Shown: positions 1 to 50,403 of the stretch, piece after piece
How the letters are laid out: every line of letters starts with the position of its first letter
Position numbering within the stretch: the stretch's first letter is position 1
DNA from: Shigella phage Sfin-1
Sequence record: NC_047998.1
Reading direction: 5' to 3' (one strand)
Length of the DNA stretch: 50,403 nt
Made by a program: the position numbers and the translations under genes
The notes under the pieces: generated by a model
Database searches by the model: none
What the model saw: only the letters and a program-made list of their open reading frames with translations
What the model was told of the DNA's origin: nothing

Positions 1-703
1 TGGAATCGTTAGCCGTCCAATTTACGCTTACGCTACCTGCTGCATCTCCACCAATTGGAGTAAGAACGCCAGATTTTGGATCTATTGTCGCAATATTTTC
101 AGCATCAACAGACCACAGGCCAGTTTTATCGGTGGCGTTGTCAGGTTTTACAGCAACGTTAAATTGCACAGGTGCATTGTTTGGCTGAGGACTCTCCTTG
201 TTAGTTGTAATCGTCGCAGACTCAACAAGAACCACAGGAGGGGGTGGAGGTGGAACAATGAAGGCATTTCGCTTAACCTGTACCTCAATAATGTACCCGT
301 CCTCGTGCTTAACAAACCCACCAGCAAATGTCCAACCTACGGAACCAGAGCTACCAGTAACAACACCACCAGATCCAAATTGTAACTTTGAGAATAAGGC
401 CGGAGCTTCATCAAGAGAAGTGAGCGTCCACATTCGACCATGAGAAACGACGTTGCAAACTTCACCGTCGAGGATTTTACCGCTCAGGTGTTCATATTGG
501 GAACGGAAAGCGATTCCGTAAGGTGTTGCACCATCAGTAAGCGTGGAAACAACCTTAACTCCGTCAACAATACCGACAACTTTAACAGCAGCGCCGAACT
601 CAATATCACCTTTAGCAACACAAGATCCATCAATATTGTAGTTTGAAGTATCCGAAAGATTACCAGGGCACGCCGGGCGTAACATTAAATTTTCGTAAGG
701 CAT
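1..703 (-). CDS. Head decoration-like structural protein with C-terminal Ig-like (Big_2-type) domain; 5' portion only, continues beyond window start
   Basis: ATG at 703 preceded by GGAG; the ORF runs open to position 1. N-terminal ~110 aa are paralogous to the 764..1240 product (shared SxYNIDG(A/S)CV and GAAV motifs), followed by a PPPPPP linker and an Ig-like segment. In frame with the partial ORF at 50339..50403. Confidence 0.55.
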   Translation of the reverse strand, partial: MPYENLMLRPACPGNLSDTSNYNIDGSCVAKGDIEFGAAVKVVGIVDGVKVVSTLTDGATPYGIAFRSQYEHLSGKILDGEVCNVVSHGRMWTLTSLDEAPALFSKLQFGSGGVVTGSSGSVGWTFAGGFVKHEDGYIIEVQVKRNAFIVPPPPPPVVLVESATITTNKESPQPNNAPVQFNVAVKPDNATDKTGLWSVDAENIATIDPKSGVLTPIGGDAAGSVSVNWTANDS

Positions 704-717
704 AGTATTTTCTCCAT

Positions 718-747
718 AAAAAAAGGACTATCCAAAAAGGATAGTCC
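718..747 (-). terminator. Intrinsic terminator (hairpin GGACTATCC/GGATAGTCC plus U7) after the 158-aa head gene
   Basis: Perfect 9-bp stem with 5-nt loop, followed on the minus strand by a run of 7 T. Confidence 0.6.
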
Positions 748-763
748 CCATATTAAACACTAA

Positions 764-1240
764 TTACAGTTGATGCAACTGAACTTCAACAAGCTGAATG
801 TCTTTATATTTGGTCCAACCGCCAGCGTAGGTCCAAGTGGTTTCGATCGTACCGTCAGATTTCTCTTGACCGTCAACGTCAAGTTTTACAGCGCCCCCGA
901 AAGTTGGCGCCTCTTCTGATTTGGAAAGCATCCAAACTCTACCGGAGGTAATCACGTTGATAGCGCCGCCATCTTCGTAAATCATCTGATTATCTTTATT
1001 CACAGTCTGCCAGTGAGATCGAATAGCTACGCCATACGGCACTTTAGACGATTCCATAGCCTTAACCAATTTATGGCCATCAACGGCTTGGGCTTGAACA
1101 ACCTGTACGGCGGCGCCAACAAAAACATCACCTTCGTTAACGACGCAAGCGCCATCAATATTATACTTCGAAGTATCCGCAACCATACCCGGAAGCGCAA
1201 TAGCCATGTCTCGCTGATAAGATGCATTAATCTGTGCCAT
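764..1240 (-). CDS. Head decoration-like structural protein (158 aa), paralog of the 1..703 N-terminal domain
   Basis: AAGGGG RBS upstream of the ATG; sits between the scaffold-like gene and the capsid gene; followed by a terminator. Confidence 0.55.
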   Translation of the reverse strand: MAQINASYQRDMAIALPGMVADTSKYNIDGACVVNEGDVFVGAAVQVVQAQAVDGHKLVKAMESSKVPYGVAIRSHWQTVNKDNQMIYEDGGAINVITSGRVWMLSKSEEAPTFGGAVKLDVDGQEKSDGTIETTWTYAGGWTKYKDIQLVEVQLHQL

Positions 1241-1251
1241 GATATTTCCCC

Positions 1252-2364
1252 TTACATTACTTTGCTTAAACGTGAATTTGGCGTAACAGGCGCGGCGTCG
1301 TTTTTCTCTTCCGGCTTACCACCTTCGATAGAATCGCCTTTTACCGCCTTACGCTGAATAGCCATAATATCAGAATCCTTAGCAACATCAAACATAGCGT
1401 CGATATATGCGTCTGATTTTTCGCTAACATCTTTATCAAGCATAGCTTTGACAACAGCGACCTTAACGTCTTTGATATCAAGACCATCATGCTTAACGCC
1501 TGCGGTTTCCGCTACTGCGGTTACTTCAGCACGCGCTGCGGCGTCAGCTTTTTGCTTCTCTACTTCGGCCTTCACCAGTTCCGGCAGGGAGTCAACCTTA
1601 ACCTTCAGCGCATCGCGCTCAGCTTCGAAGCCATCAGCTTTTCCCTGAATGGTGGCAATCTGCGCGGTTAATTTTTCGATATGGTTCGCAACATCTTCGG
1701 TTACTTCCACATCAACTGAGTCGATCTTAATTTTCTTCATTTGCTTGTCCTCGTTAGTTAATTGAACGTTATTATCATACGGGAATTCCTGCTCAGCATC
1801 AAGATTTAATTTGGCAATTCCCGCGCGACCTTTAAAAACCAGAGCAATATGGTTGACCTTGATATTAGTCTGTACAGCATCGAATTTAACCCAACCTTCA
1901 GGCGGCTCTTCGTCCTGTTTCATATCCTCTTCGAAGATATATTCTCCAGTCTCATTTGAACCCCACCCCGGTTTATCAATATCTACTGACGTGTAGCCAA
2001 CAGATAATTCACCAGCTTCTTTTGCTTTAGCCTTGCTGATCGCGTAGTCGCTGTAAATGCTCAAAGGGACTTCAACTCCAACACCTGAAGCAATACCAGC
2101 GCCAGCGCACGATCCTACAACAACGTCCTTAGCATTTTGGGGGGTTACCGTTACGTGACCGACTGTGATCGGCTTGCCTGCAAAACTTTGCAAGGAATCT
2201 TGCTTGAAAACTTCGGACGCCGGACGGAACTCAACTCGATCGCCGTGGGGAGTCTTGTAAACCTGAGCACCGATTCGTGCCACAATGGGGCGGTCAACCA
2301 AAAAACCATTATCATCAAAGTGCGCCTTGATTTTTACTGAATCGAATCTTTGCTTTGCCTTCAT
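1252..2364 (-). CDS. Prohead scaffold/protease-like protein (globular N-terminal domain plus charged coiled-coil C-terminal half)
   Basis: Internal ATG at 2364 with GGAG RBS; C-terminal half is K/E/A/D-rich like a scaffold; position is immediately downstream of portal and minor head genes. Confidence 0.45.
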   Translation of the reverse strand: MKAKQRFDSVKIKAHFDDNGFLVDRPIVARIGAQVYKTPHGDRVEFRPASEVFKQDSLQSFAGKPITVGHVTVTPQNAKDVVVGSCAGAGIASGVGVEVPLSIYSDYAISKAKAKEAGELSVGYTSVDIDKPGWGSNETGEYIFEEDMKQDEEPPEGWVKFDAVQTNIKVNHIALVFKGRAGIAKLNLDAEQEFPYDNNVQLTNEDKQMKKIKIDSVDVEVTEDVANHIEKLTAQIATIQGKADGFEAERDALKVKVDSLPELVKAEVEKQKADAAARAEVTAVAETAGVKHDGLDIKDVKVAVVKAMLDKDVSEKSDAYIDAMFDVAKDSDIMAIQRKAVKGDSIEGGKPEEKNDAAPVTPNSRLSKVM

Positions 2365-2366
2365 TT

Positions 2367-3026
2367 TTAATCTCCTGTGGAAAAGTCTGGAACAGCCCAA
2401 CAGCGGCAATTGTATTCTTCACCCGGAAATACGTGATCGGAATCTACCGCTATACGCTTACCTTCCCATCTTACATGTTTTTCACGTTCGCGTAAATCCA
2501 TCACCCCTCGCCAGAAATAATAAGAGACACCAGCGTCTTTTATGCGCTGCCGCATTAGTCTACTGTTCCAGGTTCCGACAATTCCCGATGCTCTATTTTT
2601 GGCCCAATTCCGGTAAATACCAAATCGCTCCTTAGCAAGTTCAACAACAAAATCCTTGCTTTTACCCTGACCGGATGCCGCACGAAGTTTATCAGTGAAA
2701 TCAGTAACCATGTTGGCGGCAAATTTCCTGATAGAAGTAGTCACCTGCGATCGCCACAGATTATATTGTCCTGAGTACCAACTTTCGGCAGCGGTAGGAC
2801 CAATCAGGGCAAGTAGCATCACGGCTTGATTCTTCTTACCTCCAGCATTGCGAGCGATGCGCAGCCACTGCTTAGAGTTGAATTTATAGATCGTGAGCGC
2901 AACGGATGATAGAGAACCGATAATCGGCGCGATGAGTGATTCAACGTAATTAAGCAATGACCTTTCTGCCTGATCTATCTCTTCGTCGGTAGCATCAAAT
3001 TTCATCAGCTTTAATTCGTCGCGCAT
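2367..3026 (-). CDS. Minor head / head morphogenesis protein (Mu F / SPP1 gp7-like)
   Basis: C-terminal motif ...YNCRCWAVP... typical of the Mu F-like family; located just after portal. Confidence 0.65.
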   Translation of the reverse strand: MRDELKLMKFDATDEEIDQAERSLLNYVESLIAPIIGSLSSVALTIYKFNSKQWLRIARNAGGKKNQAVMLLALIGPTAAESWYSGQYNLWRSQVTTSIRKFAANMVTDFTDKLRAASGQGKSKDFVVELAKERFGIYRNWAKNRASGIVGTWNSRLMRQRIKDAGVSYYFWRGVMDLREREKHVRWEGKRIAVDSDHVFPGEEYNCRCWAVPDFSTGD

Positions 3027-3116
3027 TTTTCAGTTAGTTTGGCTGCAATATCCTGTAGGGAGCGCGACATTGCGCGCTCGCTCATTTCAGGATAGCGCCA
3101 CTGAGTAGCAACGCCA

Positions 3117-4400
3117 TTAATTTTCATCTTCTAACTTCTCCCCTAATCCCGGTTCCGGTTCGGTTGTTTCTTCAGGTTCGCGAATGTTGATGTTATTACC
3201 ATCCTTGAGTTTGAACTCAGGGGCAATAGATCGCAACGTGTCGCGAGCTTCTTCCAGATCGATGATTTGCTCAGTGATAGCTTTCGTAACCGACTCAACG
3301 TTATTCTTCGTGATCTCTGATTCCTCTTTCTTGCTAGGAACGGATAAAGGCTCGAACTCGATCGACCACTCTTGCTCGTCAACAATGAACGGCAGCAAGA
3401 ACTCAAGAAGAGGCCTGTAATCTTCCTCACGCTTACGATCTACAAGCTTATAGAAAGTCTCAAGTGCTGTATTTTGGCTCGCTGATACGCCGCCTACGTT
3501 CTTATTTTTGATGATAATCTCATGAATCCCGGAAAGGGAAACAATACGATCCATCTTGCTAGATAAGAACTCAGGCACTCCGCTGATATCAGAGTTTAGA
3601 ACATCGTATTCTTCCGTCTCGGCATCGATACCGATCGCACGGCCAACACCTGAATTATCGTCAACCTGAGCCAGTCTCAAGCGCGCTGCATACTGAGCAT
3701 CATCATCATCACACATTTCAGCAAGACCCTTGACTTTCCATACCGCCTGCTGCTTACGCCTCAGGATCTGAGTCGCAAGTGATTCGCAATAGTCGTAGTC
3801 GCAGATTGCATCAATCAGTGACTTATTCAAAACTGAAGCACCCCACCCTTGATTCTGCTTTCGAATCTGAGGTGTTACTCGCTCACCATCAGCAATAAAA
3901 ATTCTTGTGTGGTGGATTAAGTAAGGTTGAAGATTATCACCAGGAGATACCTTGTATATCTCAGGCTCACCATAGCGAGGCGATCGAGCGTTGGTTACTC
4001 TTTTTTCGATTGTAATTGCGAATCTATCATAAACACGCACACCTTCAAGTTTAGCTCCAGGTTTAACAGGGCTGGTTAACATTCTGTTGTCATTAATGAT
4101 CGCTACAATAGCCGCTCCACCGTATAGGCGCGCCCAGCAAAGAACATCAACCAAGCTAGGATCAATTTTGTAACTATCCCACAGAGACTTGAACTCTTTT
4201 TCATCCTTGACTCCTGATATTTTAAAACCAGCCGTAACCATCTCTTCAGGGATCACGTCGACAATTCTTTTCGCTGTCGCGTTATCGTTATAGAATGAGC
4301 CGACGTTATATGACGCATCAACCATAAAAAATGGTTTAGGTGAGCCGTCCGCGCCGCCGTTAAAGATATCGTTATAACCATCATGCTTAACAATTTTCAT
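3117..4400 (-). CDS. Portal protein
   Basis: 427 aa with acidic C-terminus; GGAGGG RBS; directly downstream of the large terminase. Confidence 0.85.
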   Translation of the reverse strand: MKIVKHDGYNDIFNGGADGSPKPFFMVDASYNVGSFYNDNATAKRIVDVIPEEMVTAGFKISGVKDEKEFKSLWDSYKIDPSLVDVLCWARLYGGAAIVAIINDNRMLTSPVKPGAKLEGVRVYDRFAITIEKRVTNARSPRYGEPEIYKVSPGDNLQPYLIHHTRIFIADGERVTPQIRKQNQGWGASVLNKSLIDAICDYDYCESLATQILRRKQQAVWKVKGLAEMCDDDDAQYAARLRLAQVDDNSGVGRAIGIDAETEEYDVLNSDISGVPEFLSSKMDRIVSLSGIHEIIIKNKNVGGVSASQNTALETFYKLVDRKREEDYRPLLEFLLPFIVDEQEWSIEFEPLSVPSKKEESEITKNNVESVTKAITEQIIDLEEARDTLRSIAPEFKLKDGNNINIREPEETTEPEPGLGEKLEDEN

Positions 4401-4412
4401 ACTTTCCCTCCA

Positions 4413-4440
4413 ATAAAAAAGGCCGTCAATTGACAGCCTT
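4413..4440 (-). terminator. Putative intrinsic terminator or attenuator between terminase and portal
   Basis: GGCTGTCA-loop-TGACGGCC hairpin followed by U6 on the minus strand. Confidence 0.4.
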
Positions 4441-4456
4441 GATTATATCTCATTTA

Positions 4457-6025
4457 TTACCGCTTAACCATCCCGGCGAGTCGCTTCATTCTCTCGATAG
4501 GATCATCAATGGTCAGCAATTCGATGTTCGCCGCATCCATGAAGTTATCGACGATATCATCATGCGGATGGGTGTCATCGTAAGTGAAGGCGCTATGTTC
4601 TGCGATGATTTCCGCAAGCATAGGGTGCTCTTCTGGAAGAACCACGCGCCCGGCCTTAATTACTGGCTGAGCATCCATAGCTCGGGTAACTTTATCTTTG
4701 TTACGCTGCAATGGTGTGATTGAGATCGGAGTCTTTTTCCTTAAGTTCTGAATCAAGCCCGTCCCGCTCGCCTTATCTTCCACGTAGATTTTGCGAAGCA
4801 CACCCATTGATTTATTGTGCCTCCATGCCTGATTCACGAAGGCGGTAAATTGTTTCTCCATATCAGGCGCTTCCCACTTGCCGCGAATGCCGTCGATAAA
4901 GTAAACCTTATCGTTTTTCTTACCCCATAAGCAAAACACCGTGTAGTCGTTTAGTTCACCTGTCTTCTGAGCGGTATCGGCAGTGATGAAACGGTAATCA
5001 TATTTGCCCGGATCTGGCTCGTTAGCGTCAAGACTGCTGCCGTAATAAGTCCACCATTCCGAGTTAAACACGGAGCCGCCAAGCGCGATCGGCTTCTGCT
5101 GGTACTGAGAATCAAAGGTGTACTGGTCCGCTTCGCGCAAAGCCAATAGGTCGTGAACACTCTCCTTGCTGGGCCAGAATGAATAATGCTTAACACCATC
5201 CAATTCTACATACTCAGACGACAAAACGTCGCGCTCGAAATAAGGCTGCAACCAGTCAGGAAGTGTCTTTCCGTATTCTTCAGTCACCAGTGCCGGGATC
5301 GAGATCTGGTCAAACTCAATACCCATACCTCCATTCATCATAAACCAAGTTGAATCCTGCGCGTGCAGTCGCTGCTGGATTGCGATAATCGGCGTCTCGT
5401 TGTGCATACGACGGGATCGTATGGTGTTCTTCAATAGCATGTGAGTACGCTCACGCTTAACCTTTGAGAACATATCGTCAGGCTTGTCTATATCGTCGAG
5501 CATTACCATCCCGGAGAATCCCGGCATCATATAGCCACCACGCGAACCTGTGATTCGACCTCCGGCTGCTGCGGATATTAGCTCGAACCAGACCTTGCCA
5601 TCTTCGTTAAGAACTTGCATCTCTTCATCTTTCGATGTGCCGAACTTACAGGGCCACAACTCTTGGAACTCTTTGCTGCTGATAATCTCACGAACTCGCT
5701 TACTGTTACGCTTTACAAGGCTATCTGCAAATGAAACGTTAAGGTTTCGTACCTTCTTGCACTTGAGCATTGCGTAAACAGGAAGGTGAATTGAGAACAC
5801 CTCGGTTTTACCCGAACCTGGCGTGACGTTAAAGATAGTGTTCCCGCGTCGACCTGCAATTATTTCCTCAACTTCGTGACATAAATAAAGGTGATGCCAG
5901 TTAGGCTGGAACTGCTGAGCCTGCATAAGCTGGAACCAGATCCTAATCATCTTTTCGAAATTCGCCTCACTCATTTTCTTGATCGCTAACTTCTGAGTTG
6001 CGTCGAGGTCTTCCCATTGAATCAT
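4457..6025 (-). CDS. Terminase large subunit
   Basis: Walker A-like VTPGSGKT, Walker B-like MVMLDD, C-terminal nuclease-like region; AAGGAG RBS. Confidence 0.9.
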   Translation of the reverse strand: MIQWEDLDATQKLAIKKMSEANFEKMIRIWFQLMQAQQFQPNWHHLYLCHEVEEIIAGRRGNTIFNVTPGSGKTEVFSIHLPVYAMLKCKKVRNLNVSFADSLVKRNSKRVREIISSKEFQELWPCKFGTSKDEEMQVLNEDGKVWFELISAAAGGRITGSRGGYMMPGFSGMVMLDDIDKPDDMFSKVKRERTHMLLKNTIRSRRMHNETPIIAIQQRLHAQDSTWFMMNGGMGIEFDQISIPALVTEEYGKTLPDWLQPYFERDVLSSEYVELDGVKHYSFWPSKESVHDLLALREADQYTFDSQYQQKPIALGGSVFNSEWWTYYGSSLDANEPDPGKYDYRFITADTAQKTGELNDYTVFCLWGKKNDKVYFIDGIRGKWEAPDMEKQFTAFVNQAWRHNKSMGVLRKIYVEDKASGTGLIQNLRKKTPISITPLQRNKDKVTRAMDAQPVIKAGRVVLPEEHPMLAEIIAEHSAFTYDDTHPHDDIVDNFMDAANIELLTIDDPIERMKRLAGMVKR

Positions 6026-6064
6026 AATTAAATCTCCTTCATGGGCGCTTTCGCGCCCGTAACG

Positions 6065-6589
6065 TTAAAGCATGTCAAGAATGCTGTTCACTGCCTCTTT
6101 CATTGCATCCTCAGTGGTGGCAACAGAGGTATATGCTGAAGCTGCTGAGTTTTCGATATTGATTGAGGCTGGCTTATCGATCCCGAGATCCTTGCCGATA
6201 AAGGAGGCGTTAATAACACCGTTGGCGGCAAGTTGGAATTTTTGCTCGTTGATTACAGATTCCACGAACTCCATAACCTCGCTATATTCCTCTTCTCGCT
6301 TCCACTTAATGATAGCGGCCTCACTTGCACCGATGAATAGTCGATACCCTGTCCAGGTGAACACCCGAGGCTTATGAACAAGAGATTCGTACACGCCACC
6401 CTGAAAGCTGGCTGATTCAGACGCCTTGATCGCATTGTCCTCAGCCCATTCGAAATACTTAACTGATAGATCGAATAATTGCTCAGGCGTCATGGCCCGA
6501 TTCTTCGCAAGAACAGTGCCGAACTTTTTCTTGTATAGCTCTTTGAAATTACCACCCTGAACTACGGGAGCGTTCTTAGGTTCACTCAT
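6065..6589 (-). CDS. Terminase small subunit (putative)
   Basis: Immediately upstream of the large terminase; start moved to the internal ATG at 6589, which has an AGAGGG RBS (the 6613 ATG has none). Confidence 0.55.
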   Translation of the reverse strand: MSEPKNAPVVQGGNFKELYKKKFGTVLAKNRAMTPEQLFDLSVKYFEWAEDNAIKASESASFQGGVYESLVHKPRVFTWTGYRLFIGASEAAIIKWKREEEYSEVMEFVESVINEQKFQLAANGVINASFIGKDLGIDKPASINIENSAASAYTSVATTEDAMKEAVNSILDML

Positions 6590-6642
6590 AAATATACCCT
6601 CTTTGTTTAACATTTAGTGCTATTTTACCATATTGCAGGCAT

Positions 6643-6665
6643 AAAAAAACCCGCCGTAGCGGGTT
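6643..6665 (-). terminator. Intrinsic terminator (CCCGCCGTAGCGGG hairpin plus U7)
   Basis: GC-rich stem followed by 7 T on the minus strand, upstream of the packaging genes. Confidence 0.55.
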
Positions 6666-6673
6666 AGTATTTA

Positions 6674-6886
6674 TCACGATAATCGTCGTTTAATGCCTTT
6701 AGGGTGGGTCTGAGCTTTAGAGTAGCAGTGAGCAAGATCGCCAGTCATTTCCCATTGATCCTTCTTTGGTGAGTAGGTAAGCCATACACCAGTTTTATCC
6801 TTCGCGTCCATCGCAATTGCTGCCGCCACAAGTGCGAAGCCAGAAAATAAACCAGTACCAAAAAAACGATACCAGCGATAATCCAT
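6674..6886 (-). CDS. Hypothetical small membrane protein
   Basis: 70-aa ORF with one hydrophobic helix (LFSGFALVAAAIAM). Confidence 0.4.
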   Translation of the reverse strand: MDYRWYRFFGTGLFSGFALVAAAIAMDAKDKTGVWLTYSPKKDQWEMTGDLAHCYSKAQTHPKGIKRRLS

Positions 6887-6901
6887 AAAAAAATTTCCAT
6901 G

Positions 6902-7087
6902 TTAGATCTCCTTAATTAATTCAATGTTTATTTTGTGAGTGTCAAGGTTTGCGCCGGAAAGTTTTTTTGCTTTCGCGATGGCTTCTGCCTGACTGGTTGC
7001 CGATACTTCAGTTTCGAAAGATTGTTTGCATGATTGGCAAAACATCCCCATCTTTCGAATGATCAATTTAACTTTGAATCGCTTCAT
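6902..7087 (-). CDS. Hypothetical protein
   Basis: 61-aa ORF in the dense same-strand array. Confidence 0.35.
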   Translation of the reverse strand: MKRFKVKLIIRKMGMFCQSCKQSFETEVSATSQAEAIAKAKKLSGANLDTHKINIELIKEI

Positions 7088-7230
7088 CTTCTTGCGCCTT
7101 AATCATAACGCCATCGATGCGACCAATAACAGCCTCTCCAGGATTTAACCGCTTTTTATAACGAGTTGTTTTGCCGTTGCGAGTTACTTTAATTTCGATT
7201 TTGACTGATTCGTCTTTGATATTTTGCATT
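7078..7230 (-). CDS. Hypothetical small protein (50 aa), below the ORF-track length cutoff
   Basis: ATG with AGAGGA RBS; stop overlaps the start of the next gene. Confidence 0.3.
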
Positions 7231-7393
7231 ATGCAATCCTCTTGAGTTTTTGCCGCTTACGGGTCTGCGGCGTTGCTTAACCACTATGCAACCGAGCTTT
7301 TTAGCTGGAAGTGTGAGAATCATCTCACGCGTTGCGCTTCTTTGCGCCTCGTCTGTCTACGGGATTAATACTATCACCGCTCAGCGATTCAGG

Positions 7394-7597
7394 TCAATCA
7401 TTAATTTCAAATTGGCCCTTAGCAATATCCTGCGGGTAGTCAATCTCATGAATATTTCCATCGTCTCCGTATACAAATACGAGTCTCTTTGCTTTACTTA
7501 CTTTTTCAACGTCATACAAGCATCCCGCTGAGAAAGCATCACCATTGCGTGATGTAACACATCGAACCTGATCGCCTTTCTTCGGTAAGTTAGCCAT
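7394..7597 (-). CDS. Hypothetical protein, member of a small paralogous domain family
   Basis: QVRCVTSRNGDAFSAGCLYDV...LVFVYGDDGNIHEI resembles the repeats in the 10627..11283 product. Confidence 0.5.
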   Translation of the reverse strand: MANLPKKGDQVRCVTSRNGDAFSAGCLYDVEKVSKAKRLVFVYGDDGNIHEIDYPQDIAKGQFEIND

Positions 7598-7827
7598 TAT
7601 TCGTAATCACCCTCTTTGTTACCTACGCGCCCTGCAATATATCCGGCGGTCCATACAAACTTGTAGCGGTCGATGAGTAGCTCAACCTTTTTGTGATGAG
7701 TTGAGATCACATCAATCATAATCTTTTCGTTTTTGCGATCTTCTTTCTTCATTCCGCTAACGAATTTATTCAATTCCTTCGCCGCGCGCTTTACCACGTT
7801 CCATTCCGCTTCACTTAAACCAAACAT
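7597..7827 (-). CDS. Hypothetical protein
   Basis: 76-aa ORF, start overlaps upstream stop. Confidence 0.45.
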   Translation of the reverse strand: MFGLSEAEWNVVKRAAKELNKFVSGMKKEDRKNEKIMIDVISTHHKKVELLIDRYKFVWTAGYIAGRVGNKEGDYE

Positions 7828-8171
7828 TATTTACCACTCCCGAATGAAAAGTTGACATTTAAAACCTGATTGCAAACTGATTCCATGTATCGCAACTGAT
7901 ATTGAGCAACCTTTGAAGGACTTAATTCATCAGAAAATAAGTCATCAACATTGATTTCTTTTTTATGCTTGCGCTTCCATGCCTTGATGATATTTGGCAG
8001 GATGCGCTCGCTCTTCCAGGCTGCAAACTCAGCTTGATTCGTTGAAACAGGAGTAAGTTGCTTTTCGATCTGGTTGAGCAACTCGGCAGTTGCTCCTTTT
8101 ACGTGCAATTGGTCGCCAATCGCATCAAGGATTTCACGAGCTTGCTTCTCTGATAGGTTAATCGTAATCAT
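7827..8171 (-). CDS. Hypothetical protein
   Basis: 114-aa ORF, start overlaps upstream stop. Confidence 0.45.
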   Translation of the reverse strand: MITINLSEKQAREILDAIGDQLHVKGATAELLNQIEKQLTPVSTNQAEFAAWKSERILPNIIKAWKRKHKKEINVDDLFSDELSPSKVAQYQLRYMESVCNQVLNVNFSFGSGK

Positions 8172-8377
8172 GCCTCTTCTCCTTCATCTTCGATCGGTGT
8201 AAAAAACTGAGTGTTCACTGCCGGGTTGTAATAAACTCCGTCATCATAGTCGCTTTCTTTCACTTCAATGAAAACGTCGCAACCGTCATGCATGAAATCA
8301 CCGTTATCAGTATGAACGAGTTCGAATACTTCAGAAGTTTTAGTGCAAGTGAAAAACTTATCAGTTGATACCATCAT
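8168..8377 (-). CDS. Hypothetical acidic protein
   Basis: 69-aa ORF, first gene downstream of the promoter cassette at 8410..8453. Confidence 0.45.
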   Translation of the reverse strand: MMVSTDKFFTCTKTSEVFELVHTDNGDFMHDGCDVFIEVKESDYDDGVYYNPAVNTQFFTPIEDEGEEA

Positions 8378-8409
8378 TTCGATTTTCTCTCTTCGTTGTC
8401 GATGAGGTA

Positions 8410-8453
8410 ACTATATCAAATCACCCCACCGACGTTTTAGCAATTCGTGCTAT
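8410..8453 (-). promoter_or_regulatory. Early promoter cassette (TAGCACGAATTGCTAAAAC dyad, 22-bp spacer, TGnTATAGT)
   Basis: Dyad TAGCA-N5-TGCTA; 22 bp to extended -10 TATAGT; the TAG of the dyad is the stop codon of the upstream kinase gene. Confidence 0.55.
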
Positions 8454-9022
8454 TTGTTGATGAACGTAGCGGCTATGTGCTGAGCGGTAATTTCTGGATG
8501 ACCTTCGACAGAGAAGAAATCACACTCCTGATAACCATTAACCCCGATCATATCTTCCAGGTAAATATAATCACGGCTGTCGTTGTCAAAGTTGCAGCCT
8601 TTGCGGTGTATTCGACATAGCTTGACCTGGATATCACCCTCAATCATCTGCAATACCTCATCTTTGAATCCACCATCAGTAAATACTGACAGAGAATATG
8701 ACTCTTTGACCTTGCTTTCCGCTCGCATACCGAAGAATCGATTTCCGAACTGTGGCTTGATGACTTCCTCGCTAATCCAGATCATAAACTGGCGCGGGCT
8801 TTTACCGTTCAGGATTGACGCTGGCTCTTCTTTGTAACGACGGTCCTCATACAAGAACATGAAATACTCGTAGTTAGTTTCACCCAGGATTGCCCGAGCA
8901 ATCTCAAACATTGGTGCTTTAAAGCTGCGCAAAGCTACATGATCGTAAGTGTCAGCCAGGATGCATCCGATAGTGTCCTTGCCTGCTCCAGGAGCGCCGT
9001 TTAAAATGATAGCTGTTTTCAT
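8450..9022 (-). CDS. P-loop nucleotide/nucleoside-monophosphate kinase (T4 Dnk-like)
   Basis: Walker A GAPGAGKDT and an LNGKSP motif that I recall from T4 gp1 dNMP kinase; AGGGAG RBS. Confidence 0.55.
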   Translation of the reverse strand: MKTAIILNGAPGAGKDTIGCILADTYDHVALRSFKAPMFEIARAILGETNYEYFMFLYEDRRYKEEPASILNGKSPRQFMIWISEEVIKPQFGNRFFGMRAESKVKESYSLSVFTDGGFKDEVLQMIEGDIQVKLCRIHRKGCNFDNDSRDYIYLEDMIGVNGYQECDFFSVEGHPEITAQHIAATFINK

Positions 9023-9023
9023 A

Positions 9024-9134
9024 TCAGTATCTCCCTAAAAATAATTTTGCCATATCGATAATAGTGTGATTGATGATTAGCAGGATGATAACCGTCAATA
9101 CCGGATGTGCTGCAATAAATTCGTATAGGTTCAT
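9024..9134 (-). CDS. Small single-pass membrane peptide (36 aa), translationally coupled to both neighbours
   Basis: ATGA overlap with the phosphatase stop; stop 1 nt before the kinase ATG; hydrophobic core VLTVIILLII. Confidence 0.35.
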   Translation of the reverse strand: MNLYEFIAAHPVLTVIILLIINHTIIDMAKLFLGRY

Positions 9135-9607
9135 TTCTCTACCCCGTGCGATTTTAAATGATCGTGAACGTTATCGCCATAGTCAACTACAGCATATGTT
9201 GTTATTCCAAGCGACCGGAATAATGGAATAATTTGCGGTGAGTCATCCCAAGCTGCCAGGATGTTTTCAATACCGATCGCTCGCACCGCTTCTTCTTTCA
9301 TCACCGTGTCTTTCCTGTTGTCTGTGTGCGGTCGCATGACTAAGTAATCATATCTCGCACCGTGATGCTTAAGCCATAACTCAGATGCGTAACGAACCTC
9401 ATCACTTCGCCCGGTTAAAACTATTACGTGATACCCGGCAGCAAACATAGAGTTCATAACCTCAATCGTGCTCTGGATTGGGTTATCAAATATTGCCGCT
9501 CGGTTAAACTCAGACCAGCTTTCAGTTAAGTGCAAATCCTTTGTCGGCAACAGGTGAAGGCGCTTTGATCCATCACTAAGCGTTCCGTCAAAGTCAAAGA
9601 TTGCCAC
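9131..9607 (-). CDS. HAD-superfamily phosphatase (putative nucleotidase or polynucleotide 3'-phosphatase)
   Basis: N-terminal DFDGTL (HAD motif I, DxDGT); GTG start. Confidence 0.6.
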   Translation of the reverse strand: MAIFDFDGTLSDGSKRLHLLPTKDLHLTESWSEFNRAAIFDNPIQSTIEVMNSMFAAGYHVIVLTGRSDEVRYASELWLKHHGARYDYLVMRPHTDNRKDTVMKEEAVRAIGIENILAAWDDSPQIIPLFRSLGITTYAVVDYGDNVHDHLKSHGVEK

Positions 9608-9703
9608 GCGTCGCGTGCCGAGAAACAGGTTGATAGTTTGACCCCAATGGTAATTTTATCCATGATTTATTCCTATGATTGGTTGCTTAACTCAACGAAG
9701 GGC

Positions 9704-9747
9704 ATTCTATCAAATGCCCTTGAGCAAGTTTTAGCAATTAGTGCTAT
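9704..9747 (-). promoter_or_regulatory. Early promoter cassette (dyad plus 22 bp plus TAGAAT)
   Basis: TAGCACTAATTGCTAAAAC followed after 22 bp by TGaTAGAAT; a GGGCATT/AATGCCC hairpin overlaps the -10. Confidence 0.5.
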
Positions 9748-10193
9748 TACCAGCAACTGATCTCGTATTCAGCCCAGCTATCAAACTCTTCCTGACTGAA
9801 TGAGCCGCCGTAATTGTCATGAATATCATCGATCAAAAAGTAGCACGACTCACCGTTACGATAGAAGTATGAATCAGCAACGTTACGCGCCCATGTTCCG
9901 GCGTCCTTCTTGCTCATCTTCCAGTATTTAATTGCAATCTTCTTGAATGCGCGAACTACGCGCTTGCGGATCTTGATATGCTTGTACCCCGCGTTGCAGC
10001 CGTAAGCCATATACTCATTGTTCCCGAGATTCTGCATGATGTACGGATTAACTTCTTTTGAAGCAATCATTAGATCGCCATCGCCTCGATGCGCATCATA
10101 AATGCTTGCTGTCATGTAGTGGCCTTTGAACATTCCAATGCCGTGCAGGGTGTGTTCATTGTTAGGTGTATCAATGCAAATCAAATGTTTCAT
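9747..10193 (-). CDS. Hypothetical protein (148 aa)
   Basis: Start moved to the internal ATG at 10193, which has a GAGGG RBS. Confidence 0.45.
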   Translation of the reverse strand: MKHLICIDTPNNEHTLHGIGMFKGHYMTASIYDAHRGDGDLMIASKEVNPYIMQNLGNNEYMAYGCNAGYKHIKIRKRVVRAFKKIAIKYWKMSKKDAGTWARNVADSYFYRNGESCYFLIDDIHDNYGGSFSQEEFDSWAEYEISCW

Positions 10194-10223
10194 GAGTGTT
10201 CCCTCGTTCGTTGGTGTAGGGGA

Positions 10224-10267
10224 ATCATATCGCATTCCCATTGATAGGTTTTAGCAATTCGTGCTAT
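10224..10267 (-). promoter_or_regulatory. Early promoter cassette (dyad plus 22 bp plus TATGAT)
   Basis: TAGCACGAATTGCTAAAAC, 22-bp spacer, TATGAT; GGGAAT/ATTCCC hairpin. Confidence 0.5.
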
Positions 10268-10469
10268 TCGTTTTAATAGTGATGCAAAAATAATTTTTTA
10301 AGCACGTCACCACGCGCGCTGAATCTACTTGTGGAAGCCTTAAAATTTCATGGACCAGTTGCACTGCCGACACGTCAAAATTGTAGTAGTGTGCGATTCT
10401 GGAGGTATTTGGGAGCATCCCTTCCACTGCGTCACGCGCTGCATCTTCCGCTGTCATGATAGTAGCCAT
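10251..10469 (-). CDS. Hypothetical protein (72 aa)
   Basis: AAGGG RBS; stop lies within the downstream promoter dyad. Confidence 0.35.
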   Translation of the reverse strand: MATIMTAEDAARDAVEGMLPNTSRIAHYYNFDVSAVQLVHEILRLPQVDSARVVTCLKNYFCITIKTNSTNC

Positions 10470-10576
10470 AAAACACCCTTAAGAGATAGAGTCAGAAACA
10501 GGAGGCAGAATAACAACTCATGAAATGATGGAGGTTCGTTTTTCCAGTTCTTAAAGTCAGGCATAAAGCTATTCAT
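10454..10576 (-). CDS. Possible small hydrophobic peptide (40 aa)
   Basis: GAGGTG RBS and ATG just downstream of a terminator-like hairpin; overlaps the next gene start out of frame. Confidence 0.2.
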   Translation of the reverse strand: MNSFMPDFKNWKNEPPSFHELLFCLLFLTLSLKGVLWLLS

Positions 10577-10584
10577 ATTCACCT

Positions 10585-10618
10585 CATAAAAATAGGGAAC
10601 CGCTCAGGAACGATTCCC
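10585..10618 (-). terminator. Putative terminator hairpin after the membrane-anchored tandem-domain gene
   Basis: GGGAA...TTCCC stem followed by a U-rich tract on the minus strand. Confidence 0.3.
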
Positions 10619-10626
10619 ACTTTAAG

Positions 10627-11283
10627 TTAAACTACGAAAAACAGCACGATAAGAGAAATAAGAAGCACGGTAGCCATAGCCAGGTTCGCCAGATTATCAA
10701 TGTCCTTGTTGGTCAGCTTAGGCTTGACTTTACCATCAACTTCGATTGGCTTAACGCTGTGAATCTTACCCTGTTCGATGCGGAAACCGCCCTTGATTCG
10801 ACTGGTATTAAATTTCTGCTTCTTCTTGCCGAACGTTGCAAACTTAGTGCCGCCACTATTCCAGCGAAGACCTTCGCCATTATGCGTTACGGTAGCAATG
10901 CGGTGACGGCCCGTGTCGTCAGTAAGCGCTACAGTGTGCTTTGCGTGCTCAGTAGGAACGTCGTAGATTTTGCCAACAGTAAATTTCTTGGTGTTATCAC
11001 TGATACATTCGAATTTCATAAATTTTACCTCTTTATTATGCAGTTGGTTGATTGCTTCGATTACGTCGTTAAATTTAACACCATCCACGATTCGATGGAA
11101 GATATATTTTGAACTACCGCCATACGGCAGGAAAATTTCTTGGTATTCGTGACGACGGATGATGTTCACATTGCTACCGTGCTCATCCACGACAACGAAG
11201 CTGTCGTTATTGACGCGAGCGCCTTCGTAGATTTTTCCCCACTTAAATCCCGTTCCGTCACTTGATACGCATTCAAATTTCAT
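10627..11283 (-). CDS. Membrane-anchored protein with two tandem copies of a small conserved domain and a C-terminal transmembrane helix
   Basis: Internal repeat MKFECVSSDGTGFKWGKIYEG / MKFECISDNTKKFTVGKIYDV; C-terminal hydrophobic tail LANLAMATVLLISLIVLFFVV. Confidence 0.55.
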   Translation of the reverse strand: MKFECVSSDGTGFKWGKIYEGARVNNDSFVVVDEHGSNVNIIRRHEYQEIFLPYGGSSKYIFHRIVDGVKFNDVIEAINQLHNKEVKFMKFECISDNTKKFTVGKIYDVPTEHAKHTVALTDDTGRHRIATVTHNGEGLRWNSGGTKFATFGKKKQKFNTSRIKGGFRIEQGKIHSVKPIEVDGKVKPKLTNKDIDNLANLAMATVLLISLIVLFFVV

Positions 11284-11567
11284 GGTCTAACCTTCCTGTA
11301 AGGTTTGATTGATAACATCACGTATTGCGTGAAGTCGCATTCCTGATCGTCATACCCGCGATTGATGTATGGCGTCACGTCTGTAACATCGGACACCCTG
11401 GCGTGAACTTCCCACCCGGTAAACTCGTCACGATCGAACTCGCATAGCTCCAGGATATCGCCAGGCTGGAAGTTGCGGTCATTGATGCGGAACTCTGCCG
11501 TTTTTGTTCCGTTCATTACTCCAATGAAATGTACCGGGGCGATTTTTAATTTATGAGTTTTGCTCAT
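11280..11567 (-). CDS. ASCH/PUA-like (DUF3850-type) small protein
   Basis: The ~95-aa sequence KLKIAPVHF...G.KTAEFRINDRNFQPGDILEL fits my recollection of the DUF3850/ASCH fold signature. Confidence 0.4.
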   Translation of the reverse strand: MSKTHKLKIAPVHFIGVMNGTKTAEFRINDRNFQPGDILELCEFDRDEFTGWEVHARVSDVTDVTPYINRGYDDQECDFTQYVMLSIKPYRKVRP

Positions 11568-11757
11568 CTTCCTTTACCTCGAATGTTACGTTCCAAAATT
11601 TATTGCCGCAAGAATGATAGGTTACGTCATGCGGCGTTAGTTCGTGCAATGCATGACCGATGATTTCCATGCGATCGTTCGGTGTCAGACCTCGAAGTGA
11701 TTCACGAAGGCGTGAAGCCTTGTCGTAAATCTGCCACTGCGTGAGTCGTGTAGCCAT
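11551..11757 (-). CDS. Hypothetical protein (68 aa)
   Basis: Start moved to the internal ATG at 11757, which has an AAGGA RBS. Confidence 0.35.
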   Translation of the reverse strand: MATRLTQWQIYDKASRLRESLRGLTPNDRMEIIGHALHELTPHDVTYHSCGNKFWNVTFEVKEDEQNS

Positions 11758-11885
11758 AGCTGATTCCTTATTTGCAAAACGGGCAGGTTGATTTATTTCC
11801 GCTGCCACCATGATTAGGGCAGCACACTTTCTCAATTGGTGTCATAGCTGATTCCTCTGATTGGTTGCCGTGCTTCAATAAGGCC

Positions 11886-11929
11886 ACTATATCAAATGGC
11901 CTTGCGGAAGGTTTAGCAATTCGTGCTAT
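11886..11929 (-). promoter_or_regulatory. Early promoter cassette (dyad plus 22 bp plus TGaTATAGT)
   Basis: TAGCACGAATTGCTAAACC, 22-bp spacer, extended -10; GGCCA/TGGCC hairpin. Confidence 0.55.
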
Positions 11930-12075
11930 CGTTTAACACACATTGTTTTTACTTCGTATCCGAACGGCTTGTTTTCTGCAATTACTTCCCGAGCCTTGTT
12001 ACATGCTTGCTGACTTTCCATGTATACGTGATCCGGCCCGGTACTCATCAAGATAATCAAGACCCATGCAGCCAT
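11926..12075 (-). CDS. Small membrane peptide (49 aa), below the ORF-track cutoff
   Basis: TAATG overlap with the upstream stop; GAGGTG RBS; hydrophobic N-terminus; its stop is the TAG of the promoter dyad. Confidence 0.3.
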   Translation of the reverse strand: MAAWVLIILMSTGPDHVYMESQQACNKAREVIAENKPFGYEVKTMCVKR

Positions 12076-12566
12076 TATTTCACCTCATAGCGTACAAGCG
12101 TTCCGCGCTTAATGCTGATTTCACCTGATACCGTCTTGTTCTTGAAGCCGCCGTGATGCAATAGAAGCGTGATGATATCGTCGTGCACCTCAATAGTTTT
12201 TGGTGTCGCGGTAATCTCAACCCAAGAATCGCTGCTAATCTGGACACCTTTTAGCGTTGCGCTAAGTGGCATATTCTCGATCTGAGTGCACTGTAGCGAT
12301 GGCTTGATTTCTGGCTTTGATTCATGAAAGATGGCCCGACCAACTTTCCAACCAGGCCCGGCACTCTCAACATAATACGGAAGAGACGGGATGTTATCAG
12401 GATTGTGATTGTTATGAAGCTCAATGAGATTACCAACAATCGACGGGTGACACTCATTGAATGACGAATCAGTTGCACGATCTTTGCTGTGGCAGGTTAT
12501 TTTACCGCAGCTAATAGTGTTAAAAACTACAGGGAATTTAATCTCGTTTAATTTCAACATAATCAT
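12075..12566 (-). CDS. Hypothetical protein (163 aa)
   Basis: Long ORF with no recognisable motif. Confidence 0.45.
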   Translation of the reverse strand: MIMLKLNEIKFPVVFNTISCGKITCHSKDRATDSSFNECHPSIVGNLIELHNNHNPDNIPSLPYYVESAGPGWKVGRAIFHESKPEIKPSLQCTQIENMPLSATLKGVQISSDSWVEITATPKTIEVHDDIITLLLHHGGFKNKTVSGEISIKRGTLVRYEVK

Positions 12567-12590
12567 TTCCTCTTGGTGGTCGATGTGGGG

Positions 12591-12634
12591 ATTGTACCAG
12601 TCAGGACGAATCCCCTTTTAACAATTCGTGCTTA
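12591..12634 (-). promoter_or_regulatory. Early promoter cassette (variant dyad TAAGCACGAATTGTTAAAAG plus 22 bp plus TACAAT)
   Basis: Same architecture; GGGGATT/AATCCCC hairpin; dyad contains the TAA stop of the upstream gene. Confidence 0.5.
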
Positions 12635-13120
12635 GTAGACTAGCTCACACTCAATATCGAACGGCTCGGAGTCTCGATGGAAGAAGCAAAGCGGCTCTTT
12701 GTTCATCCCGCCTACAAAACCAACGGCGCGAAGCTGCTCATCATTAATGTAAGCAAGGCTTGCGGTAATTTCCTCAAAGTCCACAATAACTGGGAACGTG
12801 CGATTCTCATAACCAGGGCGCATCGGGTAGCCGCCATTGTTGAGAAGTCGAACCTTGCGAGGCTTGACGATCGCTTGAACTTCCCATTCAAAGAAGAACA
12901 TCGTTCCGTCCTTCTCGTTGAAGTCAGCCGGGCCAAATACCGGACTAACCGATAGGCCGTAATCGAGATCGTACACACCAGCTTTAACCAGGTCATCTAC
13001 TTTGACGCGGTAGCCGCCAATGCTATCATTGCACTTCACGGCGTCAACGATAATAGGGTCAGATTCCAGGTCGCGAGTAAAGCCCTTGTAACCGCCAGTG
13101 CAAAGTAATTTAATTTTCAT
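12632..13120 (-). CDS. Hypothetical protein (~162 aa)
   Basis: Start moved to the ATG at 13120, which has a GAGGA RBS. Confidence 0.45.
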   Translation of the reverse strand: MKIKLLCTGGYKGFTRDLESDPIIVDAVKCNDSIGGYRVKVDDLVKAGVYDLDYGLSVSPVFGPADFNEKDGTMFFFEWEVQAIVKPRKVRLLNNGGYPMRPGYENRTFPVIVDFEEITASLAYINDEQLRAVGFVGGMNKEPLCFFHRDSEPFDIECELVY

Positions 13121-13131
13121 GATTTCAATCC

Positions 13132-13338
13132 TCATTGTTCACGTTTAAATTTAGCCACCACATCGCCATTGCGCTTAGTTGCTGTTAGCGCTTTCTTGTC
13201 AAAGTAGAACCACGTATACACTCCATGAACCACATCAATAACCTCTCCGCTTTTGTTTGTAAAGCTATCGATTTGAGCGACATATTCGAAGCCTTCTGAG
13301 TAGTTAATTTGATTTGATTCAATGCACCGCAGTTTCAT
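13132..13338 (-). CDS. Hypothetical small protein (68 aa), possible member of the paralogous domain family
   Basis: Starts MKLRCIES; ATG at 13338 with GAGGA RBS. Confidence 0.45.
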   Translation of the reverse strand: MKLRCIESNQINYSEGFEYVAQIDSFTNKSGEVIDVVHGVYTWFYFDKKALTATKRNGDVVAKFKREQ

Positions 13339-13368
13339 GATAAATCCTCGTTCGTTATCGATGGGGTT

Positions 13369-13412
13369 ACTATATCGCAACCCCGGAATTGAGTTTTAAC
13401 AAAAAGTGCTAT
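13369..13412 (-). promoter_or_regulatory. Early promoter cassette (dyad variant TAGCACTTTTTGTTAAAAC plus 22 bp plus cgaTATAGT)
   Basis: Same spacing; GGGGTT/AACCCC hairpin. Confidence 0.5.
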
Positions 13413-13600
13413 TCTTTAATTTCGAAGCAATCAGTATCTTCGTCGAATACCCAGGGGTCGCCATTATCATCAAGCAATGAGACGTTACCGAAGCTGGTTA
13501 GCGACGCACTATAAGGCTTGTCAACGGTAAAGCACTCTTTCACTTCCTGGTCCTCACTACCTTTGAATACTGCAATCATTTGGTGCATAAAATCAGCCAT
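13409..13600 (-). CDS. Hypothetical small acidic protein (63 aa)
   Basis: Acidic ORF immediately after a promoter cassette. Confidence 0.4.
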   Translation of the reverse strand: MADFMHQMIAVFKGSEDQEVKECFTVDKPYSASLTSFGNVSLLDDNGDPWVFDEDTDCFEIKE

Positions 13601-13609
13601 TGTTAAATC

Positions 13610-13786
13610 CTATTCGCAAGTGATCTCATTTGATGTGATTGGTAGCAAAACATTGCCAACCATCACGAAAGTAGTAACCTGGTTCCCGGTTTCATGGCAT
13701 CGCTCTTTGACCTCGCCACAGCCGGACACTACCAGGATAGCCAGGGCGACCGCCGCCATCATGCAAATCAGAATGCGCATCATTCG
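13610..13786 (-). CDS. Putative small lipoprotein (58 aa)
   Basis: MMRILICMMAAVALAILVVSGC: signal peptide with a lipobox-like VSGC; ATGA-coupled to the upstream small membrane ORF. Confidence 0.35.
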   Translation of the reverse strand, partial: RMMRILICMMAAVALAILVVSGCGEVKERCHETGNQVTTFVMVGNVLLPITSNEITCE

Positions 13787-13890
13787 AACGCCCCCGCACA
13801 CAGGAGAAGCATTACCACGATGCCGACCATAACGTGACCCATGCAGAAGAACCAGACGGCAGACCATAGCGCTACTGTATTAAAGTTCAT
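13780..13890 (-). CDS. Small hydrophobic membrane peptide (36 aa)
   Basis: ATGA overlap with the upstream gene stop; almost entirely hydrophobic (VALWSAVWFFCMGHVMVGIVVMLLLCAGAF). Confidence 0.3.
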   Translation of the reverse strand: MNFNTVALWSAVWFFCMGHVMVGIVVMLLLCAGAFE

Positions 13891-14114
13891 TTTAGTACCT
13901 CGATCTTGTTGTCGCCGATTGAGTTTTCTACTACTGATTGCGGATCGTCTCCAGGTACGCGCATGTAAAAATTACTCACCGCCGTGAAGTTCCATTGACC
14001 GCGCCACTTGAAATATAATCCGTGCTTTGCGCCTTTCGCGCAGTGAGTAGATTTAGCCGGGATCATGTGCCCGTTGACGCGGATTAGTTTGGTTAGGTTG
14101 CTGTAACGTGGCAT
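13887..14114 (-). CDS. Hypothetical protein (75 aa)
   Basis: ORF in the coupled array. Confidence 0.45.
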   Translation of the reverse strand: MPRYSNLTKLIRVNGHMIPAKSTHCAKGAKHGLYFKWRGQWNFTAVSNFYMRVPGDDPQSVVENSIGDNKIEVLK

Positions 14115-14120
14115 AATTAT

Positions 14121-14351
14121 TTATTCCTCAATTAAAGTACTGATATCATCACGACCTTGAAACTCGCCATTCCATACCAAGAAGTTTGCAAGGTTTTCGC
14201 AGCGCACCCACTTTCCGTTATTTTCCATGTATGTTTTGTACCCACCCGGTACGGCCCTGACAGCAAATCGCTTGTTGTCGCGAGTGATGAAAATAGCAAA
14301 GCGGTTGTGGCTGGTTGAGTCGATGGCTTGTTGGTTCTTGATGATTGACAT
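14121..14351 (-). CDS. Hypothetical protein (76 aa)
   Basis: ORF directly downstream of a promoter cassette. Confidence 0.45.
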   Translation of the reverse strand: MSIIKNQQAIDSTSHNRFAIFITRDNKRFAVRAVPGGYKTYMENNGKWVRCENLANFLVWNGEFQGRDDISTLIEE

Positions 14352-14389
14352 GGCGAATCCTCTGATTGGTATCTCGTTTTGATGGGGTA

Positions 14390-14433
14390 ACTATAGCAAG
14401 ATACCCCGATCCGGTTTTAACAATTCGTGCTAT
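14390..14433 (-). promoter_or_regulatory. Early promoter cassette (TAGCACGAATTGTTAAAAC plus 22 bp plus TGcTATAGT)
   Basis: Same architecture; GGGGTA/TACCCC hairpin. Confidence 0.55.
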
Positions 14434-14900
14434 TTGGTGAGATACTTTACCTCACTGCCGGAAATCATATTCCAACCATCATCAAAGAATACGCTATAGC
14501 ATGTTGCCGAGCGATGGCGAATCTTGGATACAGTGCGCCACACCTTACGGCCCGAGTAACCAGTCAGCACACGCATCCCTGGCGATAGCTCACCCGACTT
14601 TCTCACCTTAATGCTCACGTCAGAGTCAAGATCGAACGACCCCAGGCGAACCGGATTGACCATCTCAAACATTCTCATAACTTCGTGATCTTCTTTCCCC
14701 TCGCAGCCACCGCTAGCCTTAACCGCTTCAACAAAATCACTCAGCTTGTCAGTGAGTAAATCGCCATCGTAAGCCTCAATTGAGATGACCGTGTAATGAG
14801 TGTACGTGTGCCAGTGCGATCCGGTTTTGTGCTCGAACGCGAAGAATGACATTTCGCCATCAATCTCATCTTTAGCCAGGAATACGGTAATGGTTGTCAT
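14430..14900 (-). CDS. Hypothetical protein (156 aa)
   Basis: Long ORF with no recognisable motif. Confidence 0.45.
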   Translation of the reverse strand: MTTITVFLAKDEIDGEMSFFAFEHKTGSHWHTYTHYTVISIEAYDGDLLTDKLSDFVEAVKASGGCEGKEDHEVMRMFEMVNPVRLGSFDLDSDVSIKVRKSGELSPGMRVLTGYSGRKVWRTVSKIRHRSATCYSVFFDDGWNMISGSEVKYLTK

Positions 14901-14902
14901 GA

Positions 14903-15097
14903 TTATGCCTCAGCAAAGTAAGTGTTAAAGCCCTTGAGTTTGTAGTCGCTACCTACGCGCACCACGTTCCAGGTAAGGCCAGAGTGATATGCAACCATAT
15001 CTTCAAGGTCGATCGTGATTTCGGTTCCTTTCTTGAACAGACCCTTTTCATGAGTTGAGTCGCGCTGAACAACAACCACATCAATTTGCGTTTCCAT
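14903..15097 (-). CDS. Hypothetical small protein (64 aa)
   Basis: Start moved to the ATG at 15097, which has a GAGGA RBS. Confidence 0.4.
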   Translation of the reverse strand: METQIDVVVVQRDSTHEKGLFKKGTEITIDLEDMVAYHSGLTWNVVRVGSDYKLKGFNTYFAEA

Positions 15098-15129
15098 CTT
15101 CGTTTCCTCTGTATCGTGTCGATGAAAAG

Positions 15130-15173
15130 ATAATACCCGATCCGCTCGACCGGGCTTTAACAAAAAGTGCTAT
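15130..15173 (-). promoter_or_regulatory. Early promoter cassette (TAGCACTTTTTGTTAAAGC plus 22 bp plus TATTAT)
   Basis: Same architecture; CCCGGTCGAGCGGATCGGG hairpin. Confidence 0.5.
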
Positions 15174-15187
15174 TTCACCTATCAGAG

Positions 15188-15703
15188 TTACAGTCCACAC
15201 TTTTCAATATGTGCTTTCATCTGGCGCACGATCTCATTCACATCGCGAACCATTAACTCGCTATCGGATAGCTTGCTAACATCAACATCAAACGAATCCA
15301 GGCAGTCGGCCAGGCTAACTTTTTTCCGGCTACGGCGTTTCTTCACCGGAACCTCTTCGTCTGTAACGATAACGGTTATCATCGTGATTGCCGCGTCATT
15401 CCGGCCTACCTTCACCTTTGCCACCTTGCCGTACTTGCAAAAGTGGCGGGTAATGATCGGAGTAATGAAAGCAGACTTGAATCGCCTCTCTACCTCAGCT
15501 TGGTTCTGGTTCACCCATCCGGTAGCGCCTCGCTCCACCTCATCATCTGAAATATCCTGATCTCGGAAGTAAAATTTTACCGCCTCTCTCGCCATATCAT
15601 CAGCCACGAAAGAGAACTCGGTCATGCCTTTGTCGCGGTACATTGCATCGCAGGTTAGTCGAATCATGTCGGTGATTTTTAATTCCTGATTGGTATTGCT
15701 CAT
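15188..15703 (-). CDS. Hypothetical protein (171 aa), first gene of the leftward early array
   Basis: GAGGATGG RBS; lies immediately next to the divergent control region. Confidence 0.45.
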   Translation of the reverse strand: MSNTNQELKITDMIRLTCDAMYRDKGMTEFSFVADDMAREAVKFYFRDQDISDDEVERGATGWVNQNQAEVERRFKSAFITPIITRHFCKYGKVAKVKVGRNDAAITMITVIVTDEEVPVKKRRSRKKVSLADCLDSFDVDVSKLSDSELMVRDVNEIVRQMKAHIEKCGL

Positions 15704-16145
15704 AATCCATCCTCATTTGTCTATTGATGTGTAAATGGTGTCATAACATGTCAACAATTGCCATTGTGACAGCGCAATGCAGGGCTGTCAATGCCTGCGA
15801 GCCAATTTTAAGCTGTGTAACATTTGTCTAGCTGTCTAGAGTCCCCATAGAAATATATGACTCTCAAAAAAGTACTGTATATATAAACATGCAGATAGAA
15901 ATATGCCAACAGTACGCTAGACAATGTAAGACGGCTATACACAACTATTACAATATAATTATCTATATATATAAATATAAAAAAAACACTATATATATTA
16001 TATATATACATATATCCATATGTCTATTGTGGGGCGTCACAGTGCGTAATTTTGTCACAAGTGCGATTCTAGACAAATATTACAGTCGTGACAAGTTAAG
16101 GTGTAATCGATAGCACGTTTTGCTAAAAATGGAGATGACCACCAG
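15704..16145. promoter_or_regulatory. Divergent early control region A: TA-rich tract and six TGTCTA half-sites (four direct, two inverted)
   Basis: Non-coding strand-switch region; TGTCTA at 15719, 15825, 15834, 16021 and TAGACA at 15918, 16067; about 60-bp (TA)n-like tract at 15955..16015; degenerate promoter dyad at 16111..16128. Confidence 0.55.
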
Positions 16146-16390
16146 GTGAACCGGGTAACACTAAATCCTCCCTCTCACAATCATTGCATTCCAAGCAACA
16201 ATCACATCAACAGTTGCACACCATGCAACAATCACATTTCATCATTCGAGATCAATTGGGATCGCAATTATTCCAGATATTCCATTGCTGGTGGAATAAT
16301 GAGCAACTATTGGAATAGCATTTTTTGCAACATATCAGCCCTGCCGATAGGGTATGATTCATCTCATCAACCAATCATAGGAATCACGCA

Positions 16391-16603
16391 ATGGAACCAA
16401 AATTTGAATGTGCCGTGCAATGCATTAGCGTTAGCACCGACAGCTTCACGAATCAATCAGTGTATGAGATCTACCTTATTGATGGTGGGTACTTCGCTAC
16501 TGACAATCAGCAAAATCAGATCGGCGTTTTCCGTTCAATGAATGGATGGGATCGCTTCCTTACCAATAACGGGCAGACGGTATTCAAAGAGGTAACGAAA
16601 TGA
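16391..16603 (+). CDS. Hypothetical protein (70 aa)
   Basis: AGGA RBS; ATGA-coupled to the downstream methyltransferase. Confidence 0.4.
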   Translation: MEPKFECAVQCISVSTDSFTNQSVYEIYLIDGGYFATDNQQNQIGVFRSMNGWDRFLTNNGQTVFKEVTK

Positions 16604-17304
16604 AATTAATCTGGTCGCTATTTGACGGTTCCGGTCTTGCTGGTCATGAACTGGCTAAGCAAGGTCACAAGGTGATGTGCTTCAACTTTGACGGAGCAGA
16701 TCACGGAGATTACGAAAAGTATAACGCCAGGGTTGAGCATCCGAACATTGAGTATGTGAACGTCTTTATTGATGAGAAGTTCGAACGTGACGCGATCTCG
16801 GGAGTGTATGGCAAGCCGGATTTTATTATGGCCTTCCCTCCTTGCACTGACCTGGCTGTTAGTGGCGCTAGTCACTTTGCAAGAAAGCGTGAGCGTGATC
16901 CGTTATTCCAGGAGAAGGCTGTCGCCACCGCCCGGATTGCCGCGAACATTGGAGATAGCCTTGGCGTGACTTACATCATTGAGAATCCGGTGAGCGTCCT
17001 GTCGTCTGCGTGGAGAAAACCAAATCACTCCTTCAATCCCTGGGAGTATGGCGGCTATCTTCCTGAGAATGACTCACACCCCTGGTTCCCGATGTATATT
17101 GCGCCGCGCGATGCTTACCCGAAGAAAACTTGTCTTTGGACCTCTGACGATTTTGTCATGCCCGAGAGAAAACCTGTAAGCCTACCTGACGGGTACTCTG
17201 CACAGCACAGTAAGCTAGGCGGCAAGTCCGCAAAGACTAAGCTGATACGCTCCCTGTCGCCCAGGGGATTTTTTAAAGCGATCGCGGATAGCACTTTTTG
17301 TTAA
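16600..17304 (+). CDS. Putative DNA (cytosine-5) methyltransferase
   Basis: Motif I-like LFDGSG, PC dipeptide (PPCTD) as candidate catalytic Cys, ENV-like IIENP; short for the family. Confidence 0.45.
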   Translation: MKLIWSLFDGSGLAGHELAKQGHKVMCFNFDGADHGDYEKYNARVEHPNIEYVNVFIDEKFERDAISGVYGKPDFIMAFPPCTDLAVSGASHFARKRERDPLFQEKAVATARIAANIGDSLGVTYIIENPVSVLSSAWRKPNHSFNPWEYGGYLPENDSHPWFPMYIAPRDAYPKKTCLWTSDDFVMPERKPVSLPDGYSAQHSKLGGKSAKTKLIRSLSPRGFFKAIADSTFC

Positions 17305-17331
17305 AACTCGATCGGTGTGATTTGGCATAAT
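17289..17331 (+). promoter_or_regulatory. Early promoter cassette (TAGCACTTTTTGTTAAAAC plus 22 bp plus CATAAT)
   Basis: Dyad overlaps the stop of the methyltransferase gene. Confidence 0.45.
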
Positions 17332-17369
17332 TACCTCATCGAAACGAGATACACATCAGGAGCAAGAAA

Positions 17370-17705
17370 ATGAAATACGAAAATCGCGGTAACGAAATCA
17401 TCAAAATCGAAAACGGCGTTGAGTACATCATGGTTGCTTGCAAGGTTAACGGAATGGACTCCTTCGTTTGGGAAGAAATCAAAACTGAAGACAAGGCAGT
17501 TAAATTCCTGACCTGTGTTAACCAGCCCGACATGGATCGCGACACATTCACTCGTTACGGTAAATATGAAATCGTTCGCGAGACTGCTTGCTTCTGGTGG
17601 GTGATGCCTAACAGCCAGTACAAATTCCCGCGCAAAATCAGTAAGCGCACCATGCGTGAAGCTGGCATCAAAGAAGCATACGCCGCTGAGTTCGATATTG
17701 CTTAA
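17370..17705 (+). CDS. Hypothetical protein (111 aa)
   Basis: AGGAG RBS. Confidence 0.45.
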   Translation: MKYENRGNEIIKIENGVEYIMVACKVNGMDSFVWEEIKTEDKAVKFLTCVNQPDMDRDTFTRYGKYEIVRETACFWWVMPNSQYKFPRKISKRTMREAGIKEAYAAEFDIA

Positions 17706-17748
17706 TAGCACGAATTGCTAAACGCCCAGAGCGAGATCGGGGTGTAGT
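17705..17748 (+). promoter_or_regulatory. Early promoter cassette (TAGCACGAATTGCTAAACG, weaker -10 TGTAGT)
   Basis: Starts directly after the TAA stop; 22-bp spacer. Confidence 0.4.
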
Positions 17749-17778
17749 GAATAAATCAACAAATCAGAGGATTAAATT

Positions 17779-17940
17779 ATGATCGTATATTGCGTAGTGG
17801 GAACTATCTACTATGAAGGTGATGAACTGATCGAGATATGCTCAACTGAAAGAAAGGCTAACGAGATCAAGAATCTTACTGAGAATGACAGAACCAACTT
17901 CTTTGATGAGATCAAGATTGTTCAAAAAGAGGTTATCTAA
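17779..17940 (+). CDS. Hypothetical small protein (53 aa), below the ORF-track cutoff
   Basis: AGAGGA RBS; exactly fills the gap between two promoter cassettes. Confidence 0.4.
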   Translation: MIVYCVVGTIYYEGDELIEICSTERKANEIKNLTENDRTNFFDEIKIVQKEVI

Positions 17941-17983
17941 TAGCACTTTTTGTTAAACGCGCATCAGGGATGGCTGGTATAGT
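17941..17983 (+). promoter_or_regulatory. Early promoter cassette (TAGCACTTTTTGTTAAACG plus 22 bp plus TATAGT)
   Basis: Spacing verified; GGATGGCT...TCATCC hairpin. Confidence 0.55.
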
Positions 17984-18014
17984 CATCCCATCAACAGCAA
18001 ATGAGGAAAGAATC

Positions 18015-18386
18015 ATGTTTAAGCAATTCATAAACCTGGACTTCTCAGCAAGCACAGCAATCCAGACTGACGAGAAAGAGAGCGTAGCGATCGAGAACAT
18101 TGCGCGCAAGATTTACAACAAGCAAGAGAAGGCGGTGAGAGCCGCTCTAAGCGCTTATTACGGTGTAAGTGATGCAATGGAGTGCGTGAACCGAGTAACC
18201 CGCGCCGTTGACCATTTAGGCGTGTCTCGTTTCATTGATAATGATACTGGAGAGACAATAATCCAGCTTAACAATCCATCAATGCGGACCGAGCTTGGCA
18301 ATATTGCATTATGGGGTGTGGCTAACTATTCAATCACCGTGAACTCCTGCATTGCGGGCCGTGTTAAGGAAGCATTGTATGAGTGA
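18015..18386 (+). CDS. Hypothetical protein (123 aa)
   Basis: Start at the ATG with GAGGA RBS. Confidence 0.45.
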   Translation: MFKQFINLDFSASTAIQTDEKESVAIENIARKIYNKQEKAVRAALSAYYGVSDAMECVNRVTRAVDHLGVSRFIDNDTGETIIQLNNPSMRTELGNIALWGVANYSITVNSCIAGRVKEALYE

Positions 18387-18579
18387 TAATATTTACCGCG
18401 TAGTGGCGATCTCACGCAAGACACAGAAGAGCGTGATCGCTTACATGGGCAGTAGCGCCATTGAAGCTACGGACGCATTCGAATTATTGAAGAACAACGA
18501 GGGGTTTATGAACACGTTCCGCGTTCGACTTGAGCGCCTCGAACCTGTTATCATTGATGAAGCGAGAAAGCTATCCTGA
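18379..18579 (+). CDS. Hypothetical protein (66 aa)
   Basis: AAGGA RBS; start overlaps the upstream stop. Confidence 0.4.
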   Translation: MSDNIYRVVAISRKTQKSVIAYMGSSAIEATDAFELLKNNEGFMNTFRVRLERLEPVIIDEARKLS

Positions 18580-18595
18580 CTGGTTAGGGGGAATA

Positions 18596-18949
18596 ATGAA
18601 CCACACTTACAAGATCACAACGAAGTCACCGAAGATTAACGGAAGCACGGTTGCGGCACTGAATAACGCGGCGGCAATTCACGAAAAAAATATCATGGAG
18701 CGCGTGAAGGCAGCGGTAGGTAGATTCTACGGGATCAACGCTGACATTGCCGACAGCAAGCGACTTTTCAAATACGTGCCAGGTCATCCATATAGCAGGA
18801 TGATTGATATCAAGCATGAAAAAGAATTGGTTCGAATCGGATCTCTCAGCATTGATGAGTTCGACCATAGCATCAACCTGGTGACGGCGTATCAAACTTG
18901 GGACGGTAAAAATGATTTACATTCACACTTTCTATACTGGCAAATTTAA
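18596..18949 (+). CDS. Hypothetical protein (117 aa)
   Basis: AGGGGG RBS. Confidence 0.45.
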   Translation: MNHTYKITTKSPKINGSTVAALNNAAAIHEKNIMERVKAAVGRFYGINADIADSKRLFKYVPGHPYSRMIDIKHEKELVRIGSLSIDEFDHSINLVTAYQTWDGKNDLHSHFLYWQI

Positions 18950-19055
18950 CAGCGTAAAAAATGTTCGCGTTTACGATAGCCATCAAAAAGCAATGATGCA
19001 GAAAGTAGTTCTAGGTGGCACAATCAAAGAGTGCAAAGTAATTTCTGAGTACTGA
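18912..19055 (+). CDS. Possible small protein (47 aa)
   Basis: ORF ends 1 nt before the next promoter dyad; weak RBS; overlaps the upstream gene 3' end. Confidence 0.25.
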   Translation: MIYIHTFYTGKFNSVKNVRVYDSHQKAMMQKVVLGGTIKECKVISEY

Positions 19056-19099
19056 TAGCACGAATAGCTAAAGACGACAAACCGGGAGTAAGGTATATT
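19056..19099 (+). promoter_or_regulatory. Early promoter cassette (TAGCACGAATAGCTAAAGA, about 23 bp, TATATT)
   Basis: GGGAGTAA/TTACTCCC hairpin around the -10. Confidence 0.45.
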
Positions 19100-19132
19100 A
19101 CTCCCACACCAAACGAAACGAAGGAATTAAAA

Positions 19133-19357
19133 ATGAGCATTAAAGTTGAGAATATCATCAAGCATTTGAACGCAAAAGGCCGTGTAGTTATCAAGATGGA
19201 TAAGTCTTCAGGTTTTATTTCAATGACAGTGACTAAGACGCGTAACGGAAATAGCGTAATCGGAAGAACCCCAGGTTCTCGCTTGATAAATGCAACAGAT
19301 GCTGATGTGCGCGCTACGCTTGAGGCCAACTCAATTTACATTAATTCATGGAGTTAA
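19133..19357 (+). CDS. Hypothetical protein (74 aa)
   Basis: GAAGGA RBS. Confidence 0.45.
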   Translation: MSIKVENIIKHLNAKGRVVIKMDKSSGFISMTVTKTRNGNSVIGRTPGSRLINATDADVRATLEANSIYINSWS

Positions 19358-19570
19358 TTGATGGAACGGGATAATTTCTGGACTCGTTATTTTGCCGCTC
19401 TTGATGCCGGGCTTAGTGCGGAATGGTGTATCAAGGTTGCATATAAAGAAATCACACTTGAGGACGCGCTAGGGAATATGGATATGGACGCAGAAAGCGA
19501 ATATAATCCAGACTTCGAGTTACCTGGCGATGATATTGATGAGGACGACGACGATTATATTCCCTGGTAA
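19358..19570 (+). CDS. Hypothetical acidic protein with SSB-like C-terminal tail (DDDDYIPW)
   Basis: C-terminus resembles the acidic tip (DDDIPF) of the SSB encoded at 32910..33323. Confidence 0.45.
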   Translation: MMERDNFWTRYFAALDAGLSAEWCIKVAYKEITLEDALGNMDMDAESEYNPDFELPGDDIDEDDDDYIPW

Positions 19571-19572
19571 AT

Positions 19573-19624
19573 AGCACGATTTGTTAATATTGCCGTAAGG
19601 TCATTTGATAAAGTGACCTTATTC
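19573..19624 (+). promoter_or_regulatory. Early promoter cassette (TAGCACGATTTGTTAATAT plus TGaTAAAGT)
   Basis: GGTCA...TGACC hairpin. Confidence 0.45.
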
Positions 19625-19650
19625 AAGATAACCAATCAGGAGTTAATGCG

Positions 19651-20067
19651 ATGAAATCAATCAAACTGAAATGTACTTACGCCGATAAAATCACAGGATT
19701 TGAAGTTAACAACCTATACAAAGGTCGAGAGCGTTTCGATGGCACTCGCGAAGTAAAATTAAAATGCGGGAAGTATTTAAAACTTGAAAAGCATGATGAA
19801 TTACAGATTCACGGATCTGATGAAATCTTCTTCGCGAAGTTCACTGAGTTGAAAACAAAGACGCTCAAGTGCACCGGGCTTGACCATCGCAACCCAATGA
19901 AAAAATCATTCAAAGTTGGCAAGCGTTACCAGGTTGAAAGCGGTCGCGCTCTCGGTGGCGTAGCTGGTTACATCTTTGATGAAGATGGTTGTCGCTGGAC
20001 CTTATTTCGCGAAGAGGTTGGTTTTAGTATCGCAGACGGCACAACCTTTGAGGCCAAATACTTATAA
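19651..20067 (+). CDS. Hypothetical protein (138 aa) with two internal repeats related to the paralogous small-domain family
   Basis: IKLKCTYADKITGFEVNNLYKG and TLKCTGLDHRNPMKKSFKVGKRYQV. Confidence 0.45.
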   Translation: MKSIKLKCTYADKITGFEVNNLYKGRERFDGTREVKLKCGKYLKLEKHDELQIHGSDEIFFAKFTELKTKTLKCTGLDHRNPMKKSFKVGKRYQVESGRALGGVAGYIFDEDGCRWTLFREEVGFSIADGTTFEAKYL

Positions 20068-20072
20068 CCAAT

Positions 20073-20113
20073 AGCACTTTTTGCAAAACGCGTGTACCAT
20101 TGGCGGTGTATCA
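20073..20113 (+). promoter_or_regulatory. Early promoter cassette (TAGCACTTTTTGCAAAACG plus 22 bp plus TATCAT)
   Basis: GGTGTA...TACACC hairpin. Confidence 0.5.
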
Positions 20114-20143
20114 TTTACACCGTCAACTAAGGAGTTTATTGTG

Positions 20144-21712
20144 ATGTTTAATATTAAGCCAAAACTGAATTACCAACAGATTATTGAGATCGCCAATAGT
20201 ACTGGAGTTAATCCGGTGGCGATCGCAATTCGTGAAAACAGCTATGGTGACTCAGTTTCATTTTGGCAAGATCCGATCGATATCAATAGCGGCAACGATA
20301 AGTTCCCTCTGATTTCGTTAGGTGGCGATAACCTGGTATTCGAATATGCAAAAGCAAAGGCCGAGTCTGTACAGTTCCCTGTTTCGTCTGCGTACGCTCA
20401 TTTCATTGGGTGCATCTCAGCCGCGATGCTCGGGAAGTTTTGGGTGCAATATCACGGAGAAGAACAACCAACCGCTCTTTACATGGTAATCAGCCAGCCA
20501 CCGTCAACAGGTAAATCTGCGATTAACTCCGCAGCGATTACGCCTATGCGCGCAGAGATTCAGCGACTGAATGAAGAGCGAAAAAAGGAACGTATCCGTT
20601 TAACCAGTCAGCTACGCCAGGTCGAGAAGGAAATTAAAAACGACCCGAAGGGTAACACGACGGCAGCGCTATACGAGGACAAAGAAAAACTGGAAGAGAA
20701 AATCAAGAAGATGGCTGATATTGTTTTCGCGGTATCAGATCCTACACCAGAAGGTCTAGCGAAAGTAGCTGCTGTTCAAGGTCATTTCTCCGTAATCTCT
20801 GATGAGGCGACAGCAATCAATACATTGCTCGGCCTGACTTATGGTGGTTCAGACAAGAAATCAAATAGTGAGCTTATCCTTAAGGCGTGGGATAAAAACC
20901 ATATGGAGGTAGCGCGTTCCAACCAGGATAACAACTTGTCCCTTTGCCCGGTCGGTTCCATCTGCGTTATTGCGCAGGATGAAACAATCAAGGGTATCAT
21001 GGACGCAGGCCAACGAGGCATCGGCGTATCTGAGCGCTTCCTTCTTGTTCGTGAGGAACCTCTTTTAGGTACTCGTATCCTTTGCGATGAAAATGGTGAT
21101 GCACTGTATAAGGAAGTCGATCGAGGATTGGTGAGTAAATATTATCGACTCGTGCACAACATTATGAAGGAGGAAAACGTTGTTCTTTCTGTAAGTCGTA
21201 ATGCTATGCGTGAATTAAACCTTGCGCGTCAGGCGATGGAGCCGGATTTCGCCGCAGGTGGGAAATACTCTCACTCAATGCTACGCGGTCATCTCGGAAA
21301 GTTCGATAAGCACGCCTTGCGTATTGCTTCAGTTCTCCACACGATCAAGAATTGGGAGGGTGAATCACCGAACCGTTCCAACCGTGAGATTGACCTTGAA
21401 ACGATGCAGGAAGCAATCATGATCTTCAATGAGCTTTCCAGGACTTATCTGTCGTCTGCCAGCGCTGCCGGGTATGCTGGTGATGAGGCTGAATCTCGTA
21501 AGCTGATTGATGTTATCACTGAGATCGCAAAGAAGAATAAAGGGCGCGCTCCTATTCATAGCATCGTTGCAAAGTGCCGGAACGTTACTCCGTTCAACGG
21601 TCAACAGAAAGTATCTGAGAGAATAGATAGCCTGCTGATCACGCTCGAAGAGATGAACTACACTTGCCGCATTGATGATATTGTTTTCATCAATCCTCGA
21701 CTGATGGGTTAA
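20144..21712 (+). CDS. Large P-loop protein (putative replication-associated ATPase, DUF3987-like)
   Basis: Walker A-like QPPSTGKSA; start at the ATG with AAGGAG RBS; largest early gene. Confidence 0.4.
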   Translation: MFNIKPKLNYQQIIEIANSTGVNPVAIAIRENSYGDSVSFWQDPIDINSGNDKFPLISLGGDNLVFEYAKAKAESVQFPVSSAYAHFIGCISAAMLGKFWVQYHGEEQPTALYMVISQPPSTGKSAINSAAITPMRAEIQRLNEERKKERIRLTSQLRQVEKEIKNDPKGNTTAALYEDKEKLEEKIKKMADIVFAVSDPTPEGLAKVAAVQGHFSVISDEATAINTLLGLTYGGSDKKSNSELILKAWDKNHMEVARSNQDNNLSLCPVGSICVIAQDETIKGIMDAGQRGIGVSERFLLVREEPLLGTRILCDENGDALYKEVDRGLVSKYYRLVHNIMKEENVVLSVSRNAMRELNLARQAMEPDFAAGGKYSHSMLRGHLGKFDKHALRIASVLHTIKNWEGESPNRSNREIDLETMQEAIMIFNELSRTYLSSASAAGYAGDEAESRKLIDVITEIAKKNKGRAPIHSIVAKCRNVTPFNGQQKVSERIDSLLITLEEMNYTCRIDDIVFINPRLMG

Positions 21713-21716
21713 TAAT

Positions 21717-22124
21717 ATGCTTCTTCTTTTAGATCTGTTCAGGTTCTGCGAAGGTTACGACAAATACACTCGACAGCACATAGCGAAATTTATATACGCC
21801 CACAAGGAAAGTGAGCGTTTTGCTAAGGCTGCTGGAATGACTCGCCGTGAGTTTACAAGCGCGCTATCTAAGGAGTTTTGCGCTCGTTGCGTGACTGAGG
21901 GTTACTTAGATCGCAAGGATGGAGTTTACTGGTGCAAGGGAAAGATTAAGCGCCCGGTAATGATGAAGCTGATGTGTATTGATGGCCACAACAATCGGTA
22001 TACGTGGGAAATGATGCACATTGGAGAGATGAGTGATGAAGATTTGTTTGGCGAACGTAGAAACATTGATAGATCGGAACGTCGAATTGTGCGCAAGGCT
22101 CCAGCTTACGAAAGAAGAATTTGA
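21717..22124 (+). CDS. Hypothetical protein (135 aa)
   Basis: Follows the P-loop gene with a 4-nt gap. Confidence 0.4.
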   Translation: MLLLLDLFRFCEGYDKYTRQHIAKFIYAHKESERFAKAAGMTRREFTSALSKEFCARCVTEGYLDRKDGVYWCKGKIKRPVMMKLMCIDGHNNRYTWEMMHIGEMSDEDLFGERRNIDRSERRIVRKAPAYERRI

Positions 22125-22236
22125 GCAAGGGTTGTTGAGTCTGTTACTCACTTCAATGAGGGCCAGTAACGAAAGCGAGCATAATCTTTGCGATAAGGAG
22201 GGGGAGTTACTCCTTCACGTAAAAAGGTACAAATAG
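22036..22236 (+). CDS. Possible hypothetical protein (66 aa) overlapping the 3' end of the previous gene
   Basis: GGAGAG RBS; stop adjoins the next promoter dyad; the overlap makes one of the two calls uncertain. Confidence 0.25.
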   Translation: MKICLANVETLIDRNVELCARLQLTKEEFEQGLLSLLLTSMRASNESEHNLCDKEGELLLHVKRYK

Positions 22237-22277
22237 CACTTTTTGTTAAAACACCCGATCTCGTATCGGGTATATTT
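22235..22277 (+). promoter_or_regulatory. Early promoter cassette (TAGCACTTTTTGTTAAAAC plus 22 bp plus TATATT)
   Basis: CCCGATCTCGTATCGGG hairpin. Confidence 0.5.
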
Positions 22278-22313
22278 GTTTCATCGAAATGAAACGACCT
22301 GAAGGAAAACATC

Positions 22314-22529
22314 ATGGCTGACAAATTTTTAGTAGTTCGCGTTTACAACCACTCTAACGGCACTAGCAGTGAGATTCCTACCCTTTACAGCAAGGCTGAT
22401 GGATGGACTGAAGAAACGGCGGTAGCGAACGAGAAGAAGGTCGCTGAGATGTACGGCGACACCTGCGAGATTGAGGTTCGCGAATACGCAAAACTCACGA
22501 ACGAAAGTTATATGTGGGAAGACGCATAA
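22314..22529 (+). CDS. Hypothetical protein (71 aa)
   Basis: GAAGGA RBS; followed by a strong terminator. Confidence 0.45.
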   Translation: MADKFLVVRVYNHSNGTSSEIPTLYSKADGWTEETAVANEKKVAEMYGDTCEIEVREYAKLTNESYMWEDA

Positions 22530-22532
22530 AAG

Positions 22533-22558
22533 AAAAGGAGGCTAAGCCTCCTTTTTTC
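22533..22558. terminator. Bidirectional intrinsic terminator between convergent genes
   Basis: AAGGAGGCT-AA-GCCTCCTT hairpin flanked by A- and T-runs. Confidence 0.7.
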
Positions 22559-22946
22559 CGTTCTTACGAAGTGAAAAATAAATCATCAACAGGCCAATAA
22601 AAACGAGAGTCCACCCTACAATTGCATCGTACCAGTTCCCCGGTTTTGTTACCGTGATGCTTTCAGCGTTAACCGTGTTAGCCTGAATGGTTGACACTTC
22701 CACAGACTTCTTGACGGATGAGTCAATCTTGCCAATATTTGAATCACTCACCTTCACTTCTCGCTTATCGTCGGCCTTTGCAGTAACTCCCGCCAGTTGC
22801 TTAGTGTTCTCAGCGCCAACCTGCGCAGTAACATCCGGGGAGTCAGAAAGTAAACCGCTCAGAGCAGATGCCGTCGAGCAACCGGATAGAGAAATAACAC
22901 CAACAGCCACTGCAATCGCAATGCACGTTTTCTTCAGTTTCATCAT
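22542..22946 (-). CDS. Unimolecular spanin (T1 gp11-type)
   Basis: N-terminal lipoprotein signal with lipobox LSGC plus C-terminal transmembrane helix; last gene of the lysis cassette. Confidence 0.6.
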
Positions 22947-23431
22947 AATTCCTTAACGCAATACGCGTATTCTTCAGCGCGTCGGTTCTTGAGTCCTCTA
23001 GACACTTCGCGCTTTTTGGTTTTTGGATTGTAGTAGTATACCCATCGCCATAACTGATTGCACGCCTCCTTGTGCTTACTCTGATTGATTAGCTTAAGCA
23101 TTGTAGAAGATCCGAATGCGCCAGTACCAACGTTGAAAGTAAAGCTGTAGAGTGAGGCGCGCATCGTTACCGGAATTTCAACCTTAACCTTCTTGTCAAC
23201 GTATCGCTGAGCGACGCCGATATGTTTTATCAGCAATGCATCGCATTCTCGCTTAGTGTATTTCTTGCCAGGTATGACGTCCGGCCCGGTTATTCCGCTG
23301 CATACTGTAGGTACTCCGGCGATATCGTAATACACCTCGTACTCTATCCCTTCGATTCGTTCCAGTAGGGTAGGCGTCAACGTCAAAGCGGCCCCGATCG
23401 ATGCGCCTATAACGTTATTTTTTAAACTCAT
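22943..23431 (-). CDS. SAR endolysin (lysozyme, T4-lysozyme-like catalytic triad)
   Basis: E-x8-D-x5-T in [16 protein letters not shown]; Gly/Ala-rich weakly hydrophobic N-terminus typical of a signal-arrest-release domain. Confidence 0.7.
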
Positions 23432-23646
23432 TATCTCCCCCTAATCTTAAGCGCCTTATTTAGATCGCCATCGTTTAACGCTTCCTGAATTGCCTTACTG
23501 TCACGATACTTCCAGTATGCGCCCCATGCACCAAAAAGCAGAAAGCAAATGAATGTAGCGCCAGCAATATAAAGTTGCCCTGTCGCCGCACCTACCAATG
23601 AAGCGCCGCCCGTGCTTGACGTAGCTGCTGTTAAAAATTCTTTCAT
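23431..23646 (-). CDS. Holin (pinholin-like, two transmembrane segments)
   Basis: 71 aa from the internal ATG with GGTGA RBS; two hydrophobic segments and a charged C-terminus; TAATG coupling to the endolysin. Confidence 0.55.
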
Positions 23647-23764
23647 AATATCACCATATATTTTTTGAACAAGTGAGTTGATTTTAACCTTCAAATTTAC
23701 TTGATACAACGCAAAAGGGCCAGCATGTAAACCATGCCAGCCCGTAAGGTTATGAATGATATTG

Positions 23765-23941
23765 TTAATCTAGCTCAATAAATTCCAGGTAATGACCGTT
23801 CAGAGGAGATTGGATTGTTGAACCTCTGCCATCGTAAATCTCAAACAATCCACCACCGAAATCATAACCAACACTATAGATCTGATTTACGCGGAATGGA
23901 AGCGTTTTGGAATCATTTCGGATGCACTTAACTCGTTTCAT
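23765..23941 (-). CDS. Hypothetical small protein (58 aa)
   Basis: AGAGGG RBS. Confidence 0.3.
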   Translation of the reverse strand: MKRVKCIRNDSKTLPFRVNQIYSVGYDFGGGLFEIYDGRGSTIQSPLNGHYLEFIELD

Positions 23942-24004
23942 GAAATACCCTCTTTGTTTTATATGTGGTCAATATACCCGAATCCCTTCGGGAGTTTTTG
24001 GCGA

Positions 24005-25156
24005 TTAGTGCGATCCTGTCATTTCTGGACGATAGATGAATCGCCCGATTTCACCAAACTGTTTATCGTAAACGATTACCGCCGCCTGGCGATATGAGCG
24101 CCACCCTCCTCGCGCTGCGTATGCATCTTTCGCGCCTAACTGCCCGTGAACCTCATCAATACCTAACGAGTGTTCAGTAATTGTCTGATGATGCCAGTGT
24201 CCGCTATGCGTGTACACGTATTTGCTTTCACCAAAATCTGCGCGGAAATCTGCTGCCATCGCTGCAAGTCGCGTGTCTGCCTTTTTCATCGTGTGACCGT
24301 GAGTGTATCCCAACAAGGTATTTCCCCAGCGGGTCTTATGCAGAATCATAGGACTAACGTCAACGAATACTCGCGGCTCGTCCTCATAGTATGCAGCCAT
24401 TGCAGCGCGTAGCCAAATCATTCCGGCCTGGTCGTGGTTCCCTTCGATAACCTGAACTTCGACCTCTTTGTGTTTAGTCAGCATTTTGTCGATAGCTCGT
24501 CGCACCGATCGAATAGCCACATGCACCAATTTCGCATATCGTGAATCCTGATCCAGAACGTGACCACTTGCCGGGGTAACAGCATCAAGACCGTCTGAGT
24601 GAAGGAAGTCGCCGCCGATTAACAGAACAGCCTTCTCTGCGTTCGGGGCAATATCGATCGCGTAGTTAAAGAAGTCATTCAGCACTTTTTCCGCTACGTC
24701 TGTAGAGTAGTTCTCTCCGCATTCATGCTTGTGAGCAAGTGCGCCAATGTGAAGATCGAACACCGGGTAGAGTGCCAGCTTGCCAATAGCGGTTGTAAGC
24801 CCTTGCGAGGTGAGTAGCTCAGTTGGTTTTGCTCGCGGCAAGTCTTCACAGAATGCAATACGCGCAGCTTCCATCATTGCCGCAATCTTCTCACGGTCCT
24901 GATCGGTCTTAACCCATCGCACTACCTCGGTCCCATCGCCGCGAATCATAGTTGATGTGCCTTTTACCATGAATCCTTCCGGTACGTTCTTAGCAACATG
25001 CTCGTTACCGTGGAAGTGACCTTCTTTTGCAAGTTTGGCGTGACGCGCTTCAACTGTGCGGATGTGCATACCGTACTTTTCAGCGATCTCGCGAAGTGTA
25101 AGTCCGCTCATGCGCTCTTCGATAAGTTGCTCGGTAGTGATTTTAGCTTGTGACAT
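24005..25156 (-). CDS. Calcineurin-like metallophosphoesterase with N-terminal helix-turn-helix domain
   Basis: Phosphoesterase motifs D-x-H (FDLHIG), GDxxD (GGDFLHSDG), GNHD, GHTH, GHWH; N-terminal LTLREIAEKYGMHIRTVE resembles an HTH. Confidence 0.6.
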   Translation of the reverse strand: MSQAKITTEQLIEERMSGLTLREIAEKYGMHIRTVEARHAKLAKEGHFHGNEHVAKNVPEGFMVKGTSTMIRGDGTEVVRWVKTDQDREKIAAMMEAARIAFCEDLPRAKPTELLTSQGLTTAIGKLALYPVFDLHIGALAHKHECGENYSTDVAEKVLNDFFNYAIDIAPNAEKAVLLIGGDFLHSDGLDAVTPASGHVLDQDSRYAKLVHVAIRSVRRAIDKMLTKHKEVEVQVIEGNHDQAGMIWLRAAMAAYYEDEPRVFVDVSPMILHKTRWGNTLLGYTHGHTMKKADTRLAAMAADFRADFGESKYVYTHSGHWHHQTITEHSLGIDEVHGQLGAKDAYAARGGWRSYRQAAVIVYDKQFGEIGRFIYRPEMTGSH

Positions 25157-25234
25157 ATTTTAATCCTTACATGATAATGAAATACATTACTGAAAATGAA
25201 ATTAGCGGTGTTAATACTACAGCAAAATAAAGAT

Positions 25235-25636
25235 TCATGCCACAGCCTTTAACCAGAATCCTAGATCTGACGATTTAAACTCAACCAGCTTTCCGTCAAC
25301 CTCAAGCATCATACTGTTTCTGCCAGGTGAGTAGTAACCTATATGCAACTCATGCTCCATACCGATAGTGCAAAGCACATTAACGAAGTCAGGAGGCAAC
25401 CAATCAGAGAAAGGGATTTTCTTAACCTGCTTTTTTCCGATCCAGATAGTATGATAATCTTCTGCGTTAATATTTAAGCCTGGAAGGCTTGTTGTTTTTT
25501 GCTGCTTTTCGTTCTCGCTCAATTCTCTTTCCTTCTTCACGATAAAACTCAAGTGACGGAGTTGCTGGCACTCTATGCATTTTTCTCGGCATATCTTCCA
25601 TAAATGAAATCTTGCCATTTGATATAATGCTAACAT
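25235..25636 (-). CDS. Hypothetical protein (overlaps 25467..25739 in another frame)
   Basis: 133-aa ORF; weak RBS; C-terminal 80 aa look protein-like. Confidence 0.3.
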   Translation of the reverse strand: MLALYQMARFHLWKICREKCIECQQLRHLSFIVKKERELSENEKQQKTTSLPGLNINAEDYHTIWIGKKQVKKIPFSDWLPPDFVNVLCTIGMEHELHIGYYSPGRNSMMLEVDGKLVEFKSSDLGFWLKAVA

Positions 25637-25739
25637 CCTTTATATCGAAATATTTCGCTATTAGTGCTATATCGTCTGAGATTCCGCATTCCTTCGCGTG
25701 CTCCCAAACCTCGCGTTTACCTTGTTTTTTTATCAACAT
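25467..25739 (-). CDS. Hypothetical protein (overlaps 25235..25636 in another frame)
   Basis: GGAG RBS; N-terminal 55 aa look protein-like, C-terminal part is low-complexity basic. Confidence 0.3.
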   Translation of the reverse strand: MLIKKQGKREVWEHAKECGISDDIALIAKYFDIKDVSIISNGKISFMEDMPRKMHRVPATPSLEFYREEGKRIERERKAAKNNKPSRLKY

Positions 25740-25926
25740 TGGTTAATTTCTCCACGCTTTCAATAAAACACTCAACATCTTTGACTGAGCAGCGATAGTA
25801 AGCCATTTTAAGGAAGTTCATAGCAATATCCCAATCAAAATTGCCGCCTTGCTTTTCAGTGATATGAACAGCCATTTTTGCAGACTGCTGAGCGATATTG
25901 AAAAAGTTTGCGTTAATGCGTGCCAT
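25717..25926 (-). CDS. Hypothetical protein (69 aa)
   Basis: Start at the ATG with GAGGA RBS, downstream of a promoter cassette. Confidence 0.4.
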   Translation of the reverse strand: MARINANFFNIAQQSAKMAVHITEKQGGNFDWDIAMNFLKMAYYRCSVKDVECFIESVEKLTNVDKKTR

Positions 25927-25958
25927 CTTATTATTCCTCATTTCGTTTTGATGAAATA

Positions 25959-26002
25959 ACTATACCCGACTTTCGCCGGGTAGTTTTAGCAATTAGTGCT
26001 GT
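25959..26002 (-). promoter_or_regulatory. Promoter cassette (TAGCACTAATTGCTAAAAC plus 22 bp plus TATAGT)
   Basis: Same architecture as the early cassettes; CCCGGCGAAAGTCGGG hairpin. Confidence 0.5.
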
Positions 26003-26244
26003 AAGATCGTGTCGGATTTAAGTTCTTCTACGTCTTTCTGAATGATTGAAGGCCAATGCTCTATGTGTTTATTCTTTATCTCATCGAACGACATATCAAG
26101 AGAACTTGTAAACTCCCATAAATCGCAACCAATAACATCTTGAGTTAATCCGTTTCTCTCCATAATTTCGCAGCACGTAGCGCGATAAAGAAGCCATAAC
26201 CCTTGATCGGTTAATTTAACAGGAACCATTTTTTCGCTCATCAT
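25993..26244 (-). CDS. Hypothetical protein (83 aa), translationally coupled to the Dam gene
   Basis: ATGA overlap with the Dam stop. Confidence 0.45.
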   Translation of the reverse strand: MMSEKMVPVKLTDQGLWLLYRATCCEIMERNGLTQDVIGCDLWEFTSSLDMSFDEIKNKHIEHWPSIIQKDVEELKSDTILQH

Positions 26245-26954
26245 ACTTTTCTCACCTTTGCTCGTTTGTTTTTAACGGAAGGACAAATGCTTGTGATTGG
26301 GATGTAGTGAGTCTGTTGCGTCTCACCTTCTTTAAGTTCGCGCATAATAAAAATAACCGAACCTTTGTTGTTGCCGTCTACGGCTTTTCCAGTTTCACCT
26401 GATATGAAAGCCAGACGACCGGATCGTGCGTATTCATTGCCGTCAATATCCTCAGTCAAATCAGCTTCAATCCAGATGATTTCAGCCGCGTGCTGTCGAG
26501 CCTCAGTAAACCACGCCGTCGAGTTATCGGCAGGTAAAAGAATATCGATCTGGTTGTTGTGCTCCATTTGCTCAATCGCTTTCTTGACGAATATATCAGG
26601 TCGACTGTAAGGAGGATTTAACCATACGTGCTTATTTTTACCCCACCAACGTTTTAAGCAGTTTGTTTCCTGGGAATAAAACTTCTCGCAAACTTTATTT
26701 TCTTCGCTTGCCGCAGCGTCTAGATCATATTTTCCGTAGCGCCCCTCAAGATATGCGATAACCTCTCGTGGAGTTGACCATAAATCACGAACAGCATCCG
26801 GCGTATTGGTCCCCTTGTATCGACGTCCTGAAATCTCTTTGCAGGTTGGGGTTTTCAATGCCTGATAATAACCGCCTGATGCTATTGCTTCGCGAGTAAA
26901 TGAGCAACCAGTTTCAGCAAAATCAATGGTTTCGATATCATTAAAGTCTTTCAT
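26241..26954 (-). CDS. dam: DNA N6-adenine methyltransferase (phage Dam type)
   Basis: NPPY catalytic motif (WLNPPYSRPD); GAGAGGA RBS. Confidence 0.75.
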   Translation of the reverse strand: MKDFNDIETIDFAETGCSFTREAIASGGYYQALKTPTCKEISGRRYKGTNTPDAVRDLWSTPREVIAYLEGRYGKYDLDAAASEENKVCEKFYSQETNCLKRWWGKNKHVWLNPPYSRPDIFVKKAIEQMEHNNQIDILLPADNSTAWFTEARQHAAEIIWIEADLTEDIDGNEYARSGRLAFISGETGKAVDGNNKGSVIFIMRELKEGETQQTHYIPITSICPSVKNKRAKVRKV

Positions 26955-26980
26955 TTTTAATCCTCTCGTTTCGGTGAGAT

Positions 26981-27025
26981 AATAATGCCAGAATCCATTC
27001 CGGCATGTTTAGCAAAAAGTGCTAT
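26981..27025 (-). promoter_or_regulatory. Promoter cassette upstream of the Dam gene (TAGCACTTTTTGCTAAACA plus AT-rich -10)
   Basis: Dyad in minus orientation; -10-like ATTATT at about 22-23 bp. Confidence 0.4.
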
Positions 27026-27438
27026 TTCGTTAAATCGTATATTGCCAGCTTGAATTGCTCAAATCCGTATGCAACGGCAGAGAATCCACCGCGATCCCGA
27101 ACCTTTTTGAGAAACTCCCTTTGCTTATCGCTGACTGGTGATGCCTTTCCTTTGCCGGACTTATTAACCCGCTTGAGTTCGATAGCTGCGAACGGGTAAC
27201 GTGAGTTTATACCAATCAGAATAACAAAGTCTGATACGCCTTTAAGTAATCCAGCCTGCTCATCCCTAAGTGCCGAAGTGATTGTTTTTTCACCTTCGTT
27301 AACTGTGTGCCAAAATAGAAGCTGAGGAAAATTGTATTTCAACCAGGACACGCAGTCTACTTGATGAGCGTCCTCCTTTCGCGTGTCGCTAGGATCTCGC
27401 TCGTAAAACTCTAAGTAATCGCCTTTATCTGTAATCAT
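27022..27438 (-). CDS. VRR-NUC domain nuclease (PD-(D/E)xK fold)
   Basis: D...ELK core (DFVILIG...AIELKR); ATGA-coupled to the helicase. Confidence 0.55.
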   Translation of the reverse strand: MITDKGDYLEFYERDPSDTRKEDAHQVDCVSWLKYNFPQLLFWHTVNEGEKTITSALRDEQAGLLKGVSDFVILIGINSRYPFAAIELKRVNKSGKGKASPVSDKQREFLKKVRDRGGFSAVAYGFEQFKLAIYDLTK

Positions 27439-29453
27439 TCCGGGATATCCTCCATACCGAAATCTTTGCGTGAAATAATATCTTCTTTCTTCTGGTTGCG
27501 TCTATGAGTAACGCGTACCGGATGCGCTATATGATGAGCGTATTGCACGATCTTGATAGCGTTCTTCATTCCGATAAAGTAGCGACGCATTTTAGGATCT
27601 GATACGTGAGGTAATACTCCTTTCGTTTTCCATAGCGTACCGCAAATCTTAGAGTCTGACTCAGGGAAGAATTTTTCATACGCCTTGAACTCATCACCAT
27701 CGTCGTTAATAAGTGTGTATTTGTATATCACACCCTTTTGGTTTTTGGTTAACGTAACTTCAAAATTCTTGACCTCGTACCAGTCATTCTTAGTGTACGC
27801 CTTACCGGATAACTTAAGGTTAGGATCAACAAGAGAAACATCGCAACAGCGACATACTCGGGCAACAACGTCATTCTCGGCACCGCACCCTTTAACAAGA
27901 ATTTTCCCGGTACGTTCATCAACCTGGTCCTCGCAAATCTGAGAAGTCCAGAAATGATCGCAGCGTTCACCGTCGATAACGTTAACGCATCGGCGAGCGT
28001 AGAAGCTATTTACGCAACCACATTTCGGACACTTTTTCGGGTCTTTTCCGTTCTCAAATCGCTTCTGGAACTGAGCCTGCTCAAGTATAGGATCGAAATA
28101 AAGCTGCCCCAACTCATCCATCGTGCCTGCGAAATCCCATACAAGATGGTCTTGCTTAACCATCCCTTCAGCAACCTGCCATGATTTAAGAAGTCGCATA
28201 CCCCTACCCAAAAGCTGAATCAGCAAGGTGAGAGATCCTATCTTGCGAAGTATTACACTGAAATCCCAGTTTGGAACGTTAACGCCAGTAGTTAGCGCCA
28301 TGACCTGAAAGGTGTATTTAATTTTCCCTGCCCTCACATCATCAAGAATCTTCTTGCGCGTTTTAGTGTCTGTGTCGCCAGTAATAATTGCATATGTGCT
28401 TCCAGGCGGTAGTGCCGCTGCCGCCTCTTTGCAGTGACGCACCCCAGCGCATGTAATCAGGACTGCGTTACGCTCTTCAGCCTTTTTAGCAACCATTTGC
28501 ATGATTCGCTGAGTAAGAGATTTATCATGAAGGATCTCATCTTCCATTGCCTTCATATCTTTCTCTGTAAAGTCCTGTACCCCATCCTCGCTTGATGCCT
28601 TAAATTTATCAAGATCGTAGTGAACTCCGTCCGTCGAGCCGAATATAGTAGGAACAACTGAGCCAAACTCAATAAGGTAGTTGGTGTCTATATCAGTAAC
28701 GCGCTCACGCCAGAAGCCTAACGCCTTTGGATTCTCAACAAGAATAGGAACTACGCCACGAAATTCAGATCCAGTCATACCAAATATTCTGAGGTCGTGA
28801 CCGTGAGTTTCTTTGCAGCGGCGCATCATTTCCATGATTACGATCGTGTATTGGCTTCGCTTAGTTCCAAGTAGAGGCTTCCCATCATTACCAATCAGAG
28901 GAACCTCCCCATTCATAATGATTTTTCCCTTCTCTTCCCGCATCTGTTCCATCGTTTCCTTGCCATCTATGGCTTGTGCAAGGTCTTCCCAATCCACCTG
29001 GTGACATTCATCTATCCCGATTACGTGAGGGACAAAATCAGCTAGCTCATTATTTAAACCATTTGCAACAGTACCCTCAGAGCCTACCACGATCGGGAAG
29101 TAGCAAGACTTGATTCCAAGTGACGCTGAGAATATAGAGTTAGTCACCCCGAAATTGTCGATCTCTTCACTATCCTGATCGACAATCTCACCCTGGCGTG
29201 CCAGCACAAGCATTTTCAAGCCCATTTTTTGACACTGCTTTGCAACCATAGCAAAAATGATGGTCTTACCCGCCGATACTGACGCTTTAACAAAGAATGG
29301 GTGCTCATAATTTGATAGGCGTTTTGCGATCTCAGCATAAGCAACAACCTGGTACGGATACGGAACGACCTCACCAACAGTGAATCGTTCTTGAGTGCGT
29401 TTTATATAGTCCTCGCCAAGTAATGCGATTTGCTTTTTGATGTTAATTGTCAC
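27435..29453 (-). CDS. Superfamily-2 DNA helicase with C-terminal zinc-ribbon
   Basis: Walker A SAGKT, motif II DECH, C-terminal CPKCGC...C..C cluster; GTG start with AAAGGA RBS. Confidence 0.8.
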   Translation of the reverse strand: MTINIKKQIALLGEDYIKRTQERFTVGEVVPYPYQVVAYAEIAKRLSNYEHPFFVKASVSAGKTIIFAMVAKQCQKMGLKMLVLARQGEIVDQDSEEIDNFGVTNSIFSASLGIKSCYFPIVVGSEGTVANGLNNELADFVPHVIGIDECHQVDWEDLAQAIDGKETMEQMREEKGKIIMNGEVPLIGNDGKPLLGTKRSQYTIVIMEMMRRCKETHGHDLRIFGMTGSEFRGVVPILVENPKALGFWRERVTDIDTNYLIEFGSVVPTIFGSTDGVHYDLDKFKASSEDGVQDFTEKDMKAMEDEILHDKSLTQRIMQMVAKKAEERNAVLITCAGVRHCKEAAAALPPGSTYAIITGDTDTKTRKKILDDVRAGKIKYTFQVMALTTGVNVPNWDFSVILRKIGSLTLLIQLLGRGMRLLKSWQVAEGMVKQDHLVWDFAGTMDELGQLYFDPILEQAQFQKRFENGKDPKKCPKCGCVNSFYARRCVNVIDGERCDHFWTSQICEDQVDERTGKILVKGCGAENDVVARVCRCCDVSLVDPNLKLSGKAYTKNDWYEVKNFEVTLTKNQKGVIYKYTLINDDGDEFKAYEKFFPESDSKICGTLWKTKGVLPHVSDPKMRRYFIGMKNAIKIVQYAHHIAHPVRVTHRRNQKKEDIISRKDFGMEDIPE

Positions 29454-29467
29454 GGCTATTTAATCCT

Positions 29468-29496
29468 TTGAATCGTTGTATCGTTTACGATATAAT
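29468..29496 (+). promoter_or_regulatory. Sigma70-like promoter (TTGAAT, 17 bp, TATAAT) for the rightward HTH/primase genes
   Basis: Canonical hexamers and spacing directly upstream of the 29548 gene. Confidence 0.5.
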
Positions 29497-29534
29497 ACAC
29501 GGCATACAGTAAACGTTTTTAGCAAAAAGTGCTA
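29491..29534 (-). promoter_or_regulatory. Promoter cassette for the helicase operon (TAGCACTTTTTGCTAAAAA plus 22 bp plus TATTAT), divergent from the plus-strand promoter
   Basis: Dyad in minus orientation; its -10 overlaps the TATAAT of the plus-strand promoter. Confidence 0.45.
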
Positions 29535-29547
29535 CAGGAGAATTAAG

Positions 29548-30000
29548 ATGAATATGAAACGTATCGCAGAGTCTACTGGTGAAATCGATAAACGTCACAT
29601 CAATGGTAACAACGGAACACGACGCGGTAAAGATAAAAAGCCTCGCCAGCGCTGCGGATTTTATATCCATAAAGAAGAAACGCGCGCAGGACTGAGAGCG
29701 CGATTGGATGCTCTTATCGAATATTACGGTGGTCCTGCGGCCTGCGCAAAGGCTCTAAAAGTTAGCAATCAGACGGTGCAAGGCTGGAAAGATCGCAATA
29801 TGATTTCATGGCAAGGCGCTGAAGCAGCGCATCGTGCTTACCGCCGACAGGGTTGCAAAGGATTCCGGGCGGCATGGCTACGATTCGATCTGAAGTTTGA
29901 TGGGAACGGAAAGTGCCTTGAGAAGCGATGCAAAAACAAGAAGTTTATGCGAGTCGTGAAGAAGGAAGATATTGGAACGACGAATAGCATTTTTAGTTAA
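29548..30000 (+). CDS. Cro/YdaS-like helix-turn-helix DNA-binding protein
   Basis: GGPAACAKALKVSNQTVQGWK matches the YdaS/Cro-type HTH signature as I recall it; AGGAG RBS; basic C-terminal extension. Confidence 0.45.
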   Translation: MNMKRIAESTGEIDKRHINGNNGTRRGKDKKPRQRCGFYIHKEETRAGLRARLDALIEYYGGPAACAKALKVSNQTVQGWKDRNMISWQGAEAAHRAYRRQGCKGFRAAWLRFDLKFDGNGKCLEKRCKNKKFMRVVKKEDIGTTNSIFS

Positions 30001-30007
30001 AACAAAC

Positions 30008-30046
30008 GACGCGTAGCGGGTTAACATCCTTCTACGCGTTTTTTAT
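30008..30046 (+). terminator. Putative intrinsic terminator
   Basis: CGCGTAG...CTACGCG stem followed by a T-run (long loop). Confidence 0.4.
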
Positions 30047-30060
30047 TTGGAGATCTGGAA

Positions 30061-30996
30061 GTGAACGAAGAGTTTATGATGTTTCAGAAAGAGGACGTCT
30101 TGCCGTATATGAAGGGGTTATGGCGTGAGGCTTTTCAGTCAGTCTGCGGATTGCCTAACGAGGTATTCAACAAGAAGCATCAACCTTGCCCCAACTGTGG
30201 AGGTAAAGACCGTTTTCGCTGGACCGACAACCTGAATACCCCAGGGGACGGCGGTGCAATCTGCAACTCATGCGGTAACGACTCCGGGATCGGTTGGTTG
30301 ATGAAATTAACTGGTATGCCGTATAGCGAATGCATAAATATCTTGGGAAGATTTCTCGGAAAAGTTCCGCAGGAATACATCGTCAAGGCAAACAAGAAAG
30401 CGCGCCGAACTCCGGTATCTGGTGTCAATGTCATGATGGCAGATCATGAAGCGGTGATGAAAGTCATGGAGCGCACAGAGAAGCGCGTAAACACGCCTCT
30501 AAGCATGTTTGAATCGCTACCTACTGAATCATTCGACGTTGGCGTAAAACGTCGCGAGGATGGCGGCGAGAGCGTATTTCACACTATCCCGTGTCAACTT
30601 GTGCATGAGGACGGGCTTGATGACGAGTTTTGCAATATTTTGATTATTGACGAGGAAGGAAGGGAGTCATTTTACGCTAAGAAATACACAAGTTGCTCGG
30701 TTGCTGTGACTGGTAAAACTGAAAAAGCGATCTACTTATGCCTTAATTGGATTGATGCTCAGCATATTGCATTTCACACAAAGCAAGAGGTGTGGGCCTG
30801 CTTCACTCCTGAAAATCTCGAAATGGTTGCGTACAGATACAAAGGAGATCGCGAGGTAAGAGTGGCGTGCGAACCTTCAGATAAGGAGACTTTATACATG
30901 GCTGACGACCGGCAATTAAAAATAATCATCCCGAATCCTGGAGGATACCGTTCAGGAATGCAAGCTAAGTTATTCTCAGCAAGTGACCTACTCTAA
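30061..30996 (+). CDS. DNA primase (N-terminal zinc-ribbon)
   Basis: CPNCGGKDRFRWTD...CNSC zinc-binding motif typical of phage primases; GTG or nearby ATG start. Confidence 0.55.
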   Translation: MNEEFMMFQKEDVLPYMKGLWREAFQSVCGLPNEVFNKKHQPCPNCGGKDRFRWTDNLNTPGDGGAICNSCGNDSGIGWLMKLTGMPYSECINILGRFLGKVPQEYIVKANKKARRTPVSGVNVMMADHEAVMKVMERTEKRVNTPLSMFESLPTESFDVGVKRREDGGESVFHTIPCQLVHEDGLDDEFCNILIIDEEGRESFYAKKYTSCSVAVTGKTEKAIYLCLNWIDAQHIAFHTKQEVWACFTPENLEMVAYRYKGDREVRVACEPSDKETLYMADDRQLKIIIPNPGGYRSGMQAKLFSASDLL

Positions 30997-31019
30997 CCGC
31001 CTTCGGGCGGTTTTTTATT
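30996..31019 (+). terminator. Intrinsic terminator (CCGCC-TTCG-GGCGG plus T6)
   Basis: Tetraloop hairpin and T-run directly after the primase stop. Confidence 0.7.
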
Positions 31020-31033
31020 GCCCGTTGCAAGAC

Positions 31034-31076
31034 CAATAGCACAATGATAAAATCTGTGTTTAGCAATTCGTGCTAT
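31034..31076. promoter_or_regulatory. Paired partial and full dyad element upstream of the tail fiber gene
   Basis: ATAGCACAATGATAAAA (plus orientation) and TTAGCAATTCGTGCTAT (minus orientation) 8 bp apart. Confidence 0.35.
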
Positions 31077-31096
31077 TTACTTAAGGAGTTTACGCT

Positions 31097-32881
31097 ATGG
31101 CTTTATACAGACGCGGTACTGCATCAATGGATGCAGACGGAACGGTTCACGGAACCGATACAAAATGGAAAGATCAGCTTGCTCTTATTCGCGTAGGTGC
31201 AACTATCGTGTTCCTTGAGCAACCAATTAAGCTGGCTGTGATTAGCGATATCGTTAGTGATACAGAATTAAAGGCTATCTCTACTGATGGTCAGACTGCC
31301 GATGACGGTAAGTATGTGATCCTACTTAATGACTCTCTAACCGTTAACGGATTAGCTCAAAACGTCGCCGAGACTCTGCGATACTATCAAAGCAAAGAGA
31401 CTGAGATTGCGGAAGCTATAGACCTGATAAATCAGCTTGATATGAATAAACTTGAGCAAATAGTTGCTGATGTGAATCAGGCGAAATCTGATTCTCAAGC
31501 TGCGCAAAATCAGGCTGAATTAGCGCGTGACGCAGCCAACGCTGCACGCGATGAAACTAACTCAATCAAGAATCAGACGCAACAGATTGTTGACGGTGCT
31601 GTCGGTAGCATCAATGCGGCTAAGGATCAGGCTATAACCGATGTGCAGCAAAAAGAAAATTCATCCATCACTCACATTGACTCAGAAGAAGCGGCGGCGA
31701 TTCAGGCAATTAATGACGCGAAAGGCGATCTGTCAGGTTACGTTAATGACGCTCAAACGGCAGCACAAACGGCTACCTCTGCAAAAAACGACGCTCAGGC
31801 AGCACGTGACGAAGCGGTAAGCTCAAAAGATGCTGCTGCGGTAAGTGCTCAAGAAGCAAAAGACGCAGCTAACAGCATCAATGCTGAAAATCTTTTAACT
31901 AAGGATGGCAATCTAGCTGGTCTTGATGATAAAAAAGAGTCAAGAAAAAATATTGGGTTAGGTGAAAATGATGCTGTTAACTTTCTTACTATTAACACCA
32001 CGGGAGCTATAGGGGCAGGAAGGAACTCATGGAACGGTTCTAATTGGGGTAGTCAGTCCATATTGTCATCATTGATGATTATGTCACCTGATGGAATATC
32101 CACACCAGGGATTTACGTCAGAAAAGAACATAGCGATAATGGTTATGCTGGGGCTTTATTATTTTATGAAGGGGCAAACTACTTCGAGACTAACAATAGA
32201 TTTAGAGCTAATCAGTTTTTATGCCAGAAAACATCTATGGGTTACAACCAGATGTGGTCTGCTTCATGCTTCCAGGGTAATGCTTACACTGCCGATAGTG
32301 GCGCTGAAAACTATCAATCACTTATTGCTGGATCGTGTGGTACAAGGGGTCAAGGGTATGTTGGCGGCGTAGCTTTTGGCATGATGACTACGGGCAATCC
32401 TGAATGGCCCAGGGCGCAAATATCAGTAGGCGCTCAAGATAGGGATGGGGCAGGCAATATTGGTTTGCAAATGCATTTCAGGTTTATGGCTTCAGGGCAA
32501 ATATCTTACGCTGGACCGCAAGGGGCTGGAAGTTTCCAACAGATTCCGGCATCTGACAGAAATATAAAGCACAGCATAAAGGATGATGAATCAAGCATTG
32601 CATACAACAACATAAAATCAATGAGATTTAGGAACTTTATCTTTAACGATGATGAGCAAGAAAGGGTAAGGCGAGGTGTTATAGCTCAGGAGATAGAAGA
32701 GATCGACAATCTATATGTTAAGAGAAGGATGTATGAGAGCCACGAGCTAAACGGGCCAAAAGTTGAAAGGCTTGAGCTTGATACAACTCCTTTATTGCTT
32801 GACACTATGAGAGCTTTACAGGATACAATAAAGAAAGTTGAAGAGTTACAAGAAGAGATAAAAATGTTGAAGTCCAAATGA
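31097..32881 (+). CDS. Tail fiber protein with C-terminal intramolecular chaperone (peptidase S74-like) domain
   Basis: Long Ala/Gln/Asp-rich coiled-coil region; C-terminal segment ...DRNIKHSIKDDESSIAYNNIKSMRFRNFIF...GVIAQEIEEI... matches the self-cleaving chaperone domain as I recall it from T5 pb1 and endosialidases; AAGGAG RBS. Confidence 0.75.
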   Translation: MALYRRGTASMDADGTVHGTDTKWKDQLALIRVGATIVFLEQPIKLAVISDIVSDTELKAISTDGQTADDGKYVILLNDSLTVNGLAQNVAETLRYYQSKETEIAEAIDLINQLDMNKLEQIVADVNQAKSDSQAAQNQAELARDAANAARDETNSIKNQTQQIVDGAVGSINAAKDQAITDVQQKENSSITHIDSEEAAAIQAINDAKGDLSGYVNDAQTAAQTATSAKNDAQAARDEAVSSKDAAAVSAQEAKDAANSINAENLLTKDGNLAGLDDKKESRKNIGLGENDAVNFLTINTTGAIGAGRNSWNGSNWGSQSILSSLMIMSPDGISTPGIYVRKEHSDNGYAGALLFYEGANYFETNNRFRANQFLCQKTSMGYNQMWSASCFQGNAYTADSGAENYQSLIAGSCGTRGQGYVGGVAFGMMTTGNPEWPRAQISVGAQDRDGAGNIGLQMHFRFMASGQISYAGPQGAGSFQQIPASDRNIKHSIKDDESSIAYNNIKSMRFRNFIFNDDEQERVRRGVIAQEIEEIDNLYVKRRMYESHELNGPKVERLELDTTPLLLDTMRALQDTIKKVEELQEEIKMLKSK

Positions 32882-32883
32882 TA

Positions 32884-32909
32884 AAATCCCCGCATTGCGG
32901 GGATTTTTG
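32884..32909. terminator. Bidirectional intrinsic terminator between the tail fiber and SSB genes
   Basis: AATCCCCGC-ATTG-GCGGGGATT hairpin flanked by A- and T-runs. Confidence 0.65.
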
Positions 32910-33323
32910 TTAGAACGGGATATCATCATCGAAAGTTGATTGAGGATTTGGCTGTGGCTGTGATTGCGTTCGCTGTTGTTGCTGCGGTGATCGTTGTTGA
33001 TTGCTTTGTCCTCGTTGACTAAATACCAACTTCGGGAAGTCAGCGGCCTGCAATGAATTGTAAACCGTTCCATTGTGTTCACGTGATGAGATCTTCAACG
33101 TCTCGCATGATACTGATACGACGCGACCAACCTGGAACGCTTCACGATACCAGTCAGCAAGACCAGGCTTTCCACCGTCGCTAAAAAAGAATGTGTAGTT
33201 GGTGTATTCTCGATCTCCATCTCGAGGCTTGTAGCTCTCTGCCAGTTCGATTATATAAGTATTCCCGCCGTTACGTTCAAGAATCTTAGGTTCTTTTCGG
33301 ATCTCTCCAGTGATAATATGCAT
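32910..33323 (-). CDS. ssb: Single-stranded DNA-binding protein
   Basis: Gln/Pro-rich linker and canonical acidic C-terminal tip DDDIPF; AGGAGAG RBS. Confidence 0.7.
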   Translation of the reverse strand: MHIITGEIRKEPKILERNGGNTYIIELAESYKPRDGDREYTNYTFFFSDGGKPGLADWYREAFQVGRVVSVSCETLKISSREHNGTVYNSLQAADFPKLVFSQRGQSNQQRSPQQQQRTQSQPQPNPQSTFDDDIPF

Positions 33324-33369
33324 GATTTTCTCTCCTAAAATTTATGGGCGACCGAAGCCGCCCGTATTG

Positions 33370-34017
33370 TTATTCAAAGTTGGTGATTGATTGAGATTGT
33401 ACAGGTTTCGCGCTCGTTGCTTCAACCTGTTTTTTCTGTTCCGGTTGCGCCGGGCGAATGCCGCGAGCCTTGCCGATCTCAAACTTCGCCTTCAGTGCGT
33501 TGTAATGATCCTGAATTATTGATTTGCTCGCCGTGTCAGTCTGACGGTAGGCGCTGGCCCATACATCCTTCAGTGATTCGATATCTTCGCACGCATCAAG
33601 TTCTTTTTTCCAGTCCTTGACGGATTTCACTGCAAGCTGCGCATCGTCGTCACTCTGACTAATACCAAGCGCCGCAGCGAGAGAGTAGCGTCGAGCATAA
33701 GTCATTGCGGAACCTACACCTTGAGGATCGCGTTTTGCAATCGGCATCATCATGAAGAATTTGGCCCACTGCCCTGATTTGTGAATCAGCATAGTTTCAA
33801 GATGGAAAGTCGTTTCTGTACTGGTATCCAGCATTGATTGCAGGATCATGATATCGTTATCGGTTAACGCTGGGCTAACTGCCGCCATCATCGCATCAAG
33901 AGTTGCGTATGAGTTCTTCAGGTGATTGTTTTTAGCGTCCTTCTTTGCCTTCGCGAATTTATTTCGAGCATTAAACAGTGCTGGGAGGATTTCGTTTGTT
34001 TCCGGTGATAATTGCAT
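33370..34017 (-). CDS. erf: Erf-family single-strand annealing protein
   Basis: KNSYATLDA and MTYARRYSLAAALGI motifs typical of the Erf family; start at the ATG with AGGAG RBS. Confidence 0.65.
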   Translation of the reverse strand: MQLSPETNEILPALFNARNKFAKAKKDAKNNHLKNSYATLDAMMAAVSPALTDNDIMILQSMLDTSTETTFHLETMLIHKSGQWAKFFMMMPIAKRDPQGVGSAMTYARRYSLAAALGISQSDDDAQLAVKSVKDWKKELDACEDIESLKDVWASAYRQTDTASKSIIQDHYNALKAKFEIGKARGIRPAQPEQKKQVEATSAKPVQSQSITNFE

Positions 34018-34091
34018 CTTAACTTCTCCTGATTGGTGTATGAGGTGCATTATAACACCTCATTAATTATTTGTTTAGCTATTTGTGCCGT

Positions 34092-35156
34092 TTACTTGTT
34101 TTGATATCGTACCCATGACGGCGTTTCAAGTTCGATCTCGCTTGCATCGCCAGCATATCCTGGCCAAACGTCCATCTCAGAGCAAGCCTTATAAGTGTGG
34201 ACTACGCTAATATACTGATTGCGACCTATTCTGATTTGCTCCATAGTCATGCGGTAAGCAAGGGCAATGTAAGGTTCCTTTTTCTCCTGTGCCAGCAATC
34301 GAACTACGATCGGAATATCTTCCGGGAAGTTTCCTTCAAATGCTCCAGCCTGAATTGCACGCCGCAATAGGTCATGCTGTAAGGACATTTTAAGATAATA
34401 CCCGTGATTGTATGCCAGTCTCGGGAACTCTAACGGGTTGGCGCTCATCGTGGTTTTGAAGTCAGTGATAATCAGAGCTTCAGGAAAAATCACGTCTTCA
34501 AATACCGGATCGCCATTCTCATCATAACCAGTCAGCACACGACCTGGAACATTCTCTTTGTAGTCCAAATGGTCAAGTCGAACCTTAACCTTGACGCCGG
34601 ATATCTCACCGAAAATTGAGATCTCACGCTGCGCAGTTTCGCTATTGATGCACGCTTCATGATCTGGGTTTTGCTCAAGAATGGCCCTCATCTTCATGCA
34701 GGCATCATATTTATCAGCGTCAACCAGTTGCTTTCCTTCAGCGCGCGCCTCAGCTTCAGCAATCAGTTCAATGAGATATTGAACATTGAGATCTTCACCG
34801 CAATCAACCATCATTTTGATGAGGTCAGGGTACTGCTTACCGGATGTACCTTTCAGGCCAAAAGATTTTAATTTTGCTGCCAGTGCCGTTTGCGAAGTAA
34901 TAAGATCTTTAAACTCTGACGGAGCAGGACAACGCGCATACGTTGCAGTAAACAGATCTCGACTCTCAAAGTTAGTGTGCGACTGAGTGCCGAACTCCAG
35001 CGCTTTAGTAGTCTCGTTCTTCTTGAATCGCCAGTTAGCCGGGCAAGTCTGATAAATTTCTGCAAGGCTCGAACCGCTTACATACTCTGCCGCCCAACCT
35101 TCGTTGCTATGATACTCGTCATTAGAAAGCTGACTTGATGTGAATACCTGGAACAT
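34092..35156 (-). CDS. Recombination exonuclease (PD-(D/E)xK, YqaJ / lambda-Exo-like)
   Basis: Position upstream of erf and ssb; candidate D...E.K nuclease core (ITDFKTT); GAGGGAG RBS. Confidence 0.5.
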   Translation of the reverse strand: MFQVFTSSQLSNDEYHSNEGWAAEYVSGSSLAEIYQTCPANWRFKKNETTKALEFGTQSHTNFESRDLFTATYARCPAPSEFKDLITSQTALAAKLKSFGLKGTSGKQYPDLIKMMVDCGEDLNVQYLIELIAEAEARAEGKQLVDADKYDACMKMRAILEQNPDHEACINSETAQREISIFGEISGVKVKVRLDHLDYKENVPGRVLTGYDENGDPVFEDVIFPEALIITDFKTTMSANPLEFPRLAYNHGYYLKMSLQHDLLRRAIQAGAFEGNFPEDIPIVVRLLAQEKKEPYIALAYRMTMEQIRIGRNQYISVVHTYKACSEMDVWPGYAGDASEIELETPSWVRYQNK

Positions 35157-35682
35157 TTCGTTTATCTCCCTCGTTTACGATGAATCCATTATAGCCATTA
35201 ACAGCGTTTAGTCAATCGAATACATGTAATTGGTGTGTAATTGCGTGTCTATATCGCTCAAGTTACAACCAGCGCCAATGTAATCAATTACTTAATCCTG
35301 TTTTTATGTTGTGTATATTGCGTAATACTTGTAACCGCTTTTTCTTAGAAATACAAAGATATCCATGAATAGAATCAAGATTGATTATATTTTGAACAAA
35401 TATGATAGAAATTTGACGAATCAATCAAATCACCTGTTACACGATATACAACTGTTACACAACAATAATTATATATATAAAGCTAAAATTAAATATTATC
35501 TATCTATATATATTATATAGAGTTTTTATCATATCCCCCTGCTGTCGGATGGGGTTGATTTTGTAACACCCGTTCCGGTTACAAAAATAGACACCTGTTA
35601 CACGAAAAAATTGTAATCGCGCTATTGCAATAAAAGTAAATGCGACATACAATGAAATCACACTAACGACGAGGACATACAA
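35157..35682. promoter_or_regulatory. Divergent control region B: TA-rich tract, repeated CTGTTACAC / GTTACA half-sites, TTGCAA-17-TACAAT promoter
   Basis: Strand-switch region; CTGTTACAC at 35433, 35451, 35595; GTTACA/TGTAAC core at least 7 times; shares a 16-bp TA-rich element (CTATATATATTATATA) with region A. Confidence 0.55.
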
Positions 35683-35913
35683 ATGAAAAAGTTAATCACC
35701 ATTATCGCTGCGGCATTCATCCTGACTGGTTGTGCTCAGAATCTTAAAAATGGCGACTGCGTTACTTACGCATACGGTTCTTGCATGATGCGATTCGTTG
35801 ATGGTCAAAAGGTTCCTGCTGGCGAAATTGATATGCGATTCAAAGGTCTGTCATCCGACGACGATCAGGGCAACTTTAGCGGCAAGGTGTCAATCAAAAC
35901 TAAAGAGTGGTAA
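35683..35913 (+). CDS. Small lipoprotein, candidate superinfection-exclusion protein (Llp/Cor-like)
   Basis: Signal peptide with lipobox LTGC; 76 aa; adjacent to the tail-tip and receptor-binding region. Confidence 0.5.
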   Translation: MKKLITIIAAAFILTGCAQNLKNGDCVTYAYGSCMMRFVDGQKVPAGEIDMRFKGLSSDDDQGNFSGKVSIKTKEW

Positions 35914-35915
35914 TT

Positions 35916-36872
35916 ATGGGACAAGGAATATATATAAACCTAAACGACGGTCGCCCGGCAATGGAGATAACTTCAGGGCTTCGCGCCCCGTCATGGTGTG
36001 GACCTATACAGGCTGACGGAGTTGATTCATCTGGATCGGTTTTTGATTTTGGTCTGCAAATGAGTCCAGGATCTACCGCTTTTTGCCTTCCATCTCAGGC
36101 TATCTACATAGACGATATGGATTACATCCCGGAGGTGTATTATTTGACTAGTTTTCAGAAGGTCAATGATTCAACCGGACGAATAACGGTAGGTAATTTT
36201 AACGGGCACGGTGGAAGGAGGATGAGATTTTATGGAAACTGCTACGAAATCCTCCCCGCTCAGGCTGGAAATCAGGGGATACTTGTTAACGATTCAACGA
36301 ACTTCGCAGCTATACCGAATAACGCCAGATTGATGAGCGCTGCATTTGTTGGGGGGATTCAGGTTAACGGTCAGGCTCAGTTGCCAGTACAGGGCGTTCC
36401 TTTCGGTATGTGGGATAATCCAAACGTAACACTTGAATCTGACGGCAATACAATATGGTGCAGGGATGCAAACTATAACGGGATTGATGACGTTGGCGCT
36501 AGCGTATACGTGCAACTCGTAATATTTAATAACACTCCACCACCCCCAGGGCCAGGAATAACCATGAGTAATCCTGCTGGTCAGATCGTCTTCTCAAGCG
36601 TTAGACGCCCATTCGTTCTCGGCGGGACTATGGCGATAAATGACGGGTGGCAGTGGTGTGGTGGATTTTTCCCAATACTAAGAACAGGTACGATATGCAG
36701 AGTTACAGGTGGATATAATAACATTCGATACAAGGGCGTGTGTATGAGCGGCGGTAACGTGAGAAGCGCCCCAGGAACAAGAGTAGGTAATTATTCCACC
36801 CAAAGCGGAGCGCAATTCCCCTTCAATATAAACATTTCAATGCCAATTCCTTTCACTCCGAACATGTATTAA
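35916..36872 (+). CDS. Hypothetical protein, candidate receptor-binding / tail-associated protein
   Basis: About 318 aa, Gly/Asn-rich beta-like sequence with a PPPPGPG linker; location beside the J-like gene and lipoprotein; no motif-level support. Confidence 0.35.
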   Translation: MGQGIYINLNDGRPAMEITSGLRAPSWCGPIQADGVDSSGSVFDFGLQMSPGSTAFCLPSQAIYIDDMDYIPEVYYLTSFQKVNDSTGRITVGNFNGHGGRRMRFYGNCYEILPAQAGNQGILVNDSTNFAAIPNNARLMSAAFVGGIQVNGQAQLPVQGVPFGMWDNPNVTLESDGNTIWCRDANYNGIDDVGASVYVQLVIFNNTPPPPGPGITMSNPAGQIVFSSVRRPFVLGGTMAINDGWQWCGGFFPILRTGTICRVTGGYNNIRYKGVCMSGGNVRSAPGTRVGNYSTQSGAQFPFNINISMPIPFTPNMY

Positions 36873-36898
36873 AAAAAGGGGCCAATCGGCCCCTTTCT
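36871..36898. terminator. Bidirectional intrinsic terminator between the 35916 gene and the J-like gene
   Basis: GGGGCC-AATC-GGCCCC hairpin with A7 upstream and a T-rich tract downstream. Confidence 0.7.
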
Positions 36899-36899
36899 G

Positions 36900-39800
36900 T
36901 TACCAGACACCAACAACCACTCGACCCCCGTTAGGTAAGTTGACCGTGATACCGTTATTGTTTATCTGAACCGTGTTATTTGTTCCGTTAAATGCAAACT
37001 CTCCGTTATTTGCGTAAATTCTACCCCTCACGGTTGCATTCATGAATGAAGCGTCGCCATTCTTGTTTATGGCCCACCCATTACTCCCATCCCAATTGTT
37101 AGATTGAATCCAGTTTCCAATCATGGCATTAGTAATAAAGCCATCCTTGATGATCGCACTACTTAGAATAACCTGGCCATTCTCAACAACGAATGGGTAC
37201 TGAGTCTGACCATTCATCCCTGTCATGATTGCAAATCGTGATGCCTCAAACAAAATCTGCGCCTTAACCGCAGCTCCGGAACCAATCAGAGACATAGCCA
37301 TGCCTGCACTGTATTCTTGTCCGTTATACTTCAGACCGAGCTTGACGCCGTACATTGCACCAGTCGAATCCGCATTGCTCCACGAATCAAGTTTTTGAGA
37401 AAGCGCTGCCTCATTATTCCCAAGCCTCGCGCTTAACGACAAGTCAGCTTGCGTTCTCGCCTCAGTCTCGTTTGCTATAGCCTCTCTGATATCAGTCAAA
37501 CTTGCCTGGATATCATCACCAATCTCTGCCTTGAGTTGGTCAATTTCACGCGATAGCGCTCCAGTCTCAGTTGCGATAACTTCACGCAATTCGCTGTTGC
37601 TAGCGCTAATCTGATCGCCAAAACTTGCTTTCAATTGCTCGATCGCCGTCACTCGTGCCTGCGTCTCATCAGCAATAAGTTTCAGTGATTTCGTGTACTC
37701 AGCTTTTCGTTTTCCGTTCTCCTTCTTCATGTAGATCGCGTCTTTGTCATTGGCGAGCGCGTTTTCTATTGCTGCCTCTGCGTTAGCTGCGTTCTGCGCC
37801 GCGTTGTCGGTTGCGTTATCAACAAGCCACTCGTAACCAGGCGAGTTTTCGATATCGACAGAAATCTCCCCAATGATATCGTCAACGTTTGTTGATGCCA
37901 TACCTCTGACAAAATCAGTCCACTGAGACACGTTACCGATCCTATCAACCGTCCTTACCCGATACCACACAATATTCCCGCCCGGCATCGGTGAATGATA
38001 ATACTCATGCTGCGGATACGGGATCAGAGAGAGTAAACTCGCATTGTCAACCGTTCCATCCGGTGACTGTTGCAACTCTGTATAGGCCGTATCTCCAGAA
38101 CCATCAGAGAACCCCCATTTTGTACGGATACCAAAAACAACATCATCCGTAGCTGTAAGGTTAATCGGTCGACCCGGCTCACCTTGTTTGCCCGTCAGCG
38201 TCGCAGCTACGATATTTGACCATCCTGAAGTCGTACCGGAACCAGCTACGGAGCGAACGCGAACCTGATAGTTGCCAGCGTAAATACCTTCAACGTATAC
38301 CTCTTTGTTTGCTGTCTGTGGTACATTTTGCCAGTTGCCATTATCCTTTCTCCACTGAACATCATAGAAAACTGCGTACGGCACTTTATCCCAGCTTACA
38401 ATCATCGTCTCTACGCTCATCCCCTGGACGATTCGTGACTCAGATGACACTTGCACGTTTTCCGGTCTAGGGATCTGGTCTGGTTCAACGATACTCGTCG
38501 GTCTGTCGTCTATGTTCACACCGTAATCAATCTCATCGTACTTGTTAGGATCGTACTCCACCGCAGTAATCTTGTAGGTAAATTCCTCATCGTCATCACC
38601 CTTATCGATTTTTGTCACGACGTACTGCTGTAACGCAATGTCTGTGCGGTCGATAGCGAATACCGTGTTAGGCTTCACAGGAAAGCCAAAGCCAATGTTA
38701 ACCTCTATAGTCTTACCATCCGCACTAACACTTGAGATTGTGCGCTTCACGGGCTTGCCATCTGGCTTATTTACGATAATAAAGTCACCCGCGCGTGCAT
38801 CCACCCGGAACGGCAAGAAAATCTGACTTCCAGACACTTCGAGCAAGCGCCCTGATAGGTTCATCGTCAAGTTACTTGACCAGAAGTTATCAGCTATTGC
38901 CACAACATCTCCGATTGTCGGGATCATACCCTCAAGACCGGTAGCGAAGTTTACCGTAGTGCTGCGGAGGTTGGTTTTCAGAATCCATCTCCCGCGTCGG
39001 TTGGCCTCGCTTCGACGTGTGCAACCGATCGCTGTAATGCTGGTTACGTTATTACCGAACCGCAGAGTCGCCTCACGATCGAATACTGGCTCAACGTCCT
39101 GTTGATACATGTTTTGCTCGTCGTCAAACATCACGTTACACGTCGTGTACATACTCTTTTCGCTTGCGAACGTATAGGAGAAGTCACCATTAACAACGTT
39201 GTCGTTAGTGAAGATGTAAGCAGGCTCACGCGGTCTGTCGATGATTACCGAGATGCTTTCGCCATTCCAGAAGCTCATACCACGGAAGATTGAGCAAATA
39301 TCTCGAATCACCTTATACGCATCAGTCTGTGACTGAATTATCACGTCGCAAAGGTAGCGAGGCTCCGTACCGCCTTTCCCGTCAGGAACCATCTGGTCGC
39401 AATATTGCGCCGCCTCATATAGCGCCCATTTATCGACAGATATTCCAAGCTCTTTCTGATCCAGCCCGTAACGCTGATTAATCATCAAGTCATAAAGAAC
39501 CCAAGCCGGATTATTAGTCCACGCCTTCTTAAAAGTGCCATCCCAATTTCCGTTATAAGTTCGTGATTCCGGATCGTAGTTTGACGGAACGTTTACAATT
39601 TTCCAGCGCTTACGAATTGAGATCGTAGGTAACTGGTTTGGGAACATCTTCGAGTCGAACTCTACGAAAAGAAGACCTGTCAGAGGGTAACGGAATTTGG
39701 CATCAATCACCTCGGCATAGCTCTTTACCTGAATCGCATCAACAACGTTTGAATTATCAGAATCTGGAGTCTTTCGAACAATCCTGAATATAACCTGGTT

Positions 39801-40349
39801 ATTGAAGTTTGGCAGGTTTACACGACGGCTTCGATCGTAACCTGACATTGTTTTGCCTTCGATTACGTCAGTAAGAATAGTCTCAAACGAACCACTATCA
39901 ACCGCTTGCTGCACTTCGTACTCAACGCGAACGCCGTTTTTATCGCCGTTGCTTTCAATGCGTACGCCGCGAGGCATGAACATTTTAATACGGATTGCCG
40001 ACAGCGTCTTGTTGGTTACTGAGATCGTGTATGGATTATCGGTAGTAATCTCACGGTTTACAGTTACCTCGCTGGAGCTATCCTCCATGCCCTTAATGTA
40101 TTCCTGAGTCTGCGTACCCGGCCTGAACTCTGCTGTTACGCCCTCAAAGTTAAAAGAGCCATCCTCGTTTTGCACCGGGACTGAGTTAAACATCAGTTGC
40201 TTAAGGTTGAATGTTTCGTCAACCTCGCCATCAGATACTGCCAGAAGAATTTTGATTTTGTTGATTGAGATTAGATTATCTTCCATCTCAACTGGCTTAT
40301 GCGGCTTTTGTGATCCACCTTTAGATCCACTTATCACTTTTTGAATCAT
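36900..40349 (-). CDS. Tail tip / host-specificity protein (lambda J-like)
   Basis: 1149 aa; last gene of the tail module after the I/K/L/M homologs. Confidence 0.85.
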   Translation of the reverse strand: MIQKVISGSKGGSQKPHKPVEMEDNLISINKIKILLAVSDGEVDETFNLKQLMFNSVPVQNEDGSFNFEGVTAEFRPGTQTQEYIKGMEDSSSEVTVNREITTDNPYTISVTNKTLSAIRIKMFMPRGVRIESNGDKNGVRVEYEVQQAVDSGSFETILTDVIEGKTMSGYDRSRRVNLPNFNNQVIFRIVRKTPDSDNSNVVDAIQVKSYAEVIDAKFRYPLTGLLFVEFDSKMFPNQLPTISIRKRWKIVNVPSNYDPESRTYNGNWDGTFKKAWTNNPAWVLYDLMINQRYGLDQKELGISVDKWALYEAAQYCDQMVPDGKGGTEPRYLCDVIIQSQTDAYKVIRDICSIFRGMSFWNGESISVIIDRPREPAYIFTNDNVVNGDFSYTFASEKSMYTTCNVMFDDEQNMYQQDVEPVFDREATLRFGNNVTSITAIGCTRRSEANRRGRWILKTNLRSTTVNFATGLEGMIPTIGDVVAIADNFWSSNLTMNLSGRLLEVSGSQIFLPFRVDARAGDFIIVNKPDGKPVKRTISSVSADGKTIEVNIGFGFPVKPNTVFAIDRTDIALQQYVVTKIDKGDDDEEFTYKITAVEYDPNKYDEIDYGVNIDDRPTSIVEPDQIPRPENVQVSSESRIVQGMSVETMIVSWDKVPYAVFYDVQWRKDNGNWQNVPQTANKEVYVEGIYAGNYQVRVRSVAGSGTTSGWSNIVAATLTGKQGEPGRPINLTATDDVVFGIRTKWGFSDGSGDTAYTELQQSPDGTVDNASLLSLIPYPQHEYYHSPMPGGNIVWYRVRTVDRIGNVSQWTDFVRGMASTNVDDIIGEISVDIENSPGYEWLVDNATDNAAQNAANAEAAIENALANDKDAIYMKKENGKRKAEYTKSLKLIADETQARVTAIEQLKASFGDQISASNSELREVIATETGALSREIDQLKAEIGDDIQASLTDIREAIANETEARTQADLSLSARLGNNEAALSQKLDSWSNADSTGAMYGVKLGLKYNGQEYSAGMAMSLIGSGAAVKAQILFEASRFAIMTGMNGQTQYPFVVENGQVILSSAIIKDGFITNAMIGNWIQSNNWDGSNGWAINKNGDASFMNATVRGRIYANNGEFAFNGTNNTVQINNNGITVNLPNGGRVVVGVW

Positions 40350-40397
40350 GATGCTTACCTTTTTGTGCTATTTATCGGTGGACTCATTATACAGGCG

Positions 40398-40421
40398 AAA
40401 AAAAACCCGCGCAAGGCGGGT
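40398..40421 (-). terminator. Intrinsic terminator (CCCGC-GCAA-GGCGGG hairpin plus U8)
   Basis: Strong hairpin and 8 T on the minus strand after the gpI-like gene; core identical to the hairpin at 42583..42597. Confidence 0.65.
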
Positions 40422-40426
40422 TAATT

Positions 40427-41026
40427 TTAACTCATATCCTCGGCATAAGAACCTGCCGAGAAAGTTGCGCCACCTCCGGCGCGATATCCATATGGGATCG
40501 GGAGAGGGTATCCCGCCGCCGTAGTATTGACAGCACCACCGAACGCGTACGAAGGTTTATTCTTGCTTGACTGAACCTCAAAATTTGCGCCTCCAGGCTG
40601 CGGTGAAATCATCTGCATCACGCCGCCCAGCACCATAGCGCCGCCCATCATAAACAGAGACGAGGACATTGTTCCCATTAACGCCAGAGATGCGCCGCCA
40701 GTATAGAACGCAGCAACCATTATTGCCGCACCCAATACAACCTGGAATAGACCGCCTGACTTAGAACCAGTCGGGATCGGGACAATCCTTATCTCTTTGG
40801 CACACTTGAATTTTTCCTCTTCATGGTGTCCAACGTTAACGCCATCCACAAATATTGCAAACTTGCTACGTGATCCGACCTCACTTTGCATATATTCTTT
40901 GAATCCATCCACTTGACTTGATAGCGCCCGGATAGCTTCCGGGTAAGAGTCAACGGCGAATCTGTGAAATACGCCGAAGCGCCTTCCAAGTGAACCGGAT
41001 AATTTGATTACTTTTACATCATTCAT
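40427..41026 (-). CDS. Tail assembly protein (lambda gpI-like)
   Basis: Gly-rich hydrophobic central region; position after the gpK homolog. Confidence 0.7.
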   Translation of the reverse strand: MNDVKVIKLSGSLGRRFGVFHRFAVDSYPEAIRALSSQVDGFKEYMQSEVGSRSKFAIFVDGVNVGHHEEEKFKCAKEIRIVPIPTGSKSGGLFQVVLGAAIMVAAFYTGGASLALMGTMSSSLFMMGGAMVLGGVMQMISPQPGGANFEVQSSKNKPSYAFGGAVNTTAAGYPLPIPYGYRAGGGATFSAGSYAEDMS

Positions 41027-41757
41027 AATTTAAGATCCTTATGGCGAACAATTAAAACAGTATGATCCTGATACCAGCCGGAATAGATATCACGTCGCGA
41101 AAGTTTGCCAAAGGCGTGATGCAAGATCTGATTATCACCCAGGTAAATCCCTGCGTGGTTCCATACCGGAACATTTTGCCCTATCTGCATGATTACCATA
41201 TCCCCGAATGATGGGTTATTCTGATCTGGAATCTCAACGAATCCATCTTGCTTGTAATAATCCTGATAGAGATTAATTCCGTACTCAGGTTTCCACCATT
41301 CAAAATTCAATCGGCGATCGCGTAACTCTACGCCGTGCTCTTTGTGCCACGCCATTACTAGCCCGTAACAGTCAAATGAGCCTAACGACCACGGTCGACC
41401 AATCAGAGGTAATTTCTCAGGCTTAACAAATCGCATATCTCCTTCCGGTACGCTAACAATAATCCAGGTAAGTTCCATCTCGTTGCACATGCATGTGTCG
41501 TGCGCACTGGGAAGAGTTGTAGCCCCGTCTCCTGTGTGGCTGTGAACGATCGCAATCGTGGTTGAGTCTGCGTCATCCTCAATACATGCGTATTGCACTG
41601 CGTCCATCATGAAATGATTCTCAGGATCGCGATGCACGTTATCAATGCGATGGTATTTTTGCACGCGTCCTTTTTGGGTAACTACCCCGCAGCATTCGCG
41701 GGGGTATTCTTCTTGAGCGTGAGTCATGATTTCAAGTTTAATTTTTGCATTAATCAT
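41023..41757 (-). CDS. Tail assembly protein (lambda gpK-like, MPN/JAB plus NlpC/P60 domains)
   Basis: JAB-like HSHT...S.HD motif and NlpC/P60-like Cys/His (DCYGLV...H.GIYLG...HH). Confidence 0.8.
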   Translation of the reverse strand: MINAKIKLEIMTHAQEEYPRECCGVVTQKGRVQKYHRIDNVHRDPENHFMMDAVQYACIEDDADSTTIAIVHSHTGDGATTLPSAHDTCMCNEMELTWIIVSVPEGDMRFVKPEKLPLIGRPWSLGSFDCYGLVMAWHKEHGVELRDRRLNFEWWKPEYGINLYQDYYKQDGFVEIPDQNNPSFGDMVIMQIGQNVPVWNHAGIYLGDNQILHHAFGKLSRRDIYSGWYQDHTVLIVRHKDLKL

Positions 41758-42536
41758 TGATTTTTCCTCTGTAGTGAAGCAACCGCGCAGCCGCCAAAAT
41801 CCAGTTCATTGTTTGCGCCGAATCGCAGGCGGCAGGCCGTTACCGTGCCTGGGCAGAAATCCAAAGCAGGATCGTCTACCGGATTATTGTCTTTGTCAAA
41901 ATAACCGTTTTGCCCGTTGTATCCGCAGCCTTTCCCGGTTTTATACCATCCCCGCTGCGCCCAATAGCAAACGCTTTGCGTTAGTCGAGACGGGATCATG
42001 ATGCCATCCATATCATACGGAGACGTGAGATCGAATCGGGCGACGCTCTTATCGACATAGCTCGGGCGTTCGATATAGTATACCAGTTTGCGGTAAGCGC
42101 CGTCAGCTATTGAGCCGTCAGGTTGAATTAAGTCCTTTTGAGTGATCCAGATTGTCACCTTAGCTTGCATCAATCCGTTATATGATCGAATCATTGCAGA
42201 TACTCTGCTATCAATGTTCGCCACCGTCAACTGTGGTTTTGTTGCCTTGCCGGAACTATCAAACGAGATCCCGGATATGCCGAACGGGCGCGCTCCATAT
42301 TGCTCCCCACGGAATGTAATTTCTTTCGGCGGCAGCGTTCCAGTTTGCTGGGCCTGCATGATTTCCTCTGGAGTGTACTGGATATTCTCTCCGTGGAATC
42401 GATACACCTGAGCGCCGAACTTGCTACCATCCACTTCGATCAGAGTGATAATCTCTCCAGGATACAGTGATTGCAGGCAGTTATGAAACAGGCTCTTTCC
42501 GCTTTCTTCATCATACAGTTTTTTGTTTTCGCTCAT
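41754..42536 (-). CDS. Minor tail protein (lambda gpL-like)
   Basis: C-terminal Cys cluster (CYWAQ...C.Y...C...C...C); start at the ATG with AGAGGA RBS. Confidence 0.75.
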   Translation of the reverse strand: MSENKKLYDEESGKSLFHNCLQSLYPGEIITLIEVDGSKFGAQVYRFHGENIQYTPEEIMQAQQTGTLPPKEITFRGEQYGARPFGISGISFDSSGKATKPQLTVANIDSRVSAMIRSYNGLMQAKVTIWITQKDLIQPDGSIADGAYRKLVYYIERPSYVDKSVARFDLTSPYDMDGIMIPSRLTQSVCYWAQRGWYKTGKGCGYNGQNGYFDKDNNPVDDPALDFCPGTVTACRLRFGANNELDFGGCAVASLQRKNQ

Positions 42537-42576
42537 TGATTTTTCCTCTTGTTTGCCTGCAACCATTCTACAGCTA

Positions 42577-42598
42577 CAAAAAACCCGCGCAAGGCGGG
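42577..42598 (-). terminator. Intrinsic terminator, duplicate of the hairpin at 40406..40420
   Basis: Identical CCCGCGCAAGGCGGG stem-loop followed by U6. Confidence 0.55.
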
Positions 42599-42614
42599 CT
42601 TTTGTCATAAGGTG

Positions 42615-42968
42615 CTACTCCATAGATGTAAACTGCTCCATAAACGTGACGTTAATCTCCATCACGTCGCGTGATACTGGCTTCGCACCCAAGCTGTTAG
42701 GCTTGACTACCCATACCCCGATCTTACCGTCCGGTGGAGTCCATGCGAACGGCTTTATGCGGTGAGAGTTGCAGAAGTCGTAAACAGACATGAAATCTTC
42801 CCCAGCATAGACAACTGAATACTCGCGTCGCGTGGTGTTAAATCCAGAAGATGCAAGCTGCATGTAGCCGTTTCCAAACTGTATGGATCTGTCATTGTTG
42901 GTAGTGGTAAGTGAGCCGCCACCCCCTTGAACCTGCGTACACCAACTGAAAGTGTCAAGCGTCGCCAT
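42615..42968 (-). CDS. Minor tail protein (lambda gpM-like)
   Basis: About 117 aa from the ATG with AGGAGG RBS; sits between tape measure and gpL homolog. Confidence 0.65.
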   Translation of the reverse strand: MATLDTFSWCTQVQGGGGSLTTTNNDRSIQFGNGYMQLASSGFNTTRREYSVVYAGEDFMSVYDFCNSHRIKPFAWTPPDGKIGVWVVKPNSLGAKPVSRDVMEINVTFMEQFTSME

Positions 42969-43034
42969 TATTAGCCTCCTGTTTTTCCTGAATGTAATTG
43001 TAAACCTCACCGCCCTGCGAACAAGACTCTCGAA

Positions 43035-45842
43035 TCATTTTTTGAACATCATTTCTACGCCCTGAGAAATTCCTCTCGGATCTGAACCGTTGTCAACTTT
43101 AACCTCCATACCCCTAACATCAACGACCGTCCCGCCTGCTGACTGGTTCGCTGCCTTCGGTGCGGATTTAGATGCGTTAAATCCAGAGGTTGCAACACTA
43201 CCCGCAGCGGCAGCAAGCGAGGTAACGGCAACGCCTGAAGATAAAGACCTAAAACCAGAGACGGCAGGCGTAGGAGTTGCCTGTGATGCCGCAGAAGCGC
43301 TAGAGGTCAATCCACTTGCAAAACTCCATGTCTTACCTCCCGTCATGCCTGAGATCGTATTGAAGATTACCATCTGAGCAATCATCTTGATAATCATGCT
43401 AATGATATTTTTCGCAAAGTCCTCAAAATTTGCCTTACCTGTAGTAAGGAATTGGGTCATCATATCACTCATTCCGTTAAGTGAACTTGACGCGATATCA
43501 TACACGTTGCCGTACATATCCATTGCAGAATCGCCGTAATCTGCAAATGCGCTTTCAGCACCAGCTAACCAGTCAGCGCGCTTGGCATCTTCCGCAGCAT
43601 AGTAATCATTTTGTGCCTTGATCATGTTCTGGAGTTTTTCATCTCCTTCGCTGCCACCTGCATTAATATAGTCAGTGGTGATCTTAGCCAATTCCGCTTG
43701 TCGTTCCATTTCTCGAGTGCTCATCCCGCGAGACGCGTTTAGCTGCTCTGTAGCTGCCGTCAAATCATTGACAAATTTCAGTGATTTATCGGTAAGTGCG
43801 TTCAACTGCTGCTGCTTAACAATCTGATCGCCAATCTCAGCCTTTTGTTTCGCAAGCTCTAAAACCTTCTCTTGGTTTGCAAGTAGTGCTTTTTCTTCCG
43901 CAGATAGCTGACGCTTAGAACTAGCTTCTCGAAGAACAGCAATTGTAGCCTCAGTCGTAAAAAGCGCCTTTCTCTGTGCTGATATTTTTTGCCCGATCTC
44001 CTTGTGCTCCTGCAAAACCTTAAGCTGCGCTTTGAGTGAAATTAACTCCTTATCGAATTGCTCTGTAGGTGAGCGTAAAATTTTCGACTGCTTATTTCGT
44101 TCACGGTTTCGCTTTTCGATCTCTTTAGCTTCTTCCTTGATGGCGTCCTTAGTTTCCTGGCTATACTGCTTTTCAAGAGTACGGCGCTGCTTCATTGCTT
44201 CAATGTATCCCATCTCACCTTTTTCAACACGGGCGTTGATGGCATCAAGCTCTGAAGCTAACTGATCGTAGTTGTCACGAGAACTTTTTACAATATTCTC
44301 CTGTTCCTTTAGTACATCAGCGCCGAAATCACTCATTCCAGGCAGAGACTGCGTAGCCTTAATTGCAGAGGCTATAAAGTTTGAGATGTACTCATCACCC
44401 TTCGCCAGAATCATTTTTACCTGAATTACCGTACCCTGAACTACGTCAATAATCAGGTTTAATGCTCCGAGAGTATGATCCCCAACCCACCCCCACGCAT
44501 CAGAGGCCCACTGCTTAATATCGTTCCACATTTTTTCCAGAGGGGTAGCATTATCAGCGATCGACTTCATTCGTTTTTCCATTACATCGGCGAATAATTT
44601 CGTGGCTTCAGACACTGCCTCTGTTTCACCCTTAGTACGGCTTAGCGTATCGATATATGTCAGTTGCCCTTTTTCTAAAAAGTTGTATTGCTCGTTAAGT
44701 TTAGCCAGACCCTTTACAGGATCGCTTGCGATTTTATCGAACTCAGCGATGATTTTACTTGCTGATTTACCGGTTGCTGTCGACCACTCAGCGGTAGCCT
44801 TTGTGATGTTCTGAATCTGCTCTCGCGTATACTTCCCCGTACTGGCAAGTTCAGTAACAATCTCACGAATGCTTGAAATTGTTGAATTGCTCGTCTGAGA
44901 CACCTTTTTAGCAACAGAATCAAGTTCTTCAGCCGTGACTCCTGCATAACCTCCAGTCTCAACAAGAGCCTTCTGCATATCAGTTATTGACTTGTAAGAG
45001 TCATAACCAGCTTTCGCAAGAAGACCTAAAGAGCCGACAAGAACACCAACACCAACTGTGACCGGATTAATATAGCTGAGCAATACCTTAAACGTATTCC
45101 CGATCCCGCCGAACGAGTCCTTGATTTGACCACCTTGCTGGATGGCAACCATCCAAACTGGCATACCGGACGCAAGAGATGTAACGACGTCGGTAATCTG
45201 TGCAGGAAGCATTCGCATTGCCTGCCTATATTGCCCCGCGCTAATACCTGCGGCATTCATGGCTCGACCCTGCTCTTTCAGTTTTGCGATCAGTGGCGCT
45301 GCTTCATTTGATAGTCCAAGCTGAGCCGCTTTCAGTTCCATTAACTCTGCGTGAGTTTTGCCAATAGCGTTAACCTGACTGTTCAGGGAATCCATGAACG
45401 CTTTGTTTTTCGCTGCTGCCTGCTCTTTTGCTTTCGCTTCCTGCAATGCTGCCTGCCCCTCTTCAGTAAGCATGGCTCGGCTGCGAGCAAGTTTTGCATT
45501 TTGCATGTCCAGCATTTCACCCAAACGGAAAAATGTTTCATCTGGAACAACGCCCTTTTGCCAGAGTTTATCAAGCTGCTGAGATGCAATCTTCAGCCTT
45601 TCCATTTTTGATACTGTAGGATCGATTGCCTTTTCTACAGCCTCGTACTCTTTGCGCTGGCGCTTAAGTTGCTCAGCGTGCTCTTTAGCCTTCTGTTTTG
45701 CAACCTCGGCCTCATTGATTAAAGACCCCATAGAGTCAGCGGCTTGGTCGTTAGCTTTTGAAAACTCTTTCAATGACTTGACGGCTCGCTGCACTGTCGA
45801 CACATCAACGTCAAGCGATAGACCTGCTACCTTATCAACCAT
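43035..45842 (-). CDS. Tail tape measure protein
   Basis: 935 aa, extended coiled-coil region and Gly/hydrophobic C-terminal part; start at the ATG with AAGGGGGG RBS. Confidence 0.9.
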
Positions 45843-45861
45843 ATAACCCCCCTTATATACA

Positions 45862-45882
45862 AAAAAACCGCCAGACGGCGGC
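45862..45882 (-). terminator. Attenuator or terminator hairpin between the chaperone and tape measure genes
   Basis: CCGCC-AGAC-GGCGG hairpin plus U7 on the minus strand. Confidence 0.5.
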
Positions 45883-46203
45883 TTAGTTATTCTGCTTAGC
45901 AATCATTTCAAGCGCTTTCGCTTCCATGATCCTAACGTCCTGCAATGCCAGTTCTTCATCTTCTATTTTATAGATTTTAAACAACATAGGCAAAACATTA
46001 TAGTCAAGACCATAAGCGCCAGCGCCTGAACTTCTCCACTGAGTGAGCATTGATGTAAAAACATTCCAAGCCTTCACCATTTCAGCGTCGCCAATTATCG
46101 TTTCAGGTTCCTCGTCTTCATAGTCTGAAAGACTTAAACCAACCGATCGCAATTGTTCCTCTGTTGGCGGCTTCTGATATAACAGATAGACCGCCCTTTT
46201 TAG
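45883..46203 (-). CDS. Tail assembly chaperone T-part, expressed as a G-T fusion by -1 frameshift
   Basis: ORF open in the -1 frame from the A_AAA_AAC heptamer (mRNA sense of 46203..46209) to 45883; no ATG of its own. Confidence 0.6.
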
Positions 46204-46517
46204 TTTTTTGCGCGGTGTCCGGCGAGAGCCTTGATGTAAGTTGCTGTCAGGTTGTACGCTGCTGAAGGATAATACTGAACCAGTTTTCGCGCATTTTCTT
46301 CGTTAAATTCTTCTTCAAGGTTCCATCCTGACGCGATCTTGGTAATGAACTCGCTGTCGTTCATTTCTCCTTGGTTGGCATACATATCCTGAACTTCTTT
46401 ACTGGAAAGGTGGCGTACAGTGAAAATGATCGTTGCATCTTCACCGTTAGGCATGGTGAAGGTGACTGGAAGTTTGAAGTCTGGAAGTTGACCAAGAACG
46501 AAATTAAATTTAGCCAT
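46200..46517 (-). CDS. Tail assembly chaperone (lambda gpG-like)
   Basis: 105 aa between major tail and tape measure genes; ends with a slippery heptamer and stop. Confidence 0.65.
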   Translation of the reverse strand: MAKFNFVLGQLPDFKLPVTFTMPNGEDATIIFTVRHLSSKEVQDMYANQGEMNDSEFITKIASGWNLEEEFNEENARKLVQYYPSAAYNLTATYIKALAGHRAKN

Positions 46518-46540
46518 GATATTTCTCCTGATTGGTTAAT

Positions 46541-46558
46541 GGCACTTTTTGTTAAAAG
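46541..46558 (+). promoter_or_regulatory. Isolated dyad element copy (TGGCACTTTTTGTTAAAA) without a -10 partner, antisense to flanking tail genes
   Basis: Sequence match to the early-cassette dyad; no -10 hexamer at 22 bp. Confidence 0.35.
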
Positions 46559-46630
46559 AGAATAGTGCAAACTTGATACGATGATTTTACAGAAATGAAT
46601 AAGGGGGCGCAAGCCCCCTGTGGATATGAT

Positions 46631-47299
46631 TTAGGCACCAGGTGATGCCAGAGCGGATGAAACGAAAGTGAAATCACCCTTCAGGGATACGGCGAGTTGT
46701 ACCGTTTCCATTTCGTTTACTTGCGTAGATGGAATGTCGTTAAAAGACAAGATACCAGCCCACATGCGCATCTCGTTCGCTTTTGGAACATACATCCGAA
46801 CCGCAGTTACCTGACCAGAAGAATCCAGCTTACGCAGAATAGGATAGATAGGGTTATCAAATTCGTGCGCGAAGGTGTACGTTAGCGAGATTGCAGACTT
46901 AAACGTCGGGATCTGCTGCTCTTTATCGTCAGACAAACACTGATAAGTGTAATACTGCTGCTCGCCGCCGTCCTGACCAATCTCCTGTACGCAAGGGATC
47001 TCAGTCCAGCCAGTAATTTTTGCAAAGCTCATTGTACCGCCAGCCGGGAAAACAAGAGCATCAGTAGTGTCAATCCCAGCAAGAGTAATGCTTGTTTCTT
47101 GGGCGTCAGTAACAATTAGTACTCGACTAACCATCTTAGCCCAAGTTGACTGAGTTACAATAACGTAATCACCTTTCGCCAAGTCGCCCTTAGATGCAAC
47201 CGTAGCAACAGGATTTTTTGCGTTAGTGACAGCGGTCGCCTCGATCTCTTCTCCGCGAGAGGTTTCCACGAAAATTTGCGCGCCATTTGGTAAGTGCAT
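46631..47299 (-). CDS. Major tail (tube) protein
   Basis: 222 aa directly upstream of the chaperone pair and tape measure. Confidence 0.7.
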   Translation of the reverse strand: MHLPNGAQIFVETSRGEEIEATAVTNAKNPVATVASKGDLAKGDYVIVTQSTWAKMVSRVLIVTDAQETSITLAGIDTTDALVFPAGGTMSFAKITGWTEIPCVQEIGQDGGEQQYYTYQCLSDDKEQQIPTFKSAISLTYTFAHEFDNPIYPILRKLDSSGQVTAVRMYVPKANEMRMWAGILSFNDIPSTQVNEMETVQLAVSLKGDFTFVSSALASPGA

Positions 47300-47300
47300 A

Positions 47301-47699
47301 TTAAGTCTCCTTTGTGTCTACTCGTACTGTAAAGCGAACCGGAATCATCCACCCGCTTTCGTGTTTAACAATTTGATGCACGATTGCACCCTCGAAAATA
47401 TAACCAACGTTAAGCATTTTACCATCTTTGAAAAAATCAGCAATCTCTTTTGCTTTCAATCTTGCCTCGTCAACCCCTGATCCTGGAGGGAAAACCACTC
47501 CAATTTGCACGATAGCAATGTAAGACTTGCATTTTCTGTCAATGGATAGATAAAGTGTATCGCCTTCTATGTAATTAAATCTAAGCCACATACCGCCATC
47601 CTTCGGTGGTGTGAAGTTGCGGTTTTCCATGTAGTGAGGAAAATCTCTGTACTTTGACAGAAATGCGGCTCTAGCCGCCGCTGATAACTCATAGTGCAT
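47301..47699 (-). CDS. Tail terminator / tail completion protein (putative)
   Basis: Position immediately upstream of the major tail gene; 132 aa. Confidence 0.45.
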   Translation of the reverse strand: MHYELSAAARAAFLSKYRDFPHYMENRNFTPPKDGGMWLRFNYIEGDTLYLSIDRKCKSYIAIVQIGVVFPPGSGVDEARLKAKEIADFFKDGKMLNVGYIFEGAIVHQIVKHESGWMIPVRFTVRVDTKET

Positions 47700-48132
47700 T
47701 TTGTTGTCTCCTTGCTTGCTTTATTGCACCAGACATATACGATCGCAGCCTCAACGCCACCAATCCTACTACGCCGCTTGGCGCTTGCTGTGAGTGACCG
47801 TATTCAAGTGCGTTTGCATAAATCAACATGTTTGAAAAGTGAACCGAGGTTATCGCACCTCCACGGCTGAACATGCCATAAGTCTTTGCCTGTTCCTCAC
47901 CGCGTACTACACCGCCAGTTTTATCATATCGGTTTAATGCGTAGCTGGGTATTTCGTTAAAAGTTATCTGCCAGTTACCCTTAAAACGCCCAGTATCGAC
48001 AGGAGATCGGCTAACAAGAGCGCTATGCACATCTCTTACAAATATCTCAATAGCGTGCTCAAGAGTGCTCTCTGCTGCCTTAATCCACGCATCAATCTCA
48101 CCTTGAAATCTACGAATCTGATAATTAGCCAC
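47689..48132 (-). CDS. Head-tail joining / tail component (HK97 gp10-like)
   Basis: SPVDTGRFKGNW motif reminiscent of the HK97 gp10 family. Confidence 0.5.
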   Translation of the reverse strand: MANYQIRRFQGEIDAWIKAAESTLEHAIEIFVRDVHSALVSRSPVDTGRFKGNWQITFNEIPSYALNRYDKTGGVVRGEEQAKTYGMFSRGGAITSVHFSNMLIYANALEYGHSQQAPSGVVGLVALRLRSYMSGAIKQARRQQNAL

Positions 48133-48505
48133 CGACTGATACCCTCCTTAATACTGGACGATAGGCGATAGGTTCTAATGACGCCTGAACCGGACGAGCG
48201 TCAACTACAACATGACGAACACCGTCAATCTCTATATAGTCGCCTTCGTTTATTTCATGATCATTATTGAAGATCCCCAAAAGGTCGGAGGCGCGTATTG
48301 TTTCTCCGTCAACCTCCCGAGCATTTGGTCTGCGAGTGGCTCCAGATATTGGAATAACCTGTTCCATCGGTGGAATTTCGAATCCATTTTCATCGTATCC
48401 ATATTCACCTTCCTTTATCAGGTTCATAGGTCTTGATGGATCTGTGAAGAAAGCCACGCCTTTGCGAGCCATTCTTTCAATTTGTGAGTAGTTCATTAGT
48501 GGCAT
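48125..48505 (-). CDS. Head closure / head-tail adaptor protein (putative)
   Basis: Position between connector and gp10-like genes; 126 aa. Confidence 0.4.
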   Translation of the reverse strand: MPLMNYSQIERMARKGVAFFTDPSRPMNLIKEGEYGYDENGFEIPPMEQVIPISGATRRPNAREVDGETIRASDLLGIFNNDHEINEGDYIEIDGVRHVVVDARPVQASLEPIAYRPVLRRVSVGG

Positions 48506-48906
48506 CCCCCACGGAGTCCGGTCATTAATGCGAACCTACCACGGCGTCGCGCTTTAAGTTGTTCAAACATCTTACCCCACGGCGTCGAAAGCATTGTGTT
48601 TCCTGACTGGTTTTTCGTAACCTCACCAAAAGTCTGACTAAACTCACCGCTCAGTGAGAAAGACGTAACGCGTCGTGAGTAAGATTCCAGATCTTCATCT
48701 TCACCTTTTAGTGCTCCGTCAAGGAAGGCAAGATGTAAAGCATAAAGAGCAAGCGCTTTGACGTATGCGTCTTTGAAGGTCTTATGGCATACGAATAGCT
48801 CAGCCATTTCAACCCATGCATAAAGAGTTTCATCTGGAACTTTGCGAAGTGCAGGGACCAGCTTTCGCATTTGCTCAACAACTGAAATTAAAGTTTCTTG
48901 ATTCAT
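48496..48906 (-). CDS. Head-tail connector protein (gp6-like, putative)
   Basis: Helical ALALYALHLAFLDGA segment; start at the ATG with GGAG RBS. Confidence 0.45.
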   Translation of the reverse strand: MNQETLISVVEQMRKLVPALRKVPDETLYAWVEMAELFVCHKTFKDAYVKALALYALHLAFLDGALKGEDEDLESYSRRVTSFSLSGEFSQTFGEVTKNQSGNTMLSTPWGKMFEQLKARRRGRFALMTGLRGGCH

Positions 48907-48919
48907 AACCAAACTCCAC

Positions 48920-48943
48920 AAAAAAAGGCGCTACATGAGCGCC
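48920..48943 (-). terminator. Intrinsic terminator (GGCGCT-CATG-AGCGCC plus U7)
   Basis: Hairpin and T-run on the minus strand. Confidence 0.55.
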
Positions 48944-48950
48944 TTGATGA

Positions 48951-49238
48951 TTAATATTCGCCGCCGTCCTCAAGTTCTTTAACACTTTTACTATCCCACG
49001 GATCAGGCTTTTTAAGTTTAGCCATCTCTGCGCGGATTTTCCGGTTGGTGGCACTGTCGTCTTTTACTTCGATTTCTTCGCGAGCAATCAAGCAACGCAG
49101 CCCAGGCAATTCAAGTGCGGATGCTGGGAGTGTCACCTCTTCATCCGGGAGAACCTTTGCGAATGAGCCATCTTCAAGACGGAACATCTGAAGCGCCACA
49201 CCAACGTTTACGATAACAACAGTTTTTTCTTTAGCCAT
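48951..49238 (-). CDS. Hypothetical head-associated protein (95 aa)
   Basis: ORF between two terminators just downstream of the capsid gene. Confidence 0.4.
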   Translation of the reverse strand: MAKEKTVVIVNVGVALQMFRLEDGSFAKVLPDEEVTLPASALELPGLRCLIAREEIEVKDDSATNRKIRAEMAKLKKPDPWDSKSVKELEDGGEY

Positions 49239-49253
49239 TTTGATTTCTCCAAT

Positions 49254-49280
49254 AAAAAAGGGACCAACTAAGTTAGTCCC
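49254..49280 (-). terminator. Intrinsic terminator after the major capsid gene
   Basis: GGGAC...GTCCC hairpin followed by U6 on the minus strand. Confidence 0.6.
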
Positions 49281-49287
49281 TATAATA

Positions 49288-50247
49288 TTACACGCCAGTG
49301 ATTAAGACAATAGTCATCGGACGATAAATTGTAAGGCCAGTACACTTGGAGGTGCAAGGCACTTTGAAGTGCAGATCTTTCGGCTGTGCTGGCAGCATGT
49401 TAAATGCTTCCGGGATCTCGATGGACATATTCATCGGATTCTTTTCGTACACCAGCACGCCTTTAGTTCCAGCGCCATCGATATCTTCAAGTTCTGCGAT
49501 AGAGTCAATTTCGATACCAGCATTCTGAGACTTGAAATAGTCCAGATAAGACATAGTGGTTTCAGGCATACGAATAGCCAAAACCTTACGCATGGACGGC
49601 GGGATCAGAATATTGGTTGCTCGGTGCTGTCCGCGAGTAATCGTCTCGATGGTTTCGATGGCCTGAGTTAGTTCAGCTTCAGCCGTTTCTGGTTTTTGGC
49701 TAACTCCATCAATCCACTTACCTGAGGTAATTTTGGTGATGTTCGGATGGTTGAACACAGACACGATCTTGTGCGGTGCGGAGCCTTTGAACACCAGACG
49801 GTTAACCAGTTGGTCATGCGCTAGCTGACACGCACTTGCCTTGCGGGTTGACAGCGGTCGACCAGTTGCCTGACCTGCTTTGATTTCGTCGATTGAAATC
49901 AGGTACGCGTTACCCAAGCGGAACACCTTTCCGAACTCAGAAGTGCCAAGCGCATCAACCAGAGGCAGGTCATCGGTATAGTCAGCGATAATCTGCGCAG
50001 TACCAACCTTATCAAAGGTCATGTACTCAAACGTCTTGTCGGTCGGAGAGAGATCGGTTGTAACCGGGAACACACGGAGAGCAGAACCTGCCGGGTAGTC
50101 CTCTTCGTAAGACTGGCTCTTGATGCGGTGTAGCTCCTGAGCGGTCCAGATACCCATAGTTGCTGCTGCATCCTGTTTTACGCCAGCTTGGATCAGGTAC
50201 ATTTCAATATTGCTTTTATCTGCTTCATCAAATTTTTTAGTAGTCAT
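49288..50247 (-). CDS. Major capsid protein (lambda gpE-like fold, putative)
   Basis: 319 aa, AAGGAG RBS, terminator immediately downstream, position upstream of the head-tail connector genes. Confidence 0.75.
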   Translation of the reverse strand: MTTKKFDEADKSNIEMYLIQAGVKQDAAATMGIWTAQELHRIKSQSYEEDYPAGSALRVFPVTTDLSPTDKTFEYMTFDKVGTAQIIADYTDDLPLVDALGTSEFGKVFRLGNAYLISIDEIKAGQATGRPLSTRKASACQLAHDQLVNRLVFKGSAPHKIVSVFNHPNITKITSGKWIDGVSQKPETAEAELTQAIETIETITRGQHRATNILIPPSMRKVLAIRMPETTMSYLDYFKSQNAGIEIDSIAELEDIDGAGTKGVLVYEKNPMNMSIEIPEAFNMLPAQPKDLHFKVPCTSKCTGLTIYRPMTIVLITGV

Positions 50248-50302
50248 GATTACTTCTCCTTAGTTAATAAAAAAAGCGTGATTATGTTCACGGCTTCAAT
50301 AA

Positions 50303-50320
50303 TAGCACTTTTTGTTAAAG
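50303..50320 (+). promoter_or_regulatory. Isolated dyad element copy (TAGCACTTTTTGTTAAAG) upstream of the capsid gene, antisense orientation
   Basis: Sequence match to the early-cassette dyad between the capsid start and the upstream gene stop. Confidence 0.35.
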
Positions 50321-50338
50321 CGTCAAAGTGTTTTTGTG

Positions 50339-50403
50339 TTATGACTCTTCTTCTTCGGCTGGCACAGCATCAAAGACATAAGTGATCGATTCTTTAGTTT
50401 TGC
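50339..50403 (-). CDS. 3' end of a structural gene (acidic C-terminus ...AEEEES); probably the C-terminus of the Ig-domain protein whose 5' part is at 1..703
   Basis: ORF open from the window end to the TAA at 50339..50341; reading frame is continuous with the 1..703 ORF if the two window ends are joined. Confidence 0.45.
   Translation of the reverse strand, partial: KTKESITYVFDAVPAEEEES

What the first reader, a model, noticed from the sequence alone, without database searches (positions are those of the whole stretch)
40398..42598. Identical terminator hairpins duplicated 2.2 kb apart within the tail operon
The sequence AAAAAACCCGCGCAAGGCGGG occurs after the gpI-like gene (40400..40420) and after the gpM-like gene (42577..42597), bracketing the gpL/gpK/gpI genes. 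Each is followed by a U-run on the minus strand. Identical repeats could set graded expression within the tail operon and are also potential substrates for recombination.
Basis: seen in the sequence. Interest (0 to 1): 0.35.

Follow-up and report, generated by a model that had tools for sequence, protein, structure and literature searches.

The report
Paired terminator–promoter cassettes, T1 tail genes
Two identical short hairpins in the tail genes of this T1-like phage are real but ordinary transcription stop signals, already annotated in phage T1, and each also seems to overlap a restart promoter for the next genes.

Summary
None is expected by chance.

The window is a T1-like phage (Tunavirus), essentially Shigella phage Sfin-4. 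All tail genes lie on the minus strand. There both copies read CCCGCCTTGCGCGGG followed by T6-8, directly after the gpM and gpI stop codons. That is the shape of an intrinsic terminator.

The T1 reference record and two relatives already annotate both homologous sites as rho-independent terminators. The core of the finding is therefore already known.

What I add:
- In about 100 non-redundant Drexlerviridae sequences, each hairpin is followed at a fixed distance by a conserved -10 box (TATAAT, TACAAT, TAGAAT or TATGAT).
- That box lies 17 nt downstream of a TTG in the hairpin loop, so each site is a terminator overlapping a sigma-70-type promoter.
- A third cassette of the same design follows the tail tube gene.
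- Stems covary (GC<->CG), while T-12, A-11 and T-7 of the -10 box are invariant or nearly so.
- The exact hairpin also recurs in 65 unrelated phage contexts, so it is a generic terminator sequence.

I found no support for a recombination role. No transcript data were found.

The parts
42584..42598 (-). Copy 2 hairpin (minus strand CCCGC-CUUGC-GCGGG), 16 nt after the gpM stop. The flanking A-tract and U-tract extend the stem.
   Evidence: RNA fold -14.7 kcal/mol. The homologous T1 site 22793-22816 is annotated as a terminator.
42578..42583 (-). U-tract of copy 2. It is T6 in the window and T7 in Sfin-4 GenBank and all other Tunavirus.
42587..42592 (-). -35-like TTGCGC, formed by the loop and 3' arm of the copy 2 hairpin
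   Evidence: TTG is at least 90% conserved in alignment A1.
42565..42570 (-). -10-like TAGAAT upstream of gpL. The spacer is 16 nt here and 17 nt in relatives.
   Evidence: 50 of 55 unique family sequences carry TAGAAT, TATAAT, TACAAT or TATGAT at this place.
40406..40420 (-). Copy 1 hairpin (CCCGC-CUUGC-GCGGG; 7 bp counting the AA/UU pairs at 40404-40422), 6 nt after the gpI stop
   Evidence: RNA fold -12.4 kcal/mol. The homologous T1 site 24972-24994 is annotated as a terminator.
40398..40405 (-). U-tract of copy 1 (T8)
40409..40414 (-). -35-like TTGCGC inside the copy 1 hairpin
40386..40391 (-). -10 box TATAAT (perfect consensus) with a 17-nt spacer, 36 nt upstream of the gpJ start codon
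   Evidence: 51 of 52 unique family sequences have TATAAT or TACAAT, and 50 of 52 have a 17-nt spacer.
40355..40375 (-). DR-like element AAATAGCACAAAAAGGTAAGC in the predicted gpJ 5' UTR. It is the homologue of 'DR8' of phage TLS and overlaps the ribosome-binding site.
46584..46619 (-). Third cassette of the same design after the tail tube gene: hairpin AGGGGGCTTGCGCCCCCT, a 17-nt spacer from TTGCGC, then TAAAAT
   Evidence: Conserved in T1, IME347, W011D and Reinasaurus.
40427..42539 (-). The gpL-gpK-gpI gene block bracketed by the two cassettes (predicted transcription unit)

Best explanation
The two repeats are rho-independent terminators of the late (tail) transcript. One lies after gpM and one after gpI. 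Each is fused to a host sigma-70-type promoter for the next genes.

On the coding strand each cassette reads: stop codon, then a GC hairpin whose loop and 3' arm spell TTGCGC (a -35-like box), then a U-tract, then a -10 box 16-17 nt from the TTGCGC, then a 5' UTR of about 20-30 nt with a Shine-Dalgarno site, then the next gene.

Host RNA polymerase coming from upstream partly stops at the hairpin and U-tract. New initiation at the overlapping promoter, added to read-through, sets the level of gpL-K-I and of gpJ. The tail cluster is thus cut into units (tube | chaperones | TMP-M | L-K-I | J), the 'transcriptons' proposed for T1.

The two hairpins are identical because they are built to the same design. 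In Tunavirinae the M-L cassette was most likely copied or converted from an I-J-type cassette.

Shown: sequence, position, conserved structure, conserved -10 box and spacing. Inferred: actual termination, actual initiation, and their efficiencies.
For: - The repeat is exact and not due to chance.
- Both copies lie in the only gaps of about 75 nt in the M-to-J block, right after stop codons.
- The RNA hairpins fold at -12.4 and -14.7 kcal/mol, within the range of the phage's other late terminators (-12 to -18.4).
- 97 of 98 non-redundant Drexlerviridae sequences keep a hairpin, through 13 (M site) and 10 (I site) different stem/loop versions with GC<->CG swaps.
- T1 RefSeq, SA12KD and SA32RD annotate both sites as rho-independent terminators. 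TLS lists the homologues T46 and T49.
- A -10 box is present in 50/55 (M site) and 51/52 (I site) unique sequences, with a 17-nt spacer in 48/55 and 50/52.
- In alignment A1, A-11, A-8 and T-7 are invariant and T-12 is at least 90% conserved, while the third hexamer position varies. That is the expected sigma-70 pattern, and the adjacent spacer columns are not conserved.
- In most Tunavirus genomes the gaps are better conserved than the flanking genes: I-J gap 93-99% apart from the hairpin-less L026 (88%), against about 85-94% for most genes.
- Late gaps with a -10 box are 75-113 nt long. Terminator-only gaps are 29-49 nt.
- A third cassette of the same design follows the tube gene and is conserved in four of the five relatives examined, across four genera; ESCO41 keeps only the hairpin.
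- The TLS paper cites the T1 genome paper for late 'transcriptons' flanked by terminators and containing RpoD promoters.
- The I-J spacer of L051 (GTAGCTGTATAAT) matches the Tunavirus M-L spacer (GTAGCTGTAGAAT), which supports copying of the cassette.
Against: - No transcript 5' or 3' end data for any T1-like phage were found.
- The -35 box is weak: TTGCGC matches TTGACA at 3 of 6 positions.
- The TLS re-annotation, which used strict criteria, did not call promoters here and says it cannot state that TLS has transcriptons.
- The same hairpin occurs as a plain terminator without a -10 box in many unrelated phages, so the TTG in the loop need not be kept for promoter function.
- Sequences in the family sample are related, so the counts overstate the number of independent observations.
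- The hairpin cores are short (5 GC pairs; TLS homologues -8.5 and -9.1 kcal/mol), so termination may be weak.
Confidence: 0.72

Rival explanations
1. They are plain intrinsic terminators or attenuators only. They step expression down along the tail operon, and the downstream TAnnAT boxes are not active promoters.
For: The sites are annotated only as terminators in T1, SA12KD, SA32RD and TLS. The -35 box is weak. The same hairpin works without any -10 box in unrelated phages. Four other late terminators in this phage have no promoter.
Against: This does not explain why T-12, A-11 and T-7 are invariant or nearly so at a fixed 17-nt distance in about 100 non-redundant sequences from many genera, while neighbouring columns drift. 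It also does not explain the longer gaps at exactly these sites.
Confidence: 0.2
2. The hairpins mainly act after transcription, as 3'-end stabilisers or RNA processing boundaries. They would protect the upstream M and I messages from 3' exonucleases rather than stop the polymerase.
For: The hairpins are short and GC-rich and sit directly after stop codons. Their core stability is modest.
Against: The U-tracts of 6-8 directly after the stem are conserved across the family. Termination needs a U-tract; stabilisation does not.
Confidence: 0.04
3. The repeats are recombination sites or module boundaries that promote exchange or rearrangement of the L-K-I block between phages.
For: The cassettes are better conserved than the flanking genes. 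In one relative (L016) one end of a near-identical block falls near the I-J cassette.
Against: The other end of that block lies inside L. Breakpoints in L017, L001 and L020 lie inside genes. Twenty-one nt is very short for homologous exchange. Intragenomic exchange would delete presumably essential genes, and no such variant was found in 95 genomes.
Confidence: 0.03

Closest known systems
Rho-independent terminators annotated in coliphage T1 (NC_005833: 22793-22816 and 24972-24994) and the T1 'transcripton' model (Roberts, Martin and Kropinski 2004, as cited in PMC11447400)
   Same: They occupy the same positions (after gpM and after gpI) and, to judge from the re-sequenced T1 (MK213796) and the IMG/VR T1 copy, have the same hairpin sequence, in a genome about 91% identical here. 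The model is also the same: late units bounded by terminators and containing RpoD promoters.
   Different: Essentially nothing differs for the terminators. The GenBank record lists no promoters in these gaps, and I could not read the 2004 paper. The -35-in-hairpin geometry and its conservation across the family may or may not have been stated before.
[quoted passage not shown]
   Same: An intrinsic terminator of the upstream unit physically overlaps the promoter of the downstream unit in a short, strongly conserved gap. This links the expression of neighbouring units and resists insertions.
   Different: Those are host chromosomal operons with experimental support. Here the setting is a phage late gene cluster, the cassette is used three times, and there are no expression data.
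Terminators T46, T49 and T28 and direct repeat DR8 of phage TLS (PMC11447400, Table S1)
   Same: T46 (after gpM) and T49 (after gpI) are the TLS homologues. DR8 lies in the I-J gap, like the AAATAGCAC element at 40355-40375.
   Different: In TLS the two hairpins are not identical (gccgccattgtgcggc vs cccgcggttgcgcggg as printed). The authors did not call promoters at these sites.
Post-termination RNA polymerase recycling and re-initiation at nearby promoters (Kang et al. 2020, PMC6978380; Harden et al. 2020, PMC6978322)
   Same: A promoter placed directly at a terminator is the geometry in which one-dimensional re-initiation would be most efficient.
   Different: That work was done only in vitro on artificial templates. 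Nothing here shows that it operates in T1-like phages.

Membership tests
Intrinsic (rho-independent) terminator | GC-rich RNA hairpin on the transcribed strand | tested here: met
   CCCGC/GCGGG stem with a 5-nt loop. Folds at -12.4 and -14.7 kcal/mol with z-scores of -2.9 and -2.3. Listed by the terminator scan.
Intrinsic (rho-independent) terminator | U-tract immediately 3' of the stem | tested here: met
   T8 after copy 1 and T6 after copy 2 (T7 in relatives).
Intrinsic (rho-independent) terminator | Placed downstream of a stop codon, in the sense orientation of the operon | tested here: met
   6 nt after the gpI stop and 16 nt after the gpM stop, on the coding strand.
Intrinsic (rho-independent) terminator | Structure rather than sequence conserved among relatives (compensatory changes) | tested here: met
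   97 of 98 unique sequences keep a hairpin. GC<->CG swaps occur at pairs 2 and 5 (M site) and pairs 3 and 5 (I site).
Intrinsic (rho-independent) terminator | RNA 3' ends or transcript release at the U-tract | not testable with these tools
   No transcript data for T1-like phages were found.
Sigma-70 promoter | -10 hexamer close to TATAAT with conserved T-12, A-11 and T-7 | tested here: met
   TATAAT (I-J) and TAGAAT (M-L). In alignment A1, A-11 and T-7 are invariant, T-12 is at least 90% conserved and the third position varies.
Sigma-70 promoter | -35 hexamer close to TTGACA at 16-18 nt | tested here: inconclusive
   TTGCGC (3 of 6, the TTG part) at 17 nt, or 16 nt in the window's M-L copy. 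It is weak, and the same loop occurs in plain terminators elsewhere.
Sigma-70 promoter | Mapped transcription start or promoter activity | not testable with these tools
   No data found. The TLS authors did not call promoters here.
Terminator-promoter overlap ('operon concatenation') | Terminator hairpin and promoter elements share nucleotides in one short conserved gap | tested here: met
   The -35 candidate lies inside the hairpin in 54/55 and 52/52 unique sequences. The gaps are mostly better conserved than the flanking genes.
Terminator-promoter overlap ('operon concatenation') | Upstream transcription or termination changes downstream promoter output | not testable with these tools
   This needs reporter or transcript measurements.
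Known RNA families (Rfam) | Match to a curated covariance model | tested here: not met
   No hit at the two sites. The only hit in 36000-47500 is a sub-threshold SraG match at E = 0.46 elsewhere.

The most novel reading that the evidence does not exclude
The three cassettes would be a dedicated stop-and-restart device. Polymerase would release its RNA at a U-tract that lies inside the spacer of the next promoter, stay on the DNA, and re-initiate there. This would be the post-termination recycling so far seen only in vitro. A phage with no antiterminator and no polymerase of its own could then reset transcript levels gene block by gene block using about 45 nt of DNA.
Probability: 0.1. Interest if true: 0.6.

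Novelty: already known. Interest (0 to 1): 0.15.

Why it matters
It matters little as a discovery. The two terminators have been in the T1 reference annotation since 2004, and the idea of terminator-bounded late units in T1 is published.

The modest added value is comparative. The -10 box and its 17-nt distance from the TTG in the hairpin loop are conserved across the genera sampled at both sites, and a third cassette has the same design. This gives sequence-level support to the T1 'transcripton' idea, which the 2024 TLS re-annotation left open.

It also offers compact natural terminator-promoter parts of about 45 nt that could be tested directly. T1-like phages are common contaminants and candidate therapeutic phages, so a correct map of their late transcription units is useful for engineering them.

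Tried and rejected
- Chance repeat: rejected. 0 of 100 shuffles gave a match.
- Known structured RNA: an Rfam scan of 36000-47500 at E <= 1 gave nothing at the sites.
- Recombination substrate or module boundary: segment identities and 100-nt mismatch profiles against four relatives showed scattered breakpoints. No L-K-I deletion or duplication was seen in 95 genomes.
- Host-derived terminator: the 51-nt I-J cassette found no E. coli chromosomal terminator match. It matched only a CRISPR spacer in about 24 of 5,426 genomes.
- 'Loop conserved only because it is a -35 box': weakened. The exact 21-mer recurs in 65 non-T1-like phage contexts, mostly without a -10 box.
- Formal pair counting on the MAFFT alignment A1: not used, because the stems were out of register. 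I used a loop-anchored count in a script instead.
- The original T1 (PMID 14972552) and Rtp (PMC1367250) genome papers are not held. Their content is cited only through PMC11447400.
- Literature searches for T1 or Drexlerviridae transcript mapping found nothing usable.
- The promoter annotated in SA32RD upstream of the M-L terminator, over the gpM 3' end, is not conserved in the window. I did not adopt it.

Full report
**1. Observation**

The 21-mer AAAAAACCCGCGCAAGGCGGG occurs exactly twice in the window, at 40400-40420 and 42578-42598 on the + strand. Allowing three mismatches gives no further copy, and none of 100 dinucleotide-preserving shuffles produced a match. The repeat finder extends the similarity to 26 nt at 92%.

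**2. Context**

The 2.6-kb region is about 100% identical to Shigella phages Sfin-4 and Sfin-6 and about 91% identical to coliphage T1 (Tunavirus, Drexlerviridae). All genes here are on the minus strand. Pfam identifies them as follows:

| Gene | Coordinates |
|---|---|
| Tape measure | 43035-45902 |
| gpM-like | 42615-42968 |
| gpL-like | 41754-42539 |
| gpK-like (JAB + NlpC/P60) | 41023-41757 |
| gpI-like | 40427-41026 |
| gpJ-like | 36900-40349 |

Copy 2 lies in the 75-nt M-L gap and copy 1 in the 77-nt I-J gap.

**3. Terminator anatomy**

On the coding strand the copies read as follows:
- Copy 2: GCCCGCCTTGCGCGGG followed by T6
- Copy 1: AACCCGCCTTGCGCGGGTT followed by further T's

Each has a 5-bp GC stem and a 5-nt loop, extended by A/U pairs, and starts 6 nt (I) or 16 nt (M) after the stop codon. 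As RNA they fold at -12.4 and -14.7 kcal/mol. The other late terminators of this phage fold at -12 to -18.4, and the strongest follows gpJ at the end of the cluster. Rfam has no match here.

**4. Already annotated**

- The T1 reference record NC_005833 marks 22793-22816 (after gpM) and 24972-24994 (after gpI) as rho-independent termination sites.
- The records of SA12KD and SA32RD do the same.
- The TLS re-annotation lists the homologues T46 and T49 at -9.1 and -8.5 kcal/mol, among the weakest in its table.

I could not read the 2004 paper itself.

**5. What follows each hairpin**

Both gaps have the same layout:
- I-J gap: TTGCGC (loop plus 3' arm of the hairpin), 17 nt, then TATAAT
- M-L gap: TTGCGC, 16 nt, then TAGAAT

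Both -10 boxes are preceded by CTG and lie 30-36 nt upstream of the start codon.

A third late hairpin, after the tail tube gene (46602-46619, AGGGGGCTTGCGCCCCCT), has TTGCGC, 17 nt, then CTG-TAAAAT. The four other late terminators sit in gaps of 29-49 nt and run straight into the ribosome-binding site with no -10 box.

**6. Comparative test**

I collected 80 IMG/VR loci through gpL (63-99% identity), added 14 annotated relatives and the window itself (95 in all), and extracted the sequence after the M and I stop codons.

| Site | Unique 70-mers | With a -10 box | 17-nt spacer | -35 candidate inside hairpin |
|---|---|---|---|---|
| M | 55 | 50 (TAGAAT, TATAAT, TACAAT or TATGAT) | 48 | 54 |
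| I | 52 | 51 (TATAAT or TACAAT) | 50 | 52 |

In alignment A1, A-11, A-8 and T-7 are invariant and T-12 is at least 90% conserved. The third hexamer position varies (T, G or C), and the spacer columns next to the box are not conserved. That is the pattern expected of a sigma-70 -10 element.

The stems change while staying paired. There are 13 (M) and 10 (I) different arm/loop versions, with GC<->CG swaps at two positions per site, and 97 of 98 unique sequences keep a hairpin. In the most divergent clade the I-J hairpin is a wholly different sequence (AGCCTGGGGGCATAGCCTCCGGGCT), yet the T-run and a TACAAT box at the same distance remain.

In most Tunavirus genomes the two gaps are better conserved than the flanking genes (I-J gap 93-99% apart from the hairpin-less L026; M-L gap 87-97%; most genes about 85-94%). 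The third cassette is conserved in T1, IME347, W011D and Reinasaurus.

The exceptions are informative. In Nouzillyvirus, gpM is followed by a 45-nt terminator-only gap and then an extra ORF.

**7. Why the two hairpins are identical**

Only Tunavirinae (Tunavirus and Badaguanvirus IME347) have the M-L hairpin identical to the I-J hairpin. Other genera have GCCGCC(T)TTGTGCGGC or other stems at M-L, while the I-J core CCCGCCTTGCGCGGG is widespread.

The I-J spacer of locus L051 (GTAGCTGTATAAT) matches the Tunavirus M-L spacer (GTAGCTGTAGAAT). This suggests the Tunavirinae M-L cassette was copied or converted from an I-J-type cassette. That step is an inference.

Against reading too much into the identity: the exact 21-mer CCCGCCTTGCGCGGGTTTTTT occurs in 103 IMG/VR stretches. 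Of these, 65 have no protein similarity to this phage, and most have no -10 box. It is a generic, recurrent terminator sequence, so the TTG in its loop is not kept solely for promoter use.

**8. Recombination**

Mismatch profiles against four relatives show mosaic blocks whose ends lie inside L, inside K, inside J and at the TMP/M junction. Only one end falls near the I-J cassette. No genome lacks or duplicates L-K-I. Exchange between the two direct repeats would remove genes that are presumably essential, by analogy with lambda.

**9. Mechanism (best estimate, confidence 0.72)**

Host RNA polymerase transcribing the late cluster partly terminates at each hairpin and U-tract. The overlapping promoter adds new starts, so that L-K-I and J are expressed from read-through plus re-initiation.

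- Shown: anatomy, and conservation of the structure, the -10 box and the spacing.
- Inferred: termination and initiation in vivo, and their efficiencies.

[quoted passage not shown] A bolder reading is re-initiation by polymerase that stays on the DNA after termination (PMC6978380). Nothing here excludes it or supports it.

**10. Verdict**

The feature is real and functional-looking but ordinary. The terminators are already annotated in T1, and the unit structure has already been proposed. The promoter overlap and its conservation across the family are a modest refinement that still needs transcript mapping. Interest 0.15; novelty: already known.

Noticed in passing
window, e.g. + strand 6606, 8435, 9730, 10250, 11912, 13395, 14416, 15156, 25985, 27008, 29517, 31058; reverse complement at 17282, 17699, 17934, 20065, 22227, 46533, 50296: A roughly 20-nt oriented motif, AATAGCAC-N3-TTG-N-TAAAA, occurs at least 15 times between genes. 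It is the 21-nt direct repeat already described for TLS, T1 and Rtp, and its function is unknown. In the early regions it reads in the direction of transcription. Upstream of the tail chaperone gene and the major capsid gene it is inverted. At 50296-50323 the inverted copy forms a good promoter: TTGACG, 16 nt, then TGC-TATTAT.
   Followed up: partly
window 8401-8460, 9695-9754, 10215-10274, 11877-11936, 13360-13419, 14381-14440, 25950-26009: A 60-nt repeat family in the early region joins the direct repeat to a hairpin (for example GGGGTA...TACCCC) whose loop holds an extended -10-like TGCTATAGT. There is no T-run, so this hairpin sits over a -10 box rather than a -35 box and is not terminator-like.
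   Followed up: no
E. coli chromosomes, e.g. NZ_CP038180.1 976499-976525 (locus L204 201-232): About 24 of 5,426 complete E. coli genomes carry a type I-E CRISPR spacer, ATTAACCCGCCGTGCGCGGGTTTTTTTGTGCC, that resembles the I-J cassette. The best match has 3 mismatches, both to T1-like phages and to other contigs. The hairpin is generic and no canonical AAG PAM adjoins it in the sampled phages, so its source cannot be assigned.
   Followed up: partly
window 42577, 42981, 43037: The window differs from the Sfin-4 GenBank record by three single-base deletions in homopolymers. One shortens the M-L terminator T-tract from T7 to T6. The other two lie near the 3' end of the tape measure gene, so the window's ORF stops at 43035, whereas the homologous CDS in the Sfin-4 record runs to about 42971. 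These are probably sequencing artefacts.
   Followed up: yes
L026 (IMGVR_UViG_2974611450_000001), I-J gap: One Tunavirus genome has the I-J hairpin destroyed (AACCCGCTCCGCATTCATTTTTTTT) while the T-run and the TATAAT box are intact. It is either a natural terminator-less variant or an assembly error.
   Followed up: no
L028 (IMGVR_UViG_2974674285_000001), M-L gap: A deletion runs from just after the M-L hairpin to codon 42 of gpL. It removes the T-run, the -10 box, the ribosome-binding site and the gpL start. This is a defective genome or a mis-assembly.
   Followed up: no
L053, L054 (I-J gap 563 nt); L007 Lg3 (extra 468-nt ORF between L and K); L014 ESCO41 (extra 510-nt ORF between M and L): Some relatives carry extra small ORFs inserted at or near the cassette positions in the tail-tip gene block.
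   Followed up: no
window 35907-36872 (+ strand): A 321-aa ORF converges on the end of gpJ. T1 has same-strand genes at this place (ST32 and ST31). I did not examine it.
   Followed up: no
TLS T28 homologues, e.g. L101, L113, L119, L161, L167, L171: Tlsvirus-type genomes carry a further exact copy of CCCGCCTTGCGCGGGTTTTTTT elsewhere in the genome, followed by TACAAT- or TGTAAT-like boxes at a shorter distance.
   Followed up: no

Follow-up and report, generated by a model that had tools for sequence, protein, structure and literature searches.

Shigella phage Sfin-1 carries two overlapping open reading frames (ORFs) in front of its tape-measure gene, and the second of them lies in the −1 frame of the first. 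The question raised by this arrangement is how the second ORF gets translated. It could have a start codon of its own, or ribosomes could reach it by slipping back one base at the end of the first ORF. [quoted passage not shown] Here we follow up this proposal. The window we analyzed is the whole stretch of 50,403 nucleotides in sequence record NC_047998.1, and all positions below are positions in this window.

Our analysis makes it very probable that a programmed −1 ribosomal frameshift yields two tail assembly chaperones from one mRNA. The anatomy of the locus, the conservation of its signal and the selection for coding in the −1 frame, which starts right at the slippery heptamer, are established. 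The frameshift site is real, the proposed interpretation is supported, and the site is already known in T1-like relatives of Sfin-1.

The locus and its two products

The window is a Tunavirus (T1-like) sequence. The region 45700..46800 is 100% identical to the corresponding region of Shigella phages Sfin-4 (MN337573) and Sfin-6, and many other Tunavirus genomes are 90–99% identical to it. For the chaperone pair, T1 and the window share about 91% identity over 641 bases. All genes considered here are encoded on the minus strand, in the order tail tube gene, TAC_4 ORF, DUF1799 ORF and tape-measure gene. As in loci of the G/GT type, the ORF pair (46517..45883) is flanked by the major tail protein gene and the tape-measure gene:

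46631..47299, minus strand, major tail (tube) protein gene, the upstream neighbour (PF08813, E = 8.6e-70; phrog_584)
46602..46619, minus strand, terminator-like hairpin between the major tail gene and the chaperone gene (consensus scan)
46200..46517, minus strand, short tail assembly chaperone gene (G-like, 105 aa) with its stop codon TAA at 46202..46200 (ORF list; PF08748; PHROGs)
45883..46203, minus strand, −1-frame segment (T-like), 106 codons plus TAA at 45885..45883 (translation; Pfam; PHROGs)
45865..45884, minus strand, terminator-like hairpin that overlaps the stop codon of the −1 ORF, before the tape-measure gene (consensus scan)
43035..45842, minus strand, tape measure protein gene, the downstream neighbour, with its ATG at 45842 (PF06791, E = 7.9e-75, and PF09718; phrog_24)

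The 105-aa ORF matches PF08748 (Phage_TAC_4) over its full length (E = 5.5e-37, 127.2 bits, with a Pfam cut-off of 21.1), and it also matches phrog_569. In the −1 segment, residues 24–101 (45901..46134) match PF08809 (DUF1799; E = 2.7e-12, 47.2 bits, cut-off 26), and the segment also matches phrog_680. Both halves are covered by phrog_17368, a single profile of 213 positions: the 105-aa ORF matches positions 1–107 and the −1 segment positions 109–212. Because this one profile covers both ORFs, fused versions must already be present in the PHROG database. A search of the PDB by sequence with the fusion returned nothing meaningful (the best E value was 0.084, to proteasome subunits).

The −1 frame is open from 46302 to the TAA at 45885..45883, which leaves 106 codons past the shift point. 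With C46203 read twice, the predicted fusion is 211 aa long. The sequence-only reading had estimated a fusion of about 210 aa, in good agreement with this length, and the coordinates it gave, including a −1 frame that is open to 45883, describe the sequence correctly.

The chaperone unit is flanked by terminator-like hairpins with T-runs, one just past the stop codon of the tube gene and the other about 20 nt before the ATG of the tape-measure gene. Some of the relatives' records carry a “terminator” annotation at these positions. Partial termination might contribute to the relative amounts of tube protein, chaperones and tape measure.

The slip site

The 105-codon ORF ends with the codons CGC GCA AAA AAC TAA, so that AAC is its last sense codon. 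Two features make up the putative signal:

46203..46209, minus strand, slippery heptamer A_AAA_AAC in X_XXY_YYZ register (GCA AAA AAC), read from the sequence and invariant in 39 distinct relatives
46200..46202, minus strand, frame-0 stop codon TAA directly 3′ of the heptamer, invariant among close relatives

A heptamer in just this register, directly before the TAA at the end of the gpG-like ORF, is what had been noticed at the outset, and it is indeed there. Calling it a classic slippery site is only partly apt. The X_XXY_YYZ pattern is the canonical one, but A_AAA_AAC shifts weakly in E. coli reporters.

How unusual is such a heptamer? AAAAAAC occurs 19 times in the window, where 14.5 ± 3.5 occurrences are expected. 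The motif alone is therefore not unusual, but its placement is. The ORFs of at least 80 aa in the window contain 52 in-register X_XXY_YYZ heptamers, and none but the one at 46203..46209 both adjoins a real gene's stop codon and leads into a −1 frame that stays open for more than 100 codons. The heptamers that rank next are found in short, spurious-looking ORFs, one of which overlaps gene G in another frame. The heptamer by itself is not beyond chance; it is its conservation that places the site beyond chance.

This conservation is strict. The sequence G(C/T)A AAA AAC TAA is unchanged in more than 40 related loci, in which the identity of the G protein ranges from 51 to 100%. In a set of 39 distinct sequences, the three heptamer codons and the stop codon have a wobble entropy of 0, compared with a third-position entropy of at least 0.79 bits at all 31 codons examined upstream. 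The closing C is never a T in any of the 39 sequences, even though T would be synonymous in both frames (AAT for Asn, TTA for Leu). Likewise, the first A of the heptamer, which is the wobble base of GCA or GTA, is invariant among the 39 relatives.

The same signal extends to distant phages. Tls and Pocis76, whose G proteins are only 51–55% identical to that of Sfin-1, have the same A_AAA_AAC TAA site, and A_AAA_AAC TAA is also found in Veterinaerplatzvirus, Eclunavirus and Dhillonvirus. Vibrio, Pseudomonas and Stenotrophomonas phages carry G_GGA_AAC at the same position, followed by TAG or TGA. We gathered distant loci by three scans, each with a single protein; the scan with the protein of the Pectobacterium phage Taid gave one weak locus. 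Among the IMG/VR relatives of the Pseudomonas-type and Dhillonvirus chaperones (L058–L156), X_XXA_AAC, mostly as G_GGA_AAC, is directly followed by a stop codon in 83 of 84 distinct contexts. The stop codon is TAA, TGA or TAG, and the lone exception has one intervening codon.

Not every lineage has a heptamer. Rogunavirus (BECP10, L045), KLB16 (L053) and Taid (L051) have only an A_AAG tetramer, and Webervirus (Sweeny, L048) has an A_AAA tetramer in place of the heptamer, in each case 0–1 codons before the stop codon. Hence, not all members of the family need the heptamer. Within the PF08748/PF08809 family the type of recoding site differs between lineages while its position is fixed.

The two-frame layout is widespread as well. 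A tblastn search with the 211-aa fusion matched 1153 phage records, 1077 of which cover at least 80% of it. Among the matches listed, every record that covers both halves does so in two pieces, that is, in two frames.

Two entries seemed at first sight to be natural exceptions or in-frame fusions. The record of Shigella phage vB_SsoS_008 (MK335533, our loci L004 and L041) has many small indels, scrambled patches and homopolymer errors across the chaperone genes. In IMGVR_UViG_2706796530_000001 (L043), the slip site is one base short (A5 in place of A6), the G frame appeared to continue, and there are similar indels and homopolymer errors. We consider both to be poor assemblies or sequencing errors and rejected them as exceptions.

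The reading frame after the site

The region directly after the heptamer is informative about how the second ORF is translated. It contains two features of interest:

46153..46203, minus strand, the 17 codons that follow the shift, all of them ahead of any possible start codon (entropy and codon-difference counts)
46150..46152, minus strand, TTG with the SD-like sequence AGAGGA 5 nt upstream, the sole candidate start close to the beginning of the −1 ORF, which we judge to be unused

Over the 17 codons, the mean entropy at the three codon positions of the −1 frame is 0.22, 0.17 and 0.82. Counting codons that differ between pairs of sequences, we find 2555 synonymous and 1281 non-synonymous differences in the −1 frame, compared with 6 and 3987 in frame 0, and 534 and 3586 in the +1 frame. 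Among the exchanges seen are AGG/CGG (both Arg), GTC/GTT, AAG/AAA and changes within CCN. Purifying selection therefore acts in the −1 frame alone, which means that these 17 codons are translated in the −1 frame despite the lack of a start codon.

We return below to the possibility that the second ORF is translated independently, to which the same codons are relevant.

A model for the probable frameshift

In this model, most ribosomes would translate the G-like gene (46517..46203), stop at the TAA and release the 105-aa protein. A small fraction would slip back by one base on A_AAA_AAC. In this step, tRNA-Lys would re-pair from AAA to AAA and tRNA-Asn from AAC to AAA. The slipped ribosomes would then continue with CUA AAA AGG GCG and so on in the −1 frame until they reach 45883. 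Their product would be the 211-aa fusion with DUF1799 at its C-terminal end. It is the slip itself and its low frequency that we infer here.

By analogy with gpG and gpGT of lambda, both forms would coat the tape-measure protein through the N-terminal part that they share. The extension of the rare long form would serve to recruit the tail tube protein, and neither form would be expected in the virion.

We found no protein-level demonstration of the fusion in the literature for any T1-like phage. The joined coding sequence annotated in Tls is itself marked “non-experimental evidence”.

Efficiency and possible stimulators

How often could ribosomes slip at this site? Sharma et al. (2014, Table S3) surveyed slippery heptamers in E. 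coli. For A_AAA_AAC they report frameshifting of 0.163% with no stimulator, 0.189% with the IS911 stimulators and 0.739% with the IS3 pseudoknot. The corresponding values for G_GGA_AAC are 0.164%, 0.222% and 0.888%, and those for A_AAA_AAG are 0.291%, 4.26% and 39.0%. The background in this survey is about 0.04–0.07%. An A_AAC tetramer remains at background in E. coli reporters even with a pseudoknot (0.065%). According to the authors of the survey, AAC is weak because its re-pairing to AAA is non-cognate. Since A_AAA_AAC is weak in E. coli reporters, the long form is probably rare, about 1% or less. The yield of the fusion may be far below the ratio of about 1:30 reported for lambda.

The stop codon could matter too. 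In published work with bacterial and mammalian test systems, a stop codon directly after the heptamer lowered −1 shifting. The constant adjacent stop may also have a simple explanation, as it could just follow from the conserved Leu (CTA or CTG) that opens the −1 segment.

Downstream of the site there is one candidate stimulator:

46166..46195, minus strand, candidate stimulatory hairpin, GGCGGU...GCCGCC with an inner CUG/CAG helix, 7 nt after the heptamer (fold −15.4 kcal/mol, z = −2.55)

In its 93-nt context the candidate has a z of −2.64. Across 19 relatives 88.5% of the cells pair, compared with at most 56.5% in slid controls. The covariation amounts to 2 compensatory changes only, and the arms encode conserved Ala and Pro-Pro. 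The hairpin is present in most Tunavirinae and Tempevirinae, while Dhillonvirus and the Vibrio phage Fayden have hairpins of another sequence at the same spacing. Some relatives keep the heptamer without the hairpin (L033, L046, L049, L056 and L058). Judged from these patterns, a stimulatory role of the hairpin (46195..46166) is plausible but unproven. Upstream of the heptamer we found no conserved SD-like stimulator among the 39 distinct sequences, where the Gly codon at that place varies freely.

One could go further and argue that X_XXA_AAC with its adjacent stop codon is a tuned signal, shared from T1-like coliphages to Pseudomonas-type and Vibrio phages. Release factor and slippage would compete at the site, a hairpin would aid the slip in some lineages, and the G:GT ratio would be far below that of lambda. 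The ratio might even respond to the level of release factor in the host or to queuosine in tRNA-Asn. We are doubtful about this idea and give it only a small chance of being correct. If it is true, it would be a refinement of a known mechanism rather than a new one.

Which tRNA slips

The site and the product could be as we describe them and the slip still differ in detail. A P-site tRNA-Asn could move from AAC to AAA while the UAA, which is decoded slowly, is waiting in the A site (a “shifty stop”), or tRNA-Lys could slip on A_AAA before Asn is decoded. The predicted junctions tell these possibilities apart in part. A single slip of tRNA-Asn gives AKN-LKR, just as the tandem slip does, whereas a slip of tRNA-Lys gives AKK-LKR.

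The placement of the stop codon would fit such a single-tRNA slip: it directly follows the heptamer in 83 of the 84 distinct contexts from two more distant clades, whether as TAA, TGA or TAG, and the related lineages with a single-codon A_AAG or A_AAA site have it 0–1 codons before the stop. Published studies also indicate that the codon after the heptamer can occupy the A site during slippage. On the other hand, a tRNA-Asn slip confined to the P site has no need for the first A of the heptamer, which is invariant, and the A_AAC tetramer stays at background (0.065%) even when it is helped by a pseudoknot. In addition, a stop in place of the following codon lowered shifting instead of raising it. 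We therefore regard a single-tRNA slip as unlikely and prefer the tandem slip on the full heptamer.

Independent translation of the second ORF

Most GenBank records read the second ORF as a gene in its own right, and many annotate a separate short “hypothetical protein”. For this to be correct, translation of the ORF would have to begin at an internal ATG or at the TTG (46152), and no fusion would be made. In the Sfin-1 window the TTG does have a plausible ribosome-binding site (AGAGGA, 5 nt upstream).

The comparison with relatives speaks against this possibility. The codon at 46152, number 18 in the −1 segment, reads TTG in 17 of the 36 distinct relatives compared; in the other 19, T1 included, it is TTA, CTT or CTG. 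What is kept at this position is the leucine and not the start codon, and the SD-like sequence is not kept in the relatives either. We found no start codon for the downstream ORF that is conserved among the 36 distinct relatives. For 14 of these relatives, codon 42 is the first position with a candidate start, an ATG. A product that began there or further downstream would lack part of DUF1799, which spans residues 24–101. Moreover, few codons of the −1 frame are conserved as strongly as the 17 upstream of the TTG, which remains unexplained if these are not translated. With a TTG that is not conserved and an ATG that lies inside DUF1799, independent initiation does not explain the data, and we think that there is very little chance that it accounts for the second ORF.

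The proposal we started from had stated that the −1 frame has no start codon except a TTG. This needs a small correction. No start is conserved and the TTG is the only one near the 5′ end, but further in there are in-frame ATGs at 46080, 46050, 45987 and other positions, as well as a GTG, all downstream of the TTG at 46152. Termination at the TAA followed by reinitiation can be rejected for a similar reason as above: there is no start in the −1 frame for 17 codons, and these codons are conserved as protein.

The combination of TTG and AGAGGA is present in the Sfin-1 window and absent from T1 and most relatives. A minor, non-conserved independent start at 46152 in Sfin-1 itself is conceivable next to the programmed frameshift.

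Slippage of the polymerase and absence of function

Productive slippage of E. coli RNA polymerase usually needs runs of about 8–9 or more identical bases. The slip site contains a homopolymer of six A, and if RNA polymerase stuttered on it and added one A to some of the transcripts, the outcome for the frame would be the same as that of a −1 shift, with AKK-LKR at the junction. Transcriptional slippage is a known route to fusions of this kind, as summarized in a review. Six A are short for slippage, though, and relatives carry G_GGA_AAC at the same position, with only three A. A stuttering polymerase also does not predict the invariant closing C, given that T would be synonymous in both frames. 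The G_GGA_AAC variants, which lack a long homopolymer, point to ribosomal and not to polymerase slippage, and we consider the latter to be extremely improbable.

The sequence comparisons effectively refute the view that the overlap is due to chance, to a sequencing error or to a decaying gene without any function. AAAAAAC is indeed not enriched in the window, and two related entries show indel errors here. However, more than 1000 phage records share the arrangement in two frames, its signal does not vary, and purifying selection acts on both frames.

Comparison with known systems

The model of lambda G and GT, which had been suggested from the sequence, holds for the arrangement and for the presumed mechanism, but not for the proteins, which belong to other Pfam families than lambda G and T. 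Both phages have a pair of overlapping ORFs with the major tail gene on one side and the tape-measure gene on the other. The second ORF of the pair occupies the −1 frame and lacks a start codon of its own, and the first has an X_XXY_YYZ heptamer near its end (G_GGA_AAG in lambda). At the level of the proteins we could not detect any sequence similarity to lambda G and T (BLASTP E values of 2.6 and 0.30). The lambda proteins belong to PF06894 and PF06223, in contrast to PF08748 and PF08809 for the Sfin-1 pair. The proteins of the Sfin-1 pair do not match PF06894 or PF06223 at E values up to 0.01, whereas the proteins of lambda do. The heptamers differ as well. That of lambda ends with AAG, works efficiently in E. 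coli and is located five codons before the stop; that of Sfin-1 ends with AAC, is weak and adjoins the stop. For lambda, a ratio of about 1:30 has been reported, and the roles of both products in tail assembly have been summarized in a review.

The true family of the Sfin-1 pair is the TfmA/TfmS “tape measure chaperone” pair of T1-like phages. TfmA/TfmS of Tls and the pairs of other Drexlerviridae (T1, Stevie, Skenny, Sweeny, U136B and Pocis76) belong to the same protein families and have the same gene order, and we see no difference of substance between them and the pair of Sfin-1. In Tls (AY308796), Pocis76 and Sweeny the fusion is already annotated as a joined coding sequence. The genome papers of Stevie, Skenny and U136B mention the frameshift, which is described as conserved in T1-like phages; the paper on the re-annotation of TLS does not discuss it.

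A close parallel for the signal itself comes from IS1. Its insA/insAB′ frameshift uses the identical A_AAA_AAC (A6C), and a −1 shift of about 1.6% has been proven in E. coli, with no established stimulator. IS1 differs in that its product is a transposase, and its proteins are unrelated to the phage chaperones. A frame-0 stop immediately 3′ of the heptamer is likewise found in Rous sarcoma virus gag-pol and in barley yellow dwarf virus. Both are RNA viruses of eukaryotes, with other heptamers and strong downstream structures.

Annotation and significance

The main value of our results is that they correct an annotation. The locus should be described as a single tail assembly chaperone gene that encodes a 105-aa protein and, by frameshifting, one of 211 aa. 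The record of Sfin-4 and most of those for Tunavirus leave the fusion unannotated.

Tail assembly in lambda requires both forms in the right ratio. By this analogy, the site is probably essential in Sfin-1 too. If T1-like phages are recoded or engineered, the slip site should hence be preserved.

It is also mildly interesting how a weak heptamer placed against a stop codon yields the amount of long chaperone that is required. As this large phage family depends on a heptamer with poor performance in E. coli reporters, it offers a natural case in which to study how very low frameshift ratios are set.

The labels given to this locus in GenBank and RefSeq are inconsistent. Among them are “hypothetical protein” and, in one T1 record, a truncated ORF of 55 aa. 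RefSeq entries have “tail length tape measure protein” on both chaperone ORFs, and in the Sfin records the tube protein is labelled “tail fibers protein”.
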